Source: an uncultured Rickettsiales bacterium (GTDB lineage: Bacteria; Myxococcota_A; UBA796; UBA9615). Taken from it: a DNA stretch of 64,000 bases. The notes beneath the pieces are model-generated. The model saw only the letters and a list, made by a program, of their open reading frames with translations. It did not search any database and was not told the DNA's origin. Both the position numbers and the translations under genes were made by a program. Shown in pieces: positions 1 through 64,000 of the stretch. The stretch covers positions 8,458 through 72,457 of the forward strand of contig CAYFOA010000009.1 of NCBI GenBank assembly GCA_964344575.1. The letters are read 5' to 3'. Position 1 is the stretch's first letter; each line of letters starts with the position of its first letter.

Positions 1-15134: not shown

Positions 15135-16418
15135 ATGACCGAACGACGGCGCAGCGCGGAACTCATGAAGAGGGCGACGGCCCGCATCCCCGGCGGGGTC
15201 AACTCACCCGTGCGGGCGTGGTCCGCGGTGGGCGGCAACCCGCCGTTCATCGAGGCCGGGGAGGGCTGCCGCGTGCGCGACGCGGACGGCCGCTGGTACA
15301 TCGACTACGTCGGCTCCTGGGGACCGCTCATCCTCGGCCACCGGCCGCAGGCGGTCACCGACGCGCTCCGCGAGGTGCTGGGGTCGGGGACGAGCTTCGG
15401 GGCGCCGACCGCGCGGGAGGTCGCGTTCGCGGAGACGATCTGCGCCCGCGTCCCCGGCTGCGACCTCGTCCGGCTCGTCAACAGCGGCACCGAGGCGACG
15501 ATGTCGGCGCTCCGGCTGGCCCGCGGGGCGACGGGGCGCGACCTCATCATCAAGTTCGACGGCAACTACCACGGCCACTCCGACGGCCTGCTCGTGGCGG
15601 CGGGCAGCGGCGCGGAGACGCTGGGCCAGCCGAACTCTCCGGGCGTGCCCGCGGCGATCGCGAACCTCACGCTGTCGCTCCCCTACAACGACCCGTCGTC
15701 GCTCACGGCGGCGTTCGCGTCCCACGGATCGGACATCGCCGCGGTCATCTTCGAGCCGGTGGCCGGCAACATGGGCTGCGTCCCCCCCGAGGAGGCGTTC
15801 CTCGACGCGCTGCGGTCGCTCAGCACGGAGCACGGCGCGGTCCTGATCGTGGACGAGGTGATGACGGGCTTCCGCGTGGCGGCGGGGGGCGCGATCGAGC
15901 GCTTCGGCATCGAGGCGGACCTCGTCTGCCTCGGCAAGGTCATCGGCGGCGGCCTGCCGGTGGGGGCGTACGGCGGCAAGGCGTCGCTGATGTCCCAGAT
16001 GGCGCCGTCGGGCCCCGTCTACCAGGCGGGCACGCTGTCGGGGAACCCGCTCGCGGTGGCGGCCGGCCAGGCGATGCTCGACGCCCTCGGCCCCGGCACG
16101 TACGACCGCCTCGAGACGGCCGGCGCGCACCTCGAAGCGGGCATCGCGGACGCGATCGCGAAACACGGCGGCGGCGCCCGCGTCCAGCGGGTCGGGTCGA
16201 TGATGGCGGTCTACTTCCGGGACGAGCCGGTCCGCGACCTGGCCGACGCCCGCACCTGCGACCTCGACCGCTTCGCCCGCGTCTTCCACGCGCTCCTGGA
16301 CCGCGGCGTCTACATCGCCCCGTCGGCCTACGAGGCGGCGTTCGTGAGCACCGCCCACGACGACGCCGCCCTGGACGAGACGATCGCCGCCTGGGACGAG
16401 GCGCTGAAGAGCGGCTGA
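15135..16418 (+). CDS. hemL: Glutamate-1-semialdehyde 2,1-aminomutase
   Basis: 427 aa with class-III aminotransferase motifs (GVNSPVRAW, YIDYVGSWGPLILGH) and the PLP-lysine region. Confidence 0.93.
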   Translation: MTERRRSAELMKRATARIPGGVNSPVRAWSAVGGNPPFIEAGEGCRVRDADGRWYIDYVGSWGPLILGHRPQAVTDALREVLGSGTSFGAPTAREVAFAETICARVPGCDLVRLVNSGTEATMSALRLARGATGRDLIIKFDGNYHGHSDGLLVAAGSGAETLGQPNSPGVPAAIANLTLSLPYNDPSSLTAAFASHGSDIAAVIFEPVAGNMGCVPPEEAFLDALRSLSTEHGAVLIVDEVMTGFRVAAGGAIERFGIEADLVCLGKVIGGGLPVGAYGGKASLMSQMAPSGPVYQAGTLSGNPLAVAAGQAMLDALGPGTYDRLETAGAHLEAGIADAIAKHGGGARVQRVGSMMAVYFRDEPVRDLADARTCDLDRFARVFHALLDRGVYIAPSAYEAAFVSTAHDDAALDETIAAWDEALKSG

Positions 16419-16445
16419 CGCCGTCGCCTCGGTATCCTGGGACCG

Positions 16446-16745
16446 ATGCGGACGTTGACGACCGACATGACGCGCGACGATCTCCGTCCCTACTTCCTGT
16501 GGGACGAGGACGTCAGCGTCGCCGAGCTGCGGGCGATCCTGGCGGGTTCGCACGGAGGAGCCCGTCGGGAGCAGGTCCTCGGCAAGATGCTCCGCGAGGC
16601 CCGGGACACCGACGTGTGGCACTTCGTCACCCCCGAGGAGGTCGCCGCCGAGCTCCCTCGACTCGCCCGGAGACTGGGCCGACGCCGCGCGTTCTGGGAG
16701 TGGTTGATCGAGGGATGGCGGGCCGATGGACTCCTCGCGTCCTAG
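16446..16745 (+). CDS. Small protein overlapping the AbiEii-like gene; putative cognate antitoxin
   Basis: 99-aa ORF whose 3' end overlaps the downstream nucleotidyltransferase gene by 20 nt. I could not assign a family. Confidence 0.5.
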   Translation: MRTLTTDMTRDDLRPYFLWDEDVSVAELRAILAGSHGGARREQVLGKMLREARDTDVWHFVTPEEVAAELPRLARRLGRRRAFWEWLIEGWRADGLLAS

Positions 16746-17376
16746 CCGGCTCACCGGCCTCCAGGAGTCGGTGTTGCGGGAGTTCTTCGCCCGCGACTCG
16801 TCCTTCTTCCTGACCGGCGGCGCCGCGCTGGCCGGGTACCACCTCAGGCACCGTCCCACGGACGACCTGGATCTGTTCACCACGACGGCGGAGGACTGGA
16901 CCGCCGGCCGCCATGTCCTCGCGGACGTCGCGGCGGCGGCGGCGCTGACCGCCGAGATCCTGCGGGACGCCCCCGGCTTCGTCCGCGTCCTGCTGCAGGG
17001 CGAGAGCGAGGCGGTCGTCGTCGACCTGGTCCACGATCGGGCTCCTCAGCTTCTTCCGAAGGAGACGCTGGGCGGGGTGATCGTCGATCCCGTCGAGGAG
17101 ATCGCGGTCAACAAGCTGACGACCGTCCTGTCGCGAGGCGAGGAGCGCGACCTGGTCGATCTGTACTGCCTCGAGCAGGCCGGCGTGGATCTGGAGGCCG
17201 CCGCCTCCCGCGCCGAGCGGAAGGACGGCGGCGCGACGCCCGCGAGCCTCGCCTGGATCCTCTCCGAGATCCGCATCCCCCCCGACCTCGTCCTGCCCGC
17301 CGAGGTCGAGGGCGACGCTCTGGAGGCGTGGCGCGAGGGTTTGGTCAGCCGCCTCCGCCGGCTCGCCCACCCCTAG
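16726..17376 (+). CDS. AbiEii/DUF1814-type nucleotidyltransferase (type IV TA / abortive-infection toxin family)
   Basis: Pol-beta-fold NTase motif GG-x9-DDLDLF (FFLTGGAALAGYHLRHRPTDDLDLFTTT). Size and layout match AbiEii. Confidence 0.65.
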   Translation: MDSSRPSRLTGLQESVLREFFARDSSFFLTGGAALAGYHLRHRPTDDLDLFTTTAEDWTAGRHVLADVAAAAALTAEILRDAPGFVRVLLQGESEAVVVDLVHDRAPQLLPKETLGGVIVDPVEEIAVNKLTTVLSRGEERDLVDLYCLEQAGVDLEAAASRAERKDGGATPASLAWILSEIRIPPDLVLPAEVEGDALEAWREGLVSRLRRLAHP

Positions 17377-17696
17377 GCTGCCTGCTTGACCAGGGCGTCG
17401 AGGCGGGGGCCGTTGTGGACTCCGGCGGCGCCGCCGACCAGCTTGCCGTCCACGAACAAGGCGATCGTGGGGACGGAGCGGATCCCGTAGCGAGAGGCCG
17501 TGCCGGGTGCGCTGTCGACGTCCACGCCGACGACCTTGACCTCGGGGTTCTCCGCTGCCCAGCGCTCCAACAGGGGGAGCTGCATCTTGCAGGGGCCGCA
17601 CCAACTCGCGCTGAAGTCGACGACCACGGGGCCGGTCGCCTCGAGGACGTGGGCGCCGAAGTCGGCGTCGGTGACGTGGGTGATGTGCTCGGTCAT
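17373..17696 (-). CDS. trxA: Thioredoxin
   Basis: 107 aa with the WCGPC active site. Confidence 0.92.
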   Translation of the reverse strand: MTEHITHVTDADFGAHVLEATGPVVVDFSASWCGPCKMQLPLLERWAAENPEVKVVGVDVDSAPGTASRYGIRSVPTIALFVDGKLVGGAAGVHNGPRLDALVKQAA

Positions 17697-17751
17697 GCGT
17701 CGTGTCTCCTTCGAAGGTCGTGAGCCAACGACGCGCGGGAGTGTGACCGCG

Positions 17752-18906
17752 TTACTCGAGGTAGTTCAGCGCGTGGCCCGTGTTGAAGATGACGGCGACC
17801 TCGTTCCGGGCGATCCAGCCGCTGCTCCTCAGCTGCCTCGCCGCCGCCACGCAGGCGCCGCCTTCGGGGCTGCCCTGGAGGCCCAGCTTCGTCGCCATCG
17901 CCTTCGTCCCCGCCAGGAGGTCCGGCTCGTCGATCGCGATGGCCGTTCCACGTGAAGCGAACAGGCACTGCAGCATCAGGAAGTCGCCGAGCGCGCCGGG
18001 GACGCGGAGGCCGTACGCCGCCGTCTTCTTCGGGTTCCGGATCGGGTCTGCGCCGTCGCGCCGCTTCCGCTTGAACGCCTTCACGATCGGGGCGCAGCCG
18101 CTCGTCTGGACCACCACCATGCGCGGGCGCTCGGGGCCGATCCAGCCCAGCGCCTCCATCTCGTCGAACGCCTTCCACATCCCGATCAGCCCCGTCCCCC
18201 CGCCCGTCGGGTAGAGGATCACGTCCGGCAGCCGCCCCAGGTCGTAGAGCAGCTCGTAGCCCATCACCTTCTTGCCCTCGATCCGGTACGGCTCCCGGAG
18301 CGTCGACAGCGGGAACCAGCCCTGCTCCTCCGCCACCGGCTTCAGGGCGGCGCCCGCGTCCGCGATCGTCCCCTTCACCGTGACCACGTGCGCCCCCAGG
18401 GCGCGGACCTCGGCGAGGATCGGGGCCGGCGTCGACGCGGGGACGTAGACGTGGACGTCGAGCCCGTGGAGCGCCCCGTAGGCCGCCGCCGCCGCGCCCG
18501 CGTTGCCCGCCGACGGCAGGCACACCCTGCCGATGCCGAGCTCCCGCGCCCGCGCCGTCGCCAGCGCCATCCCCCGCGCCTTGAAGCTGCACGTCGGGTT
18601 CTGCGCCTCGTCCTTGATCAGCAGGTTCGGCAGGTCCAGGTCCACCCCCAGCCCGTGCCCCCGCAGCAGCGGCGTCGCCCCCTCCCCCAGCGTCGGCATG
18701 TCCGCCCCCTGGACCGGCGACAGCTCCGGCAGCCGCGCCTGCCCGGGCCGCCGTGTCAGCACCGTCCGGAGCGCCACCCGCCCCGGCTCGATCGCGTACC
18801 GCGCGAGCAGCGGACCGCCGCACTCGGTGCACGTCCGCCAGGGCCTGCGGAAGTCGTAGCGGGCCTCGCAGCGGCCGCATTGCAGGTGGGTCAGGAGGGA
18901 GCGCAC
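17752..18906 (-). CDS. thrC: Threonine synthase (PLP-dependent, with N-terminal Cys4 zinc ribbon)
   Basis: Fold-type II PLP motif SFKARGMALA and an N-terminal CxxC...CxxC ribbon. 384 aa. Confidence 0.8.
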   Translation of the reverse strand: MRSLLTHLQCGRCEARYDFRRPWRTCTECGGPLLARYAIEPGRVALRTVLTRRPGQARLPELSPVQGADMPTLGEGATPLLRGHGLGVDLDLPNLLIKDEAQNPTCSFKARGMALATARARELGIGRVCLPSAGNAGAAAAAYGALHGLDVHVYVPASTPAPILAEVRALGAHVVTVKGTIADAGAALKPVAEEQGWFPLSTLREPYRIEGKKVMGYELLYDLGRLPDVILYPTGGGTGLIGMWKAFDEMEALGWIGPERPRMVVVQTSGCAPIVKAFKRKRRDGADPIRNPKKTAAYGLRVPGALGDFLMLQCLFASRGTAIAIDEPDLLAGTKAMATKLGLQGSPEGGACVAAARQLRSSGWIARNEVAVIFNTGHALNYLE

Positions 18907-18932
18907 CGCGGGAGGATAGACTCCCCGGACCC

Positions 18933-19289
18933 GTGTCCAAGTCCCTGCTCCAACAACTCGACGAGGAGTTCGGCCTCGGCCTCAAGCCGGGTCAGGACGA
19001 GCGCCGCATCGCCCTGCGACGGGCCTGCGTCGCCCCGGCGATCCTCGTCCCCGTCGACGCCGCCGGGGCCCGCGACGAGGACGGCCGCCGCGACGGCATC
19101 GCCCTGGACGTCAGCGAGGGGGGCGTCCGCGTCGTCAGCAAGGCGCGGCTGGAGGCGCCGGCGCTGGAGATCCGGATCCCCCGCGCCGAGGCCGAGTCCA
19201 TCGTCCTCGTCGGCGACGTCGTGCGCTTCCGCGAGCTGGCGAGCGGCTACACGGAGTACGGGCTGAGGCTGCGGGCTACCGGAACCTGA
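18933..19289 (+). CDS. Standalone PilZ-domain protein (c-di-GMP receptor family)
   Basis: RRIALRR ... DVSEGGVRV, which fits the RxxxR / DxSxxG PilZ signature. The GTG at 18933 is the likely start rather than the ORF-track ATG at 18753, which lies inside thrC. Confidence 0.6.
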   Translation: MSKSLLQQLDEEFGLGLKPGQDERRIALRRACVAPAILVPVDAAGARDEDGRRDGIALDVSEGGVRVVSKARLEAPALEIRIPRAEAESIVLVGDVVRFRELASGYTEYGLRLRATGT

Positions 19290-19902
19290 GCATCTGCCAG
19301 GGCGACGGCCCCTCGCTGCCGCCCCGCTTGTCCCCCGCGATGTCCGCGTTCGGGCGCTGCTCGGAGATGCCGTCGTAGTAGTAGCTCGGGAGCTCGCCGC
19401 AGTTCGTCGCGCGGAACCGCTCCTCGACCTCGCCGTAGAAGATCGACCCCTGGATGCGGTCGTCCGTGAACGAGGTGATCTCCGACGACCCCTCGTTCGA
19501 CGGTACGGGCACCCCCTCCTCGTCGTACCCGTTGATGAACGACGTGCACAGCGCGTCGGCCCACTGGTAGCTGTTGTAGGCCTCGCAGTCGGGCGAGTAG
19601 CGGGACGGGTAGTCCCCCTCCCACTCGCGCTGGTCGCCGCGGATCAGGTAGGCGAGCAGCCACTCGTTGTCGTCGTCGTTGAAGCCGTAGCCGGTGCCGT
19701 TCTCGCACCCGAAGTCGTCCTCCCGGGGGAGGAACAGGTAGAGCACCCACGCGTTGCTGTACGGGTAGTACCGGTACGCCGCGACGGCCTCGCCGTAGCT
19801 GCCCCCGATGCTGTCGGCGTTCGGGTGGTTGTCGCGCACCGGGGGGCACCCCAGCAGCGACGCGACGAGGACGGCCCACAGCGCGAGTCGGACGGACTTC
19901 AT
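19276..19902 (-). CDS. Hypothetical lipoprotein (Y/W/D/E-rich, 4 Cys)
   Basis: Signal peptide with a LLGC lipobox and protein-like composition. It overlaps the PilZ gene convergently by 14 nt. Confidence 0.6.
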   Translation of the reverse strand: MKSVRLALWAVLVASLLGCPPVRDNHPNADSIGGSYGEAVAAYRYYPYSNAWVLYLFLPREDDFGCENGTGYGFNDDDNEWLLAYLIRGDQREWEGDYPSRYSPDCEAYNSYQWADALCTSFINGYDEEGVPVPSNEGSSEITSFTDDRIQGSIFYGEVEERFRATNCGELPSYYYDGISEQRPNADIAGDKRGGSEGPSPWQMLRFR

Positions 19903-19954
19903 GGGCGGAGCCTACCGCGAACCGGACCGGTCGCCTCGCGTAGGATCGTGCCCC

Positions 19955-22900
19955 GTGGCGCACGTGACGTTCCAGGGGACGGACCGCTTCGACGTCCTGG
20001 GGACGCTCGGCATGGGCGGCATGGGCGTCGTCTACCGCGCCCTCGATCGCGCCTCCGGCCGGGAGGTCGCGTTGAAGACGACCCACAAGCCGGGTCCCCG
20101 CGCGCTGTACACGCTGAAGCGGGAGTTCCGGTCCCGCGCCGAGGTCCGCCACCCCAACCTCGTCTCCCTCCACGACCTCGTCATCGAGGGGGAGCACTGC
20201 TTCTTCACCATGGAGCTGGTCGAGGGGGGGCGGACATGCTGAGCTGGATTCTCGGCGAGGCGATGGCCCCCGTGGGGACGACCTACAGCCTCGGCGCGGA
20301 CACCGAGAAGCACCCCGTCTGCGGGACGGACGCCGACGAGAGCCGCCCCCACCCCGACGGCGGTGCCCTGCGGCGGCTGCGCGAGACCACCGCGCAGCTC
20401 CTGGAGGCGCTCCAGGCGCTCCACGGGGGCGGCGTGGTGCACGCGGACGTCAAGCCCAGCAACGTCCTCGTCCGGCCCGACGGCAAGGTGCTGCTGTCGG
20501 ACTTCGGGCTCGCGGTGATGACGTCCGACATCGAGTCGAGCACGACCGGCGAGATCGTCGGCTCCATCCCCTACATGGCGCCCGAGCAGGCGGAGTCCCG
20601 GAGGCCCACCGCGGCCGCCGACCTGTACGCCGTGGGGGTGATGATCTACGAGGTCCTCGCGGGCCGCCGGCCGTTCATGGGGGAGCCGCTGAGGATCCTC
20701 GCCAACAAGGCCCGCAAGGACGCCCCGCCCGTCCGCAGCCACGCCCCCGACGCCCCGGAGGACCTCGCCGATCTCGCCGACTCCCTGCTCCGCCGCGAGC
20801 CCGAGGAGCGCCCCTCGGCGGAGGAGGCGCTGCTCGTCCTGCGGGGCGGCCCCGAGGAGGAGGAGCCGGAGCTCGACCGGACGGTCGTCATGGTCCCCGT
20901 GGCCCAGTTCGTGGGCCGGAACGCCGAGCTCGCCGTGCTCCGGGGGGCGTCGGCGCGGCGCGGCCGGCAGCGGACCGTCCTCGTCTCGGGCCGCTCCGGC
21001 ATCGGCAAGTCCCACCTCATCCGGCACTTCGCGTCGGAGCTCCGGAACGACGGCTGGTGGGTCCTCCGCGGCCGCTGCCACCCCGCCGAGAACCTCCCCT
21101 TCAAGGCGCTGGACGGGGTCGTCGACGCGCTGAGCCACCACCTCGCCAGCCTCCCCGGACGCGCCCAGCGCGAGGTCGCGCCGCGGCACACGGGCGCGCT
21201 CTTCCGGCTCTTTCCGGTGCTGGAGCGGGTCGCGGGCCTCGCCGAGGCCCCCCGGAACCGGCTCCCCGCCGACCCCGTGCTCGTCCAGCGGCAGGGGTTC
21301 GCGGCGCTCCGGGAGCTCTTCGCGCGGCTCGCCGAGCGGCGCCCCGTGGCGGTCTGGATCGACGACCTCCAGTGGGGCGACATCGACTCCTTGCCCCTGC
21401 TCCGGGAGCTCCTCCGGGAGCCCGACCCGCCGCCGCTGCTCCTCCTGGTCTCGTTCCGGGCGGAGGACCGGGAGACGAGCCCGCTGCTGACCCGCCTGCT
21501 CGACCGGGGCCGCCCGGGGACGTTCGTGGACGAGATCCAGGTCGGTCCGCTCTCGGACAAGGACAGCCGCGCGCTGGCCACGGGGCTCCTCCGTTCGATG
21601 GACGCGGACGAGGCGAGCCTCGCCGGCAAGGCCATCGCGGGGCAGGCCGGGGGGTCGCCCTTCCTCCTCGGCGAGATGGCCCGCTTCGTCGCCCACGGGC
21701 ACGCCACCGGGCCGGAGCTGCTGGGGGACGTCGTCACCGGCCGGCTCGACGAGCTCACCGAGGACGAGCAGCGCCTCCTCGGGGTCGTCGCCGTCGCGGG
21801 GCAACCGCTGTCGGAGTGGGTCGCGTGGGCGGCGGCGGAGTCGGGGCCGACGGGGATCGAGGTCGTCCGGAGCCTCGGCGAGGCGTCGCTGCTGCGGGTC
21901 TCCGAGGGCCCCTCGGGGCGCCTCCTCGACGCCTACCACGACCGCATCCGGGAGACGCTGCTGGAGCGGATCGCGGGCGAGGAGCTGAGGTCGATCCACC
22001 GCCACATCGCCGTCGCCATGCGGGATGTCCCCGACCCCGATCCCGAGGCGCTGCTGGAGCACTGGCTCGGCGCCGGGGAGCGGGCCCACGCCGCGGACGC
22101 CGCGCTCAAGGCGGCCGGCCGGGCCGAGGAGCAGCTCGCCTTCGAGCGGGCCGCCGCGCTGCTGGAGCGGTGCATCGAGCTGGAGCCGTCGTCGGCTCCG
22201 CTGTGGGAGCTCCGGGACCGCCGCGCCCGCTGCCTCGCCAACGCCGGGCTCGGGCTGGAGGCCGCCGAGCAGTGGGAGACGGCCGCCCTGGAGCTGCAGC
22301 GGACGGACGACGTCGCCCCGGACCTGCTCCGGTTGAGGAGCCTCGCGTGCGAGTTCCGGCTCCGGTGGATGGACCTCCGCGGGGCCGGCGCGCCGCTGCG
22401 GGAGGTGCTCCGCGCCGTCCGCATCCGCGTCCCGGGATCGACGGGCGGGCGCGTCCTCGCCGCGCTCGCGCTGCGGACCTGGATCCGGCTCCGGGGGATG
22501 CGCCACAGCGTCGGCGGCGGCCGGATCACCGAGGAGCAGCACCGCGAGCTGGAGGCGCTGTGGCGCGTCTTCCGGATCATCTCGCTGGTCAACCCCCTGC
22601 TGTCCGACGTCCTCGGCCTCCGCTACGTCCTCCGCGCGCTCCCCAGCGGCGACCCGTCGGCGATGGCGCGGGCCTTCTGCCAGGAGGTCGGGTACGGCTC
22701 GATGCTGGGCAGCGAGCGCTACCTGAAGGGCGTCGAGGCCAGGCTCGCGACGACCGCCGAGCTGGCCGAGAAGTCCGGCGATCCGCACGACCTCGCGCTG
22801 GTCGAGATCAACAGCGGCGTCGTCGGGATGTGCACGTCGGACTGGCGTCGCCTGGCGGAGGCGGGGGAGCGGGCGGCCGCGCGGTGGGAGACGGAGTGCG

Positions 22901-23703
22901 TGGGCGAGCAGTGGTACGTCGCGCTGGGCCGCGCGTGGAGCGCGCTGGGCTACACGTGGCTGGGGGAGCTGGCGACGTCGCGGTCGATGATCGAGGCGGG
23001 GATCGCCGAGGCGGAGCGGCGCGGCGACGGCTGGTGCAAGGCGACGTACTGGCTGGGGGAGTCGACGATCGCGCTCCTCGCGGTCGAGGGGGGCGAGGCC
23101 CGCGTCCGCGCCCTGCTGCAGGACGCCCGCGGCACGCTCGGCCCCCAGGACGCCGGCTGGGTCCAGTCCGCGTACAACGTCCAGTCCCTCGCGCTGGTGG
23201 TCTCCGAGGTGCTGCTGGACCTCTGGGAGGACGACGCCCTCGGCGCCTGGCACCGGCTGTCCGGGGAGTGGGGGGCGGTGCGGCGGAGCGGCTACCTGCT
23301 GTGCCGGTTCATCCGCGAGTGGGCCCGGTTCCGGCTGGGCGGCGCGGCGGTCGCGGCGTCGGCGACGGGAGGGCCCAAGGCGGACCAGCAGCGGCGGGTC
23401 GCGGGCCGGCAGGCGAAGGTCCTCGCCAAGGACAAGGGCCGCATCGGCGAGCCGCTGAGCCACCTCCTCCGGGGGGCGCTGGCGGCGCAGGCGGGGGACG
23501 TGGAGCAGGCGCGGACGCACCTCGTCGCCGCGGAGGGCGGCTTCGATCGCCTCGGGCTGCGCGGCCACCTGGCGGCGACGCGGGCGCGGATGGTCGCGCT
23601 GGGGATGGACGATCGCCGGACGCCGGCCCAGCGCTGGTTCATCGCCGAGGGGGTGCGGGACCGCGAGCGGTTCTGCCGGGTGATGGCCCCCGGCTTCCCC
23701 TGA
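19955..23703 (+). pseudogene. Ser/Thr protein kinase + AAA/P-loop NTPase + TPR-like helical domain (STAND-like regulator), frameshifted in a G7 run
   Basis: Kinase subdomains: FQGTDRFDVLGTLGMGGMGVVYRALD...VALKT, then HADVKPSNVLV, DFGLA and APEQ. The frame switches from frame 2 to frame 1 inside the G run at 20224-20230, where one missing G restores ...ELVEGGADMLSW.... This is followed by the P-loop GRSGIGKSHLIRHF and helical repeats. Confidence 0.8.
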
Positions 23704-24021
23704 TCACTCGACGGTGGCGTCCATGTCGATCGAGATCGCCTTGATCCGCTCGCGCGACCGGAGCAGCTCCTCGTCCGCCCACTCCACCAGCGTCTGCGCG
23801 ACGCGCGCCTTCAGCGCCGGCGACTTCAGGTGTTCGAGCATCCCCGAGCGGTCCAGCGCGTCGGCAAGCTGGGGGGTGATCTCCAGCTTGATGATGCAGG
23901 GGTCGGCTTCCTCGCGGATCAACCGCCGGATGTAGCCCGAGACGGTCTCGCCGCTGGCCTGCGCCGACGCGAGCTCCGCCTCCTCGATCGTGATGTTGAT
24001 CCGTTTGACGCTCATCACCAC
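23704..24021 (-). CDS. Ribbon-helix-helix (CopG/Arc-like) DNA-binding protein with C-terminal extension
   Basis: N-terminus KRINITIEEAELASAQASGETVSGYIRRLIREE fits RHH. It lies 9 nt downstream of the TonB-dependent receptor gene on the same strand. Confidence 0.55.
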   Translation of the reverse strand: MVMSVKRINITIEEAELASAQASGETVSGYIRRLIREEADPCIIKLEITPQLADALDRSGMLEHLKSPALKARVAQTLVEWADEELLRSRERIKAISIDMDATVE

Positions 24022-24030
24022 GAGTATGCC

Positions 24031-26439
24031 TCAGAACTCGGCGCGCACACCGATCCACGGGCGAATCGGCAGCTGCCGGAAGATGTACGGCTCCGGAGGC
24101 TCGCCGTCCTCGCCGGCGCCGTAGATCCAGACGAACTGCCCCTGCGCGTACGTTGCGTTGAGGACGTCGAGGTAGACGGCGAGCTTGACCCGCTCCTTGA
24201 TGACGCGGAAGTGCTCGAACCGGAGCGACAGCTCCGTCCACGGGTTGTAGGACTCGCTGTTGTAGGCCTCGGGGACGACGTGCCAGCCGCCGCGGCCGTC
24301 GAGGTCGGGGATCGGCGTGACCGGGGTCCGCGGCCGCCCCGACCGGAGCTCCCACATCCCCGCGATCAGCCAGTTCCGCTTCCGCCCGATCTTCACCTCC
24401 CCCATCACCCGCAGCCCGTGGCGCTGGTCCCACGCCGGCGCGAACGTCTTCGGCCCCGCCTCGTTCAGCGGGTTGGTCCGCTCGGTGGTCAGGAGCGAGT
24501 ACGTGACGGCGAGCCCGACGCGGCCGCGGCGCATCGCGAAGAAGACGTCGATCCCCGACGCCTTCCCCGTCCCGATCGAGGCGTAGGCGGGGCCCCGCTC
24601 GACGGCCGCGCGGGTGTCCGGGTTGACGAGGAGCCGGTCGAGGACGCGATGGTAGGCCTCGACGCGGATCAGTCCCCCGAACGGCAGGAGCTGCTGGACC
24701 CCCGTCGACAGGTGGAGCGCCCGCTCGGCGCGCAGATCCTCTGCGCCGACGTCGGGGTCGAACAGCAGCGGCTCCCGCAGCGGCTGGTGTACGACGGCCC
24801 ACCCCGCCTTGAACGTCGTCATCGTGGGGGCCGTCACCGAGGCCCCCATGCGCGGCGACACGAGCACCTCGCCGGTGTTGTGCAGGGGCGTGACGCGGAC
24901 GCCGCTGCGGACGTTGATCGGCGTCCCGAAGAGCTGCTCCCAGTCGTCCTCCAGGTACAGCGCCAGCTCGGTCCACGCGCGGCTGCTGTCGAAGGTGAGG
25001 CTCGGCGCGCCGAGGTTCGCCCACGGCAGGGCGGCCCACGTCGGGGTGGTGCGGGGGTCCTTGATCGTCCCGTCGCCGCCGACGCTGAAGTACGCGAGGT
25101 CGACGCCGGCGCGGACGTGGTGCGTCTCCCCGACGCGCAGCTCCAGGTCGGAGCGGAACCCGGGCCGCCACGTCCGGATCTCCCGGGAGACCTCGAAGTC
25201 CGCGTCCTGGAGGCGGTTCTCGAAGTCGTGGGTGAAGTAGACGAGGTTCCGCCAGGTCACGTCGTCGTGGAGGCGCCACCGGGAGTCGAGCGCCGCCAGC
25301 GTCGTCCGAGCCCGCGTGTCGATCCCGTTCTCGAGGACCACGACAGCGTCCTCCTCGTCGCCGTCGGGGCTCGCCAGGGTCATGTGGTCGTGGGCGTGGA
25401 GCAGCGTGAACCGGAGCCGGTGCCGCTCGCCGCCGACCGTCACCCGCCCCAGGTACTCGCCGAACGCCATCCCCACGAACTGGTCGCTGAACAGCCCCAC
25501 CGCCCGGAGGAGCGCGAAGTAGGCCTCGAAGAAGGAGCGGCGGGCGCTGAGCAGGAACGTCGCGGGGGACCCCTTCGGGCCCAGCGGGCCGCTGACGTGG
25601 GCGCTGCCCATCGCCATGTTGAGGTCGATGATGCCGTCGACCTCCTCGCTGCTCCCGTCGATGTAGTGGACGTCGAGGCTGCCCGCGAGGCTGTCCCGCC
25701 ACGGCGCGGGCGGCGCGTCGGCGTAGAGCTTCACCCGGTCGGTCAGCTTCGGGTTGAACATCGTGAACGTCCCCCCGAGGTGGTTCGGGTTCAGGAGCTC
25801 GACGTCGTCCAGGTAGAAGGCGGTCTCGGTCGCGTCGCCGCCGCGGACGTGGAACAGGGCGAACATGTCGGTGTCGCTGACGACGCCCGGGAGCTGCCCC
25901 ACGACCTTGGCGACGTCCCCCATCGCGCCGGGGGCGAGCTCGATGTCCCGGCGGGTCAGCTCCCAGGAGCCGCTCACCGCCGACGCGTCGTGCTGCAGCG
26001 GCGCCCGCTCGACCTCCCGCCACGGCTTGCGGCCGATCACGACGGTCTCGTGGCCCACGAGGTCGCCCGCGTCGGCCTCCCCGACCTCGGGCTCGGGCTC
26101 GGGCTCGGGCGCGTCCGCCTCGATCAGCTTGAAGTGGAACCGGTAGTCGATGGCGATCGCGGCCTGCACGCCGTCGATCTCGGCGGGGACGAACTGCATC
26201 CGCCAGCCCGCCTCGACCGCCGCCGCGTCGAGCAGCGGGTGGAGCGACTCCACGACCTCGACCGAGTCCACCACCCCGTCCTCGTCGATCCCGATGCGGA
26301 GGAGGACGTCGCCCTCGATCCCCTCCTCCGCCACCTCCTCGGGGTAGAGGGGGAGGATCTCCTCCATCAGCACGGGCGCCTTCGTCAGGACCGGCTGCGC
26401 CGCGAGCACGAAGATCAGGGTCGGAATGGCCCGCAGCAC
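24031..26439 (-). CDS. TonB-dependent outer-membrane receptor with an N-terminal TonB C-terminal-like domain
   Basis: Signal peptide, then a TonB_C-like segment (PLYPEEVAEEGIEGDVLLRIGIDEDGVVDSVEVVES...LDAAAVEAGWRMQFVPAEIDG). A plug-like region and a long beta-barrel follow, ending in the aromatic terminal residue (RAEF). Confidence 0.75.
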   Translation of the reverse strand: MLRAIPTLIFVLAAQPVLTKAPVLMEEILPLYPEEVAEEGIEGDVLLRIGIDEDGVVDSVEVVESLHPLLDAAAVEAGWRMQFVPAEIDGVQAAIAIDYRFHFKLIEADAPEPEPEPEVGEADAGDLVGHETVVIGRKPWREVERAPLQHDASAVSGSWELTRRDIELAPGAMGDVAKVVGQLPGVVSDTDMFALFHVRGGDATETAFYLDDVELLNPNHLGGTFTMFNPKLTDRVKLYADAPPAPWRDSLAGSLDVHYIDGSSEEVDGIIDLNMAMGSAHVSGPLGPKGSPATFLLSARRSFFEAYFALLRAVGLFSDQFVGMAFGEYLGRVTVGGERHRLRFTLLHAHDHMTLASPDGDEEDAVVVLENGIDTRARTTLAALDSRWRLHDDVTWRNLVYFTHDFENRLQDADFEVSREIRTWRPGFRSDLELRVGETHHVRAGVDLAYFSVGGDGTIKDPRTTPTWAALPWANLGAPSLTFDSSRAWTELALYLEDDWEQLFGTPINVRSGVRVTPLHNTGEVLVSPRMGASVTAPTMTTFKAGWAVVHQPLREPLLFDPDVGAEDLRAERALHLSTGVQQLLPFGGLIRVEAYHRVLDRLLVNPDTRAAVERGPAYASIGTGKASGIDVFFAMRRGRVGLAVTYSLLTTERTNPLNEAGPKTFAPAWDQRHGLRVMGEVKIGRKRNWLIAGMWELRSGRPRTPVTPIPDLDGRGGWHVVPEAYNSESYNPWTELSLRFEHFRVIKERVKLAVYLDVLNATYAQGQFVWIYGAGEDGEPPEPYIFRQLPIRPWIGVRAEF

Positions 26440-26528
26440 GTCGCTAGCGTACGACCGCGGCTTGCGATCCGTCGGGTCTTTCCTCTATACAGTCGCGCGC
26501 TCGGAGTCCCGAGCCTGGGAGATGCGAG

Positions 26529-26891
26529 ATGACGCCGGAGCGGCTGGAGTTCTTCCGCAACCTGCTGAACGAGCGCCTGGACGCGCTCATCAAGGACGCC
26601 GAGAGTGGGGTCGGCGATCTGGTCTCCGAGAAGGAGAACCTGCCGGACTCCATCGATCTCGCGACCCATGAGTCCAACCGCGACTTCACGCTGCGGATGC
26701 GGGATCGGGAGCGCAAGCTCATCTACAAGATCCGCGAGGCGATCCACCGGATCGACGAGGGCGAGTACGGCGAGTGCGTCGTCTGCGGCGAGGACATCTC
26801 CGAGGGCCGGCTGCTCGCGCGCCCCGTGACCACGCACTGCATCGACTGCAAGACCGAGGCCGAGCAGCAGGAGCGCGTCCGCGGCCTGTAG
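26529..26891 (+). CDS. dksA: DksA/TraR-family C4 zinc-finger transcription factor
   Basis: 120 aa with a coiled-coil and CVVCGEDI...CIDCK. Confidence 0.9.
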   Translation: MTPERLEFFRNLLNERLDALIKDAESGVGDLVSEKENLPDSIDLATHESNRDFTLRMRDRERKLIYKIREAIHRIDEGEYGECVVCGEDISEGRLLARPVTTHCIDCKTEAEQQERVRGL

Positions 26892-26901
26892 CAGCCCCCC
26901 G

Positions 26902-29385
26902 GTGGCCGTCGCCGAGCTCGCGATCCCCCTGCCCGCGCCGGGCAGCTTCCACTACACCGTCCCCGACGATCTCGAGGAGTCGCTCCGCGTGGGCCACGTC
27001 GTCCACGTCCCGTTCGGGAGCCGGCGGCTCACGGGGTACGTCCTCGACCCCGACTCCGACGACGAGCTCCCCGACGGCACGAAGCTCCGCGCCATCGCCG
27101 GCCTGGCCCTCCCCGACCCGCTCTTCGGCGACGACGTCGTCCCCCTCTTCCGGTGGATCGCGCGCTACTACGCCCACCCCCTCGGCGACGTCGTCCGGAC
27201 GGCGCTCCCCGCGTCCACCCGGACGGCCACCCGGACGGTGGTCCGGCGCCTCCCCGAGGGGGCCCAGCCGTCGCTGCTCCACGACCCCGAGATCTCCGCG
27301 CTGCTCGGCCGCCTCGCCGCGTCGCCGTCGCACACCCTGACCCGGAACGCGCTGCTGCGGCGCGACAAGGTCCCCGCCGCGGCCATCGACCGCGCCGCCC
27401 GCCAGGGGCTCGTCGAGGTGCTCCAGGAGGAGGGCCAGCACGTCGCCCAGGTGCGGACCGAGCCGTGGTACGCGCTCAAGGACACGGCCCGCGCGACCAA
27501 GGACGCGTTCGCCCGCAAGGGGCCCGTCCGCGACCGCCTGATCGACTGGCTGGAGCGCTTCGGGCCCGTCTCCCGGGCGGCGCTGAGCGACGCGTTCCCG
27601 ACGTTCTCGGGGCCGCTGCGGCAGCTGCTCCAGGCGGAGCTGCTGGACGTCGAGGAGCGGCGCCTCGACCCGCTCGCGGCGGAGCGCGTGACGATCCTCG
27701 ATCGCGACCGCGTCCCCCACCCGCCGACGCCCGGGCAGCAGGCCGCGCTCGACGCGATCGCCCCGGCCCTGAACGGCGGCGAGTTCGCCTCGTTCCTGCT
27801 CCACGGGGTGACGGGCTCGGGCAAGACCGAGGTCTACCTCCGGCTGGCCGGCGACGTCCTCGCCGCCGGCGGCTCGGCCCTCCTGATGGTCCCCGAGATC
27901 GGGCTGACGCCGCAGTTCCTCGCCCGCTTCCGGGCGCGGTTCGGGGACGAGGTGGTCGGCGTCCTCCACAGCGGGCTCACCGACCGCGAGCGGTTCGACG
28001 AGTGGGTCCGCATCCGCGACGGGGTCGCGCGGCTCGTGGTGGGGCCGCGGTCGGCGGTCTTCGCGCCCGTCCGGGACCTCCGCCTCGTCGTCGTCGACGA
28101 GGAGCACGACGGCTCCTACAAGCAGGAGGACGGGCTCCGCTACAACGCCCGCGACGTCGCCCTCGTCCGCGCCTCGAAGGCCGGGGCGGTGGCCGTCCTG
28201 GGGAGCGCGACGCCGGCGCTGGAGACGTACGTCGCGGCCCGCGACGACGGGCGCCACACGCTCCTGCTGCTCCCTTCCCGGGTCGCCGGGCGGGCGATGC
28301 CGGACGTCGAGCTGGTCGACCTCCGCGAGTACCCCGTCGACGACCCCGACTCCCCCGCCGCGGCCTTGTCGCCGCCGCTGCGGGAGGCGCTGGAGGCGAA
28401 CCACGCGGTCGGCGGCCAGGCGATCCTCCTGCTGAACCGGCGCGGGTTCGCGACGACCGTCCTGTGCACGGCCTGCGGCGTCCACTTCCGCTGCGCCGAC
28501 TGCGACGTCTCGATGACGTACCACGCCCGCCGCCACGCGGTGATGTGCCACTGGTGCGGATCCTGGCAGCAGCTCCCGGACCGCTGCCCCACCTGCCACG
28601 ACCCCCAGTCGCTGAAGGCGGCGGGCCGGGGGACGGAGCGGCTGGAGGAGGAGATGCTGGCGCTCTGGCCGGACCTCCGGGTCGACCGGATGGACGCCGA
28701 CACGACGCGGTCGCGGGCGGGCCACCGCCGGATCCTCGACCGGTTCGGCGCCGGCGAGGTCGACGTCCTCGTGGGGACGCAGATGGTGGCCAAGGGGCAC
28801 GACTTCCCGAGGGTCACCCTCGTCGGGGTGCTGCACGCGGACGCGGCCCTGCACCTGCCGGACTTCCGCGCGAGCGAGCGGACGTTCCAGCTCGTCTCCC
28901 AGGTGGCCGGCCGGGCGGGGCGGGGGGAGCTGTCCGGCCGCGTCCTCGTGCAGACGTGGCACCCCGACCACCACGCGATCCGGCTCGCCCTCACGCACGA
29001 CTTCGTCGGGTTCGCGGAGCGCGAGGAGCGGCTCCGGCGGGGCCTGATGTACCCCCCCTTCAGCCGCCTCCTGATGTTCCGCGTCTCGGCGACGAACGAG
29101 CGCGCGGCCCAGCAGGCGGCGCGGCACGTCCGCTCCCGCGTGGACGAGGCGGGGCGGTCGGCGGCTCGGAGCAAGGGCGACCTCCGCGTGCTCGGGCCCG
29201 CCGTCTCCCCGATGTACAAGCTGCGCGGCCGGTTCCGGTGGCAGGTCCTCGTCAAGGGCGCGGACCACGGCGCGATCAGCCGGCTGCTCCACGCCCTCCA
29301 ACCCGATCGGTTGCATCAGGAAGTTGCGAAGGCAGGGCGCGGGGCTAGGCTGGCGGTCGACCGGGACCCGGGTTCCTTCCTCTAG
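26902..29385 (+). CDS. priA: Primosomal protein N' (replication restart helicase PriA)
   Basis: 827 aa with a DEAH-box helicase core and the PriA Cys-rich zinc-binding insert (CTACGVHFRCADC...CHWCG...CPTCHD). Confidence 0.9.
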   Translation: MAVAELAIPLPAPGSFHYTVPDDLEESLRVGHVVHVPFGSRRLTGYVLDPDSDDELPDGTKLRAIAGLALPDPLFGDDVVPLFRWIARYYAHPLGDVVRTALPASTRTATRTVVRRLPEGAQPSLLHDPEISALLGRLAASPSHTLTRNALLRRDKVPAAAIDRAARQGLVEVLQEEGQHVAQVRTEPWYALKDTARATKDAFARKGPVRDRLIDWLERFGPVSRAALSDAFPTFSGPLRQLLQAELLDVEERRLDPLAAERVTILDRDRVPHPPTPGQQAALDAIAPALNGGEFASFLLHGVTGSGKTEVYLRLAGDVLAAGGSALLMVPEIGLTPQFLARFRARFGDEVVGVLHSGLTDRERFDEWVRIRDGVARLVVGPRSAVFAPVRDLRLVVVDEEHDGSYKQEDGLRYNARDVALVRASKAGAVAVLGSATPALETYVAARDDGRHTLLLLPSRVAGRAMPDVELVDLREYPVDDPDSPAAALSPPLREALEANHAVGGQAILLLNRRGFATTVLCTACGVHFRCADCDVSMTYHARRHAVMCHWCGSWQQLPDRCPTCHDPQSLKAAGRGTERLEEEMLALWPDLRVDRMDADTTRSRAGHRRILDRFGAGEVDVLVGTQMVAKGHDFPRVTLVGVLHADAALHLPDFRASERTFQLVSQVAGRAGRGELSGRVLVQTWHPDHHAIRLALTHDFVGFAEREERLRRGLMYPPFSRLLMFRVSATNERAAQQAARHVRSRVDEAGRSAARSKGDLRVLGPAVSPMYKLRGRFRWQVLVKGADHGAISRLLHALQPDRLHQEVAKAGRGARLAVDRDPGSFL

Positions 29386-29452
29386 CTTGACGGAGCCGGC
29401 CATCCCTGGGAGGTTGTATCCAACCGGGTAGAGGGGCTGGAGAGTTGCGCGC

Positions 29453-29998
29453 GTGTCGATGACGCACCCCAAGGTTCTGCTCGCCGAACCGCACAAGGAG
29501 CTGCGCGAAGCCCTCGAGGAGGCGCTCGGGGACGTCTTCGAGATCCTCCCCGCGCGGACGGTCAGCGGCGCCGCGCTGGGCTTCGAGCGGCACCAGCCGC
29601 CGGCGGTCCTGATCGCGATGAAGCAGTCCGAGGGCAACGGCCTCGAGCTGTGCCAGAAGCTCCGGAGCAACGCCGCCCACCGCGCCTACATCGTCGTCTA
29701 CGGCACGATGCCGGACCTCGACGAGGAGGTCCTCAGCGGGGACATCCGGAAGCGCTACGGCTGCGACCGCTACATGCCCCGCGGCGTCACCATCAAGCGC
29801 CTCCACGAGCTGCTCACGACCCAGCTCCGGCTGGGCTGGCGGGCGATGGACAGCGGCCCGGTGCTGAAGGAGGTCGACACGAGCGAGCCCCCGCCGCCGC
29901 GGTGGAGCCACCCGATGACGTCGACGGACGTGGTCTCAGCGAAGCGCGAGGAGGAGGAGACGAGCAGCGGCATCTTCCGCCGCATCTTCAAGCGGTAG
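29453..29998 (+). CDS. Degenerate receiver-domain (pseudo-response-regulator) protein
   Basis: CheY-like layout (KVLLAE..., VLIAMKQSEGNGLELCQKLR, IVVYGTMPD), but the acidic pair, the phospho-acceptor Asp (replaced by Ala) and the conserved Lys are missing. Confidence 0.55.
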   Translation: MSMTHPKVLLAEPHKELREALEEALGDVFEILPARTVSGAALGFERHQPPAVLIAMKQSEGNGLELCQKLRSNAAHRAYIVVYGTMPDLDEEVLSGDIRKRYGCDRYMPRGVTIKRLHELLTTQLRLGWRAMDSGPVLKEVDTSEPPPPRWSHPMTSTDVVSAKREEEETSSGIFRRIFKR

Positions 29999-30011
29999 CG
30001 CCCGCCGCGCC

Positions 30012-31181
30012 TCAGCCGCGCTTCCCGACCTTCCCCTTGCTGCTCCGGCGCTCCTTCTCCTTGCGGACCTGCTCGATCCGGTCCGACGCGCGCTTGAACT
30101 TGGGGTACGTCTCCAGGCTCTTCTCGAACAGCACGATCGCCTCGTCGTAGCGCCGCGCGCGCCGCTCCAGCATCCCCAACCGGTAGTACGCGTGGGCCGC
30201 GTAGACGGGCAGCGGGTCCGTGCCGAGGTACTTGCGGTAGGCCTCGCGGGCGGCGTCGTTGTTCTTGCGGGACTTGTAGTGGACCTCGCCGACGTGGAAC
30301 AGGACGCGGTCGTTGGTGGGGTCGATCTCGGCGACCCGCTCGAACGCCGCCAGGGCCTCGGGGTACTTCTTCGCCTGCCGGTAGACGCGCCCCACCGTCA
30401 TCTCGACGAGCAGGTTGTCCGGGTACTCCGACCGCGCCCACTCGGCCTCCGCGATCGCCCGGTCCCAGTCCTTGGACTCCATGTACGAGTAGACGAGGAC
30501 GAGGCTGGCGGGGCCGCGCGCGAGCAGCCCCTGCTCCTTCGCGAGGACCATCTGGGCGAGCCCCTCGTCGCGCTTGTCGCCGAAGTCCGGCAGCGCCCGG
30601 ACCTGCTCCGTGATCGCCGTCCGCCAGTAGTTGTAGAGCCCCAGCGCGAGCTGGACGTCGACGAACTCCGGCGCCAGCTTCTCCACCTTCTGGATGTACT
30701 CCAGCGCCTCCCACGCCTTGTCGAAGGCCGGCAGGTACCGCTCCTTGCGGATGTCGTACATCGCGTCCACGCCGAGGTGGACGGCGGTGAGGAAGTAGAT
30801 CCAGGCCTTGTTGTCGCGCGACTTGCTCGCCCGCTTCAGCCGCTCCGCCGCGTCGCTGTACTCGCCCAGGTAGGCCCGCTCGTACTTGAAGTCGTAGTTC
30901 TCGAACATCCACGCCTGCCACACGAGGCCGCGTCCGATGGGGCCGACGGGGCTGTCGGGGAAGTCGATCCCCATCTCCTCGAAGACCTCCAGCGACTCCA
31001 TGTAGCGACGCTGGTAGAGCAGGTCCATCCCCTCCTGGGTCATGGCGAACTCGGGGCGGCTCACGCCGAGGGGGTTCTCGCCGGTGAAGTTCTTGCCCGA
31101 CGGCGACTTCGGCCGCGCCAGCGCGGACGCCGGGAGGAGGGTGGCGAGGGCGAGCAGGGCGAGGAGGAGGCGTGGGGCCAT
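30012..31181 (-). CDS. Secreted TPR-repeat protein
   Basis: The true start is the internal ATG at 31181, overlapping the gshB stop (TGATG). Signal peptide MAPRLLLALLALATLLPASALA, then multiple TPR-like repeats. The N-terminal 500 aa of the 907-aa track ORF is an Arg/Pro-rich artefact antisense to gshB. Confidence 0.7.
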   Translation of the reverse strand: MAPRLLLALLALATLLPASALARPKSPSGKNFTGENPLGVSRPEFAMTQEGMDLLYQRRYMESLEVFEEMGIDFPDSPVGPIGRGLVWQAWMFENYDFKYERAYLGEYSDAAERLKRASKSRDNKAWIYFLTAVHLGVDAMYDIRKERYLPAFDKAWEALEYIQKVEKLAPEFVDVQLALGLYNYWRTAITEQVRALPDFGDKRDEGLAQMVLAKEQGLLARGPASLVLVYSYMESKDWDRAIAEAEWARSEYPDNLLVEMTVGRVYRQAKKYPEALAAFERVAEIDPTNDRVLFHVGEVHYKSRKNNDAAREAYRKYLGTDPLPVYAAHAYYRLGMLERRARRYDEAIVLFEKSLETYPKFKRASDRIEQVRKEKERRSSKGKVGKRG

Positions 31182-32122
31182 CAGGCGCTCCGGCGGGCGA
31201 GCACGGCGTCGATGATGTCGGCGTCGATGCGGGTTCCGTACAGCGCGGTGCACTCCTGGATGCCCGTCGGCGAGGTCACGTTGACCTCCGTCAAGGCGTC
31301 GCCGATCACGTCGATGCCGGTGAAGATCATCCCCCGGCTCGCCAGGTACGGCTTCAGTCGCTCGCAGATGTGCAGGTCGCGCGGCGTCATCTCGCAGGCT
31401 TCGACGGCGGCCCCCACGTGCATATTTCCCCGGTAGTCGTCTTCGGGCGGGATTCGTGCGAAGCAGCCCTTCGGTACGCCGTTGACGAGGATGATGCGCT
31501 TGTCCCCGGTCGACTCGATCTCGTCGACGAAGGCCTGCACCATCACGTGGTCGAGCCCGTCCCGGGTGGACGTCTCCAGGATGGAGTTGAAGTTCCGGTC
31601 CCCCTCGTGGAGCACGAAGATCCCGCGGCCGCCGTTGCCGTCCCACGGCTTGATTACGGCCTTGCCCCCGACCTCTGCCGTGAACGCCTTGATCTTCTGC
31701 ATGTCGCGCGTGACCAGCGTCGGCGGGATCAGGTCCGGGAAGCGGAGGATGAACATCTTCTCGTTGGCGTCGCGGAGCCCCGCCGGGTCGTTGACGACGA
31801 CGGCGTGCTGCGCGGCGACGTCGAGCATGTAGGTGCAGAACACGTAGCCCATGTCGAAGGGCGGGTCGGTCCGCTTGAACACCGCGTCGAGCTGGCTGCT
31901 CCGGACCGTCGCCGTCTCGAGGACGTCTGCGACCTTGGGGCGGGGGCCGACCTGCAGCCGCGAGGCGCGGGCGAGGAACTCCCCGTCCCGGGTCCAGCAG
32001 TCCTGCCAAAGGCAATGCCAGACCTCGCCTCCGCGAGCCTGCCACTCGAGCATCAGGGCGTACGAGCTGTCCTTGTCGACGTGGACGGTGGACAGCGGAT
32101 CCATGACGAACAGCGCGCGCAT
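31181..32122 (-). CDS. gshB: Glutathione synthetase (prokaryotic ATP-grasp)
   Basis: 313 aa with a GshB-like N-terminus (MRALFVMDPLSTVHVDKDSSYALMLEWQARG) and ATP-grasp motifs (IKPWDGNGGRGIFV). Confidence 0.88.
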   Translation of the reverse strand: MRALFVMDPLSTVHVDKDSSYALMLEWQARGGEVWHCLWQDCWTRDGEFLARASRLQVGPRPKVADVLETATVRSSQLDAVFKRTDPPFDMGYVFCTYMLDVAAQHAVVVNDPAGLRDANEKMFILRFPDLIPPTLVTRDMQKIKAFTAEVGGKAVIKPWDGNGGRGIFVLHEGDRNFNSILETSTRDGLDHVMVQAFVDEIESTGDKRIILVNGVPKGCFARIPPEDDYRGNMHVGAAVEACEMTPRDLHICERLKPYLASRGMIFTGIDVIGDALTEVNVTSPTGIQECTALYGTRIDADIIDAVLARRSA

Positions 32123-32142
32123 CTGCCTTATCTTGCCGCAAC

Positions 32143-32775
32143 GTGCGCGTCGCGGGGCCGGTCCTGGTTTGCCTGATGCTGCTGGTGCCGGCGGTGATCA
32201 GCGCCCATGTCGTGCGTTTTCCGCGGGTCGTGCACGTCCTCGTGGAGCCCGAGCGGATCGCCGTGGCGGTGGGGGTGAAGCGGCACGCGGGGCCGTCGGC
32301 GCAGCGGATCCGGGCGCGCTTCGACCTCGACGGCGACGGCGCCCTGAACGATCTCGAACGGGGCGACCTCGCCCGCTGGCTGGACGCCAAGGCGCGGCCG
32401 AACCTCCGCCTCACCCTGGACGACGTCCCCGTCCGGATGGAGCAGACCGAGTCGCAGCTCGACCTCCTCGGGGTGCCGACCACGTTCGAGGGGGACGGGC
32501 TGACGTTCCGCTCGGTGACGGAGACGAACGTGGTGTTGCGGCCCGGGGTCCACACGCTCGTGATCGCGGACGCGCCCGAGAACGAAGGCGATCTCGTGCC
32601 CTGGCGGATCGACCTCCCCGAGGGCTGGACCATCACCGCGGCGGAGGCGACGGAGCTGGCCACGCCGCCCGTCCGCGCCGGCGAGCGGAGCTGGCAGGCG
32701 GCGTTCTCGGGGACCGGCGGCGAGGTCACGATCACGATCGAGGTCCCCGGTCGGGTAGGATCCGCCGAGCCGTGA
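32143..32775 (+). CDS. Secreted hypothetical protein
   Basis: GTG start, signal peptide RVAGPVLVCLMLLVPAVISA, 210 aa. It is the first gene of a four-gene coupled array. Confidence 0.55.
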   Translation: MRVAGPVLVCLMLLVPAVISAHVVRFPRVVHVLVEPERIAVAVGVKRHAGPSAQRIRARFDLDGDGALNDLERGDLARWLDAKARPNLRLTLDDVPVRMEQTESQLDLLGVPTTFEGDGLTFRSVTETNVVLRPGVHTLVIADAPENEGDLVPWRIDLPEGWTITAAEATELATPPVRAGERSWQAAFSGTGGEVTITIEVPGRVGSAEP

Positions 32776-33158
32776 CGCGTTTGCTGCTGCTGCTGGGGTG
32801 CCTCCTGTTCGCCGTCGGGTGCGGGCCGATCCGCTCGACCGTCGGCATCATCCAGGCCGACCAGGTGATCAAGGAGGCGCGCCAGGCGGGGGCCGAGCGG
32901 AACGCGCCGTACCCCATGCGGATCGCCGAGGAGCTCATCCGGAAGGCCGTCGAGGAGCAGGGGTACGCCGACTACTACCAGTCGTGGCTGCTCGCGAAGG
33001 AGGCGCGCAAGTACGCCGAGGAGGCGCTCGCCGCGCCGCCCGCGCCCGAGCCGCCGCCGGTCGTCGATCCGCCGCCCGAGGCCGTGGACGGGTTCCCGCC
33101 CGTGCCCGCCGACCCGCCTGCGTCCGAGAACGAGAACGAGAACGGGGTGCCGGAGTGA
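32772..33158 (+). CDS. Small helical lipoprotein (possibly DUF4398-like, the type often found next to OmpA-family genes)
   Basis: The GTG overlaps the upstream TGA (GTGA). Lipobox LLFAVGC, then helical A/E/K-rich segments and a Pro-rich tail. Confidence 0.55.
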   Translation: MTRLLLLLGCLLFAVGCGPIRSTVGIIQADQVIKEARQAGAERNAPYPMRIAEELIRKAVEEQGYADYYQSWLLAKEARKYAEEALAAPPAPEPPPVVDPPPEAVDGFPPVPADPPASENENENGVPE

Positions 33159-34207
33159 GGCGGCTCCTGCTGCTCGTCGTCGTCTTCGCGACCGGCTGCA
33201 CCGCGTCGCTGCCCGCCGTCCGCGGCTACCACGACACCCTCCGCGAGCGGATCCACCGGGCCAAGGCGCTCGGCGCGATGGAGTGCGCCCCCGCCGACCT
33301 CGCCGCCGCCCAGGCCCACTTCCGGTTCGCCACCCTGGAGCTGTCCCAGGGTGACTCGAACCGGGCCTACCACCACGTCGAGCTCGGGCTCGACCACGCC
33401 GACTCCGCCATCACCGCGGGGACCGGCTGCCCCGCCCAGGGGGTCCGCCCCAAGGACCTGCTCGCCGACCCCTGGCCCGACGCCGACGGGGACGAGGTGC
33501 AGACCGTGGACGACGAGTGCCCCTACGCGATCGAGGACCGCGACGGGTACGCCGATCTGGACGGCTGCCCCGAGCCGGACAACGACCTCGACGGCGTGCT
33601 GGACCGGCAGGACGAGTGCCCGATGGACGCCGAGGACGTCGACGGTTTCCAGGACGCCGACGGCTGCCCCGATCCGGACAACGACGGGGACGGGGTCGCC
33701 GACACCAGCGACTACTGCCCCACCGCCGCGGAGACGATGAACGGGTTCGAGGACGACGACGGTTGCCCCGACTTCAAGCCGGTGCACGTCGACGTCCTCG
33801 ACGACCGCATCGCCTTCAAGAAGCCGCTCGTCTTCCTCGACAAGTCGCCGGTGCTGCTCGGCATGTCCCACCCGGCGCTCCGGGAGGTCGCCCAGCTGCT
33901 CGCCGCGAACCCCGGCATGCGGCTCGCGATCGGGGGACACACCGACAACCGGGGCGAGCCCGAGGCGCTGCAGAAGCTCAGCGAGGGGCGGGCGAAGTCG
34001 GTGTACGACTACCTCCTCCAGCAGGGGGTCGCGGCGGAGCGGCTGTCGCACGCGGGCTACGGGGACACGCAGCCGGTCTCGACGAACCGGACGTCCGCGG
34101 GGCGCAAGCTGAACCACCGCGTCGAGGTGCTGATCGTGCCCGCCGACGCGCCCCCGCCCGAGGCGCCCGCCCCCGAGCCGGCGCCCGACGAGGCCGGTCC
34201 GATCTGA
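33155..34207 (+). CDS. OmpA-family lipoprotein with thrombospondin type-3-like Ca-binding repeats
   Basis: The GTG overlaps the upstream TGA. Lipobox VVVFATGC. Repeated DxDxDGxxDxxDxCP units are followed by an OmpA C-terminal domain (AIGGHTDNRGEPEALQKLSEGRAKSVYDYL). Confidence 0.8.
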   Translation: MRRLLLLVVVFATGCTASLPAVRGYHDTLRERIHRAKALGAMECAPADLAAAQAHFRFATLELSQGDSNRAYHHVELGLDHADSAITAGTGCPAQGVRPKDLLADPWPDADGDEVQTVDDECPYAIEDRDGYADLDGCPEPDNDLDGVLDRQDECPMDAEDVDGFQDADGCPDPDNDGDGVADTSDYCPTAAETMNGFEDDDGCPDFKPVHVDVLDDRIAFKKPLVFLDKSPVLLGMSHPALREVAQLLAANPGMRLAIGGHTDNRGEPEALQKLSEGRAKSVYDYLLQQGVAAERLSHAGYGDTQPVSTNRTSAGRKLNHRVEVLIVPADAPPPEAPAPEPAPDEAGPI

Positions 34208-34899
34208 TGCGCGGGGCGGCGCGCGCGGTCCTCGCCGCAGCGGCCCTCCTGGTCGCCGCCCCGGCGGCCGCCGCGGACGCCTCCTTCGACCTCGCCGCGT
34301 GGGCGATGTCCCTCGATCCCGACCGCCCCGCGGGGGGCGACTGGGTGCTCTACGAGGGGGGCCCCGAGATCCCCCCCGAGGTCGCCGGCACGCTCCGGAC
34401 GTCGCTGTACGCCGAGGACGCGCTGCTCCCCCGCGTCGCCGTCGAGGAGCTCGCCGCGTACGGCGTCCCCGCGGGGGAGGCGATGCTCCTGGAGCTGGCC
34501 CGGAGCGAGCGCTGGATGGGGCTGGACGAGGACCTCCGGCTGGAGATCGTGGTCGCGCTCCGGGAGATGCGGAGCGGGCGGGCGCTCCCCGTCCTCGGGA
34601 GGATCGCGCTGGCGGACGACGGCGCGGTCTCGCGCGAGGCGATCCGCGCCCTGTGCGAGTCCGCCGCCCCGGAGGCGGACCCGGTCCTCGGCGCGGTGAT
34701 CGCGCGCGGCGACCGCAAGGCCCAGAAGGCGGTCATCCGGTGGCTCCGCCGCACGGGCGAGCGCGACCGCGCCAAGGAGGCCCGCGCCCTGCGCCGCGCC
34801 GACCGCCGCGAGGACCGGACCGAGCGCCGAGAGGACCGCAAGGAGCGCCGGGAAGAGCGCCGGGAGGAGCGCCGCGACCGGAACGACGACGACCCGTAG
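34207..34899 (+). CDS. Secreted HEAT/PBS-lyase-like repeat protein with an Arg/Glu-rich tail
   Basis: The ATG overlaps the upstream TGA. It has a signal peptide and helical repeats. The C-terminus REDRTERREDRKERREERREERRDRNDDDP is low-complexity. Confidence 0.55.
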   Translation: MRGAARAVLAAAALLVAAPAAAADASFDLAAWAMSLDPDRPAGGDWVLYEGGPEIPPEVAGTLRTSLYAEDALLPRVAVEELAAYGVPAGEAMLLELARSERWMGLDEDLRLEIVVALREMRSGRALPVLGRIALADDGAVSREAIRALCESAAPEADPVLGAVIARGDRKAQKAVIRWLRRTGERDRAKEARALRRADRREDRTERREDRKERREERREERRDRNDDDP

Positions 34900-35390
34900 T
34901 GGCGACGAAGGGCTGCTACGATCCGGCAGTGGAAGGCGGCCCCTCTGACGAGCGCCTCGTCTCCGCGCTGGTCTCCGTCCTCGGGGGCGACGAGCGGGTC
35001 GCAGCGGCGTGGGTCTTCGGCAGTCGCGCCCGGGGAGACGCCGGCCCCGGAAGCGATCTCGACGTGGCGGTCCTGGCGAGCTCGGACTTGAACGCGACGG
35101 AGCGGGCGGCGCTGGGGCTCGAGCTGATCGGCCGAGTCTCGGACGCTGTCGCGGATCTCGTGCCCGCCGTGGGGGAGGGGCGGGACCGAGCCGACGTGGT
35201 CGTCCTGCAGGACGCCGATCCACTGCTGGTCCGCTCGGCGCTGACGGAGGGCAGGTTGCTCTCCGAGCGGAACCGCGATGCTCGCATCGGGTTCGAGGTG
35301 GCAGCCATGGACCGGTGGGTCATCGCGGATCGGTTGGCGGCGGAGTACCGGCGCGCGCGGGCCCGCCGGTATGGGGTGACGCTCCGGTGA
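34899..35390 (+). CDS. MNT-type minimal nucleotidyltransferase (antitoxin of the HepT/MNT pair)
   Basis: Signature VFGSRARGDAGPGSDLDVAVL (GSx2RGx5SDxD). The GTG overlaps the upstream TAG. Confidence 0.78.
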   Translation: MATKGCYDPAVEGGPSDERLVSALVSVLGGDERVAAAWVFGSRARGDAGPGSDLDVAVLASSDLNATERAALGLELIGRVSDAVADLVPAVGEGRDRADVVVLQDADPLLVRSALTEGRLLSERNRDARIGFEVAAMDRWVIADRLAAEYRRARARRYGVTLR

Positions 35391-35824
35391 GCCCCGCCGA
35401 GGCCCGAGTCGAGGAGCGCGTCGATACGATCGAGAGGAGCTGCGAGCGGCTCGACCGCATGGCCGCCGACGGCCGCGACCGGTTCGACGCGGACTCCGAC
35501 ACCCGAGACGTGGCCGCCCTGCGGGTCCAGCTCGGGGTCCAGGCCGCCATCGACATCGCCAGCCACCTCATCGCCGCGAGGGGCTGGACCCGCTCCTCCG
35601 ACTACCGCGGGTTGTTCCTGGAGCTGGGCCGCCGTGAGGTCCTCTCGCCGGAGCTCGCAGCCCGCCTCGCCGACGCGGCGGGCATGCGGAACGTCCTCGT
35701 TCACGGCTACCTGGAGGTCGATCCGGACCTCCTGTGGGGCGCCGTGGTGAAGGGACCGGCCGACCTCCGAGCCTTCGTCGCCGCGGTCTACCGCCTGCTG
35801 GCCTCGGAGGCTCAGGGCGTGTAG
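35387..35824 (+). CDS. HepT-like HEPN-domain toxin (DUF86)
   Basis: The GTG overlaps the MNT stop (GTGA). HEPN Rx4-6H motif MRNVLVHGY near the C-terminus. About 145 aa. Confidence 0.78.
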   Translation: MSPAEARVEERVDTIERSCERLDRMAADGRDRFDADSDTRDVAALRVQLGVQAAIDIASHLIAARGWTRSSDYRGLFLELGRREVLSPELAARLADAAGMRNVLVHGYLEVDPDLLWGAVVKGPADLRAFVAAVYRLLASEAQGV

Positions 35825-38697
35825 CGGTAGACCGTCAGGCCGCGGTCGCCGGTGTTGTCGGCCCAGAAGTCGTCCTCGATGACGAGGCTGAAGTCCCACG
35901 TCCCTGAGGGGAGCGTGACGGACTGCAACGGGAGCGCGCAGGCGGTGGGGTCGCCCGTGTCGACGCGGATGAGGCCGTCGTTGCCGGGGGTCCCGTCGTC
36001 GCTCGCGTACAGCCCGTGGCCGCCGAGGCCGGCGCTGCCGCAGGCCGTCGTCTCGAGGAGGAGCCGGTCGCCGGGGCCGAGGGTCGCGCTCGCGTTGGAC
36101 GCCGCCGGCGCCCCGTCGCTCGCGTCCGCCGACGCCACGAAGTCGCTCACCACCTCCGTCCCCAGGCTGGTGTCGAGCTGGTCGTAGTAGACGAACCGGA
36201 CCTGGATCTCGTCGTCCCCCGTGTTGTCCGTCCCCGAACTCGGGTCGTACTGGAGGTTGACGCTGATCGTGCCGAGCGCCGCGTTCACGTTCCGCTGGAC
36301 GACCAGCTCGTCCCAGGGTCCGACCGTCGCGCCGTCGTAGGCCCAGTCCCGGAAGCCCGTGAAGAGCCACGTGGTCCCCAGGGTCCCGAGGTCGACCTTG
36401 AAGTGGCCGTCCGCGCTGAGGTCGGGGTTGTGGACGATGAACTCCAGGAGCCCGTCGAACGGCGCCTCGAAGCCGCACACCTGGGAGCCCGCGGAGGCCG
36501 GGTCCGCGACCGACAGCACGCACACCGGCATCGAGTCGACGTACACCGAATCCGTCGCCGGGGCGCTGTCCTGCAGCCCGTCGCTGGCGACCACCCGGCA
36601 GGAGTACTGCCCGCTCGGGACCGACGATCCGCCGGGGTACGTCGCGGGGAGCGAGGCGAACGTCGCGCCGATGGGGACGCCGCCCAGCAGCCACTCGCCG
36701 GAGTACGTCACCGGCAGCCCCTCGGGGTCGACCGAAACGCCGAGGAGGTCGCACACGAGGTCGTCCGCGTCGTCCGGGTGGGTCGGGGTCAGGCCGATGA
36801 TCGGCGTCGTCGGGGGGAGGTCGAGCCCGCACGTCGACTCGGTGCTGAACGAGGCCGCCACCATGAAGGCGTCGTGGCCGCTCAGGCTGACGTCGTGGGC
36901 GACCGTGCCGGTCCCCTCCTCGAACGTCCACATGCCGAGCGTGTCGGCGTCGGCGCTCAGCGACGTGTCGGGGATGAAGGGGATGCCGTAGCGCGCCACC
37001 GAGCTGATCCGGACGTCGTCGATCAGCCCCTCGAAGGGATCCCCCACGCTCGCCGCGTCGGCGCCGATCTTGAGGTCCGCCGCCGCCGCCCCGCTGGGGG
37101 ACGGGAGCGCCGCCGAGGCGTCCGGCTGGCCGTCGAGGAAGAACGTCGCCTGCCCGCTGCCGCTGTCGTACACGAGCGCGACGTGGTGCCACTCCCCGTC
37201 GTTGACGGCGAGGTCGGCGGTCAGCAGCGGGTTGGCGCCGATGGAGACGTGGAAGAAGGGGAAGCCGCCGTCGTCCAGGGCCAGGTGCCAGCCGTTGTCG
37301 CTGCCGGGGTCGCGCTTGCTGACGATCGCGCCGGGGGCCTCGTCCGGCCGGACCCACGCCTCCACCGTGAAGTCGCCGCTGTCGAGGCGGAGCGCGGGGT
37401 CGTCGAGCACCAGCGCGTGCGACGCGCCCGCCGTCCCCTGCCCCTCGAAGCTGAAGCAGCCCGCCTCGATGGTGACGTCGTCGCTGCCCGGCTCGCCCTG
37501 GAGGGTGCCGTCGGTCGCGGTCACCTCGCACGTCCACACCTCCCCCACGGACGTCTCCGCCCACGGCAGCACGGCGTCGGCGTGGGCGGTCGGCGTGCCG
37601 TCGCGCACCCACGCGTAGGCGTAGGAGACGACGTCGCCGAGGTCGGGGTCGACGGCCTCGACGGTCACCTCGCACAGCAGGTCGGCGGCCTGCGTCGGCT
37701 CCGCGGGGGAGATCGCGACCTCCGGCGGCCCGGGCGCCGTGTCCGGGACGATGACCTCCAGCGTCGCGGGGATGCCCGTCACCTCGAGCGGGTCGACGGG
37801 CGTGACCTCCATCACCCACACCTGGTCCCGGGCGAGGTCGGCGGCGGGGATGATGTGGCCGGGGGCGTCCTCGGGGAAGAACCAGGGGGCGTCGTTCAGG
37901 TACCAGCGGAAGCCGTACGTGACCTCCTCGCCCTCGGGGTCGACCGACTCGGACGTGATGATGCCGACCATGTCCTCGAAGATCGACGGCGGGTTCGGCT
38001 CGATGGCGATGCCCGGCGTCGACGGGGCCCCGTTGGTGATGACGTAGACGACGTCGGTGCAGACCAGCCCCGCGCCGTCGGTCACCGTCAGGGTCAGCTC
38101 GTGGTTGGACGCGCTCACCGTGACCTCGGCGCTGATGACGCCGACCTCGTTGGCGGGGCTCTCGTCCAGCACCCCGTCGACGTCGCTCGACCAGCTCACC
38201 GCCAGCTCGTCCAGCGGGGTGTTGTCGTCGTCGACCTGGCCCTGGAGGAGGATGGGGACGGAGCTGTCGAGCACGACCTCGCCCGTCGGCGACGTGATCG
38301 TGCACAGCGGCGCGACGTCGTCGACGACGGTGATGGCGATCGTCTCGCGGGTCGTCGCACCGTCGGTGTCGGTCGCCCGGAGCGTGACGTCGTGGTCCCC
38401 GGCGGACGGGTCGGTCCACTCGTAGCGGGTGTTGCCGTCGTCGTCGTCGGTCAGCCCCTCGTAGAGCACGCCGTCGATGTCCGACGTCCACGCGACCTCG
38501 ATGATCCCGCCGCCGGCGCCGCTGTCGAGCGCCCGCCCGCGCAGGACGATCGGCTCGTCGGCGCTGTGCACCGAGCCGTCGACGGGCTGCTGGATGACGA
38601 CCTCGGGGAGGTTGTTGGACGTGCTGATGTTGACGCCGTTGCAGCCGCACCCCGACAGGAGCGCGCAGGCCGCCGCGGCGACGACGAGGGAACGCAT
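35812..38697 (-). CDS. Large surface lipoprotein with tandem Ig-like/beta-sandwich repeats and a LamG (concanavalin-A-like) domain
   Basis: The ATG at 38697 (MRSLVVAAAACALLSGC lipobox) is preferred over the GTG at 38718. The LamG-like segment is FTVEAWVRPDEAPGAIVSKRDPGSDNGWHLALDDGG...GEWHHVALVYDS...LIDDVRISS. The stop overlaps HepT by 13 nt (convergent). Confidence 0.72.
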   Translation of the reverse strand: MRSLVVAAAACALLSGCGCNGVNISTSNNLPEVVIQQPVDGSVHSADEPIVLRGRALDSGAGGGIIEVAWTSDIDGVLYEGLTDDDDGNTRYEWTDPSAGDHDVTLRATDTDGATTRETIAITVVDDVAPLCTITSPTGEVVLDSSVPILLQGQVDDDNTPLDELAVSWSSDVDGVLDESPANEVGVISAEVTVSASNHELTLTVTDGAGLVCTDVVYVITNGAPSTPGIAIEPNPPSIFEDMVGIITSESVDPEGEEVTYGFRWYLNDAPWFFPEDAPGHIIPAADLARDQVWVMEVTPVDPLEVTGIPATLEVIVPDTAPGPPEVAISPAEPTQAADLLCEVTVEAVDPDLGDVVSYAYAWVRDGTPTAHADAVLPWAETSVGEVWTCEVTATDGTLQGEPGSDDVTIEAGCFSFEGQGTAGASHALVLDDPALRLDSGDFTVEAWVRPDEAPGAIVSKRDPGSDNGWHLALDDGGFPFFHVSIGANPLLTADLAVNDGEWHHVALVYDSGSGQATFFLDGQPDASAALPSPSGAAAADLKIGADAASVGDPFEGLIDDVRISSVARYGIPFIPDTSLSADADTLGMWTFEEGTGTVAHDVSLSGHDAFMVAASFSTESTCGLDLPPTTPIIGLTPTHPDDADDLVCDLLGVSVDPEGLPVTYSGEWLLGGVPIGATFASLPATYPGGSSVPSGQYSCRVVASDGLQDSAPATDSVYVDSMPVCVLSVADPASAGSQVCGFEAPFDGLLEFIVHNPDLSADGHFKVDLGTLGTTWLFTGFRDWAYDGATVGPWDELVVQRNVNAALGTISVNLQYDPSSGTDNTGDDEIQVRFVYYDQLDTSLGTEVVSDFVASADASDGAPAASNASATLGPGDRLLLETTACGSAGLGGHGLYASDDGTPGNDGLIRVDTGDPTACALPLQSVTLPSGTWDFSLVIEDDFWADNTGDRGLTVYRYTP

Positions 38698-38774
38698 GAC
38701 TCGGCTCTCCGGCTCCACTCCGTCGCGCAGTGTACTCGCCCTCGGGATCGCGACCAGCGGGCTATGATCGTCAC

Positions 38775-39692
38775 GTGCGCGCAGTCGTCACCGGGGCCGC
38801 CGGGTTCATCGGCTCCCACCTGTCCGAGGCGCTCGCGCGGGCGGGCCACGACGTGGTCGGCGTCGACGCCTTCACCGACTACTACGACCGGGCGCTCAAG
38901 GACCGGAACGCCGCCGCCGTGCGCGCCGCCGGCGCCGAGGTCCGGGAGCTCGACCTCGCCGCGGACGACCTCGCGGGCGTGGTCGCGGGCGCGGACGTGG
39001 TCTTCCACCTCGCGGGGCAGCCGGGGCTGAGCGCGTCGACCTCCCTGGCGACCTACGTCCGGAACAACATCACCGCGACGGGGCGGCTGATCGAGGCGGC
39101 CACGGCGGCGGTGGACGCCTCGCTGTTCGTGAACATCGCCACGTCCTCGGTGTACGGCGCGATGGCGGACGGCGACGAGACGACGGTCCCCCGCCCGACG
39201 TCCTTCTACGGCATCACCAAGCTGGCCGCCGAGCACCTCGTCATGGCGTCGCCGCTGCCCGCCTGCTCGCTCCGGATCTTCAGCGTGTACGGCCCCCGCG
39301 AGCGTCCCGAGAAGCTCTTCCCGGGGCTGATCGAGGCGATCGCCGCGGACCGGCCGTTCCCGCTCTTCGAGGGGGCCGAGGAGCACGAGCGGTCGTTCAC
39401 CTACGTGGGCGACATCGTGCACGGGTGCCTCGCTGCCCTCCAGCGGCGGGAGGACGTCCTCGGGCAGGTGATCAACCTCGGAACGGAGGCTTCCTACCGG
39501 ACGATGGAGGGGGTCGCGATCGTGCAGGAGCTGATGGGGAAGGAGGCCCGCTTCGAGCGCCTCCCGCGGCGCCCCGGGGACCAGCTGAGGACGTCCGCGT
39601 CCATCGATCGCGCGCGCCGCCTGCTCGGGTACGAGCCGACCACGACGCTGCGCGAGGGACTCGCCGCCGAGGTGGCCTGGTTCGCCGGCTGA
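38775..39692 (+). CDS. NAD-dependent epimerase/dehydratase family protein (UDP-sugar epimerase-like)
   Basis: Rossmann motif VTGAAGFIGSHL lies immediately after the GTG at 38775. The SDR-extended YxxxK region is present. Confidence 0.82.
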   Translation: MRAVVTGAAGFIGSHLSEALARAGHDVVGVDAFTDYYDRALKDRNAAAVRAAGAEVRELDLAADDLAGVVAGADVVFHLAGQPGLSASTSLATYVRNNITATGRLIEAATAAVDASLFVNIATSSVYGAMADGDETTVPRPTSFYGITKLAAEHLVMASPLPACSLRIFSVYGPRERPEKLFPGLIEAIAADRPFPLFEGAEEHERSFTYVGDIVHGCLAALQRREDVLGQVINLGTEASYRTMEGVAIVQELMGKEARFERLPRRPGDQLRTSASIDRARRLLGYEPTTTLREGLAAEVAWFAG

Positions 39693-39754
39693 GCGATCCC
39701 CAGGGCGCGATCTTGCCCGCCCGGTGTGAGCGCCCCTTGCTCTGGGGTGGGCGC

Positions 39755-40702
39755 ATGATGAAGAAGACCCTCCCCCTCGCCGCCCTCCTGTCCCTCGCCG
39801 CGTGCGACACGCAGCCCGCCGAGTTCGACACCGAGCTGATGACGACGTACGGCCACGTGGTCGACGACCGCGCCTGGGCCGTCGGCTCGACGATGTACCT
39901 CGAGGCGACGGTGACCGGCCCCCGCCGCAACATCGTGGTGGACTTCGAGTCCGCCGACGGCGAGGTCATCGCGGGCACGTCCGACAGCTACGCCGGCGAG
40001 GGCTACATCCCCGGCCCCTGGGACCTGATGTACGGCCCCGGCCTGAGCAGCTCCTACGCGTACGCGGACGCGGCGGTGAACGAGGCGGGCGGCTTCGAGA
40101 TCGTCGTCAACACGGCCCGCGGCAAGGAGATCAGCCGCACCCCCCTGATGGCCGAGGAGCCCGCCGGCTACGCGCTCGGCGTGGTGCTCGACGACTGCCC
40201 CGAGTTCCCCGACCTCGTCTTCCGCGAGGACCCGACGATGCTCGAGGGGAGCGAGGTCATGCTCGCCCCGGCGCCCATCGGCGAGGGCGGCGACCAGCTC
40301 GTCGGCCACTTCGACTTCGGGACGTCCGGCGACGGCGTCGAGGTCGACGCGTGGGGCGGCGACTACGCCTACGTGACGGTCGGCGGGGACGACTTCACGC
40401 TGAGCTTCGAGATCGACGGCGCGTCCCACGACTTCGACATCAAGACGGCCGGGGTCGAGGAGATCGTCGAGATCGAGATCGCCGACGTCCCCGAGAAGCA
40501 CGGCATGGCGAACCAGTCGCTGCTCTGCGTGATCGGCCGGACCGCGGACGGCGCGCCGGTCCACGGCATCGCCCCGGAGTGGTCGACGGGCTGGACGGCG
40601 CCGACCGTCCACGCGGACAACTTCAGCACGGTCGACGCCTGCTTCGGTGAGCTGTGCGCGAGCTGGGAAGGCCCCGACGCGGGCGCCGACCCCGTCCAGT
40701 AG
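39755..40702 (+). CDS. Hypothetical lipoprotein
   Basis: MMKKTLPLAALLSLAAC lipobox. The 110 codons upstream in the track ORF are an Arg/Gly-rich artefact overlapping the epimerase gene. Confidence 0.62.
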   Translation: MMKKTLPLAALLSLAACDTQPAEFDTELMTTYGHVVDDRAWAVGSTMYLEATVTGPRRNIVVDFESADGEVIAGTSDSYAGEGYIPGPWDLMYGPGLSSSYAYADAAVNEAGGFEIVVNTARGKEISRTPLMAEEPAGYALGVVLDDCPEFPDLVFREDPTMLEGSEVMLAPAPIGEGGDQLVGHFDFGTSGDGVEVDAWGGDYAYVTVGGDDFTLSFEIDGASHDFDIKTAGVEEIVEIEIADVPEKHGMANQSLLCVIGRTADGAPVHGIAPEWSTGWTAPTVHADNFSTVDACFGELCASWEGPDAGADPVQ

Positions 40703-40708
40703 CCGCCG

Positions 40709-42043
40709 TCAGGCGCCGCGCGCGGCCTTCCGCTCGGCCTCGGTGCGGACGAAGTCCTTGTACGTCCGCAGCGGCTGGTCGCTCTCCACCTCGACCATCG
40801 TGATGCAATCGGGGACGGGGCAGACCATCTGGCAGAGGTTGCAGCCGACGCACTCCTCCTCGTCCACGAAGGGGATGCGGGACTCCCAGTCCACCTCCAT
40901 GTCCTCCCGGACCTTCAGCTTCGCCGCCGTCACGGGGTCGAGCCGCTCGGCCCCCTCGCGGAGGTGGATGCACTGGTGGCTGCCGTCGTAGCAGGCGATG
41001 TAGCACTTCTGGCAGCCGATGCACGACGCGTCGTCGATCTTCGCCACGACCTTGTAGTTGAGGTCGAGGTCGCCCCACTCGGTGAACGACGGGACGGCCT
41101 TGCCGATCATGTCGTCCATCGTCGCGAAGCCCTTGTCCTCCATGTAGGTCTCGAGCCCCTCGATCATGTCCTCGACGATGCGGTAGCCGTGGTGCATGAC
41201 GGCGGTGCAGACCTGGACGGTGGAGGCGCCGAGGAGGAAGAACTCGACCGCGTCGCGCCACGTGCCGACGCCGCCGATCCCGGAGATCGGGAGGTTGAAC
41301 TGCGGGCTCCGGGCCAGCGCGCCGACCATGTGCAGGGCGATGGGGCGGACGGCGGGGCCGCAGTAGCCGCCGTTGGTCGACCGCTCGCCGACCCGGGGGT
41401 TGGGGACGAAGCGGTCGATGTCGACGCTGATGAGCGACTTGATCGTGTTGATCAGGGAGACGCCGTCGGCGCCGCCGGCCTGCGAGGCGAGCCCGTGGGG
41501 GACGATGTCGCCGACGTTCGGCGTCAGCTTCACGAGGACGGGGATGGAGCTGTACTCCTTCGCCCACGACGTGATCTCCTGGTTGACCGCGGGCTCCTGC
41601 CCGACGGCGCTCCCCATGCCGCGCTCGCACATGCCGTGGGGGCAGCCGAAGTTGAGCTCCAGGCCGTCGGCGCCGGCGTCGATCGACCGCTTGATGATGT
41701 CCTTCCACTCCTCGCGGGTCTCGACCATCAGCGACGCGATGACCGCGTGCTTCGGGTAGCGCTTCTTGACCTCGTAGATCTCCGCGAAGTTCACCTCCAG
41801 CGGGCGGTCGGTGATCAGCTCGATGTTGTTGAGCCCGATGATCCGCCGGTCGCCGTAGTGGATGGCGCCGTAGCGCGACGACACGTTCACGATCGGGTCG
41901 CCCAGCGTCTTCCACACCGCGCCGCCCCAGCCGGCGTCGAACGCGCGCATCACCTGGTCGCCCGAGTTGGACGGCGGCGCGCTCGCGAGCCAGAACGGGT
42001 TCGGGGACTGGATGCCGCCGGTGTTGGCAGTGAGATCGACCAT
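40709..42043 (-). CDS. preA: Dihydropyrimidine dehydrogenase subunit PreA (DHOD-like TIM barrel + 2x[4Fe-4S] ferredoxin)
   Basis: MVDLTANTGGIQSPNPFWLASAPPSNSG...NFGCPHGMCERGMGSAVGQ... and C-terminal CIGCQKCYIACY / CVGCNLCQMVCP. GGAGG lies 8 nt upstream of the ATG at 42043. The upstream 840 codons of the track ORF are an artefact. Confidence 0.88.
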   Translation of the reverse strand: MVDLTANTGGIQSPNPFWLASAPPSNSGDQVMRAFDAGWGGAVWKTLGDPIVNVSSRYGAIHYGDRRIIGLNNIELITDRPLEVNFAEIYEVKKRYPKHAVIASLMVETREEWKDIIKRSIDAGADGLELNFGCPHGMCERGMGSAVGQEPAVNQEITSWAKEYSSIPVLVKLTPNVGDIVPHGLASQAGGADGVSLINTIKSLISVDIDRFVPNPRVGERSTNGGYCGPAVRPIALHMVGALARSPQFNLPISGIGGVGTWRDAVEFFLLGASTVQVCTAVMHHGYRIVEDMIEGLETYMEDKGFATMDDMIGKAVPSFTEWGDLDLNYKVVAKIDDASCIGCQKCYIACYDGSHQCIHLREGAERLDPVTAAKLKVREDMEVDWESRIPFVDEEECVGCNLCQMVCPVPDCITMVEVESDQPLRTYKDFVRTEAERKAARGA

Positions 42044-42088
42044 CGAGGAGCCTCCGGACGGCGAGTGTACCCGGGTAGCATCCGCCAG

Positions 42089-43243
42089 ATGCGCGCCGAC
42101 GACACCTTCCCCGAAGGCACCGCCCTCGGCCCCGACCTGGTGCTGGAGCGCCGGGCCGCCGGCCTCGACGACCTCGAGCTTTGGGAGGCCACCCTGACGG
42201 AGGCCACCGGGGCGCAGTCGGCCGTCACCGCGAAGCTCCCGGGGCGGGGCGCGCGGGCCGACGCCGAGGCGCGGCTGCGGCGCGAGGCGGGGCTCTGGGT
42301 GATGCTCAACCACCCCCGCCTGCTGACCCCCGTGGGGCTCCAGCAGGCCGAGGGGCTCGCCGTCCTCGTCGGGGAGGGGCTGGACGGGCCGTCGCTGGCG
42401 AGCGTGAAGGCCGAGTCGGACAAGCGGCGGCAGCGCTGGCCCGCGAACGCGGTGCTCGAGCTGGTGTTCCAAGCGGCCGAGGGGCTGGTCCACGTCGAGC
42501 GCGCCGCGAGCCTGTCGGGCACGTGGCTCAACGCGGCGCACCGGGCGCTGACGCATGAGCGGATCCGGTTCAACGCGCAGGGCCGGGTGGTGCTCGCCGA
42601 CTTCGCGCAGTGCTGGACGGAGCTCGATCTCGGACCGGCCATGGCGCCCCCGTCGGACCCCGTGGAGGCGCGCTACCGGGCGCCCGAGCTGTGGGACGAG
42701 CCCGAGGGGGGACGGTGGGCGGACCTCTGGTCGCTCGGCGTCATCGCCTGGGAGCTGCTGACGAACCGCCCCTTCTCGAACGGCCTGACCCCCGAGGCGG
42801 TGCGCGCCGACGTCGAGTCCCGCACCGCGGAGACCGACGTCCGCAACGTGGCGTCCGGGCTCGACCTCACCGTGGCGCTCCTCGACCAGCTCCTGTCCCG
42901 CGACCCCGTCCGCCGCCACCTCGACCCGTCGCAGCTGATGCGCCTCTGCGCGGCGGCCCTGGAGCAGACCCCGCCGGGCGCGGGTCTGGACCGCGTGGTC
43001 GGCCTCCTCGGGAAGTTCACCCCCGCGACGTCCGCCCCGGTCCTGAAGGTCGACCCCGGCAGCACCGAGGGGGCCGCCCCGGCCCGCCCCGTGACCGAGA
43101 ACTGGTCGGTGATGACGACGGGCGGCGACGCCCCCAGCGGCAAGACGGAGGACTGGTCGGCGATCCCGCTGACGGGCGTCACCGGCGCCGACGGCCGCCC
43201 GCAGACGACGGACTGGTCGGCGATCCCGATGGACGACGACTAG
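42089..43243 (+). CDS. Pseudokinase: degenerate Ser/Thr-kinase-like domain with C-terminal DWSAIP repeats
   Basis: Kinase-like LNHPRLL, HRALTHERIRFN (HRD to HRA), DFA (for DFG), RYRAPELW and DLWSLGVIAWELLTNRPF. No Gly-rich loop. Three copies of xDWSAIPx at the C-terminus. It is antisense to the preT-MFS-preA direction. Confidence 0.62.
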   Translation: MRADDTFPEGTALGPDLVLERRAAGLDDLELWEATLTEATGAQSAVTAKLPGRGARADAEARLRREAGLWVMLNHPRLLTPVGLQQAEGLAVLVGEGLDGPSLASVKAESDKRRQRWPANAVLELVFQAAEGLVHVERAASLSGTWLNAAHRALTHERIRFNAQGRVVLADFAQCWTELDLGPAMAPPSDPVEARYRAPELWDEPEGGRWADLWSLGVIAWELLTNRPFSNGLTPEAVRADVESRTAETDVRNVASGLDLTVALLDQLLSRDPVRRHLDPSQLMRLCAAALEQTPPGAGLDRVVGLLGKFTPATSAPVLKVDPGSTEGAAPARPVTENWSVMTTGGDAPSGKTEDWSAIPLTGVTGADGRPQTTDWSAIPMDDD

Positions 43244-44472
43244 GCCGGAGCCTCGCCCTCCGCGGCCGGCCGGAGCGCGAACGCGAAGCCGATCGCGATG
43301 CTCGTCAGCCCCGTCGCGACGAGGAAGGGGAGGTCGAGGCGGACCTCGAGCAGCATGCCCGCGAACGTCGGGCCGATGACGCGGCCGAAGGCGACCATCG
43401 AGTTGGCGAGGCCGAACGCGCGGCCCTGCTCGTGGGCGGGGGCGGCGCGGCTGGCGAGGGCGAACGTCGCCGGGATCGACAGCCCCGCCCCCGTCGCGTG
43501 GAGCACGATCGGGACCAGCAGCCCCGGCCAGCTCACCGCCCACAGCGTCGTCAGGGGCGACAGCACCAGCGCGACGACGACGATCGCGAGGCCGGCCCGG
43601 ACGAGGCGCCGCTCGTTCCACCGGGGCGCCAGGATCGGCACCGCGAAGCCCTGGATCGCGATCACCACCAACCCGTACGTCACCATCAGGCTCGCGGTGT
43701 ACGTGGCCGCCTGGAGGTGCGCCTCGGGGCCCGTCCCCACGTACGCCCGTTCGAGGAACAGGGGGATGGCCTGCTGGAAGATCGCCGTCGAGGTGGCCGC
43801 GAACCCGAAGATCCCCAGGCAGGCCGTGAACGAGGGCCACGCGCGGGCGTCGTGGAGCGTCTGCCGGGACAGGATGGTCGCCAGCGGGCCCGTCACCTCG
43901 GTCCTCGGCGACGTCTCCGGGTAGAGGCGCCAGGCCAGCCCCGCGGCGGCGAGGCTGAACCCCGCCGCCAGCAGCAGCGGCTCGCGCAGGCCGGTCGCGC
44001 CGAGCGTCCCCCCGATCATCGCCCCGACGAGGAACCCCAGCCCCATCGCGCCGCCGACGTGCCCCATCGCCGCCGCCCGCTCCGATGGCGCCGACCGGTC
44101 CGCGAGGGAAGCCGCCGCGATGGCGAGCGTCGCGTTGCCGAACCCCGCGATCATCCGCCCCGCGAACGCCATCGGGAGGGTCTGGGCGAGCCCGAGGACG
44201 ACCAGCCCCATCACGGACGTGCACAGCGACCACAGGATCAGCGGACGTCGCCCGTGCCGGTCGCTCAGCCGGCCCCACACGGGGACCATCAGGAGCTGCA
44301 TCGCCGCGTAGCTCGCCTCGAGCCAGGTCACGCGCGTCGCGTCGGCGCCGAGCGACTCGGCGAAGAACGGCTGGATGGGGATGAGGATCCCCGCGCCGAC
44401 GAGGTCGAGGAAGACGACGGCGAGGACGATCGTCCGCTGCCGCTTGGTCAGCGTGGGGGTCGGCTCGGTCAA
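43240..44472 (-). CDS. MFS transporter (DHA1/tetracycline-efflux-like, 12 TM)
   Basis: 410 aa with MFS motifs (GRLSDRHGRRP). The start overlaps the preT stop (ATGA). Confidence 0.85.
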   Translation of the reverse strand: MTEPTPTLTKRQRTIVLAVVFLDLVGAGILIPIQPFFAESLGADATRVTWLEASYAAMQLLMVPVWGRLSDRHGRRPLILWSLCTSVMGLVVLGLAQTLPMAFAGRMIAGFGNATLAIAAASLADRSAPSERAAAMGHVGGAMGLGFLVGAMIGGTLGATGLREPLLLAAGFSLAAAGLAWRLYPETSPRTEVTGPLATILSRQTLHDARAWPSFTACLGIFGFAATSTAIFQQAIPLFLERAYVGTGPEAHLQAATYTASLMVTYGLVVIAIQGFAVPILAPRWNERRLVRAGLAIVVVALVLSPLTTLWAVSWPGLLVPIVLHATGAGLSIPATFALASRAAPAHEQGRAFGLANSMVAFGRVIGPTFAGMLLEVRLDLPFLVATGLTSIAIGFAFALRPAAEGEAPA

Positions 44473-45833
44473 CCGCCGAGGGCGACGTGGATCGCGTGCG
44501 CGGCCCGCTTCCCTTCGGCGGCGGCGTTGACGACCTCCTTGCCGCCGTTGGCGACGTCACCGCCGGCGAACACCTTCGGGTTGGCGGTGCAGCCGTCCTC
44601 GTCGACGACCAGCCGGCCCCACTCCAGCTCGACGCCGGGGATCCCCTGCAGGAGCGATGTCAGCTTGCCCTGGCCCGCCGCCACGACGACCAGCTCGGCG
44701 GGGACGACCCAGCTGTGGTCGCCCTTGCGGACCAGCTTGCGCCCCTTGGGGTCGGACGGGTCGATCCCCATCGCGTGGCACTCCACGCCCGTGACCTTGC
44801 CGTCCTCGCCGACGTAGGCGACCGGCTGGCTGTGCCACGACGCCATCGCACCCGCCCGCTTGGCGTAGTCCCACTCGTGCTCGTAGCCCGTCATCGAGCC
44901 CTCGTCGCGGCGGTAGATCATCGTGACGCAGGGGATCCCGAGGACGAGCAGCTCGCGGACGACGTCCAGCGCCGTGTTGCCCCCGCCGACCACCGCGGCG
45001 TGGATGACGCCGTCGGTGGCGGGGTCGCCGCCGGTCTTCCACCGCTCGATGATCTCGACCCCGCCGAACACGCCGTCGAGGTCCTCGCCGGGCACGCCGA
45101 GGCTGCTGTCGGTCCCCAGCCCGACGCCCACGAACACGGCGTCGTGGCCGCCGATGAGGTCGTCCCAGGAGACGTCCTTGCCGACCTCGACGCCCGTCCT
45201 CACCTCGACCCCCATCGAGTCGACGATCCACGCCACTTCGGCCAGCGAAGCGTCCGCGGCCATCTTGTAGGGGGCGACGCCGGTGGTGTTGAGCCCGCCG
45301 GGCAGCGGCCGCTTCTCGTACAGGACCGTCGCGTGGCCGAGCTTCCGGAGCTCGTGCGCGCACGCCAGCGACGCCGGGCCCGCGCCGACCAAGGCCACGG
45401 TCTTGCCCGAGTCCGGCCCCGGGGCGTACAGTTCCCAGCCCTTCAGGAACGCGGTGTCGGTGGAGTAGCGCTGGAGCCGCCCGATCTGGATCGGGGGGAT
45501 GTCCTCGTGGTTGTAGACGCACTTCCCGACGCAGAGCACCTCCACGGGGCAGACGCGCGCGCAGGACATGCCGAGGATGTTCGAGTCGAAGATGGTCCGC
45601 GCCGAGCCCTTGACGTTGTCCGTCGCGATCTTCCGGATGAACTCGGGGATGTCGATGGACGTGGGGCACGCCTCGACGCAGGGGGCGTCGTAGCAGTACA
45701 GGCAACGCGACGCCTCCGCGATGGCCTGGGCGCGCGTGTACAGCGGCTTGCCGTCGTCGAACTTCGTCTCCGCCCGGTCCGCCGGCAGGTCCGGGTGGGG
45801 AGCTGTGAATCCAGCCAACGTCGTCGCCGCCAT
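44469..45833 (-). CDS. preT: Dihydropyrimidine dehydrogenase subunit PreT (GltD-like FAD/NAD(P) oxidoreductase with N-terminal Fe-S)
   Basis: CLYCYDAPCVEACPTSIDIPEFI, then GAGPASLACAHEL dinucleotide folds. GAGGAGG precedes the ATG. Confidence 0.88.
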   Translation of the reverse strand: MAATTLAGFTAPHPDLPADRAETKFDDGKPLYTRAQAIAEASRCLYCYDAPCVEACPTSIDIPEFIRKIATDNVKGSARTIFDSNILGMSCARVCPVEVLCVGKCVYNHEDIPPIQIGRLQRYSTDTAFLKGWELYAPGPDSGKTVALVGAGPASLACAHELRKLGHATVLYEKRPLPGGLNTTGVAPYKMAADASLAEVAWIVDSMGVEVRTGVEVGKDVSWDDLIGGHDAVFVGVGLGTDSSLGVPGEDLDGVFGGVEIIERWKTGGDPATDGVIHAAVVGGGNTALDVVRELLVLGIPCVTMIYRRDEGSMTGYEHEWDYAKRAGAMASWHSQPVAYVGEDGKVTGVECHAMGIDPSDPKGRKLVRKGDHSWVVPAELVVVAAGQGKLTSLLQGIPGVELEWGRLVVDEDGCTANPKVFAGGDVANGGKEVVNAAAEGKRAAHAIHVALGG

Positions 45834-45863
45834 GTCGCCTCCTCGCGTCCGCGAACGACGAGT

Positions 45864-46593
45864 CTAACCGGGGATGACCCAGGGCTCCCACCCGCGGGCG
45901 TAGGCGAGCGCGAAGGATCCCAGGAAGACGGCGTACAGCGCGGGCACGACGAGGAGCCAGCGGCGGTCCCAGCGGAGCTCCTCTTCGGGGACGTCGCGCA
46001 GGTCCAGGGGGCCGATGATCAGCGCGTAGAGGACCCCCACGAGGACCGCCGCGGCGACGACGTCGGCGAGGTAGTGCTGCTTCACGAACATGGTCGAGGC
46101 GCCCACCAGCGCGACGTTGATCAGCCCCAGGATCGCGACCGGACGATCCGCCTTCCAGCACGCCGCCGCCGCCAGCGCCGCCGCCGCGACGTGCAGGGAA
46201 GGGAAGCAGTTCATGGGCTCGTCGGCCCAGTACATGAAGTGCATCCCCCAGTTCGTCAGCGTGTCGGGCGGGGGCAGCGGGTCGGCCCGGAGCGTGTAGC
46301 GGACGGGGTAGACGATGAACGTCGTCAGCGCGATGACCTCGAGGACGAGCGCGGCCACCGCCATGCGCCGGAAGAGCCCGTCGTGCTTGATGACGAGGAC
46401 GGGCACGTAGCAGGTCACGAAGAGCAGCGCGTAGATGTAGAGCCACTCCGGGCGCAGCGGCGTGGCGACGTCCACGGGCAGCGTCAGCTCGTGCCCGGGA
46501 CGGGACGCTGTCCAGCGATTGACGGGCCAGTAGAGCGAGTACACGGCGCTCAGCCCGACCACGAGGAGCAGCCGCTCGAGAGCCCGGGGCATG
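45864..46593 (-). CDS. PAP2-family membrane phosphatase
   Basis: Motifs PSLHVAAAALAAA and FVKQHYLADVVAAAVLG (PSGH / SRx5Hx3D-like) with multiple TM segments. The ATG at 46593 (MPRALERLL) is preferred over the track start at 46721. Confidence 0.65.
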
Positions 46594-46759
46594 GGTCCAG
46601 AGTACGTCTTTTCGTGGTCAAGCCCGGCCGGGCGGGGCCGATGAGACGGTCGTTCGCATCCACACGAAACGGCACCCCCGTACGAAAGGCGGGCTCGCAA
46701 AGCCACTGGCCTACGGCGCACGACGCTACGGCTCGAAGGGCTACCGAACTGGAGAGCAC

Positions 46760-47758
46760 ATGCTTGCCACCCCGACGCGCCTCGGCGCGCTCGCTGCCCT
46801 CACCCTCATCCCCGCCATCGCGCTCGCCGGCTCCTCGGAGGTCGACTTCGTCGCCGTCGTGGACGTGCTCGACCTCGACAACCAGCTCGTGGAGGACGCG
46901 GGCCTCCTGGACTACGACGGCCCCGTGGTCGTCGCCCACACCGCCCCCAACGAGGACGGCGTCCTCGACTACTGGCTCCGCTTCGACCACGTCGCCGAGG
47001 CGGGCGCGCCGCTGGCGGGGGTCGCCGAGCTGTCGATCCTCGACGAGCGCTACGACGAGATGCCCGCGATCCTCACCGACCGCCTCGACGCGGTCGCCAT
47101 CGTCGACTCCCTCGCCGGCCAGCTCGCCGCCGAGGACGTCCGCGCGATCATCGATCCGATGTACGTCGACGAGCGCGCCCTCGAGGAGCTGAACGCCTGG
47201 GACGCCGACTCGCTCGTCGCCGTGGGCAAGGACTTCGAGCACGCGGTGCGGTCGTCCTCGGGCCTCGCCTTCGCGCCGCCGAACCGGACCACCGCGGCCT
47301 CGCTGGAGGCGTCCGTGGCCCCCTTCTACGCGGACGACTACCGCGGCCTGCTGTGCGAGGGCGCGATCCTCGACACCTGCGCCATCGCCACGCGCTTCGC
47401 GGGCGGCCTCTGGATCGACTGGGTGGTCGGCCCCGCAGGCGGCGACGGCAGCGGCTCCAACGCCGACGCCGGCGACGACGTCGAGACCGAGGTCGAGGAG
47501 ACCGAGGCGGACGACGCCGACGAGGAGGCCGAGGCGGACACGGCCACCGGCTCGGCGCCGACCGCGGACGAGACCGACGAGGCCAAGGGCGGCGACGACA
47601 CGGCCGTCGGCAGCACCGAGGTCGACGCCCCCGAGGCGCCCGAGGAGGACCACGACACGGACGTCCACCTCGACACGCACGTCCCCTCGGACACGCACGT
47701 CGACGAGGAGACCGAGGTCGACGCCCACTGGGCCCCGCCCCCGGCCCCCGCGCACTAG
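46760..47758 (+). CDS. Secreted acidic hypothetical protein
   Basis: Signal peptide (ALTLIPAIALAGS). The C-terminal third is Asp/Glu/Thr-rich low complexity. Confidence 0.55.
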   Translation: MLATPTRLGALAALTLIPAIALAGSSEVDFVAVVDVLDLDNQLVEDAGLLDYDGPVVVAHTAPNEDGVLDYWLRFDHVAEAGAPLAGVAELSILDERYDEMPAILTDRLDAVAIVDSLAGQLAAEDVRAIIDPMYVDERALEELNAWDADSLVAVGKDFEHAVRSSSGLAFAPPNRTTAASLEASVAPFYADDYRGLLCEGAILDTCAIATRFAGGLWIDWVVGPAGGDGSGSNADAGDDVETEVEETEADDADEEAEADTATGSAPTADETDEAKGGDDTAVGSTEVDAPEAPEEDHDTDVHLDTHVPSDTHVDEETEVDAHWAPPPAPAH

Positions 47759-47821
47759 GAGTCCCGCACCGGGACCCGGCACGGCTCCGCGTCGCCACGG
47801 CGCGGAGTTCGTGCTTGGGGT

Positions 47822-47851
47822 AGCCTCCGAACCCCCTGAGCGGAGGCTTTT
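47822..47851 (+). terminator. Stem-loop (8-bp perfect stem AGCCTCCG/CGGAGGCT, 11-nt loop) followed by TTTT; it overlaps the aldehyde dehydrogenase ribosome-binding site
   Basis: Read directly: ggggtagcctccgaaccccctgagcggaggcttttcATG. A second inverted repeat, CTCCGCG...CGCGGAG, sits at about 47788-47806. Confidence 0.4.
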
Positions 47852-47852
47852 C

Positions 47853-49337
47853 ATGGGCGATCGTCAGTTCCTCAACTACATCGACGGCGAGTGGGTGGCG
47901 GGCTCCGGCACGGACCCCATCGCGGACGTCAACCCGGCCGACACGCGCGAGATCGTCGGCTACGCGACCGACTCCGAGGCGGCGGACGTGGACGCGGCGG
48001 TGGCCGCGGCGAGCGCCGCGTTCGCGGCGTGGCGGGCGACCCCGGCGCCGAAGCGGGGGAAGATCGTCCAGGCCGCGGGCCGGCTGTACGAGCAGCGGGC
48101 GGCCGAGATCGGAGAGGTCCTCACGCGCGAGGAGGGGAAGATCCTCGCGGAGGCGAAGGGCGAGGTGCAGAAGGGGGCCAACCTCGTCGACTTCCTCTCC
48201 GGCGAGGCGCGCCGCCTGAACGGCGAGACGGTCCCGTCGGAGATCCCCAACACGTTCGCGTACACGGTCCGCTGCCCGCTCGGGGTGGTGGGGCTGATCA
48301 CGCCGTGGAACTTCCCCATGGCGATCCCCGCGTGGAAGATCGCGCCGGCGCTGGTGGCGGGGAACACGGTCGTCATCAAGGGGGCCGAGCAGACGCCGTG
48401 GACCACCGAGCTGGTGGTCCAGGCGTTCATCGACGCGGGCGTCCCGCGGGGGGTCCTGAACATGGTCCAGGGGCGCGGCCGGACGGCGGGGGCGGCGCTG
48501 GTCGATCACCCCGACGTGGCCGCGATCTCGTTCACGGGCTCGACGGAGATCGGGCGGCACATCTGGGCGCGGGGGGCGTCGCTGGGCAAGCCGGTGCAGT
48601 GCGAGCTGGGGGGGAAGAACCCGATCATCGTGCTCGCGGACGGCGACCTCGACATGGCGGTGGCGGCGACGGCGAAGGGCGCGTTCGGCTCGACCGGTCA
48701 GCGCTGCACGGCGACGTCTCGGGCGATCGTGGACCGCCGGATCCACGACGAGTTCGTGGAGCGGGTCGCGGCGGAGGCGAAGAAGGTGATCCCGGGCAAC
48801 GGGCTCGACCCGCGCACCACGATGGGGCCGTCGGTCGACAAGGAGCAGTTCGGGAAGGTCCACGAGTACCTCGACATCGGCGCCGCCGAGGGCGTCGAGG
48901 TCATCTGCGGCGGCCGCCGCGCGAGCGACGGCGCGCTGGAGTACGGGCTCTTCACGGAGCCGACGGTCTTCGACGGCGTCACCCGCGACATGCGCGTGGC
49001 CCGCGAGGAGATCTTCGGGCCCGTCCTGTCGGTCATCGAGGTGGACGGGATCGAGGAGGGGCTGGAGGTCGCCAACGACGTCGAGTTCGGGCTGACGTCC
49101 AGCGTCTACACGAACGACGTCAACAAGGTCTTCCAGTACATCGACCACATCGAGACGGGGATGCTCCACGTCAACTCGCCGACCATCGGCGGCGAGGCGC
49201 AGCTGCCGTTCGGCGGCATGAAGAAGACGGGCGTCGGGCCGCGCGAGATGGGGAAGACCGCGATCGAGTTCTTCACCGAGTGGAAGACGGTCTACATCGA
49301 CTACAGCGGCGGGTTCCGCGGCGGGAACCTGTACTAG
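47853..49337 (+). CDS. NAD(P)-dependent aldehyde dehydrogenase
   Basis: The ATG at 47853 follows the GGAGG. ALDH motifs ELGGKNPIIV and GQRCTA (catalytic Cys). Confidence 0.9.
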   Translation: MGDRQFLNYIDGEWVAGSGTDPIADVNPADTREIVGYATDSEAADVDAAVAAASAAFAAWRATPAPKRGKIVQAAGRLYEQRAAEIGEVLTREEGKILAEAKGEVQKGANLVDFLSGEARRLNGETVPSEIPNTFAYTVRCPLGVVGLITPWNFPMAIPAWKIAPALVAGNTVVIKGAEQTPWTTELVVQAFIDAGVPRGVLNMVQGRGRTAGAALVDHPDVAAISFTGSTEIGRHIWARGASLGKPVQCELGGKNPIIVLADGDLDMAVAATAKGAFGSTGQRCTATSRAIVDRRIHDEFVERVAAEAKKVIPGNGLDPRTTMGPSVDKEQFGKVHEYLDIGAAEGVEVICGGRRASDGALEYGLFTEPTVFDGVTRDMRVAREEIFGPVLSVIEVDGIEEGLEVANDVEFGLTSSVYTNDVNKVFQYIDHIETGMLHVNSPTIGGEAQLPFGGMKKTGVGPREMGKTAIEFFTEWKTVYIDYSGGFRGGNLY

Positions 49338-49792
49338 GGGACAGCGAGGTAGCCCTCGAGGTTGTACTTCCGCGTCCCCGAGGTGGGGTTGCGGAACCGG
49401 ACCGTCGAGCCCGCCGTGAAGGTCACGTGCCCCCGTCCGGCGCTCAGGTACCCGCCGGTGTTCGAACCCCCGCCGCAGTACCCGGCGTAGGTCGCGCCGT
49501 AGACGCGGGTCCACTCGTTCCCCACCGGGTCGAGCTCGTTCATGTTCACGTCGCCGTTCATGCACAGCGACGTCATCACGAACACGCGGTCGGCGGGGAC
49601 GGTGTAGACGTCGAAGTGAGCGCTGGCGCCCAGCGATCCGGCGAAGTCGAGCCACGGGTGGGCGCCGCCGGTGACGACCGGACCCAGCGCCTGGGCGCGG
49701 GCGTCTCCGCCGGACCGGTGGAGGGTGAGGCTGAACAGGAGCAGGGACGTGGCCGCGACGAGGGCGGCGAGGGCGAAGATGGACTTGTGCAT
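49334..49792 (-). CDS. Small secreted protein, paralog 1 of an unrecognised family (GPVVTGG...YTVPADRxFV...GYLAxP)
   Basis: 152 aa with a signal peptide. GGAGG precedes the ATG. It shares collinear motifs with the genes at 49836-50291 and 54604-55056. Confidence 0.7.
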   Translation of the reverse strand: MHKSIFALAALVAATSLLLFSLTLHRSGGDARAQALGPVVTGGAHPWLDFAGSLGASAHFDVYTVPADRVFVMTSLCMNGDVNMNELDPVGNEWTRVYGATYAGYCGGGSNTGGYLSAGRGHVTFTAGSTVRFRNPTSGTRKYNLEGYLAVP

Positions 49793-49835
49793 GGAGGCCT
49801 CCGGGCGCCGATCCTACGCGGCCCCCGGCGCGCCG

Positions 49836-50291
49836 TCAGGGGGCCGCGAGGTAGCCCTCCAGCGTGTAGTCGACCTGGTTGCTGTACGTGTTCTGGAGGC
49901 GCACCGTGGTCCCGGCGGCGAACGTGACGTGGCCCCGTCCCTGGGCGAGGTAGCCGCCGGTGTTGGTCCCCGCGCACAGCGCCGCCGTGGTCCCCCCCTC
50001 GAGCTTGAGGTTGGTGATCGACGACACCAGCTCGCGCAGGTCGAGCGTCGAGTTCGACGTGCACATGCCCGTCACCACGAACACCCGGTCCGCGGGGACC
50101 GTGTAGAGGTCGACGAAGGCGTTGCCCGCGACCGTTCCGGAGAAGTCCTGCCAGGGGTGGGCGCCGCCGGTGACGACGGGACCGGCCGGGTGGGCCTGGG
50201 CGACGCCGGCCTCGCGGTAGTCGGCGAGGGCGAAGATCAACAGCGAGGACGCCGCGACGAGGCCGGCGAGGCTGAGGATGGTCTTGTGCAT
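49836..50291 (-). CDS. Small secreted protein, paralog 2 of the same family
   Basis: The true start is the ATG at 50291 (MHKTILSLAGLVAASSLLIFALA), with GGAGG upstream. The remaining 1260 codons of the track ORF 49836..54083 are an artefact antisense to the MCR/Kelch gene. Confidence 0.7.
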   Translation of the reverse strand: MHKTILSLAGLVAASSLLIFALADYREAGVAQAHPAGPVVTGGAHPWQDFSGTVAGNAFVDLYTVPADRVFVVTGMCTSNSTLDLRELVSSITNLKLEGGTTAALCAGTNTGGYLAQGRGHVTFAAGTTVRLQNTYSNQVDYTLEGYLAAP

Positions 50292-50345
50292 GGAACCTCC
50301 AGAGGCGGATCCTACGCGGGGCGCGTTCCGTCGTAAGGTCGTCCG

Positions 50346-52820
50346 ATGATGCGGCGGGCGAGCGTGATTCTGGCGGCGGCGCTCCTGAGCGGGTGCGGCT
50401 GTGCGGACGGTCCCGACCAGCTCGAAGTCGTCATCGAGCCGGCGGCGCCCACCGCCGCCGACGCCCTCACCACCGTCGTGACGTGGGCCGGCGACGACGT
50501 CCCCGCCGAGGTGCTCGTCGGGCTCCGGTGGCAGGTGGACGGCGCGGACGTGGACGACCTCACCGAGGAGTCGGTCCCCGCCGGGCGCACCACCGAGGGG
50601 GAGACCTGGCGCGTCATCGCGACCCCCACCCGGGACGGCGTCGAGGGACGAGCCGCCGTCGACGAGGTCGTCATCAGCGCGGCCGGCGACGACGACGACG
50701 TGACCGACGACGACGACGTCACCGACGACGACGACTCCGGGGACGACGACGACTCGGCCCCGATCGACCTCGACGGCGACGGCGTCCCCGTCGGCGAGGA
50801 CTGCGACGACGAGGACCCCGCCAACTTCCCCGGCAACGCCGAGGTCTGCGACGGGGCCGACAACGACTGCAACGAGCTCGCGGACGCCGATCCCGACGGC
50901 GAGGTCGACGGCGACGGCGACGGGGCGCTCAGCTGCGCCGATCCCGACGACACCGACGACACCGTCTACCCCGGCGCACCCGAGCTGTGCGACGGCCTGG
51001 ACAACGACGGCGACGGCAGCCTCGGCCCCGACGAGGTCGACGGCGACGGCGACGGCTTCCTCGCCTGCGAGGAGGCGGACGACACGAACGACACCGTCTA
51101 CCCGGGCGCTCCGGAGCTCTGCGACGGGCTCGACAACGACGGCAACGGCACCCCCGACGCCGATCCGGACGGCGAGGTGGACGCCGACGGGGACGGGTCC
51201 CTGTCCTGCGAAGACTGCGACGACGCCGACGACGCCAACTTCCCCGGCAACGCCGAGGCGTGCGACGGGGCGGACAACGACTGCGACGTCACCACCGACG
51301 CCGCAGGCGGCGAGGGCGACGCCGACGGCGACGGGTCGCTGGGCTGCGCCGACTGCGACGACGGCGACGCCACCAGCTACCCCGGCGCGCCGGAGCTGTG
51401 CGACGGGCTCGACAACGACTGCGACACGGTGATCACCGGCGAGTCCGATGGCGACGGGGACGGCTTCCTCGCCTGCGAGGACTGCGTCGACAGCGACGAC
51501 GCCAACTTCCCCGGCAACCCCGAGGTCTGCGACGGGCAGGACAACAACTGCAACGGCGTCCCCGACTTCGACGCGGACGGCGAGGTGGACGGGGACGGGG
51601 ACGGCGCCCTGTCCTGCGAGGACTGCGACGACGACGAGGACGAGGCGTTCCCCGGCAACCCCGAGGTCTGCGGGGATTCGATCGACAACGACTGCGACGG
51701 CGACACCGACACCGACACCGACGCCGACGGCGACAGCTACTTCGACGAAGCCTGCGGCGGGACCGACTGCGACGACGCCGACGACACCGTCTACCCCGGC
51801 GCCCCCGACCCCGACGACGGCATCGACCAGGACTGCGACGGCGACCCCGACGGCGCCGACGCCTGGTCCGAGCTCAGCCCCGCCGGTGACACCCTCCCCG
51901 CATCGATGTACGCCGCCGGGGTGTGGGACCCCGTCCAGGGCCGCGTCCTCCTCGTCGGCGGGCAGACGTACTACGACCTCCTCGACGGGGTGTTCGCCTA
52001 CGACCCCGCCACCGACACCGTCACGGAGCTCGCCGTCACCGGGGGCCCGCCCCCCGCCCGCCTCGGCCACACCGTGGTCGTCGACACGGACGACGAGCGG
52101 CTCCTCCTGTTCGGGGGCCAGGGCTTCTACGACCTCTACGCCGACGTCTGGGCGCTCGACCTCAGCGTGCCCGCCGGCGCCTGGACCCAGCTCGCCCCCA
52201 CCGGCACCCCGCCCGCCGCCCGGGCCTTCCACGCGGCCGCCTACGACCCGACGTTCGACCGGATGGTCGTCTACGGCGGCACCGGCTTCCACGACACCTA
52301 CGGCGACACGTGGGAGCTCGACCTGGGCACCACCGACGGCGCCTGGACCGAGCTGCTCCCGTCGGGCGACGATCCGCTCCCGCGGACCGGCCACGGGTAC
52401 GCCTACGACGCCGGCGACAACCGGCTGTTCATCGGCGGCGGGGCGACGTTCCACGATCTCGGCGACTCGATGTACGTGTGGGAGCTCTCCAACGGCCTCG
52501 ACGGGGTGTGGAACGAGGTCACGCCGAGCCTGGGGACGCCGGATCCGGTCGTGGCCGGCGCCTGGGCGTGGGACCCGCTGCTGGAGCGCGTCGTCCAGAT
52601 CGGGGGTCAGACGTGGCACGACCTCCTGCTCGAGCCGCAGGCGGTCCAGTACAACCAGCTGGGGCAGCCGGAGTGGTTCGGCCTCGCCCCCGCGGGCGAC
52701 ACGCCGCCGGCGCGCCGGGGCGCCGTCAGCGTCTACGACCCCGACGACAACGTCCTCTACCTGGTCGGCGGGCAGACGCACTACGACCTGCTCGCGGACG
52801 TCTGGGCGCTGGAGTTCTAG
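50346..52820 (+). CDS. Lipoprotein with Myxococcus-type cysteine-rich repeats (MCR, putative metal-binding) and C-terminal Kelch beta-propeller repeats
   Basis: Lipobox LLSGCGC and poly-Asp tracts (DDDDVTDDDDVTDDDDSGDDDDS). About 9 repeats of CDDxDxxxFPGxxExCDGxDNDC. Then Kelch-like blades (GGQxxYDLLxDVWALD repeated). Confidence 0.82.
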   Translation: MMRRASVILAAALLSGCGCADGPDQLEVVIEPAAPTAADALTTVVTWAGDDVPAEVLVGLRWQVDGADVDDLTEESVPAGRTTEGETWRVIATPTRDGVEGRAAVDEVVISAAGDDDDVTDDDDVTDDDDSGDDDDSAPIDLDGDGVPVGEDCDDEDPANFPGNAEVCDGADNDCNELADADPDGEVDGDGDGALSCADPDDTDDTVYPGAPELCDGLDNDGDGSLGPDEVDGDGDGFLACEEADDTNDTVYPGAPELCDGLDNDGNGTPDADPDGEVDADGDGSLSCEDCDDADDANFPGNAEACDGADNDCDVTTDAAGGEGDADGDGSLGCADCDDGDATSYPGAPELCDGLDNDCDTVITGESDGDGDGFLACEDCVDSDDANFPGNPEVCDGQDNNCNGVPDFDADGEVDGDGDGALSCEDCDDDEDEAFPGNPEVCGDSIDNDCDGDTDTDTDADGDSYFDEACGGTDCDDADDTVYPGAPDPDDGIDQDCDGDPDGADAWSELSPAGDTLPASMYAAGVWDPVQGRVLLVGGQTYYDLLDGVFAYDPATDTVTELAVTGGPPPARLGHTVVVDTDDERLLLFGGQGFYDLYADVWALDLSVPAGAWTQLAPTGTPPAARAFHAAAYDPTFDRMVVYGGTGFHDTYGDTWELDLGTTDGAWTELLPSGDDPLPRTGHGYAYDAGDNRLFIGGGATFHDLGDSMYVWELSNGLDGVWNEVTPSLGTPDPVVAGAWAWDPLLERVVQIGGQTWHDLLLEPQAVQYNQLGQPEWFGLAPAGDTPPARRGAVSVYDPDDNVLYLVGGQTHYDLLADVWALEF
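50770..51850 (+). repeat. Tandem array of about 105-120-bp coding repeats (MCR units) inside the lipoprotein gene
   Basis: The motif ttccccggcaacgccgaggtctgcgacgg...gacaacgactgc recurs at about 50821, 51241, 51501 and 51651. Confidence 0.6.
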
Positions 52821-54607
52821 GGCTCCCAGGCGGGGTCGGGGAGGACCTTCGGGCCGGTGGCGCCGAGCGTGATCGTGATCCCCAGGCCGAGCCCCGCGAT
52901 CCCGGCGGTCACCGCCGTCGCCGCGCCGAACCGGTCGGTGCGGGTCCGGGCGTCGCCGAGCTCGGCCCAAGCGGCGTCGATCGAGGCCTGCCCGGCGCCG
53001 TTGTCGACGAGGTCCTGGTAGGCGGTCTCGGCGCCGGCCTCGTCGGCCGCGGCGAGGGCCGCCGTCGTCCCCAGGATCCCCGCCACGACGCCGCTCCCGA
53101 CCGCCACGATCGCCGTCGGCAACGGCCGCAGCGCCCGCTCCCGGGCGACGATCGCGCGCTCCTGCTGCCAGACCTCCCACCGGGTCTGCACCGCGCCCAC
53201 GCCGGGCATCGCCGGCCAGCCCACCGTCCGCGCGTTGACCGCCCCGGGCTCGATGATGAGCGACTCCCGCAGCTCCCCCAGGGTCGGGTGGGTGACCGTC
53301 AGCAGCCCGCGCCCGCCGAGCACGCCCTCGAGCCGGACGGGGTCGGCGAGGAGCACGCCGGTGACGGGGTCGAGGGAGCCGACGCCGCCCGGGACGTGGA
53401 GCTCGGTGGCCCGGTCGTCCCCCGCCAGCCCCTCGATCTCGAGTGACACCTGCGCCCCCGCGGGGAGCGCCGACAGCGTCAGCTTGGCGGGGAGGCGCGG
53501 CGCGGTCTCGAACCGCACCGTCTCGTCCCGGGTGACGTCGAGCTCGTAGCGGAGCGTCCCGTGTTCGGCGGACACCTCCAGTGCGACCGCCCCGGCGGTG
53601 ACCACCTGCGACCCGCCGACGGCCTCGAACTCGCCCTCGCTCCCCCACCCCGTCACGGTGATCCCCTCGACCAGCGCGACCTCCAGCCGGCCGACGCCGA
53701 CGTAGGTGGGGACGAAGTTCAGCGCCCGCGTCTCGCCCGCCGCCAGCGGCGGGACGTCGATCTCCTCGACCTGCAGCCCCCGCCCGGACGAGGTGAGCAC
53801 CAGCGGGAGCCCCACCGGGAGGTGCCGGAAGGCGGCGACGTTGCCGGGGCGGGCCTCGGGCTCCTGGACCTCGCGACCCCACCGCAGCTCGAGCCGCGGC
53901 ATGGCGTCCCCGGTGGTCACGGGGATGACGGCGACCTCGACCACGCCGAGCTCCCGCTCGAGGGCCGCGATCATGGGGCCGACGCCCGGCGCGTCGCCGC
54001 CGAGCTCGAGGTAGCGCCGGTAGGCGAGCGCGGCCTCCCGGTGCTCCCCCGCGCAGCGCGCCGCGTCGCCCGACAGCCGCCACCCGTCGGCCGCCTCGGG
54101 CGCGGCCTGGGTCAGCTCGGTGGCCGCCGCCCGGGCCGACAGGCAGTGGCCGGCCTCCAGCGCAGCCTCGACCCGCGCCCGGTACGGCGCCGGATCGAGG
54201 CCCGTCTGGAGCCCCGTCTCGACGACCTCCACCGCCGGACGTCGCGGCCCCCGCGGCTTCGCGGAGCCCTCCTCGGCGGCGGCCAGGCGCGCGAGCGCGG
54301 CCTCCGCCTCGGGCCGCGCGCTCCCGCCGGGGGCGAGCTCGAGGTAGGCGGAGAACAGGACCTCGGCGAGGGCGTGGTCCCCGAGCTGCTCGTAGGCGAG
54401 CCCCTTGACCACGAGCGCGGGGTAGAGGCTCGGATCCAGGCGGAGGGCGGACTCGGCCGAGGTGACCGCGCGCTCGGCGCGCCCGTCCGCGAGCTCGGCC
54501 CGTGCGTAGTCGAGCTGGCGGGAGGCCTCCTCCTCCGCCCCGCCCGCCGTCGCTGTCGCCGGCAGGAGCAGCGCGACGAGCGCCCCGATCGTCAGCAGCC
54601 GCCTCAC
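52817..54607 (-). CDS. Exported TPR-repeat protein with two C-terminal hydrophobic (TM-like) segments
   Basis: The GTG at 54607 overlaps the stop of the upstream paralog-3 gene (GTGA). Signal peptide RRLLTIGALVALLLPATATA, TPR-like N-terminal region, beta-rich middle, and hydrophobic stretches AIVAVGSGVVAGILGTTAALAAA and AVTAGIAGLGLGITITLGA. The stop shares CTAG with the convergent MCR/Kelch gene. Confidence 0.6.
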   Translation of the reverse strand: MRRLLTIGALVALLLPATATAGGAEEEASRQLDYARAELADGRAERAVTSAESALRLDPSLYPALVVKGLAYEQLGDHALAEVLFSAYLELAPGGSARPEAEAALARLAAAEEGSAKPRGPRRPAVEVVETGLQTGLDPAPYRARVEAALEAGHCLSARAAATELTQAAPEAADGWRLSGDAARCAGEHREAALAYRRYLELGGDAPGVGPMIAALERELGVVEVAVIPVTTGDAMPRLELRWGREVQEPEARPGNVAAFRHLPVGLPLVLTSSGRGLQVEEIDVPPLAAGETRALNFVPTYVGVGRLEVALVEGITVTGWGSEGEFEAVGGSQVVTAGAVALEVSAEHGTLRYELDVTRDETVRFETAPRLPAKLTLSALPAGAQVSLEIEGLAGDDRATELHVPGGVGSLDPVTGVLLADPVRLEGVLGGRGLLTVTHPTLGELRESLIIEPGAVNARTVGWPAMPGVGAVQTRWEVWQQERAIVARERALRPLPTAIVAVGSGVVAGILGTTAALAAADEAGAETAYQDLVDNGAGQASIDAAWAELGDARTRTDRFGAATAVTAGIAGLGLGITITLGATGPKVLPDPAWEP

Positions 54608-55056
54608 GGCTGGGCGAGGTAGCCCTGGAGCGTGTACTGCGTCCCGTTGCCCCAGCCGAGCTGGACGCCCGTCCCCGGGGCGAAGGGGATGCGCGCCCGC
54701 CCCGTCACGACGAAGTTGTCGAAGCGGGGGTCGTTGACGCCGTACGTGCAGGTCAGCCACATCCCCCGGATCTTCGGCGTCGTGACGCTCCCGACCTCGT
54801 ACACCGGGCCGTTGGTGCTGGAGCCCTGGTCGGCGCACAGCCCCGTGAGGACGAACGTCCGGTCGGCGGGCACCGTGTAGACGATCTCGTTGTCGGTGGT
54901 CGTCGTCCCCGCCACCGACACCCAGGGGGCCTCGCCGCCGGTGACCACCGGGCCCGTGAACTGGGCGTTCGCGGCCGGCGTCGTCTGCAACAGGTATCCG
55001 GTCGCGGCGATCACGGCCGCGACGGCGAACAGAAGGGCGGGCAAGCGGTCGAGCAT
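54604..55056 (-). CDS. Small secreted protein, paralog 3 of the same family
   Basis: 150 aa with a signal peptide and GAGGAGG before the ATG. Motifs GPVVTGGEAPW, YTVPADRTFVLTGLC and LQGYLAQP. Confidence 0.7.
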   Translation of the reverse strand: MLDRLPALLFAVAAVIAATGYLLQTTPAANAQFTGPVVTGGEAPWVSVAGTTTTDNEIVYTVPADRTFVLTGLCADQGSSTNGPVYEVGSVTTPKIRGMWLTCTYGVNDPRFDNFVVTGRARIPFAPGTGVQLGWGNGTQYTLQGYLAQP

Positions 55057-55097
55057 CGGGGCCTCCTCGTGCGGAGGCCGAGTCTACCGAGATCCGA

Positions 55098-55622
55098 TCA
55101 GGCCTCCTTGGCGGCCTCGAGCTTCGCGCTGCAGTTGCCGCAGCAGGTGAACACGGTCTTGCCGTCGATCTCCTGCTTGGGGCTGTTCTCGGTCACCTGG
55201 AAGACCACGCCGCTCATCGGGCAGCGGACCAGGGAGCCGACCTTGGCGTCCTTCATCTCGACGATGTCGGACTCGGCGTACTCGCCCTCGTAGGCGGCGC
55301 CGGCGCAGCTCTTGTGGCAGTCCTTGTCGGACGTGTCCTTCGGCGCCTCGGCGGCCTCGCCGGCGTCGGCGGTGGCCGTCGTGGTGGCCGCGCTCTTGGA
55401 GTACGGGCAGGGCTTGTCGCAGTCCTTGCCGGACGCGTCCTTGGGGGCGGCCTCGGCCTCGGCCTCGCCCGCGTGGGCGACGGAGACGATGCCCGCGCCC
55501 TCTCCGTCGGAGCAGGGGCAGAACACGGCGATCCCGACGCCCGTGCCGACCAGGAGGGTCAGGCCGGTGGCGGCGGAGATGAGGGGCTGGGCGGAAGCGA
55601 AGGCGATGAGGCTCTTGAACAT
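55098..55622 (-). CDS. Secreted Cys-rich protein with a C-terminal YHS/TRASH-like metal-binding domain
   Basis: Signal peptide, N-terminal CPCSDGEGAG, CDKPCPY and CHKSC motifs, then RCPMSGVVFQV...FTCCGNCSAKLE. Confidence 0.55.
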   Translation of the reverse strand: MFKSLIAFASAQPLISAATGLTLLVGTGVGIAVFCPCSDGEGAGIVSVAHAGEAEAEAAPKDASGKDCDKPCPYSKSAATTTATADAGEAAEAPKDTSDKDCHKSCAGAAYEGEYAESDIVEMKDAKVGSLVRCPMSGVVFQVTENSPKQEIDGKTVFTCCGNCSAKLEAAKEA

Positions 55623-55657
55623 GGCGCGAATGGTAGCGTCACGCGCGGAGGAGATCG

Positions 55658-57124
55658 ATGGGTTCCCATGCTGCAGCGGTGAAGATCGAGGGCGCCGACC
55701 CCGGTCTGTACAACGAAGATCTGGCCCCCACGGCCCCCGAGGGGCGCACCTGGAGGTGGACCTCCATCGCGGCCCTGTGGGTCGGAATGGTCGTCTGCGT
55801 GCCGACCTACATGCTCGCCGCGGGGATGATCTCCCAGGGCATGTCCTGGAAGCAGGCGGTCTTCACCGTCCTGGCCGGTCAGGTCATCGTCCTCGTCCCG
55901 ATGATGCTCGTCGGCCACGCCGGCACGAAGCACGGCATCCCCTTCCCGGTGCTCCTCCGGTCGTCGTTCGGGACCGCCGGCGCCAACGTCCCCGCCATCC
56001 TCCGCGGCCTCGTGGCGTGCGGCTGGTTCGGCATCCAGACGTGGGTCGGCGGCTTCGCGATCTACACCTTGCTGAACGCTCTGAGCGGGGACTGGTTCAA
56101 GGGCGAGGCGTTGCCGATCCTGGGCATCGACTTCTGGCAGTTCGTCTGTTTCCTCGGCTTCTGGGCGATCCACGTCTGGTTCATCGCCAAGGGGACCGAG
56201 TCGATCCGCTGGCTGGAGACGTACGCGGCGCCGTTCCTCATCGCAATGGGGCTGGCGCTGCTGTGGTGGGCCTACTCCAAGGCGGGCGGGTTCGGCGAGA
56301 TGCTCTCGACGCCGTCCTCGATCAAGGAGGGCGAGTTCGCGGGCGTCTTCTTCCCCAACCTGACCGCGATGGTCGGCTTCTGGGCGACGTTGGCCCTCAA
56401 CATTCCGGACTTCACCCGCTACTGCGGCACCCAGCGGGACCAGGTGCTCGGGCAGGCGCTCGGGCTGCCCCCGACGATGGCGCTCTTCGCGTTCATCGGC
56501 GTGGCCGTCGCGTCGGCGACGGTCGTCATCTTCGGCGAGGCCGTGTGGGACCCGGTGGAGCTGCTCGGGAAGATGGGCGGCAGCGCCGTGATCATCGCGC
56601 TCTTCGTGCTCGCGGTGGCGACCCTGACGACGAACCTGGCCGCGAACGTCGTCGCCCCTGCGAACGGGTTCAGCAACATCAACCCCGAGAAGATCAGCTT
56701 CAAGATGGGCGGCTACATCACGGCCGGCATCGGGATCATCATCTTCCCGTGGAAGCTCCTGGAGTCCACCCAGGGCTACATCTTCACGTGGCTGATCGGC
56801 TACTCGGCGCTCCTCGGCCCGATCGCCGGCATCCTCATCGTCGACTACTTCTTCATCCGCAAGACGGACCTGAACATCACGGACCTCTTCCGCAAGGACG
56901 GCGAGTACCGCTTCGCGAGCGGCTGGAACCCGATCGCCCTGGTCGCGCTGGTCCTCGCCGTGCTCCCCAACGTCCCCGGCTTCATCAACGCCGCCACCGG
57001 CGCGAACGCGGCCGAGGGGTTCACGCCCGGGCTCTTCGACCAGCTCTACACGTACGCCTGGTTCGTCGGCCTCGCGATCGCGGGGGTGATCTACGGGGTC
57101 GGCATGAAGGTGACCGGCAAGTAG
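55658..57124 (+). CDS. NCS1-family nucleobase:cation symporter (cytosine/uracil/allantoin/hydantoin permease family)
   Basis: 488 aa, 12 TM, N-terminal NCS1 consensus (WRWTSIAALWVG...GWFGIQTWVGG). Confidence 0.82.
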   Translation: MGSHAAAVKIEGADPGLYNEDLAPTAPEGRTWRWTSIAALWVGMVVCVPTYMLAAGMISQGMSWKQAVFTVLAGQVIVLVPMMLVGHAGTKHGIPFPVLLRSSFGTAGANVPAILRGLVACGWFGIQTWVGGFAIYTLLNALSGDWFKGEALPILGIDFWQFVCFLGFWAIHVWFIAKGTESIRWLETYAAPFLIAMGLALLWWAYSKAGGFGEMLSTPSSIKEGEFAGVFFPNLTAMVGFWATLALNIPDFTRYCGTQRDQVLGQALGLPPTMALFAFIGVAVASATVVIFGEAVWDPVELLGKMGGSAVIIALFVLAVATLTTNLAANVVAPANGFSNINPEKISFKMGGYITAGIGIIIFPWKLLESTQGYIFTWLIGYSALLGPIAGILIVDYFFIRKTDLNITDLFRKDGEYRFASGWNPIALVALVLAVLPNVPGFINAATGANAAEGFTPGLFDQLYTYAWFVGLAIAGVIYGVGMKVTGK

Positions 57125-57134
57125 TCTCCGCGCG

Positions 57135-60100
57135 GTGACCCACCGCCTCGTCCGCAGCCCGCGCGCCCGCCCGCGCCTCCTCGCCGCCGCGAAGTGGCTG
57201 ACGGAGCGGGGGACCGGCGCGCGCGTGCTCGTGGTGGGGGCCCAGCGGGACGCCGCCCGGGACGTGGTCCGGCTGGTGGCCTCCCGCGCCGGGGCGTCCT
57301 TCGGGTGGACGCCGACGACCCTGGACGCGCTCGCCCGCGAGCTGGCCGGGCCCGCGCTGGCCGCCGCGGGGCTCGCGCCGGCGCCGGGGGTGGCGGTCGA
57401 GGCGGTGTGCGCGCGGGTGGTGGCGGAGGCCTCGGCGGGGGGGACGCTGGGCCGGTTCGAGCCCGTCGCCGAGACACCGGGGCTGCCCCGGGCGCTGGCG
57501 CGGACGCTGGGGGAGCTGCGGCTCGCGGACATGCCGACGTCGCGGTTGCCGCAGACGCTGGCGACGCTGGCGGACGCGTTCGACGAGGCGCTCGCCGCGA
57601 CCGGGCTCGCGGATCGCGCCGCCGTCCTGAAGGCGGCGACGGCGGCGGCGGAAGGGGGGTCGGCCGGTCCGGCGCTCCTGTTGCTCGACCCGGCCATCGG
57701 GAGCCCCGTCGAGCAGCGGTTCGTGACGGCCCTGGCGGCCCGGGCGCCCCACGTGCTGGTGACGCTGCCGACGGGGGACGCGCGGACGGCGCGGTACGTC
57801 TCGCAGGCGCTGTCGGCGGCAGCGGTGGCGCGTGGCGACGGAGGGGCCGCGGAGTTCGAGGAGCTCCTCGCCGGCGGCGAGGCGGCGCTGGCGCGGCTGC
57901 AGCGGAACCTGTTCGCCGAGGAGGCCCCGCCCGAGGCCCCCGCGGACGGCTCGGTGGTCCTGATGTCCGCGCCGGGGGAGGGGCGCGAGGCGGTGGAGAT
58001 CGCGCGACGCATCCACCGGGCCGCCGACCGGGGGATGGCGTTCGACCGGATCGCGGTGCTCACCCGGAGCCCCGAGCTGTACCGCGCCCACCTCGAGGAG
58101 GCGCTCCGCCGGGCCGGCGTCCCCGCCTGGTTCGACCGCGGCGCGCGGCGGCCGGACCTCGGCGGCCGGGCGCTCCTGGCGCTCCTCGCGTGCGCCGCCG
58201 AGGGACTCAGCGCGCGCCGCTTCGCCGAGTACCTGTCGCTGGGCGAGGTGCCCGACGCGGAGCCCGCCGGCGCCCCGCCCGAGCCGGTCCCGCCCGCCCA
58301 CCGGTGGGTCCCGGCGGCGGACGCGGACGCCGAGGTCGCGCCCGACGAGGCGCCCGCGCGGCACGGGGAGGACGGGGCGGACGGGGAGGACGGGGACGTC
58401 GCCGCGGCCGCCGCTCCCGGTGCGACGACCGCCCCCGTCTACCGCGGCACCCTCCGCGCCCCCCGCCGCTGGGAGCAGCTCCTCGTCGAGGCGGCCGTCA
58501 TCGGCGGGCTGGACCGGTGGCGCCGCCGCCTCGACGGCCTCCGCGCGGAGACCGAGACGTGGCGGGAGACGGTCGACGACGAGGACCCCAAGGCCGGCTG
58601 GATCGACCGCCGCCTCGTCGAGCTGCGGCACCTGGAGGCGTTCGCGCTGCCCCTGCTGGCGGACCTCGCCGACCTCCCCGCCGCGGCGACGTGGGGCGTC
58701 TGGATCGATCTCCTGGGCGACCTCGCGACCCGCGCCGTGGCCCACCCCGAGCGCGTCCTCGCGCTCCTCGGGGCGCTCCTGCCGATGGCGTCCGTCGGCC
58801 CCGTCGACCTCGCCGAGGTCCGGCGCGTGCTCGAGAAGCGCCTCACCGACCTCGTCGAGTACCCGAGCGGCCGCCGCTTCGGGCGCGTCTTCGTCGGCCC
58901 CCCCGAGGCGGCCCGGGGGCGGAGCTTCGAGATGGTGTTCGTCCCCGGCGTCGCCGAGCGGCTCTTCCCGAAGAAGCTGGTCGAGGACCCGATCCTGCTC
59001 GACGAGCTCCGGCGCGGCCTCTCCGCCGACCTGGAGACGGCCGACGACCGCGTCGACGCCGAGCGGCTCCGGCTCCGGCTCGCCGTCGGCGCCGCCAACA
59101 AGCAGCTCGTCCTGTCCTGGCCCCGCATCGACACGGCCCGCTCCCGCCCCCGCGTCCCCTCCTTCTACGGGCTGGAGGTCGTTCGCGCGGCCGAGGGGAC
59201 GCTGCCCGGGTTCGGCGAGCTGGCCGCGCGCGGCGACGCCGAGTCCGCCGTCCGGATCGCCTGGCCCGCCCCCGCCGATCCCGGCGAGGCCATCGATCCG
59301 GCCGAGCACGACCTCGCGCTCTTCGACCGCGTCCGCCGGAAGACCCAGCCGGAGGCCGCCGGGACCATGCGCTACCTGCTGGAGGCGAACCCCTTCCTCG
59401 CCCGCAGCCTCCGCGCCCGCTACGCCCGCTGGACGGTCTCGAAGTTCAACCAGCACGACGGCCTCGTCGCCCCCCGGGAGGAGGCCGCGGCGGCGATGGC
59501 CGCGCACCAGCTCGAGGCCCGCTCGTTCAGCGCGACCGCGCTCCAGGACTTCGCCTCCTGCCCCTACCGGTTCGCCCTCCGCACGGTCTTCCGGCTCGCT
59601 CCGCGCGAGGTCCCCGAGGCCATCGAGTACCTCGATCCGCTGAGCCGCGGCTCGCTCGTCCACGACACCCAGTTCGAGGTCCTCACCGAGCTCCGGAGCA
59701 GCGGCCGGCTCCCGATCACGGCGGCGAACCTCCGGGCCTGCCGCGACGTCCTCGACGCCACCCTCGACGCCGTCGCGGCGAGGTACGCCGAGGAGCTGGT
59801 GCCCGCGATCCCCCGCGTCTGGAACGACGCCGTCGCCGCCATCCGGACCGACCTCCGGGAGTGGCTGCGGCTGCTCTCCGAGGACGTCGCGTGGACGCCC
59901 CACCGCTTCGAGCTGGCGTTCGGCCTGAGCGGCGACGACGGCCGCGACGAGCACAGCGTCCCCGACCCCGTCCCGTTGGACTGCGGCATCCGCCTGCGGG
60001 GGTCGATCGACCTCGTCGAGCAGGCCCGTGACGGCAGCGCGATCCGCGTCACCGACTCCAAGACGGGGCGGGCGCGGGTGTCCCCGGGGGCCGTCATCAA

Positions 60101-60437
60101 GGGCGGCGCCGCGCTCCAGCCGGTGCTCTACGCGCTCGCCGCGGAGAAGCTCCTGGAGCTCCCCGTCGTCAGCGGCCGCCTCTGGTACTGCACGTCCGCG
60201 GGGGGCTTCAAGGAGACCGAGGTCGAGCTCAACGATCGCGCCCGCGACGCCGCCGAGGCGCTCGCGCAGACCCTCGGGGGACGCCTCGAGCGGCACGACT
60301 TCCCCGCGTTCCCGGCCGAGGGGAGCTGCCGGTGGTGCGACTACCAGCCCGTCTGCGGACCCCACGAGGAGCTGCGCGCGGGGCCGAAGTCGGCGGCCGC
60401 CAAGGCGGATCTCGTCGCGCTCCGGAGCCGCAAGTGA
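57135..60437 (+). CDS. addB: AddB-type helicase-nuclease subunit (inactive helicase lobe + PD-(D/E)XK nuclease with Fe-S staple)
   Basis: 1100 aa. The C-terminal nuclease has the Cys pattern FASCPYRF ... GSCRWCDYQPVCG (C...CxxCx5C). It is translationally coupled (GTGA) to the downstream UvrD-like helicase. Confidence 0.8.
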   Translation: MTHRLVRSPRARPRLLAAAKWLTERGTGARVLVVGAQRDAARDVVRLVASRAGASFGWTPTTLDALARELAGPALAAAGLAPAPGVAVEAVCARVVAEASAGGTLGRFEPVAETPGLPRALARTLGELRLADMPTSRLPQTLATLADAFDEALAATGLADRAAVLKAATAAAEGGSAGPALLLLDPAIGSPVEQRFVTALAARAPHVLVTLPTGDARTARYVSQALSAAAVARGDGGAAEFEELLAGGEAALARLQRNLFAEEAPPEAPADGSVVLMSAPGEGREAVEIARRIHRAADRGMAFDRIAVLTRSPELYRAHLEEALRRAGVPAWFDRGARRPDLGGRALLALLACAAEGLSARRFAEYLSLGEVPDAEPAGAPPEPVPPAHRWVPAADADAEVAPDEAPARHGEDGADGEDGDVAAAAAPGATTAPVYRGTLRAPRRWEQLLVEAAVIGGLDRWRRRLDGLRAETETWRETVDDEDPKAGWIDRRLVELRHLEAFALPLLADLADLPAAATWGVWIDLLGDLATRAVAHPERVLALLGALLPMASVGPVDLAEVRRVLEKRLTDLVEYPSGRRFGRVFVGPPEAARGRSFEMVFVPGVAERLFPKKLVEDPILLDELRRGLSADLETADDRVDAERLRLRLAVGAANKQLVLSWPRIDTARSRPRVPSFYGLEVVRAAEGTLPGFGELAARGDAESAVRIAWPAPADPGEAIDPAEHDLALFDRVRRKTQPEAAGTMRYLLEANPFLARSLRARYARWTVSKFNQHDGLVAPREEAAAAMAAHQLEARSFSATALQDFASCPYRFALRTVFRLAPREVPEAIEYLDPLSRGSLVHDTQFEVLTELRSSGRLPITAANLRACRDVLDATLDAVAARYAEELVPAIPRVWNDAVAAIRTDLREWLRLLSEDVAWTPHRFELAFGLSGDDGRDEHSVPDPVPLDCGIRLRGSIDLVEQARDGSAIRVTDSKTGRARVSPGAVIKGGAALQPVLYALAAEKLLELPVVSGRLWYCTSAGGFKETEVELNDRARDAAEALAQTLGGRLERHDFPAFPAEGSCRWCDYQPVCGPHEELRAGPKSAAAKADLVALRSRK

Positions 60438-63400
60438 CCGCGCGCCTCGCCGACCAGGACGCGCGCGACCGGATCGCGCACGACCTCGACACCACGCTCG
60501 TCGTCGAGGCGGCCGCGGGGACGGGCAAGACGACGGCCCTGGTGGGGCGCATCCTCGGGCTCGTCCGGACCGGCCGGACGCGGCTCGGGCGCGTGGTCGC
60601 GGTCACGTTCACCGAGAAGGCGGCGGGGGAGATGAAGATCCGCCTCCGGACCGAGATCGAGCGGGCGCGGGCGGAGACGACGGGGCCCGAGGCGGACCGG
60701 CTCGACGAGGCGCTGCAGGAGCTGGAGGCGGCTCGCATCGGGACCATCCACGCGCTGTGCGGGGACCTCCTCCGGGAGCGGCCCGTCGAGGCCGGCATCG
60801 ACCCGATGTTCGAGACGATCGGCGACGAAGACGAGGGGCGCCGCCTCTTCCAGCAGGCGTTCGACCGGTGGTACCCGCAGATCCTCGCCGCCCCCCCCGA
60901 GGGCGTCCGCCGCGTCCTCCGTCGCCCCGCCCGCCGCGACTCGAGCCCCCGCGACCAGCTCGCCGACGCGGGGTGGCGGCTCGCCGAGCACCGCGACTTC
61001 ACGGGGACCTGGCGCCGCGATCCGTTCGCCCGGACCGACGCGATCGACGACCTGATCGACCAGGTCCGCGAGCTGGGGGCCCTGGACGACGAGATCACGA
61101 ACCCCGACCACTGGGTGGCGAAGGCGATCGCCGAGATCCGCCGCTGGAGCGACGACCTCGACCGGAGCGAGGCGGCGCGGGGGCGCGACCACGACGCCCT
61201 GGAGGCGCGGCTTCGGAGCTTCACGTACGGCAAGAAGTGGGAGTGGCGCGGCTTCGACGTCGCCGAGCTCGCGCCGGGGCTGTCCCGGGACGACATCGTC
61301 GAGCGACGCGACGAGCTCAAGGCCGCGCTGGACGACGTGGTGGCCCGCTGCGACGCCGACCTCGCCGCCTGCCTGCACGCCGATCTGCAGCCGCTGGTGG
61401 CCGCCTACACCGAGCTCAAGAGGCGCGCCGGGGCGCTGGACTTCGTCGACCTCCTGGTCGAGGCGAGGGACCTCCTCCGGGACCACGACGACGTCCGCGC
61501 CGAGCTGCAGAAGCGGTTCGCCTACGTGCTCGTCGACGAGTTCCAGGACACCGACCCGCTGCAGGTCGAGATCGTGATGCTCCTCGCCGGCGACGTCCCC
61601 GGGAAGCTGTTCGTCGTGGGCGACCCGAAGCAGTCGATCTACCGCTTCCGCCGCGCGGACATCGCCATCTACGAGGCCGCCAAGGCGCAGCTGACGGCCC
61701 GCGGCGCGGACGTGCTCCAGCTGTCGGTCAGCTTCCGCGCCGACCCCCGGATCCAGGCCGCCGTCAACGCCGCCTTCGCGCCCGTGATGACGGGGGGGAC
61801 GCAGGCGTCGTACGTGCCCCTGCAGGAGTTCCGGGAGGCGGACCTGCGTCGCCCCGCGGTCGTCGCGCTGCCCGTCCCCGCGCCCTACGCGCACTACGGG
61901 AAGATCCTCGAGAAGCAGCTCCGGACGTCGCTCCCCGGCGCCGTCGCGGGGTGGGTGGACTGGCTGCTGAAGCGGAGCGGCTGGGAGGTCGACGGGCGGC
62001 CGCTGAGGAGCTCCGACGTCTGCCTCCTCTTCCGCCGGTTCAAGCGCTGGAACGAGCAGGTCACCAGCGACTACGTCCGCGGCTTGGAGACGCGCGGCAT
62101 CCCTCACGTCCTCGTCGGCGGGCGGACCCTGCACGACCGCGAGGAGGTGGCGGCGCTCCGGAACGCGCTCACCGCGATCGAGTGGCCCGACGACGAGCTG
62201 AGCGTGTTCGCGACGCTGAAGGGTCCGCTCTTCGCCGTCGCCGACGACGCGATGCTGGCGTGGAAGGCGTCCCTCGGAAAGCTCCACCCCCTGCGGCCGC
62301 TGGACGAAGCGGCCGTCGCCGCGCTGAGCGAGCCGCTCCGGGAGGTCGCCGACGCGCTGGCCGTCCTGAAGGAGCTGCACCGCGGAAGGAACCGGCGCCC
62401 CGTCGCGGACACGGTCGGCCGCCTCCTGGAAGCGACCCGCGCCCACGCCGGGTTCGCCAACTGGAACGCGGGCGACCAGGTCCTCGCCAACGTCCTCCGG
62501 GTGGCCGAGCTGGGGCGGCGGTTCGAGGCGCAGCGGCAGGCGACCTCGTTCCGCGCCTTCGTCGAGCACCTCGCGGACGCGGCCGAGCGCGGCGGCAGCA
62601 GCCAGGCGCCGGTCATCGAGGAGGGGACCGAGGGCGTCCGGCTGATGACGGTCCACAAGGCCAAGGGGCTGGAGTTCCCGGTCGTCGTGCTGTGCGACAT
62701 GACGGCGTCGGAGATCCCGCGGAAGCCGACGCGGCACGTCGATCCCGCGACCCACACCTGGTACGGCCCGATCGCGGGGTGCGTCCCCGTCGAGCTCCTC
62801 GAGGCCGCTCCGGAGGTGCTCCAGCGCGACCGCGAGGAGGCCCACCGGTTGCTGTACGTCGCCGCGACGCGGGCCCGCGACGTGCTCGTCGTGCCGGGCG
62901 TCGGCGACGGCGAGCAGGAGGGCTGGGTCCAGGTCCTCAACCCGGCGATCTACCCGAAGCGGGCGGCGCGGGGGGCATCGATGGAGGCGCCGGGGTGCCC
63001 CCCCTTCGGGGACGACACGGTGGCGGACCGGCCCGACGATCGGAAGGCGCGGCGGACGACGGCGACGGTCCGGCCGGGGCTCCACCGGGCGTCGACGGAC
63101 AACCCGGTGGTGTGGTGGGACCCCACGGTGGTGCCGGTCTCCGGGCGGCCGAAGCACGGGCTGCGGTCGCACTGGCTGCTCGCGCCGGATCCCGACACCG
63201 GTCGCGCGACGCGGTCGGTGGAGGACCACCACGCGTGGCTGACGGCGCGGACGGCGCGGCTGGCCCAGGGCGGCAAGCCGACGCTCCGGGTCCTCGGCAC
63301 GCGCGAGAAGGCGGAGACGCCGCGTCCCGACGGGGGCCCCGTCGAGCTGCAACACACGACGGTCGCGCGGGACGGCCGCCCCTCGGGGACCCGGTTCGGG

Positions 63401-63808
63401 GCCCTGGTCCACCAGTCGATCGCGACGGTTCCGCTCGACGGGGACGCTGCCGCGGTCGCGTCCGCGGTCGCGGTCCAGGCCCGCGTCGTGGGCGCGTCCG
63501 ACGAGGAGATCGCCGCCGCCGGGGCCGCGGTCGTGGCGGCGCTGGCCCATCCCCTCTTCCGCCGCGCCGCCGCCGCCGACGAGCTCCGCCGGGAGGACGC
63601 GCTGTCGGTGTTCGTGGACCGCGAGCTGGTCGAGGGGACGCTGGACCTGGCGTTCCGGGAAGGCGGTCGGTGGACCGTGCTGGAGCTGAAGACGTCGCTC
63701 GCCACGGACGAGGAGCGGACCCACGCCGAGGAGCAGCTGCGGTGGTACGTCCGCGCGGTGGCGACGGCGACGGGGCAGCCGACCGAGGGGCTGATCCTGA
63801 TGGTGTGA
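60434..63808 (+). CDS. addA: AddA-type UvrD/Rep-family helicase with C-terminal RecB-like nuclease
   Basis: The GTG at 60434 overlaps the addB stop. Walker A AAAGTGKTT, then UvrD motifs (VDEFQDTDPLQ, VGDPKQSIYRFRRAD) and a C-terminal PD-(D/E)XK region. Confidence 0.85.
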   Translation: MTARLADQDARDRIAHDLDTTLVVEAAAGTGKTTALVGRILGLVRTGRTRLGRVVAVTFTEKAAGEMKIRLRTEIERARAETTGPEADRLDEALQELEAARIGTIHALCGDLLRERPVEAGIDPMFETIGDEDEGRRLFQQAFDRWYPQILAAPPEGVRRVLRRPARRDSSPRDQLADAGWRLAEHRDFTGTWRRDPFARTDAIDDLIDQVRELGALDDEITNPDHWVAKAIAEIRRWSDDLDRSEAARGRDHDALEARLRSFTYGKKWEWRGFDVAELAPGLSRDDIVERRDELKAALDDVVARCDADLAACLHADLQPLVAAYTELKRRAGALDFVDLLVEARDLLRDHDDVRAELQKRFAYVLVDEFQDTDPLQVEIVMLLAGDVPGKLFVVGDPKQSIYRFRRADIAIYEAAKAQLTARGADVLQLSVSFRADPRIQAAVNAAFAPVMTGGTQASYVPLQEFREADLRRPAVVALPVPAPYAHYGKILEKQLRTSLPGAVAGWVDWLLKRSGWEVDGRPLRSSDVCLLFRRFKRWNEQVTSDYVRGLETRGIPHVLVGGRTLHDREEVAALRNALTAIEWPDDELSVFATLKGPLFAVADDAMLAWKASLGKLHPLRPLDEAAVAALSEPLREVADALAVLKELHRGRNRRPVADTVGRLLEATRAHAGFANWNAGDQVLANVLRVAELGRRFEAQRQATSFRAFVEHLADAAERGGSSQAPVIEEGTEGVRLMTVHKAKGLEFPVVVLCDMTASEIPRKPTRHVDPATHTWYGPIAGCVPVELLEAAPEVLQRDREEAHRLLYVAATRARDVLVVPGVGDGEQEGWVQVLNPAIYPKRAARGASMEAPGCPPFGDDTVADRPDDRKARRTTATVRPGLHRASTDNPVVWWDPTVVPVSGRPKHGLRSHWLLAPDPDTGRATRSVEDHHAWLTARTARLAQGGKPTLRVLGTREKAETPRPDGGPVELQHTTVARDGRPSGTRFGALVHQSIATVPLDGDAAAVASAVAVQARVVGASDEEIAAAGAAVVAALAHPLFRRAAAADELRREDALSVFVDRELVEGTLDLAFREGGRWTVLELKTSLATDEERTHAEEQLRWYVRAVATATGQPTEGLILMV

Positions 63809-63814
63809 GGGCTA

Positions 63815-64000
63815 CCGCAGCACGTAGTCGAGGGGGCGGCTCCGGCTGCCGCGGGCGGCGCGCTGGCCGTCCTTCGTCAGCGCCTCGATGTAGTACTTGA
63901 CGTGCCCCGCGGCCGACGCCGGGAAGCGGACGTCGGCGGCGTACTCGTCGCCTCCGACGGGAGACATCTCCGCGATCGCGAAGTCGTCCTGGTTGTTCGA
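63815..64000 (-). CDS. 3' end of a minus-strand gene continuing beyond the window (hypothetical)
   Basis: The reverse-strand reading ...AAGHVKYYIEALTKDGQRAARGSRSRPLDYVLR* ends with TAG at 63815-63817. The window edge truncates it. Confidence 0.35.

Follow-up and report, generated by a model that had tools for sequence, protein, structure and literature searches.

The genes for the two subunits of dihydropyrimidine dehydrogenase, preT and preA, lie 2,425 nt apart in the window, by which we mean the whole 64-kb stretch of DNA analyzed here, and the interval is filled by an MFS transporter gene and, on the opposite strand, a kinase-like gene. The likely explanation is that a vertically inherited preTA operon was split in one myxobacterial lineage by this 2.4-kb insertion of two unrelated convergent genes, and that their position is incidental. 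The arrangement is best read as an incidental rearrangement in a plastic genome, and looks like ordinary genome reshuffling rather than a new regulatory system. Published surveys operationally define the preTA operon as adjacent genes on the same strand (bioRxiv 10.1101/820084), so the present locus would escape such screens.

Gene layout and junctions

The four gene calls were checked by GC3 frame plots and by Pfam and NCBIfam scans, and all four genes were found to be real at the coordinates given in Table 1. A sequence-only reading of this DNA had described preT and preA as split by a transporter gene and an antisense gene, and its account of the layout was largely borne out. The transporter and kinase-like genes overlap at their stop codons in a CTAG (43240-43243), the divergent spacer ahead of preA was confirmed as 45 nt by direct reading, and the NCS1 permease gene, placed about 10 kb away, was located 9.8 kb from preT. 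The overlap between preT and the transporter gene, given as ATGA, is in fact TTGA, made up of a TTG start and a TGA stop. TTG 44472 is the sole start codon within the transporter's open frame, and the resulting N-terminus agrees with that of the homolog P0014 to within 1 aa.

The junctions linking the lipoprotein gene hyp335, preA, the kinase-like gene, the transporter gene and preT recur unchanged in L001 and L002, two separate metagenome assemblies from ENA; the arrangement is therefore real, and the gene order is no assembly artefact.

Table 1. Features of the split preT-preA locus and its surroundings (positions in the window)
Feature	Position	Strand or length	Basis
preT	44469-45833	-	Pfam Fer4_20 + Pyr_redox_2
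MFS_1 transporter gene	43240-44472	-	Pfam MFS_1
Kinase-like gene (pseudokinase)	42089-43243	+	Pfam Pkinase / PK_Tyr_Ser-Thr
preA	40709-42043	-	NCBIfam NF006183; Pfam DHO_dh + Fer4_21
TEDWS repeats, pseudokinase tail	43094-43228	+	direct repeat family D2
Divergent spacer preA/pseudokinase	42044-42088	45 nt	sequence read directly
hyp335 lipoprotein gene	39755-40702	+	signal peptide + lipobox
PAP2-family membrane phosphatase gene	45864-46592	-	Pfam PAP2_3
NCS1 nucleobase:cation symporter gene	55658-57124	+	NCBIfam TIGR00800

Integrity of preT and preA

PreA scored 646 bits against the NCBIfam PreA equivalog (cutoff 335), and Fer4_20 matched PreT at 124 bits. As judged from their domains, the preA product is the FMN- and pyrimidine-binding subunit and the preT product the FAD- and NAD(H)-binding subunit of an NAD-dependent dihydropyrimidine dehydrogenase, each with two [4Fe-4S] clusters. 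Nearly all near-invariant alignment columns are as in relatives (103/104 in PreT and 180/181 in PreA), as are the conserved cysteines (8/8 and 14/14, respectively), and every conserved cofactor residue is kept. Relative to L092, the closest relative found, preA had a dN/dS of 0.17, and the C-terminus of PreT one of 0.37. These comparisons show both predicted subunits to be intact and preA to be under purifying selection. The predicted two-subunit architecture is that of the Escherichia coli NAD-dependent enzyme encoded by preT-preA (yeiT-yeiA), with all cysteine ligands conserved, whereas the window genes are non-adjacent, with two foreign genes between them.

Gene order in relatives

Synteny was compared across the 80 best PreA loci among GTDB species representatives (63-72% identity), most of them labeled Myxococcota or Deltaproteobacteria. 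In 75 of the 77 informative loci, preT lies no more than 180 nt upstream of preA on the same strand, so the separation in the window is highly unusual. In L092, whose PreA is 88% identical, the preA ATG follows the preT stop after a mere 2 nt. This comparison of gene orders shows the reconstructed ancestral state to be preT-preA with a gap of few nucleotides. The window and L092 copies are mutual nearest neighbors, for PreA (88% identity versus 75% or less for other loci) as well as for the PreT C-terminus (63% versus 56% or less); since the L092 pair is unsplit, the preTA pair was inherited vertically and split later. A point against this reading is that the unsplit nearest relatives are still fairly distant, with neighboring proteins about 70% identical and a GC content of 66-67% versus 72%.

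Because preT and preA adjoin each other and are co-oriented in essentially all relatives, L092 included, a lineage-specific insertion of the transporter and kinase-like genes is well supported by gene order, in agreement with the insertion proposed from the sequence. Neither the four-gene arrangement nor an active kinase in that place was found in the preA locus of any relative. On the other side, the insert shows no trace of a mobile element, is not flanked by repeats and does not stand out in composition.

The transporter

With a Pfam MFS_1 score of 167 bits, the transporter is predicted to be a DHA1-type protein with twelve transmembrane segments. It shares this architecture with the DHA1-family efflux pumps of the Tet(A)/(B)/(C) class, and its best NCBIfam similarity is to tet_MFS_A_B_C_D; the score of 161 bits is far under the cutoff of 475, which rules out a tetracycline pump. 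The gene was present in none of the 80 preA loci of relatives. Homologs in other Myxococcota reach at most 60% identity (P0014; 42% for P0015) and occupy unrelated contexts.

The kinase-like protein

The kinase-like protein matches the Pfam Pkinase and PK_Tyr_Ser-Thr families at 40-45 bits, over the gathering scores. The public gene call (P0001, 392 aa) starts at GTG 42065, which is probably 8 aa too early; ATG 42089 is preferred because the N-termini of orthologs align there. A kinase-like domain (aa 1-310), modeled by AlphaFold2 with a pLDDT of about 95, is followed by a disordered tail (aa 315-384) whose repeat region falls below 50, and the protein contains no transmembrane or other sensor domain. 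The closest solved structures found by Foldseek were Mycobacterium tuberculosis PknA and PknB (target-normalized TM-score up to 0.84), at a sequence identity of about 20%. The beta3 lysine (Lys49), the alphaC glutamate (Glu66), the DFG aspartate and the APE motif align with those of PknA and PknB. In contrast to these active kinases, which have a Gly-rich loop, the HRD aspartate and the catalytic asparagine, the window protein has HRA in place of HRD, Arg in place of the catalytic-loop Asn and DFA in place of DFG, and lacks the Gly-rich loop, in keeping with the earlier description of it as catalytically dead. By sequence and structural model, it is a true Hanks-type pseudokinase.

Such pseudokinases occur frequently in myxobacteria, as in Myxococcus xanthus, where 11 of 99 STPKs are missing a catalytic residue (PMC6791715). 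The window protein likewise combines the eukaryotic-like kinase fold with lost catalytic residues in a kinase-rich myxobacterial genome, but it belongs to a very small separate family with fixed losses and a TEDWS tail. An exhaustive HMMER search of 1.84 billion cluster representatives yielded four relatives (39-49% identity); the matches after these were generic kinases, at no more than 30%. All four have lost the same HRD Asp, catalytic Asn, DFG Gly and Gly-rich loop. The tail repeat, T-E/T-D/N-W-S-x-x-x, occurs three times in the window protein (TENWSVMT, TEDWSAIP and TTDWSAIP) and in three to four C-terminal copies in all full-length members, including P0133, P0134 and P0135. No other gene in 1.47 Mb, read in six frames, contains the TEDWS motif, and the repeats are probably short linear docking motifs.

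The four relatives occupy three unrelated contexts, none close to preTA or an MFS gene: P0133 lies downstream of a DAO dehydrogenase and a redoxin gene, P0134 downstream of a PilZ-methyltransferase and a hybrid histidine kinase, and P0135 is convergent with a MopE gene. A comparison of contexts shows that, in other genomes, neither of the inserted genes is in conserved linkage with preTA or with its partner in the insert. In L089, the pseudokinase ortholog forms a CTAG convergent overlap with an unrelated gene, so the overlap reflects compact packing and no special device.

Flanking genes and pathway context

Within the insert-split locus, preA is now a lone gene, with the pseudokinase gene as its divergent neighbor and hyp335 as its convergent one. 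The hyp335 protein carries a signal peptide and a lipobox (MMKKTLPLAALLSLAAC) and matches no Pfam, NCBIfam or PADLOC family. In both L092 and L093, the epimerase gene directly follows preA (in L093 the order is preA, epimerase, LamG, with hyp335 missing); hyp335 is therefore read, from gene order, as a lineage-specific lipoprotein gene and a second insertion, on the other side of preA. A PAP2 gene, which is absent from all related preA loci, lies 30 nt upstream of preT in the same orientation and probably opens a PAP2-preT-MFS unit. Its start was re-set to ATG 46592, just ahead of the first transmembrane segment; a start at GTG 46721 was rejected, as it would overlap a riboswitch on the opposite strand. 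The lineage-specific genes of the locus include, besides the lipoprotein and PAP2 genes, a MopE/Kelch and a TPR gene.

The canonical Myxococcota cluster for reductive pyrimidine catabolism, reconstructed here from the 80 loci, consists of an NCS1 permease, dihydropyrimidinase, CN-hydrolase (beta-ureidopropionase), class-III aminotransferase, MMSDH-type aldehyde dehydrogenase, preT and preA. The window shares preT, preA and an NCS1 gene (381 bits; cutoff 353) that is 58-66% identical to NCS1 genes beside or near preT in relatives such as L003, L005, L023 and L048; it is probably their ortholog and the pyrimidine permease of the pathway. While NCS1 often directly adjoins preT in relatives, lineage-specific genes separate the two here. 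Moreover, dihydropyrimidinase and beta-ureidopropionase are absent from the 64-kb window, whereas they occur within 10 kb in about 30-40% of relatives. The aldehyde dehydrogenase nearby differs in type from the usual enzyme of these clusters, to which it is only about 34% identical; it comes closest to GucD/alpha-ketoglutaric semialdehyde dehydrogenase models, scoring under the cutoff with each.

Expression of the split genes

PreT and PreA would still assemble into a heterotetrameric enzyme, now from two transcription units. PreT would be produced from the PAP2-preT-MFS unit, in which the TTGA overlap may couple translation of the transporter to that of preT. The preA gene has its own ribosome-binding site, a GGAGG in the spacer, 7 nt ahead of its start codon (ATG 42043). 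It may be monocistronic, with a promoter at the 5' end of the pseudokinase gene, either within that gene or just next to it, or else be transcribed by read-through across that antisense gene. The pseudokinase, with its intact kinase fold, might act as a non-catalytic signaling or adaptor protein, possibly still binding nucleotide through Lys49, Glu66 and Asp171, with the TEDWS motifs of its disordered tail docking a partner; its placement beside preA would be incidental. Scanning 39500-48000 turned up neither a promoter of the sigma-70 consensus, for preA or any other gene, nor an intrinsic terminator, but the scan is uninformative at 72% GC, where shuffled sequences are expected to give about 0-1, and no structured RNA was found in the insert region. 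By eye, and under the scan threshold, a TAGCAT hexamer can be seen at 42076-42081; placed 7 nt ahead of the ATG of the pseudokinase gene, it would fit a leaderless transcript of that gene.

Origin of the split

Some DHA1-family MFS proteins, such as pumps of the NepI and PbuE types, export nucleobases or nucleosides. It is thus conceivable, although unlikely, that the two genes were recruited into pyrimidine catabolism, the transporter, co-translated with PreT, carrying a substrate or product of the pyrimidine or dihydropyrimidine type, and the pseudokinase controlling, as a sensor or scaffold, how much PreA there is or how it assembles. The TTGA overlap (implying co-transcription and translational coupling), the control region common to the pseudokinase gene and preA, and the nucleotide-binding residues kept by the pseudokinase all agree with such a role. 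Together with the CTAG overlap, the TTGA overlap and the short spacer also indicate that the insert is fully integrated locally, and a recruited module would look alike. Nonetheless, a functional link, including the regulatory or scaffolding role suggested by the sequence-only reading, finds no comparative support, because neither the pseudokinase orthologs nor the closest transporter homologs lie near preTA elsewhere. The pseudokinase family is older than the arrangement and had already lost its catalytic residues in other contexts, the window without dihydropyrimidinase or beta-ureidopropionase is no consolidated pathway island, and other unrelated lineage-specific genes also entered the locus. 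It is quite unlikely that the layout forms an interference switch, in which read-through from preT and the transporter gene over the 1.15-kb pseudokinase gene would set the PreT:PreA ratio, the pseudokinase gene and preA being transcribed against each other. The missing terminator, the overlapping stops, the 45 nt left for two divergent promoters and the TAGCAT hexamer would suit this scheme, which is otherwise drawn purely from layout, is not helped by scans with so little power at this GC content or by any structured RNA, and shares its CTAG overlap with L089.

Loss of enzyme function through uncoupling of the subunits appears very improbable. The missing pathway genes and the considerable divergence of the PreT C-terminal region could be taken as decay; against this, both genes are free of frameshifts and internal stops, the proteins keep every conserved cysteine ligand and 99% of near-invariant positions, preA remains under constraint behind a strong ribosome-binding site, and the other pathway genes may sit elsewhere in the genome, as in most relatives. 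A chimeric contig, or a spurious antisense frame, is scarcely credible even for a metagenome-assembled genome and for high-GC DNA, in which long spurious frames are numerous, given that both assemblies agree and that the kinase-like frame has the GC3 periodicity of a plus-strand gene, a Pfam kinase match, conserved orthologs and a confidently modeled fold. An incidental insertion into an inherited operon remains the preferred reading, and the overall pattern, with the lipoprotein gene gained and NCS1 displaced in the same lineage, fits general erosion of the locus by insertions better than the gain of a dedicated regulator. A second, independent preTA split occurs in L035, with an antisense sensor histidine kinase gene, and the two cases might conceivably represent a recurrent pattern of a split accompanied by an antisense signaling gene.

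Gene order and junctions

The preT and preA genes, which encode the two subunits of NAD-dependent dihydropyrimidine dehydrogenase, lie on the same strand of the window and are separated by an MFS transporter gene and an oppositely oriented gene for a kinase-like protein (Table). A preTA operon is recognized in the literature by adjacency on one strand (bioRxiv 10.1101/820084); the genes of the window share a strand but are 2,425 nt apart and therefore fall outside that definition. All four gene calls of the sequence-only reading match the coding frames of a codon-position GC plot; long spurious ORFs are abundant in the window because of its GC content of ~72%. The CTAG overlap between the stop codons of the MFS and kinase-like genes and the 45-nt spacer between the latter and preA are present as had been described. 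The overlap said to couple preT to the MFS gene is also there, but it reads TTGA, with a TTG start, rather than ATGA. Two separate metagenome assemblies at ENA share these junctions, so the arrangement is not a misassembly. Databases start the kinase-like gene at GTG 42065, which explains why the 384-aa protein has no exact match in them. The surrounding genes include MopE/Kelch, TPR and STAND-type kinase genes.

Table. Coordinates of features in the window and in related loci
Feature	Sequence	Position	Strand	Basis or description
preA	window	40709-42043	-	codon-position GC plot, NCBIfam, Pfam
kinase-like gene	window	42089-43243	+	codon-position GC plot, Pfam Pkinase
MFS transporter gene	window	43240-44472	-	codon-position GC plot, Pfam MFS_1
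preT	window	44469-45833	-	codon-position GC plot, Pfam Fer4_20 + Pyr_redox_2
lipoprotein gene	window	39755-40702	+	lipobox
c-di-GMP-I riboswitch aptamer	window	46661-46748	+	RF01051
secreted protein gene	window	46760-47758		signal peptide + acidic tail
ALDH gene	window	47811-49337	+
dnaN, recF, gyrB, gyrA	window	213-10840	+
FabH-like/ATPase frame	window	4897-7020	+	ACP_syn_III and ArsA/ParA-type matches
small ORF, possible antitoxin	window	16419-16745		overlaps AbiEii gene
AbiEii-type toxin gene	window	16708-17376	+	within 16419-17376
STAND-type Ser/Thr kinase gene	window	19267-23703	+	Pkinase + AAA_16
independent preT/preA split	L035	6632-9137		JBCCWC010000068.1, Myxococcota MAG
pseudokinase relative	L087	10001-11227
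pseudokinase relative	L089	6391-7671
pseudokinase relative	L090	6033-7277

Synteny of preT and preA in relatives

The window proteins were mapped onto the best 80 PreA loci (63-72% identity) among GTDB species representatives; the genomes behind the closest of these loci are mostly labelled Myxococcota or Deltaproteobacteria, which, together with the MopE/Kelch, TPR and STAND-type kinase neighbours, marks the source of the window as an uncultured myxobacterium. The expectation that preT and preA are normally adjacent was borne out, with preT at most 180 nt upstream on the same strand in 75 of the 77 loci that hold both genes, and most of these gaps measure 4-30 nt. One of the 77 has a gap of 351 nt. 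The split in the window is thus truly rare. The same four-gene order in relatives, with an active kinase, had been named as evidence against an insertion; none of the 80 loci has it, and none carries an MFS or kinase-like homolog beside preTA.

Two closer relatives, L092 and L093, were drawn from the 90%-identity cluster of PreA. At L092 (PreA 88% identical to that of the window), 2 nt separate the preT stop codon from the preA ATG and an epimerase gene directly follows preA, while L093 (PreA 87% identity) has the order preA, epimerase gene, LamG gene. The window has the order of L093 plus an extra lipoprotein gene between preA and the epimerase gene. Moreover, PreT and PreA of the window each have their mutual nearest neighbour at L092, which indicates that the pair was inherited vertically and was split later in the lineage of the window. 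PreT is only 61-63% identical to its counterpart at L092, against 88% for PreA, as might be expected had preT been replaced by a xenolog. This replacement is rejected because PreT is itself a mutual nearest neighbour and because its C-terminus is variable (mean 49% identity to other loci). These loci show the insertion of the MFS and kinase-like genes to be lineage-specific.

L035, which also lacks adjacency, represents an independent split: its gap of 2.6 kb holds an antisense sensor histidine kinase gene and a redoxin-like gene, unrelated to the insert of the window. Upstream of preT at that locus, in divergent orientation, is a gene for a CN-hydrolase (beta-ureidopropionase-like). The lipoprotein gene of the window (MMKKTLPLAALLSLAAC) is also lineage-specific; it is absent from L092 and L093, none of the 80 related loci holds a homolog, and Pfam, NCBIfam and PADLOC give no family match.

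Integrity of the two enzyme subunits

Conserved columns, cysteines, dN/dS and the ribosome-binding site give no sign of decay in preT or preA. PreA scores 646.4 bits against the NCBIfam equivalog NF006183 (cutoff 335) over residues 1-434 of 444, and consists of a DHO_dh domain (FMN/pyrimidine) and a C-terminal Fer4_21 domain (2x[4Fe-4S]). It has cysteine at each of the 14 columns where the 80 relatives conserve one, including the active-site loop residue C134 in the motif NFGCPHG, and 180 of 181 near-invariant columns are matched. The ribosome-binding site GGAGG is kept 7 nt before the ATG of preA. PreT, which combines an N-terminal Fer4_20 domain (2x[4Fe-4S]; 124 bits) with a Pyr_redox_2 domain of the FAD/NAD(P) oxidoreductase kind, keeps 8/8 conserved cysteines and 103/104 near-invariant columns. 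It passes no NCBIfam model, the best being the gltA model TIGR01316 (294 bits vs a cutoff of 472). Its identity to the preA-adjacent PreT of the 75 loci (46-62%) and its pairing with L092 mark it as an ortholog of the operonic PreT rather than another GltD-like paralog. Relative to L092, preA has a dN/dS of 0.17, and the C-terminus of PreT, which is variable, has one of 0.37. These features show that both enzyme genes are intact.

A small family of pseudokinases

The kinase-like protein had been read as catalytically dead, and its residues agree. Where PknB, an active kinase of M. tuberculosis, reads HRDVKPANI, the window protein reads HRALTHERI, with Ala for the HRD Asp and Arg for the Mg-binding Asn; DFG has become DFA; and the Gly-rich loop (GxGxxG) is absent, its region reading AAGLDDLELWEA against the consensus LGxGGMAEV. 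The protein thus lacks the features that define an active Hanks-type Ser/Thr kinase. Across 64 more distant kinases aligned with it (alignment A2), conservation at the positions of the HRD Asp and the catalytic-loop Asn is at least 90%. The Thr at the position of the PknB catalytic-loop Lys is not a family-specific loss, since the nearest active kinases read HRD-V-S-P-x-N. The fold is nonetheless that of a protein kinase: the match to Pfam Pkinase reaches 39.9 bits (gathering score 31.7), AlphaFold2 pLDDT is ~95 for residues 1-310, Foldseek gives a probability of 1.00 to PknA/PknB as the closest solved structures, and the characteristic Lys, Glu and APE residues are retained.

A word-indexed search matched the protein only to itself, as would an orphan. 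This was ruled out by searching 1.84 billion cluster representatives exhaustively with HMMER: P0133, P0134, P0135 and the fragment P0136 are true relatives, with identities of 39-49%, and the matches after these four fall sharply to generic kinases at ≤30% identity. The relatives read HRA, HRG, PRV and SRC at the HRD position, with Arg at the Asn position in all, and DF(S)/DWS at the DFG position. Every family member lacks the HRD Asp, the catalytic Asn (replaced by Arg), the DFG Gly and the Gly-rich loop, while K49, E66 and A198-P199-E200 (beta3 Lys, alphaC Glu and APE) are invariant and the DFG Asp is kept by every member. At the end of each full-length member the motif P-x-T-E-D-W-S-x-[IV]-[PS] is repeated 3-4 times, and in the window protein AlphaFold2 predicts the repeat-bearing tail to be disordered; no other gene carries the TEDWS motif in six frames of the 1.47 Mb of fetched DNA. 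The family alignment, the confident kinase fold and the restricted motif identify the protein as a conserved pseudokinase: it lacks catalytic residues, its gene is not in decay, and the disordered TEDWS tail probably serves for docking. Pseudokinases are common in myxobacteria; M. xanthus has 11 among its 99 STPKs (PMC6791715).

Two other identities for this protein are rejected. It is not a recent duplicate of the 1478-aa STAND-type kinase encoded nearby, since the best local BLASTP alignment shows only 31% identity over 117 residues (E = 0.002). Nor is it an anti-phage defence kinase (PADLOC mad6, PD-T4-6, MkoA): the matches cover the kinase domain only and reach at most 56 bits, about the generic Pkinase score; for MAD6 the NCBIfam score is 55 bits vs a cutoff of 460, and the catalytic residues are absent. 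The genes neighbouring the pseudokinase have no PADLOC match.

P0133, P0134 and P0135 come only from one ENA series of samples (ERZ247946xx). P0133 and P0135 share a sample and may be paralogs in one genome or orthologs in co-occurring species.

Linkage of the inserted genes

The MFS transporter is a generic DHA1-type protein with general MFS_1/DHA1 membership only. Its best NCBIfam matches are Tet pumps at 161 bits, far below the cutoff of 475, so that a Tet(A)/(B)/(C)-type tetracycline efflux pump is rejected. Its closest homolog (60% identity, locus L083) and another at 42% (L085, L086) stand in contexts unrelated to that of the window. At L083 the MFS gene follows a gene for a 285-aa protein and an epimerase gene lies 10 kb away, which resembles synteny with the window; tblastn matched the MFS gene and an epimerase fragment only, and synteny is rejected.

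The pseudokinase relatives occupy equally varied neighbourhoods: P0133 follows a DAO-family dehydrogenase gene and an AhpC/redoxin gene (L087, L088), P0134 follows genes for a PilZ-methyltransferase and for a hybrid histidine kinase (L089), and P0135 is convergent with a MopE gene (L090, L091). In none of these three contexts is preT, preA or an MFS gene nearby. The 4-nt convergent CTAG overlap recurs at L089, as if the pseudokinase and MFS genes formed a conserved pair, but the convergent gene there is unrelated; the overlap is thus ordinary tight packing. An insertion, as the sequence-only reading proposed, is supported by the adjacency in 75 of 77 relatives and by the unsplit L092. Its further suggestion that the insert is regulatory or scaffolding has no such support, since neither inserted family is linked to preTA in other genomes; the comparative evidence argues against a functional tie.

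No mobile-element signature was found: neither direct nor inverted repeats flank the insert, the base composition shows no break, and mobile-element genes are absent. A duplicate of the preT 3' end in the 25 nt upstream of preA, as an insertion footprint, was likewise rejected (local alignments compared with those of random window segments: junction A vs junction B, p = 0.92; L092 vs junction B, p = 0.27).

The wider locus has come apart as well. The NCS1 permease gene, placed some 10 kb away by the earlier reading, indeed lies 9.8 kb from preT, with genes for PAP2, a secreted protein, ALDH, MopE/Kelch and TPR proteins in between; in many relatives it is next to preT (58-66% identity). Dihydropyrimidinase or CN-hydrolase genes lie within ~10 kb of preTA in ~30-40% of relatives, and none occurs in the window.

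Expression and interpretation

In the window, preT would be expressed from a PAP2-preT-MFS unit (PAP2-preT gap, 30 nt) driven from the divergent region 46593-46759, and the TTGA overlap would provide translational coupling of preT to the MFS gene. PreA would now be translated from a monocistronic message; its gene, which converges with the lipoprotein gene on one side and diverges from the pseudokinase gene on the other, would be transcribed either from a promoter overlapping the first pseudokinase codons or by read-through across the pseudokinase gene. Promoter and terminator consensus scans found nothing and are uninformative at 72% GC.

On the best-supported reading, a known operon was rearranged incidentally, and in this lineage only, within a myxobacterial genome that is plastic. 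The insert could possibly have been recruited into pyrimidine catabolism, or could possibly regulate preA by antisense transcription, but our comparisons yielded no positive evidence for either. A more far-reaching proposal is that the TEDWS-repeat pseudokinases constitute an undescribed bacterial adaptor family whose tails recruit a partner via the Trp motif, and that one of them, captured beside preA, sets PreT:PreA stoichiometry directly or by antisense transcription. We regard this as highly improbable; if true, a signalling pseudokinase would be wired to a catabolic flavoenzyme.

The locus shows that both subunits can persist intact after operon breakage. A small practical consequence is that split loci would escape adjacency-based preTA screens such as those used to study how microbes inactivate 5-fluorouracil. 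The case has no bearing on a long-standing open question and gives no indication of a new mechanism. The mildly new item is the small TEDWS-repeat family, a minor new entry among bacterial pseudokinases that might repay a protein-interaction study.

Other features of the window

A full-length c-di-GMP-I riboswitch aptamer (RF01051, 44.9 bits, gathering score 35; all 87 model positions matched, 1-87) sits in the divergent region beside the PAP2-preT-MFS unit. It ends 12 nt before the ATG of the uncharacterised secreted protein gene, which is followed by the ALDH gene. The aptamer overlaps the GTG 46721 start called for PAP2, and this overlap favours ATG 46592 as the true start. The ALDH is not of the MMSDH type that usually accompanies preTA in Myxococcota (only ~34% identity); it shares 56-61% identity with ALDHs directly flanking preTA at two related loci, L050 and L082, and a second ALDH type may thus be recurrently linked to the pathway.

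Farther away, dnaN, recF, gyrB and gyrA open the window, and the contig therefore probably begins beside the chromosomal replication origin. The AbiEii-type nucleotidyltransferase belongs to type IV toxin-antitoxin systems, and the small overlapping ORF upstream could be its antitoxin. One stop-to-stop frame matches both a FabH-like protein and an ArsA/ParA-type ATPase and may represent two genes or an unusual fusion.

Follow-up and report, generated by a model that had tools for sequence, protein, structure and literature searches.

Small predicted jelly-roll proteins of a rare, uncurated bacterial family are encoded beside six-bladed Kelch genes

Three small paralogous proteins with export signals, encoded in the genome of an uncultured bacterium, belong to a family whose close subfamily is linked to one particular kind of Kelch gene. 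In seven of the eight informative contigs, a small sample that was gathered from the small-protein side via exact-protein look-ups, a family gene directly adjoins an orthologous gene for a six-bladed Kelch propeller. Since the relatives almost always adjoin the same kind of Kelch gene, the small proteins and the Kelch protein very probably cooperate in the cell envelope. The best explanation of the data as a whole, to which we would give about an even chance of being correct, is that these Sec-exported jelly-roll proteins are dedicated partners that bind to, or assemble on, the Kelch head within an envelope complex.

The window, which is the whole stretch of 64 kb of DNA that was analyzed, contains three ORFs exactly where the original prediction had placed three collinear paralogs. 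All of them are located on the minus strand, namely paralog 1 (P1; positions 49334–49792, 152 aa), paralog 2 (P2; 49836–50291, 151 aa), and paralog 3 (P3; 54604–55056, 150 aa), and each would consist of a signal peptide followed by a jelly-roll domain. Their GC3 values of 0.95–0.98 (0.95 for P1) are as expected for real genes in a window of 72% GC. P1 and P2 are 56% identical; P2 and P3 share 36–41% identity (BLASTP E-value 3e-22), and according to the tree, P3 represents another, more ancient branch of the family, in which P0009 is its ortholog (58% identity). When all six frames of the 64 kb were searched with the family HMM, exactly P1, P2, and P3 were retrieved (E-values 1e-41 to 1e-46, i.e., 8.7e-46, 2e-46, and 1.4e-41, resp.). 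The proposed motifs GPVVTGG..PW, YTVPADR.FV, GR[GA]...F, and the C-terminal [EQ]GYLA.P are all present in the paralogs, as is the strong GGAGG ribosome-binding site, which lies 5-6 nt ahead of each ATG (positions 49802-49798 for P1, 50300-50296 for P2, and 55066-55062 for P3). P1 (49820-49810) and P2 (50318-50308) additionally have the leader CGCGTAGGATC in common. P1 is the second gene of a P2-P1 tandem pair, and its stop codon overlaps that of a convergent aldehyde dehydrogenase gene by 4 nt, while P2 and the Kelch lipoprotein gene point away from each other, their ATGs being 54 nt apart. No promoter or terminator consensus above chance was found in the region 49000-56000.

That the family had not been recognized before was confirmed by the absence of any Pfam, NCBIfam, PHROGs, or PDB sequence match. 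For the three paralogs, neither Pfam nor NCBIfam yielded anything at E≤1; for all 73 aligned members, Pfam yielded nothing at E≤0.01; the best PHROGs E-value was 0.19. A word-indexed search with one paralog gave only four proteins, as if this were an orphan family; this reading was abandoned after an exhaustive profile search of 1.84 billion proteins, in which the family amounted to 203 clusters (50% identity level, one representative each) at E≤1e-3 and to 73 at E≤1e-10. One hit, P0100, a FecR/anti-sigma protein of 1519 aa, was disregarded, its match being confined to a short low-complexity part of the profile. The clusters are mostly metagenomic, and marine wherever the source is known. With narrower alignments, a single family locus was retrieved from 185,579 species-representative genomes, and the search of a metagenome collection returned, again, only L002. 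Thus, the family is real but rare, uncurated, and of uncharacterized function. A phage origin was ruled out by the missing PHROGs match, by the absence of relatives from 2.9 million viral contigs, and by the core-chromosome setting; gyrB, gyrA, and priA are located in the window. A literature search on the small-protein/Kelch gene pair revealed nothing relevant.

The predicted signal peptides proved to be recognizable in each paralog by a positively charged N-terminus, a hydrophobic stretch of approximately 19 residues, and an AXA-type site. Throughout the family, the residues at −3 (A, S, V, T, or G) and −1 (A, G, or S) are small in 73 of 73 aligned members, so that n-region, h-region, and cleavage-site pattern together predict export via Sec and signal peptidase I. 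The c-region of P1 and P2 is unusually long (about 10–14 residues), and efficient cleavage is, therefore, slightly less certain for these two proteins. The mature part contains no cysteine in 26 members, two in 45, and four in two, and odd counts never occur (n=73), which is consistent with oxidative folding outside the cytoplasm.

An AlphaFold2 model of P2 reached a mean pLDDT of 90.7, with 97-98 in the core (an earlier model built from five sequences, with a pLDDT of 69.7, was left out of the analysis). The modeled structure has eight antiparallel strands in two sheets and can be superimposed on known jelly-rolls; the mature portion of about 115 aa is, hence, predicted to be a single eight-stranded jelly-roll beta-sandwich that would usually contain one disulfide. 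A TNF/C1q-like nature had been suggested originally. This holds at the level of the fold class, and TNF/C1q domains (PDB 5hba, 4d7y, 6z6v, and 4zch) do share jelly-roll topology, similar size, extracellular location, and variable recognition loops with the paralogs; membership in that superfamily was rejected because no C1q/TNF Pfam match was obtained and the closest structures are not C1q/TNF. A cupin enzyme was likewise rejected, given that the (nearly) invariant columns include no conserved His or Glu and that Foldseek cupin matches are weak (E-value 4e-3 or worse); the one position at which His is frequent is the penultimate one (150; 30 of 73 members), which is variable.

Conservation is distributed very unevenly over the domain. 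The conservation map gives 0.80 bits for the N-terminal peptide, 0.45 bits for the VPADR turn, and 2.2–2.9 bits for alternate loops. The peptide has the consensus x3-GPxV[TS]GGxxP[WY] and is devoid of Cys, and 65 of 73 members end exactly in ...GY[LY]AxP. With positions assigned from canonical jelly-roll topology and not from model coordinates, the N-terminal GPxVTGGxxPW, the VPADR turn, the G127 turn, and the exact C-terminus GYLAxP would cluster at one invariant pole, and four hypervariable loops, including a long, indel-rich one at residues 98–121, would be found at the opposite pole.

Between the paralog copies, a lipoprotein with Kelch and cysteine-rich repeats had been expected and is indeed encoded there (positions 50346–52820, plus strand, 824 aa). 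It starts with the lipobox LSGC and an N-terminal domain, continues with an acidic linker and a stalk of eight Cys-rich MopE repeats, and carries as its head a six-bladed Kelch propeller that occupies about residues 495-824 and ends in ...ALEF. The Pfam matches comprise PF11617 (MopE) with an E-value of 1.5e-48 and Kelch families with E-values down to 1.7e-38; PF24681 scores 132.6 bits versus a cutoff of 50, Kelch_3, Kelch_4, and Kelch_1 are above their cutoffs as well, and the six GG...D.W.L blades can be read in the sequence. It is the sole Kelch gene in the window, and no toxin, enzyme, or catalytic family was matched in Pfam or NCBIfam. Architecturally, and only so, the lipoprotein is reminiscent of TraA-type receptors and of SitA, modular lipoprotein toxins of myxobacteria (PMC8546572), in that an anchor (lipid or membrane) is followed by a stalk of Cys-rich repeats and by a distal domain that varies; unlike these, it possesses repeats of the MopE type (PF11617) and a conserved Kelch head instead of a PA14 or toxin domain, and has no TraB or SitI-type partner. 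FbfB (MXAN_5265), a glyoxal-oxidase-type Kelch protein of myxobacteria with a PF07250 N-terminal domain (PMC4937300), is likewise a secreted bacterial Kelch-repeat protein from similar organisms, whereas the lipoprotein has neither a PF07250 nor an NCBIfam match, and no small jelly-roll partner has been described for the FbfB type.

The link of the small proteins to Kelch, which had been drawn from the window alone, is conserved across loci at the level of gene context. The Kelch gene is followed by a family gene and a second family gene after an 11-nt spacer in L001, by two family genes after 1 nt in L002, by a family gene in L006, and by a family gene after 19 nt in L007 and in the JGI contig with P0152. 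In L018, a MopE-Kelch gene precedes a P3 ortholog with a 50-nt spacer, in L008, the family gene precedes the MopE-Kelch gene by 9 nt, and in the window, P2 is divergently oriented, with P3 separated from Kelch by one gene. The Kelch partners of L001, L002, L006, L007, L008, and L018 are collinear orthologs of 40-49% identity that all end in L-[EQA]-F. The pairing is, therefore, retained despite changes in gene order and orientation, with or without the MopE stalk, and often with spacers of 1–50 nt. A negative control is provided by 21.8 kb in which no family gene occurs; the stalked lipoprotein encoded there is homologous (50% identity over 500 aa), but its head is a beta-helix, and a homolog of the TPR-TM protein described below lies beside it. 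A fusion of jelly-roll and Kelch domains was not found among the 150 listed relatives. A MYXO-CTERM signal suspected in an ORF of L008 was not confirmed by NCBIfam.

On this basis, the following scenario is proposed. The small proteins would be exported via Sec, with signal peptidase I probably cleaving at the conserved AXA site. The close subfamily, to which all three paralogs belong, would act as the dedicated partner of the six-bladed propeller, which here is the head of a lipid-anchored protein on a MopE-repeat stalk. In the periplasm or on the cell surface, the small proteins would bind to or assemble on this head to form a hetero-oligomeric envelope complex, where the invariant pole of the jelly-roll may be the docking or oligomerization face and the hypervariable loop pole a paralog-specific binding surface. 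With three paralogs that stem from two old lineages, one and the same Kelch anchor would have alternative specificities at its disposal.

The two remaining genes of the region are less readily included. The TPR-TM protein (positions 52817–54607, minus strand, 596 aa) is predicted to contain a signal peptide, TPR repeats (Pfam TPR_16, 1e-07), a beta-rich middle portion, and two C-terminal transmembrane helices (about 495-521 and 561-584 by hydropathy). Its gene is convergent with the lipoprotein gene, with stops overlapping by 4 nt. Translational coupling to P3 through GTGA had been noted, and the P3 stop (54606-54604) does overlap the TPR start (54607-54605), whereas the P3 ortholog of L018, directly after Kelch, has no overlapping downstream start. 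Homologs of the TPR-TM protein are 36-43% identical, and in L020/L021 the convergent arrangement recurs: such a homolog faces a MopE lipoprotein homologous to that of the window but headed by a beta-helix, and a jelly-roll gene is absent. The TPR-TM protein, consequently, tracks the MopE-stalked lipoprotein, and its proposed role as a partner of the small proteins is not supported; it would belong with the stalked lipoprotein, perhaps to handle it or to anchor it at the inner membrane. The gene for a Cys-rich protein of 174 aa (positions 55098–55622, minus strand, GC3 0.98), located 41 nt upstream of P3 on the same strand, encodes one N-terminal hydrophobic segment. Its earlier designation as YHS-like was not confirmed, since no Pfam YHS match exists at E≤1, nor was there any other significant Pfam or NCBIfam match. 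With no homolog in any other fetched locus, its place in the module is doubtful.

Among the alternatives, the small proteins might be secreted and bind ligands on their own, in the manner of lectins or adhesins, or might serve as soluble carriers in the periplasm; the Kelch neighborhood would then stem from co-regulation in a shared envelope process rather than from a physical complex. The hypervariable loop pole would suit ligand binding, and the structural neighbors include accessory beta-sandwiches of carbohydrate enzymes and GOLD cargo-binding domains. Distant members of the family occur in unrelated contexts without an adjoining Kelch gene (P0158, between secG and fur, as well as P0085 and P0087), and because the conserved pole, including GPxV..G..P, is kept in these three, it may serve folding or self-association rather than Kelch docking. 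It also counts against the partner model, and for independent binding, that none of the paralogs shares a transcript with Kelch in the window. However, spacers of 1–19 nt in four loci suggest tight co-expression with Kelch, as is often seen for partners of fixed stoichiometry, the linkage has outlasted rearrangements in lineages sharing no more than 32-58% identity, and the family gene is missing where the head is not Kelch. Independent binding is, in our view, unlikely.

It is rather improbable that the small proteins are subunits of a fiber or surface layer, for which the Kelch lipoprotein would be the anchor or assembly platform. In that case, the jelly-rolls would polymerize in the way of Ena fibers or donor-strand pili, with the N-terminal peptide acting as the donor or connector strand. 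The peptide ahead of the domain is strongly conserved, is present in a single copy also in proteins with two tandem domains, and, given its lower model confidence (pLDDT 58-80), is not part of the fold; tandem paralog pairs are, moreover, common, like major and minor subunits in pilus operons. The Ena subunits of Bacillus endospore appendages (DUF3992; PDB 7a02, 9i0y, 8pdz, and 9t3p) are among the closest known systems, and their N-terminal connector is defined by cysteines that cross-link the subunits. Yet Ena membership is ruled out, as there is no Pfam DUF3992 match and no Cys in the peptide. The two Cys present instead co-vary as an intradomain pair of the core (positions 77 and 106) and are missing in a third of the members. 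The locus is devoid of usher, chaperone, sortase, or any other assembly gene; in contrast to Ena, the host is of the high-GC, Gram-negative type, with genes for a lipoprotein and for TonB in the window, and the small proteins are paired with a Kelch lipoprotein. Other systems among the closest are viral turret and decoration jelly-rolls (STIV C381, PDB 4ind; HFTV1 gp30, PDB 8qpg) and small phage "virion structural proteins" (approximately 107-110 aa, BFVD), from all of which the paralogs are set apart by a sequence identity of 8–21%, their chromosomal location, their predicted Sec signal peptides, and the lack of a PHROG match.

A toxin/immunity or enzyme/inhibitor pair, with the swappable-head lipoprotein as polymorphic effector (cf. 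SitA) and the small proteins as PliG-like inhibitors or immunity proteins in the periplasm, would agree with the order of a large gene and one or two small genes at spacers of 1–50 nt in five loci (L001, L002, L006, L007, and L018), with the different heads of homologous lipoproteins (Kelch versus beta-helix), with several paralogs that recall orphan immunity arrays, and with PliG periplasmic lysozyme inhibitors as the top Foldseek PDB matches (E-value 1.2e-3), but is very unlikely, considering that this match is weak (TM 0.41) and without a sequence match, that no catalytic family was matched and the Kelch propeller is, to our knowledge, not a known toxin fold, that the Kelch heads are conserved orthologs and not hypervariable, that L008 shows the reverse gene order and the window a divergent arrangement, and that distant family members have no such partner.

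Summarizing, a role of the small proteins as partners of the Kelch head remains the preferred reading. Provided that the paired genes do stand for a physical complex, the bacteria concerned, which are poorly studied, mostly uncultured, and marine where the source is known, would possess a novel envelope module of two components, namely a lipid-anchored propeller on a Cys-rich stalk and small, diversifying jelly-roll subunits. In a more far-reaching and quite speculative form of this reading, which we regard as improbable, the Kelch-headed lipoprotein would be a surface docking platform and the jelly-roll proteins its exchangeable distal tips (or, as a variant, an Ena-like fiber would extend from the Kelch anchor); the conserved pole would plug into the propeller, and the hypervariable loops would recognize various targets outside the cell, for instance prey, kin, or particle surfaces. 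This would amount to a two-part bacterial receptor built like a viral spike, with the number of paralogs setting the recognition repertoire. The alignment and HMM obtained here would permit the definition of a new DUF-type family, and the layout with a conserved and a variable pole offers targets for mutagenesis. The module, if real, would offer a functional entry point, the first of its kind, to the Kelch lipoproteins of bacteria and to MopE-repeat proteins, which are very abundant, and it would add one more family to the few small bacterial jelly-rolls that act outside the cell, besides the Ena fibers and the C1q-like exosporium proteins.

The three small secreted proteins are encoded on the minus strand at 49334-49792 (P1, 152 aa), 49836-50291 (P2, 151 aa) and 54604-55056 (P3, 150 aa), exactly where the original prediction had placed them, and their third-position GC content, 0.95-0.98, is what genuine genes show at the window's 72% GC. 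Their collinear paralogy is upheld by collinear alignments with 56% identity between P1 and P2 and 36-41% between P2 and P3 (BLASTP E 3e-22); a six-frame profile HMM scan of the 64 kb found these copies only. The motifs quoted for them were all found, as were the GGAGG ribosome-binding sites, 5-6 nt 5' of each ATG, and the coupling of P3 to the following TPR gene, whose GTG start overlaps the P3 stop as GTGA. P1 and P2 share an identical leader, CGCGTAGGATC (minus strand, 49820-49810 and 50318-50308, respectively), 7-8 nt 5' of their GGAGG sites; the duplication therefore took in upstream sequence. This leader is not seen 5' of the homologs in the related locus L018. Its core, TAGGAT, might serve either as an operator or as an element resembling a -10 box. 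In a shallow tree, P3 clusters with P0009 of L018 (58% identity), and P1 and P2 cluster together and with the relative P0005; a further locus, L002, may, by this shallow tree, hold one copy of each of the two paralog lineages.

The description as an unrecognised family stands: Pfam gave zero model matches for P1-P3 or 73 aligned relatives, and NCBIfam, PHROGs and PDB sequences gave none for the family. Only four matches came from a word-indexed search covering 5.8 billion proteins. Searched exhaustively with HMMER, 1.84 billion cluster representatives yielded 203 matches at E<=1e-3 (73 at E<=1e-10). Most of these have a single domain and a length of 135-160 aa, and some are tandem two-domain forms; no informative fused domain occurs among the 150 family relatives listed. 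Only one family locus was present in 185,579 species-representative genomes and none on viral contigs. The identifiable sources are marine (an oxygen-deficient-zone water-column assembly and a TARA scaffold), and contigs carrying members are of both about 70% and about 42% GC.

All 73 members have small residues at the signal-peptidase I -3 and -1 positions and an even number of cysteines (0, 2 or 4) after the signal peptide, Cys 77 and Cys 106 being mostly both present or both missing; in 65 of them, the Pro of GY[LY]AxP is the very last residue. These features fit predicted cleaved, disulfide-bonded extracytoplasmic proteins, with the unusually long signal-peptide c-region of P1 and P2 as a minor caveat on cleavage.

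The association of the family with a Kelch gene recurs in other loci. In the close subfamily, a family gene directly adjoins an orthologous Kelch gene in all contigs with readable flanks but one. The Kelch gene is followed by two family genes in L001 (after 11 nt) and L002 (after 1 nt), by one in L006, and by one, after 19 nt, in L007 and the JGI contig carrying P0152; in L008, a family gene precedes a MopE-Kelch gene by 9 nt, and in L018 a MopE-Kelch gene is followed after 50 nt by an ortholog of P3. In the window, which has one Kelch gene only, P2 diverges from it across 54 nt and P3 lies one gene away. The exception is the P0005 contig, where a tandem family pair is followed by a truncated, unreadable gene. 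The Kelch partners are collinear, share 40-49% identity and all end in an L-[EQA]-F C-terminus. This linkage is kept despite altered order and orientation, with or without the MopE stalk, and is missing in the distant members P0158, P0085 and P0087. That P1-P3 would be independent secreted binders, merely co-regulated with the Kelch gene, is considered unlikely.

P0158 (L012-L014, three assemblies, 42% GC) follows gap-pgk-tpiA-secG and precedes a convergent fur, a housekeeping context that differs strongly from the surroundings of the Kelch-linked subfamily. On the JGI 3300072015 contigs of P0152 and P0005, an unannotated opposite-strand gene pair (about 312-313 aa and about 447-470 aa) adjoins the family gene and may be a further conserved neighbour; on the former, an aldehyde dehydrogenase, also present in the window, lies about 4 kb from the pair. 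In L008, an otherwise implausible ORF (9900-9985, plus) ending in FGYLAHP* stops 15 nt short of the start of the family gene. It may be what is left of the C-terminus of an upstream tandem copy that has decayed; the HMM detects no more of such a copy.

The proposed neighbours were found: a lipoprotein (50346-52820, plus) with a lipobox, eight MopE repeats and a Kelch propeller; the TPR protein (52817-54607, minus), which has a signal peptide and, at its C-terminus, two TM helices; and the Cys-rich 174-aa protein (55098-55622, minus), whose YHS-like label was not confirmed. Full-length homologs of the TPR protein share 36-43% identity. In L020 and L021, where a thioesterase gene precedes it, the TPR gene is again convergent with a stalked lipoprotein, which has the lipobox, N-terminal domain and MopE stalk in common with the window protein (50% identity over 500 aa) but whose head is a beta-helix (PF13229) instead of Kelch (L020 11873-14749, L021 10963-13824, both minus). 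The head domain is here swapped (Kelch versus right-handed beta-helix) on a conserved stalk. As no family gene occurs in the 21.8 kb of this locus, the TPR protein is linked to the stalked lipoprotein, and the small proteins are linked to the Kelch head. The idea of a dedicated module is supported for the pairing of the small proteins with Kelch, but not for the TPR protein or for the Cys-rich gene, of which none of the other fetched loci has a counterpart.

The presence of gyrB (2630-5080), gyrA (8243-10840) and priA (26902-29385), all on the plus strand, shows that the window belongs to the core chromosome rather than to a mobile element; also encoded are a large Ser/Thr kinase (19825-23703) and a TonB C-terminal domain protein (24031-26439). 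A full-length c-di-GMP-I riboswitch (RF01051, 46661-46748, plus; 44.9 bits, gathering score 35) sits 11 nt 5' of 46760-47758, which encodes a very acidic 332-aa protein with a signal peptide and no family match and is followed by the aldehyde dehydrogenase gene converging on P1; c-di-GMP may regulate this neighbourhood. The divergent spacers that separate P2 from the Kelch gene (50292-50345, 54 nt) and the Cys-rich gene from an NCS1-type permease gene (55623-55657, 35 nt) are very short, and no sigma-70 consensus was found in them; promoters there must overlap, lie within neighbouring genes or give near-leaderless transcripts. Convergent stops overlap by 4 nt at 49334-49337 (aldehyde dehydrogenase/P1) and 52817-52820 (Kelch lipoprotein/TPR), with no terminator found between either pair.

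AlphaFold2 with a 73-sequence alignment gave a confident model (mean pLDDT 90.7, core 97-98) comprising an N-terminal signal helix, a linker of lower confidence containing GPVVTGGxxPW, and eight strands, clearly predicting the jelly-roll fold class. The nearest structural neighbours are the turret proteins STIV C381 (9.3) and HFTV1 gp30 (9.2), followed by the endospore appendage subunit Ena1B (8.1), subtilisin C-terminal domains (8.0), PirA and GOLD domains (about 7.8) and C1q/TNF domains (about 6.3). Foldseek gave only weak matches in the PDB (PliG, cupins, P-domains; E 1e-3 or worse) and modest ones to small phage virion proteins. The predicted fold class gives no family membership: the suggested beta-sandwich, TNF/C1q-like nature is borne out as to fold, but not as to family. 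That P1-P3 would be Ena-like fibre subunits, with the Kelch lipoprotein as their anchor, is judged improbable.

In a conservation map of 20 close-subfamily sequences (entropy in bits), variability is lowest outside the core strands: in the mature N-terminal peptide (0.80 bits), of which even two-domain members have a single copy, in the VPADR turn (0.45 bits), in the turn at G127, and in the strand and tail at the C-terminus. It is highest (2.2-2.9 bits) in strands 4-5 and in loops 55-58, 79-82, 98-121 (indel-rich) and 135-139, where P1-P3 have no or almost no identical residues (12% in the long loop). In a canonical jelly-roll, one pole holds both termini together with the CD and GH turns, and the opposite pole holds the BC, DE, FG and HI loops. 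On this topology, the domain appears to have a conserved and a hypervariable pole.

That the small protein and Kelch form an effector/inhibitor pair is quite improbable. The best-supported reading, held with about even confidence, is that P1-P3 are putative partner subunits of the Kelch head, exported and of jelly-roll fold; their conserved pole would serve docking or oligomerisation, and their variable pole would serve paralog-specific recognition. The fold class is already known, and the family is uncurated. No description of a Kelch-jelly-roll pairing was found in the searchable literature.
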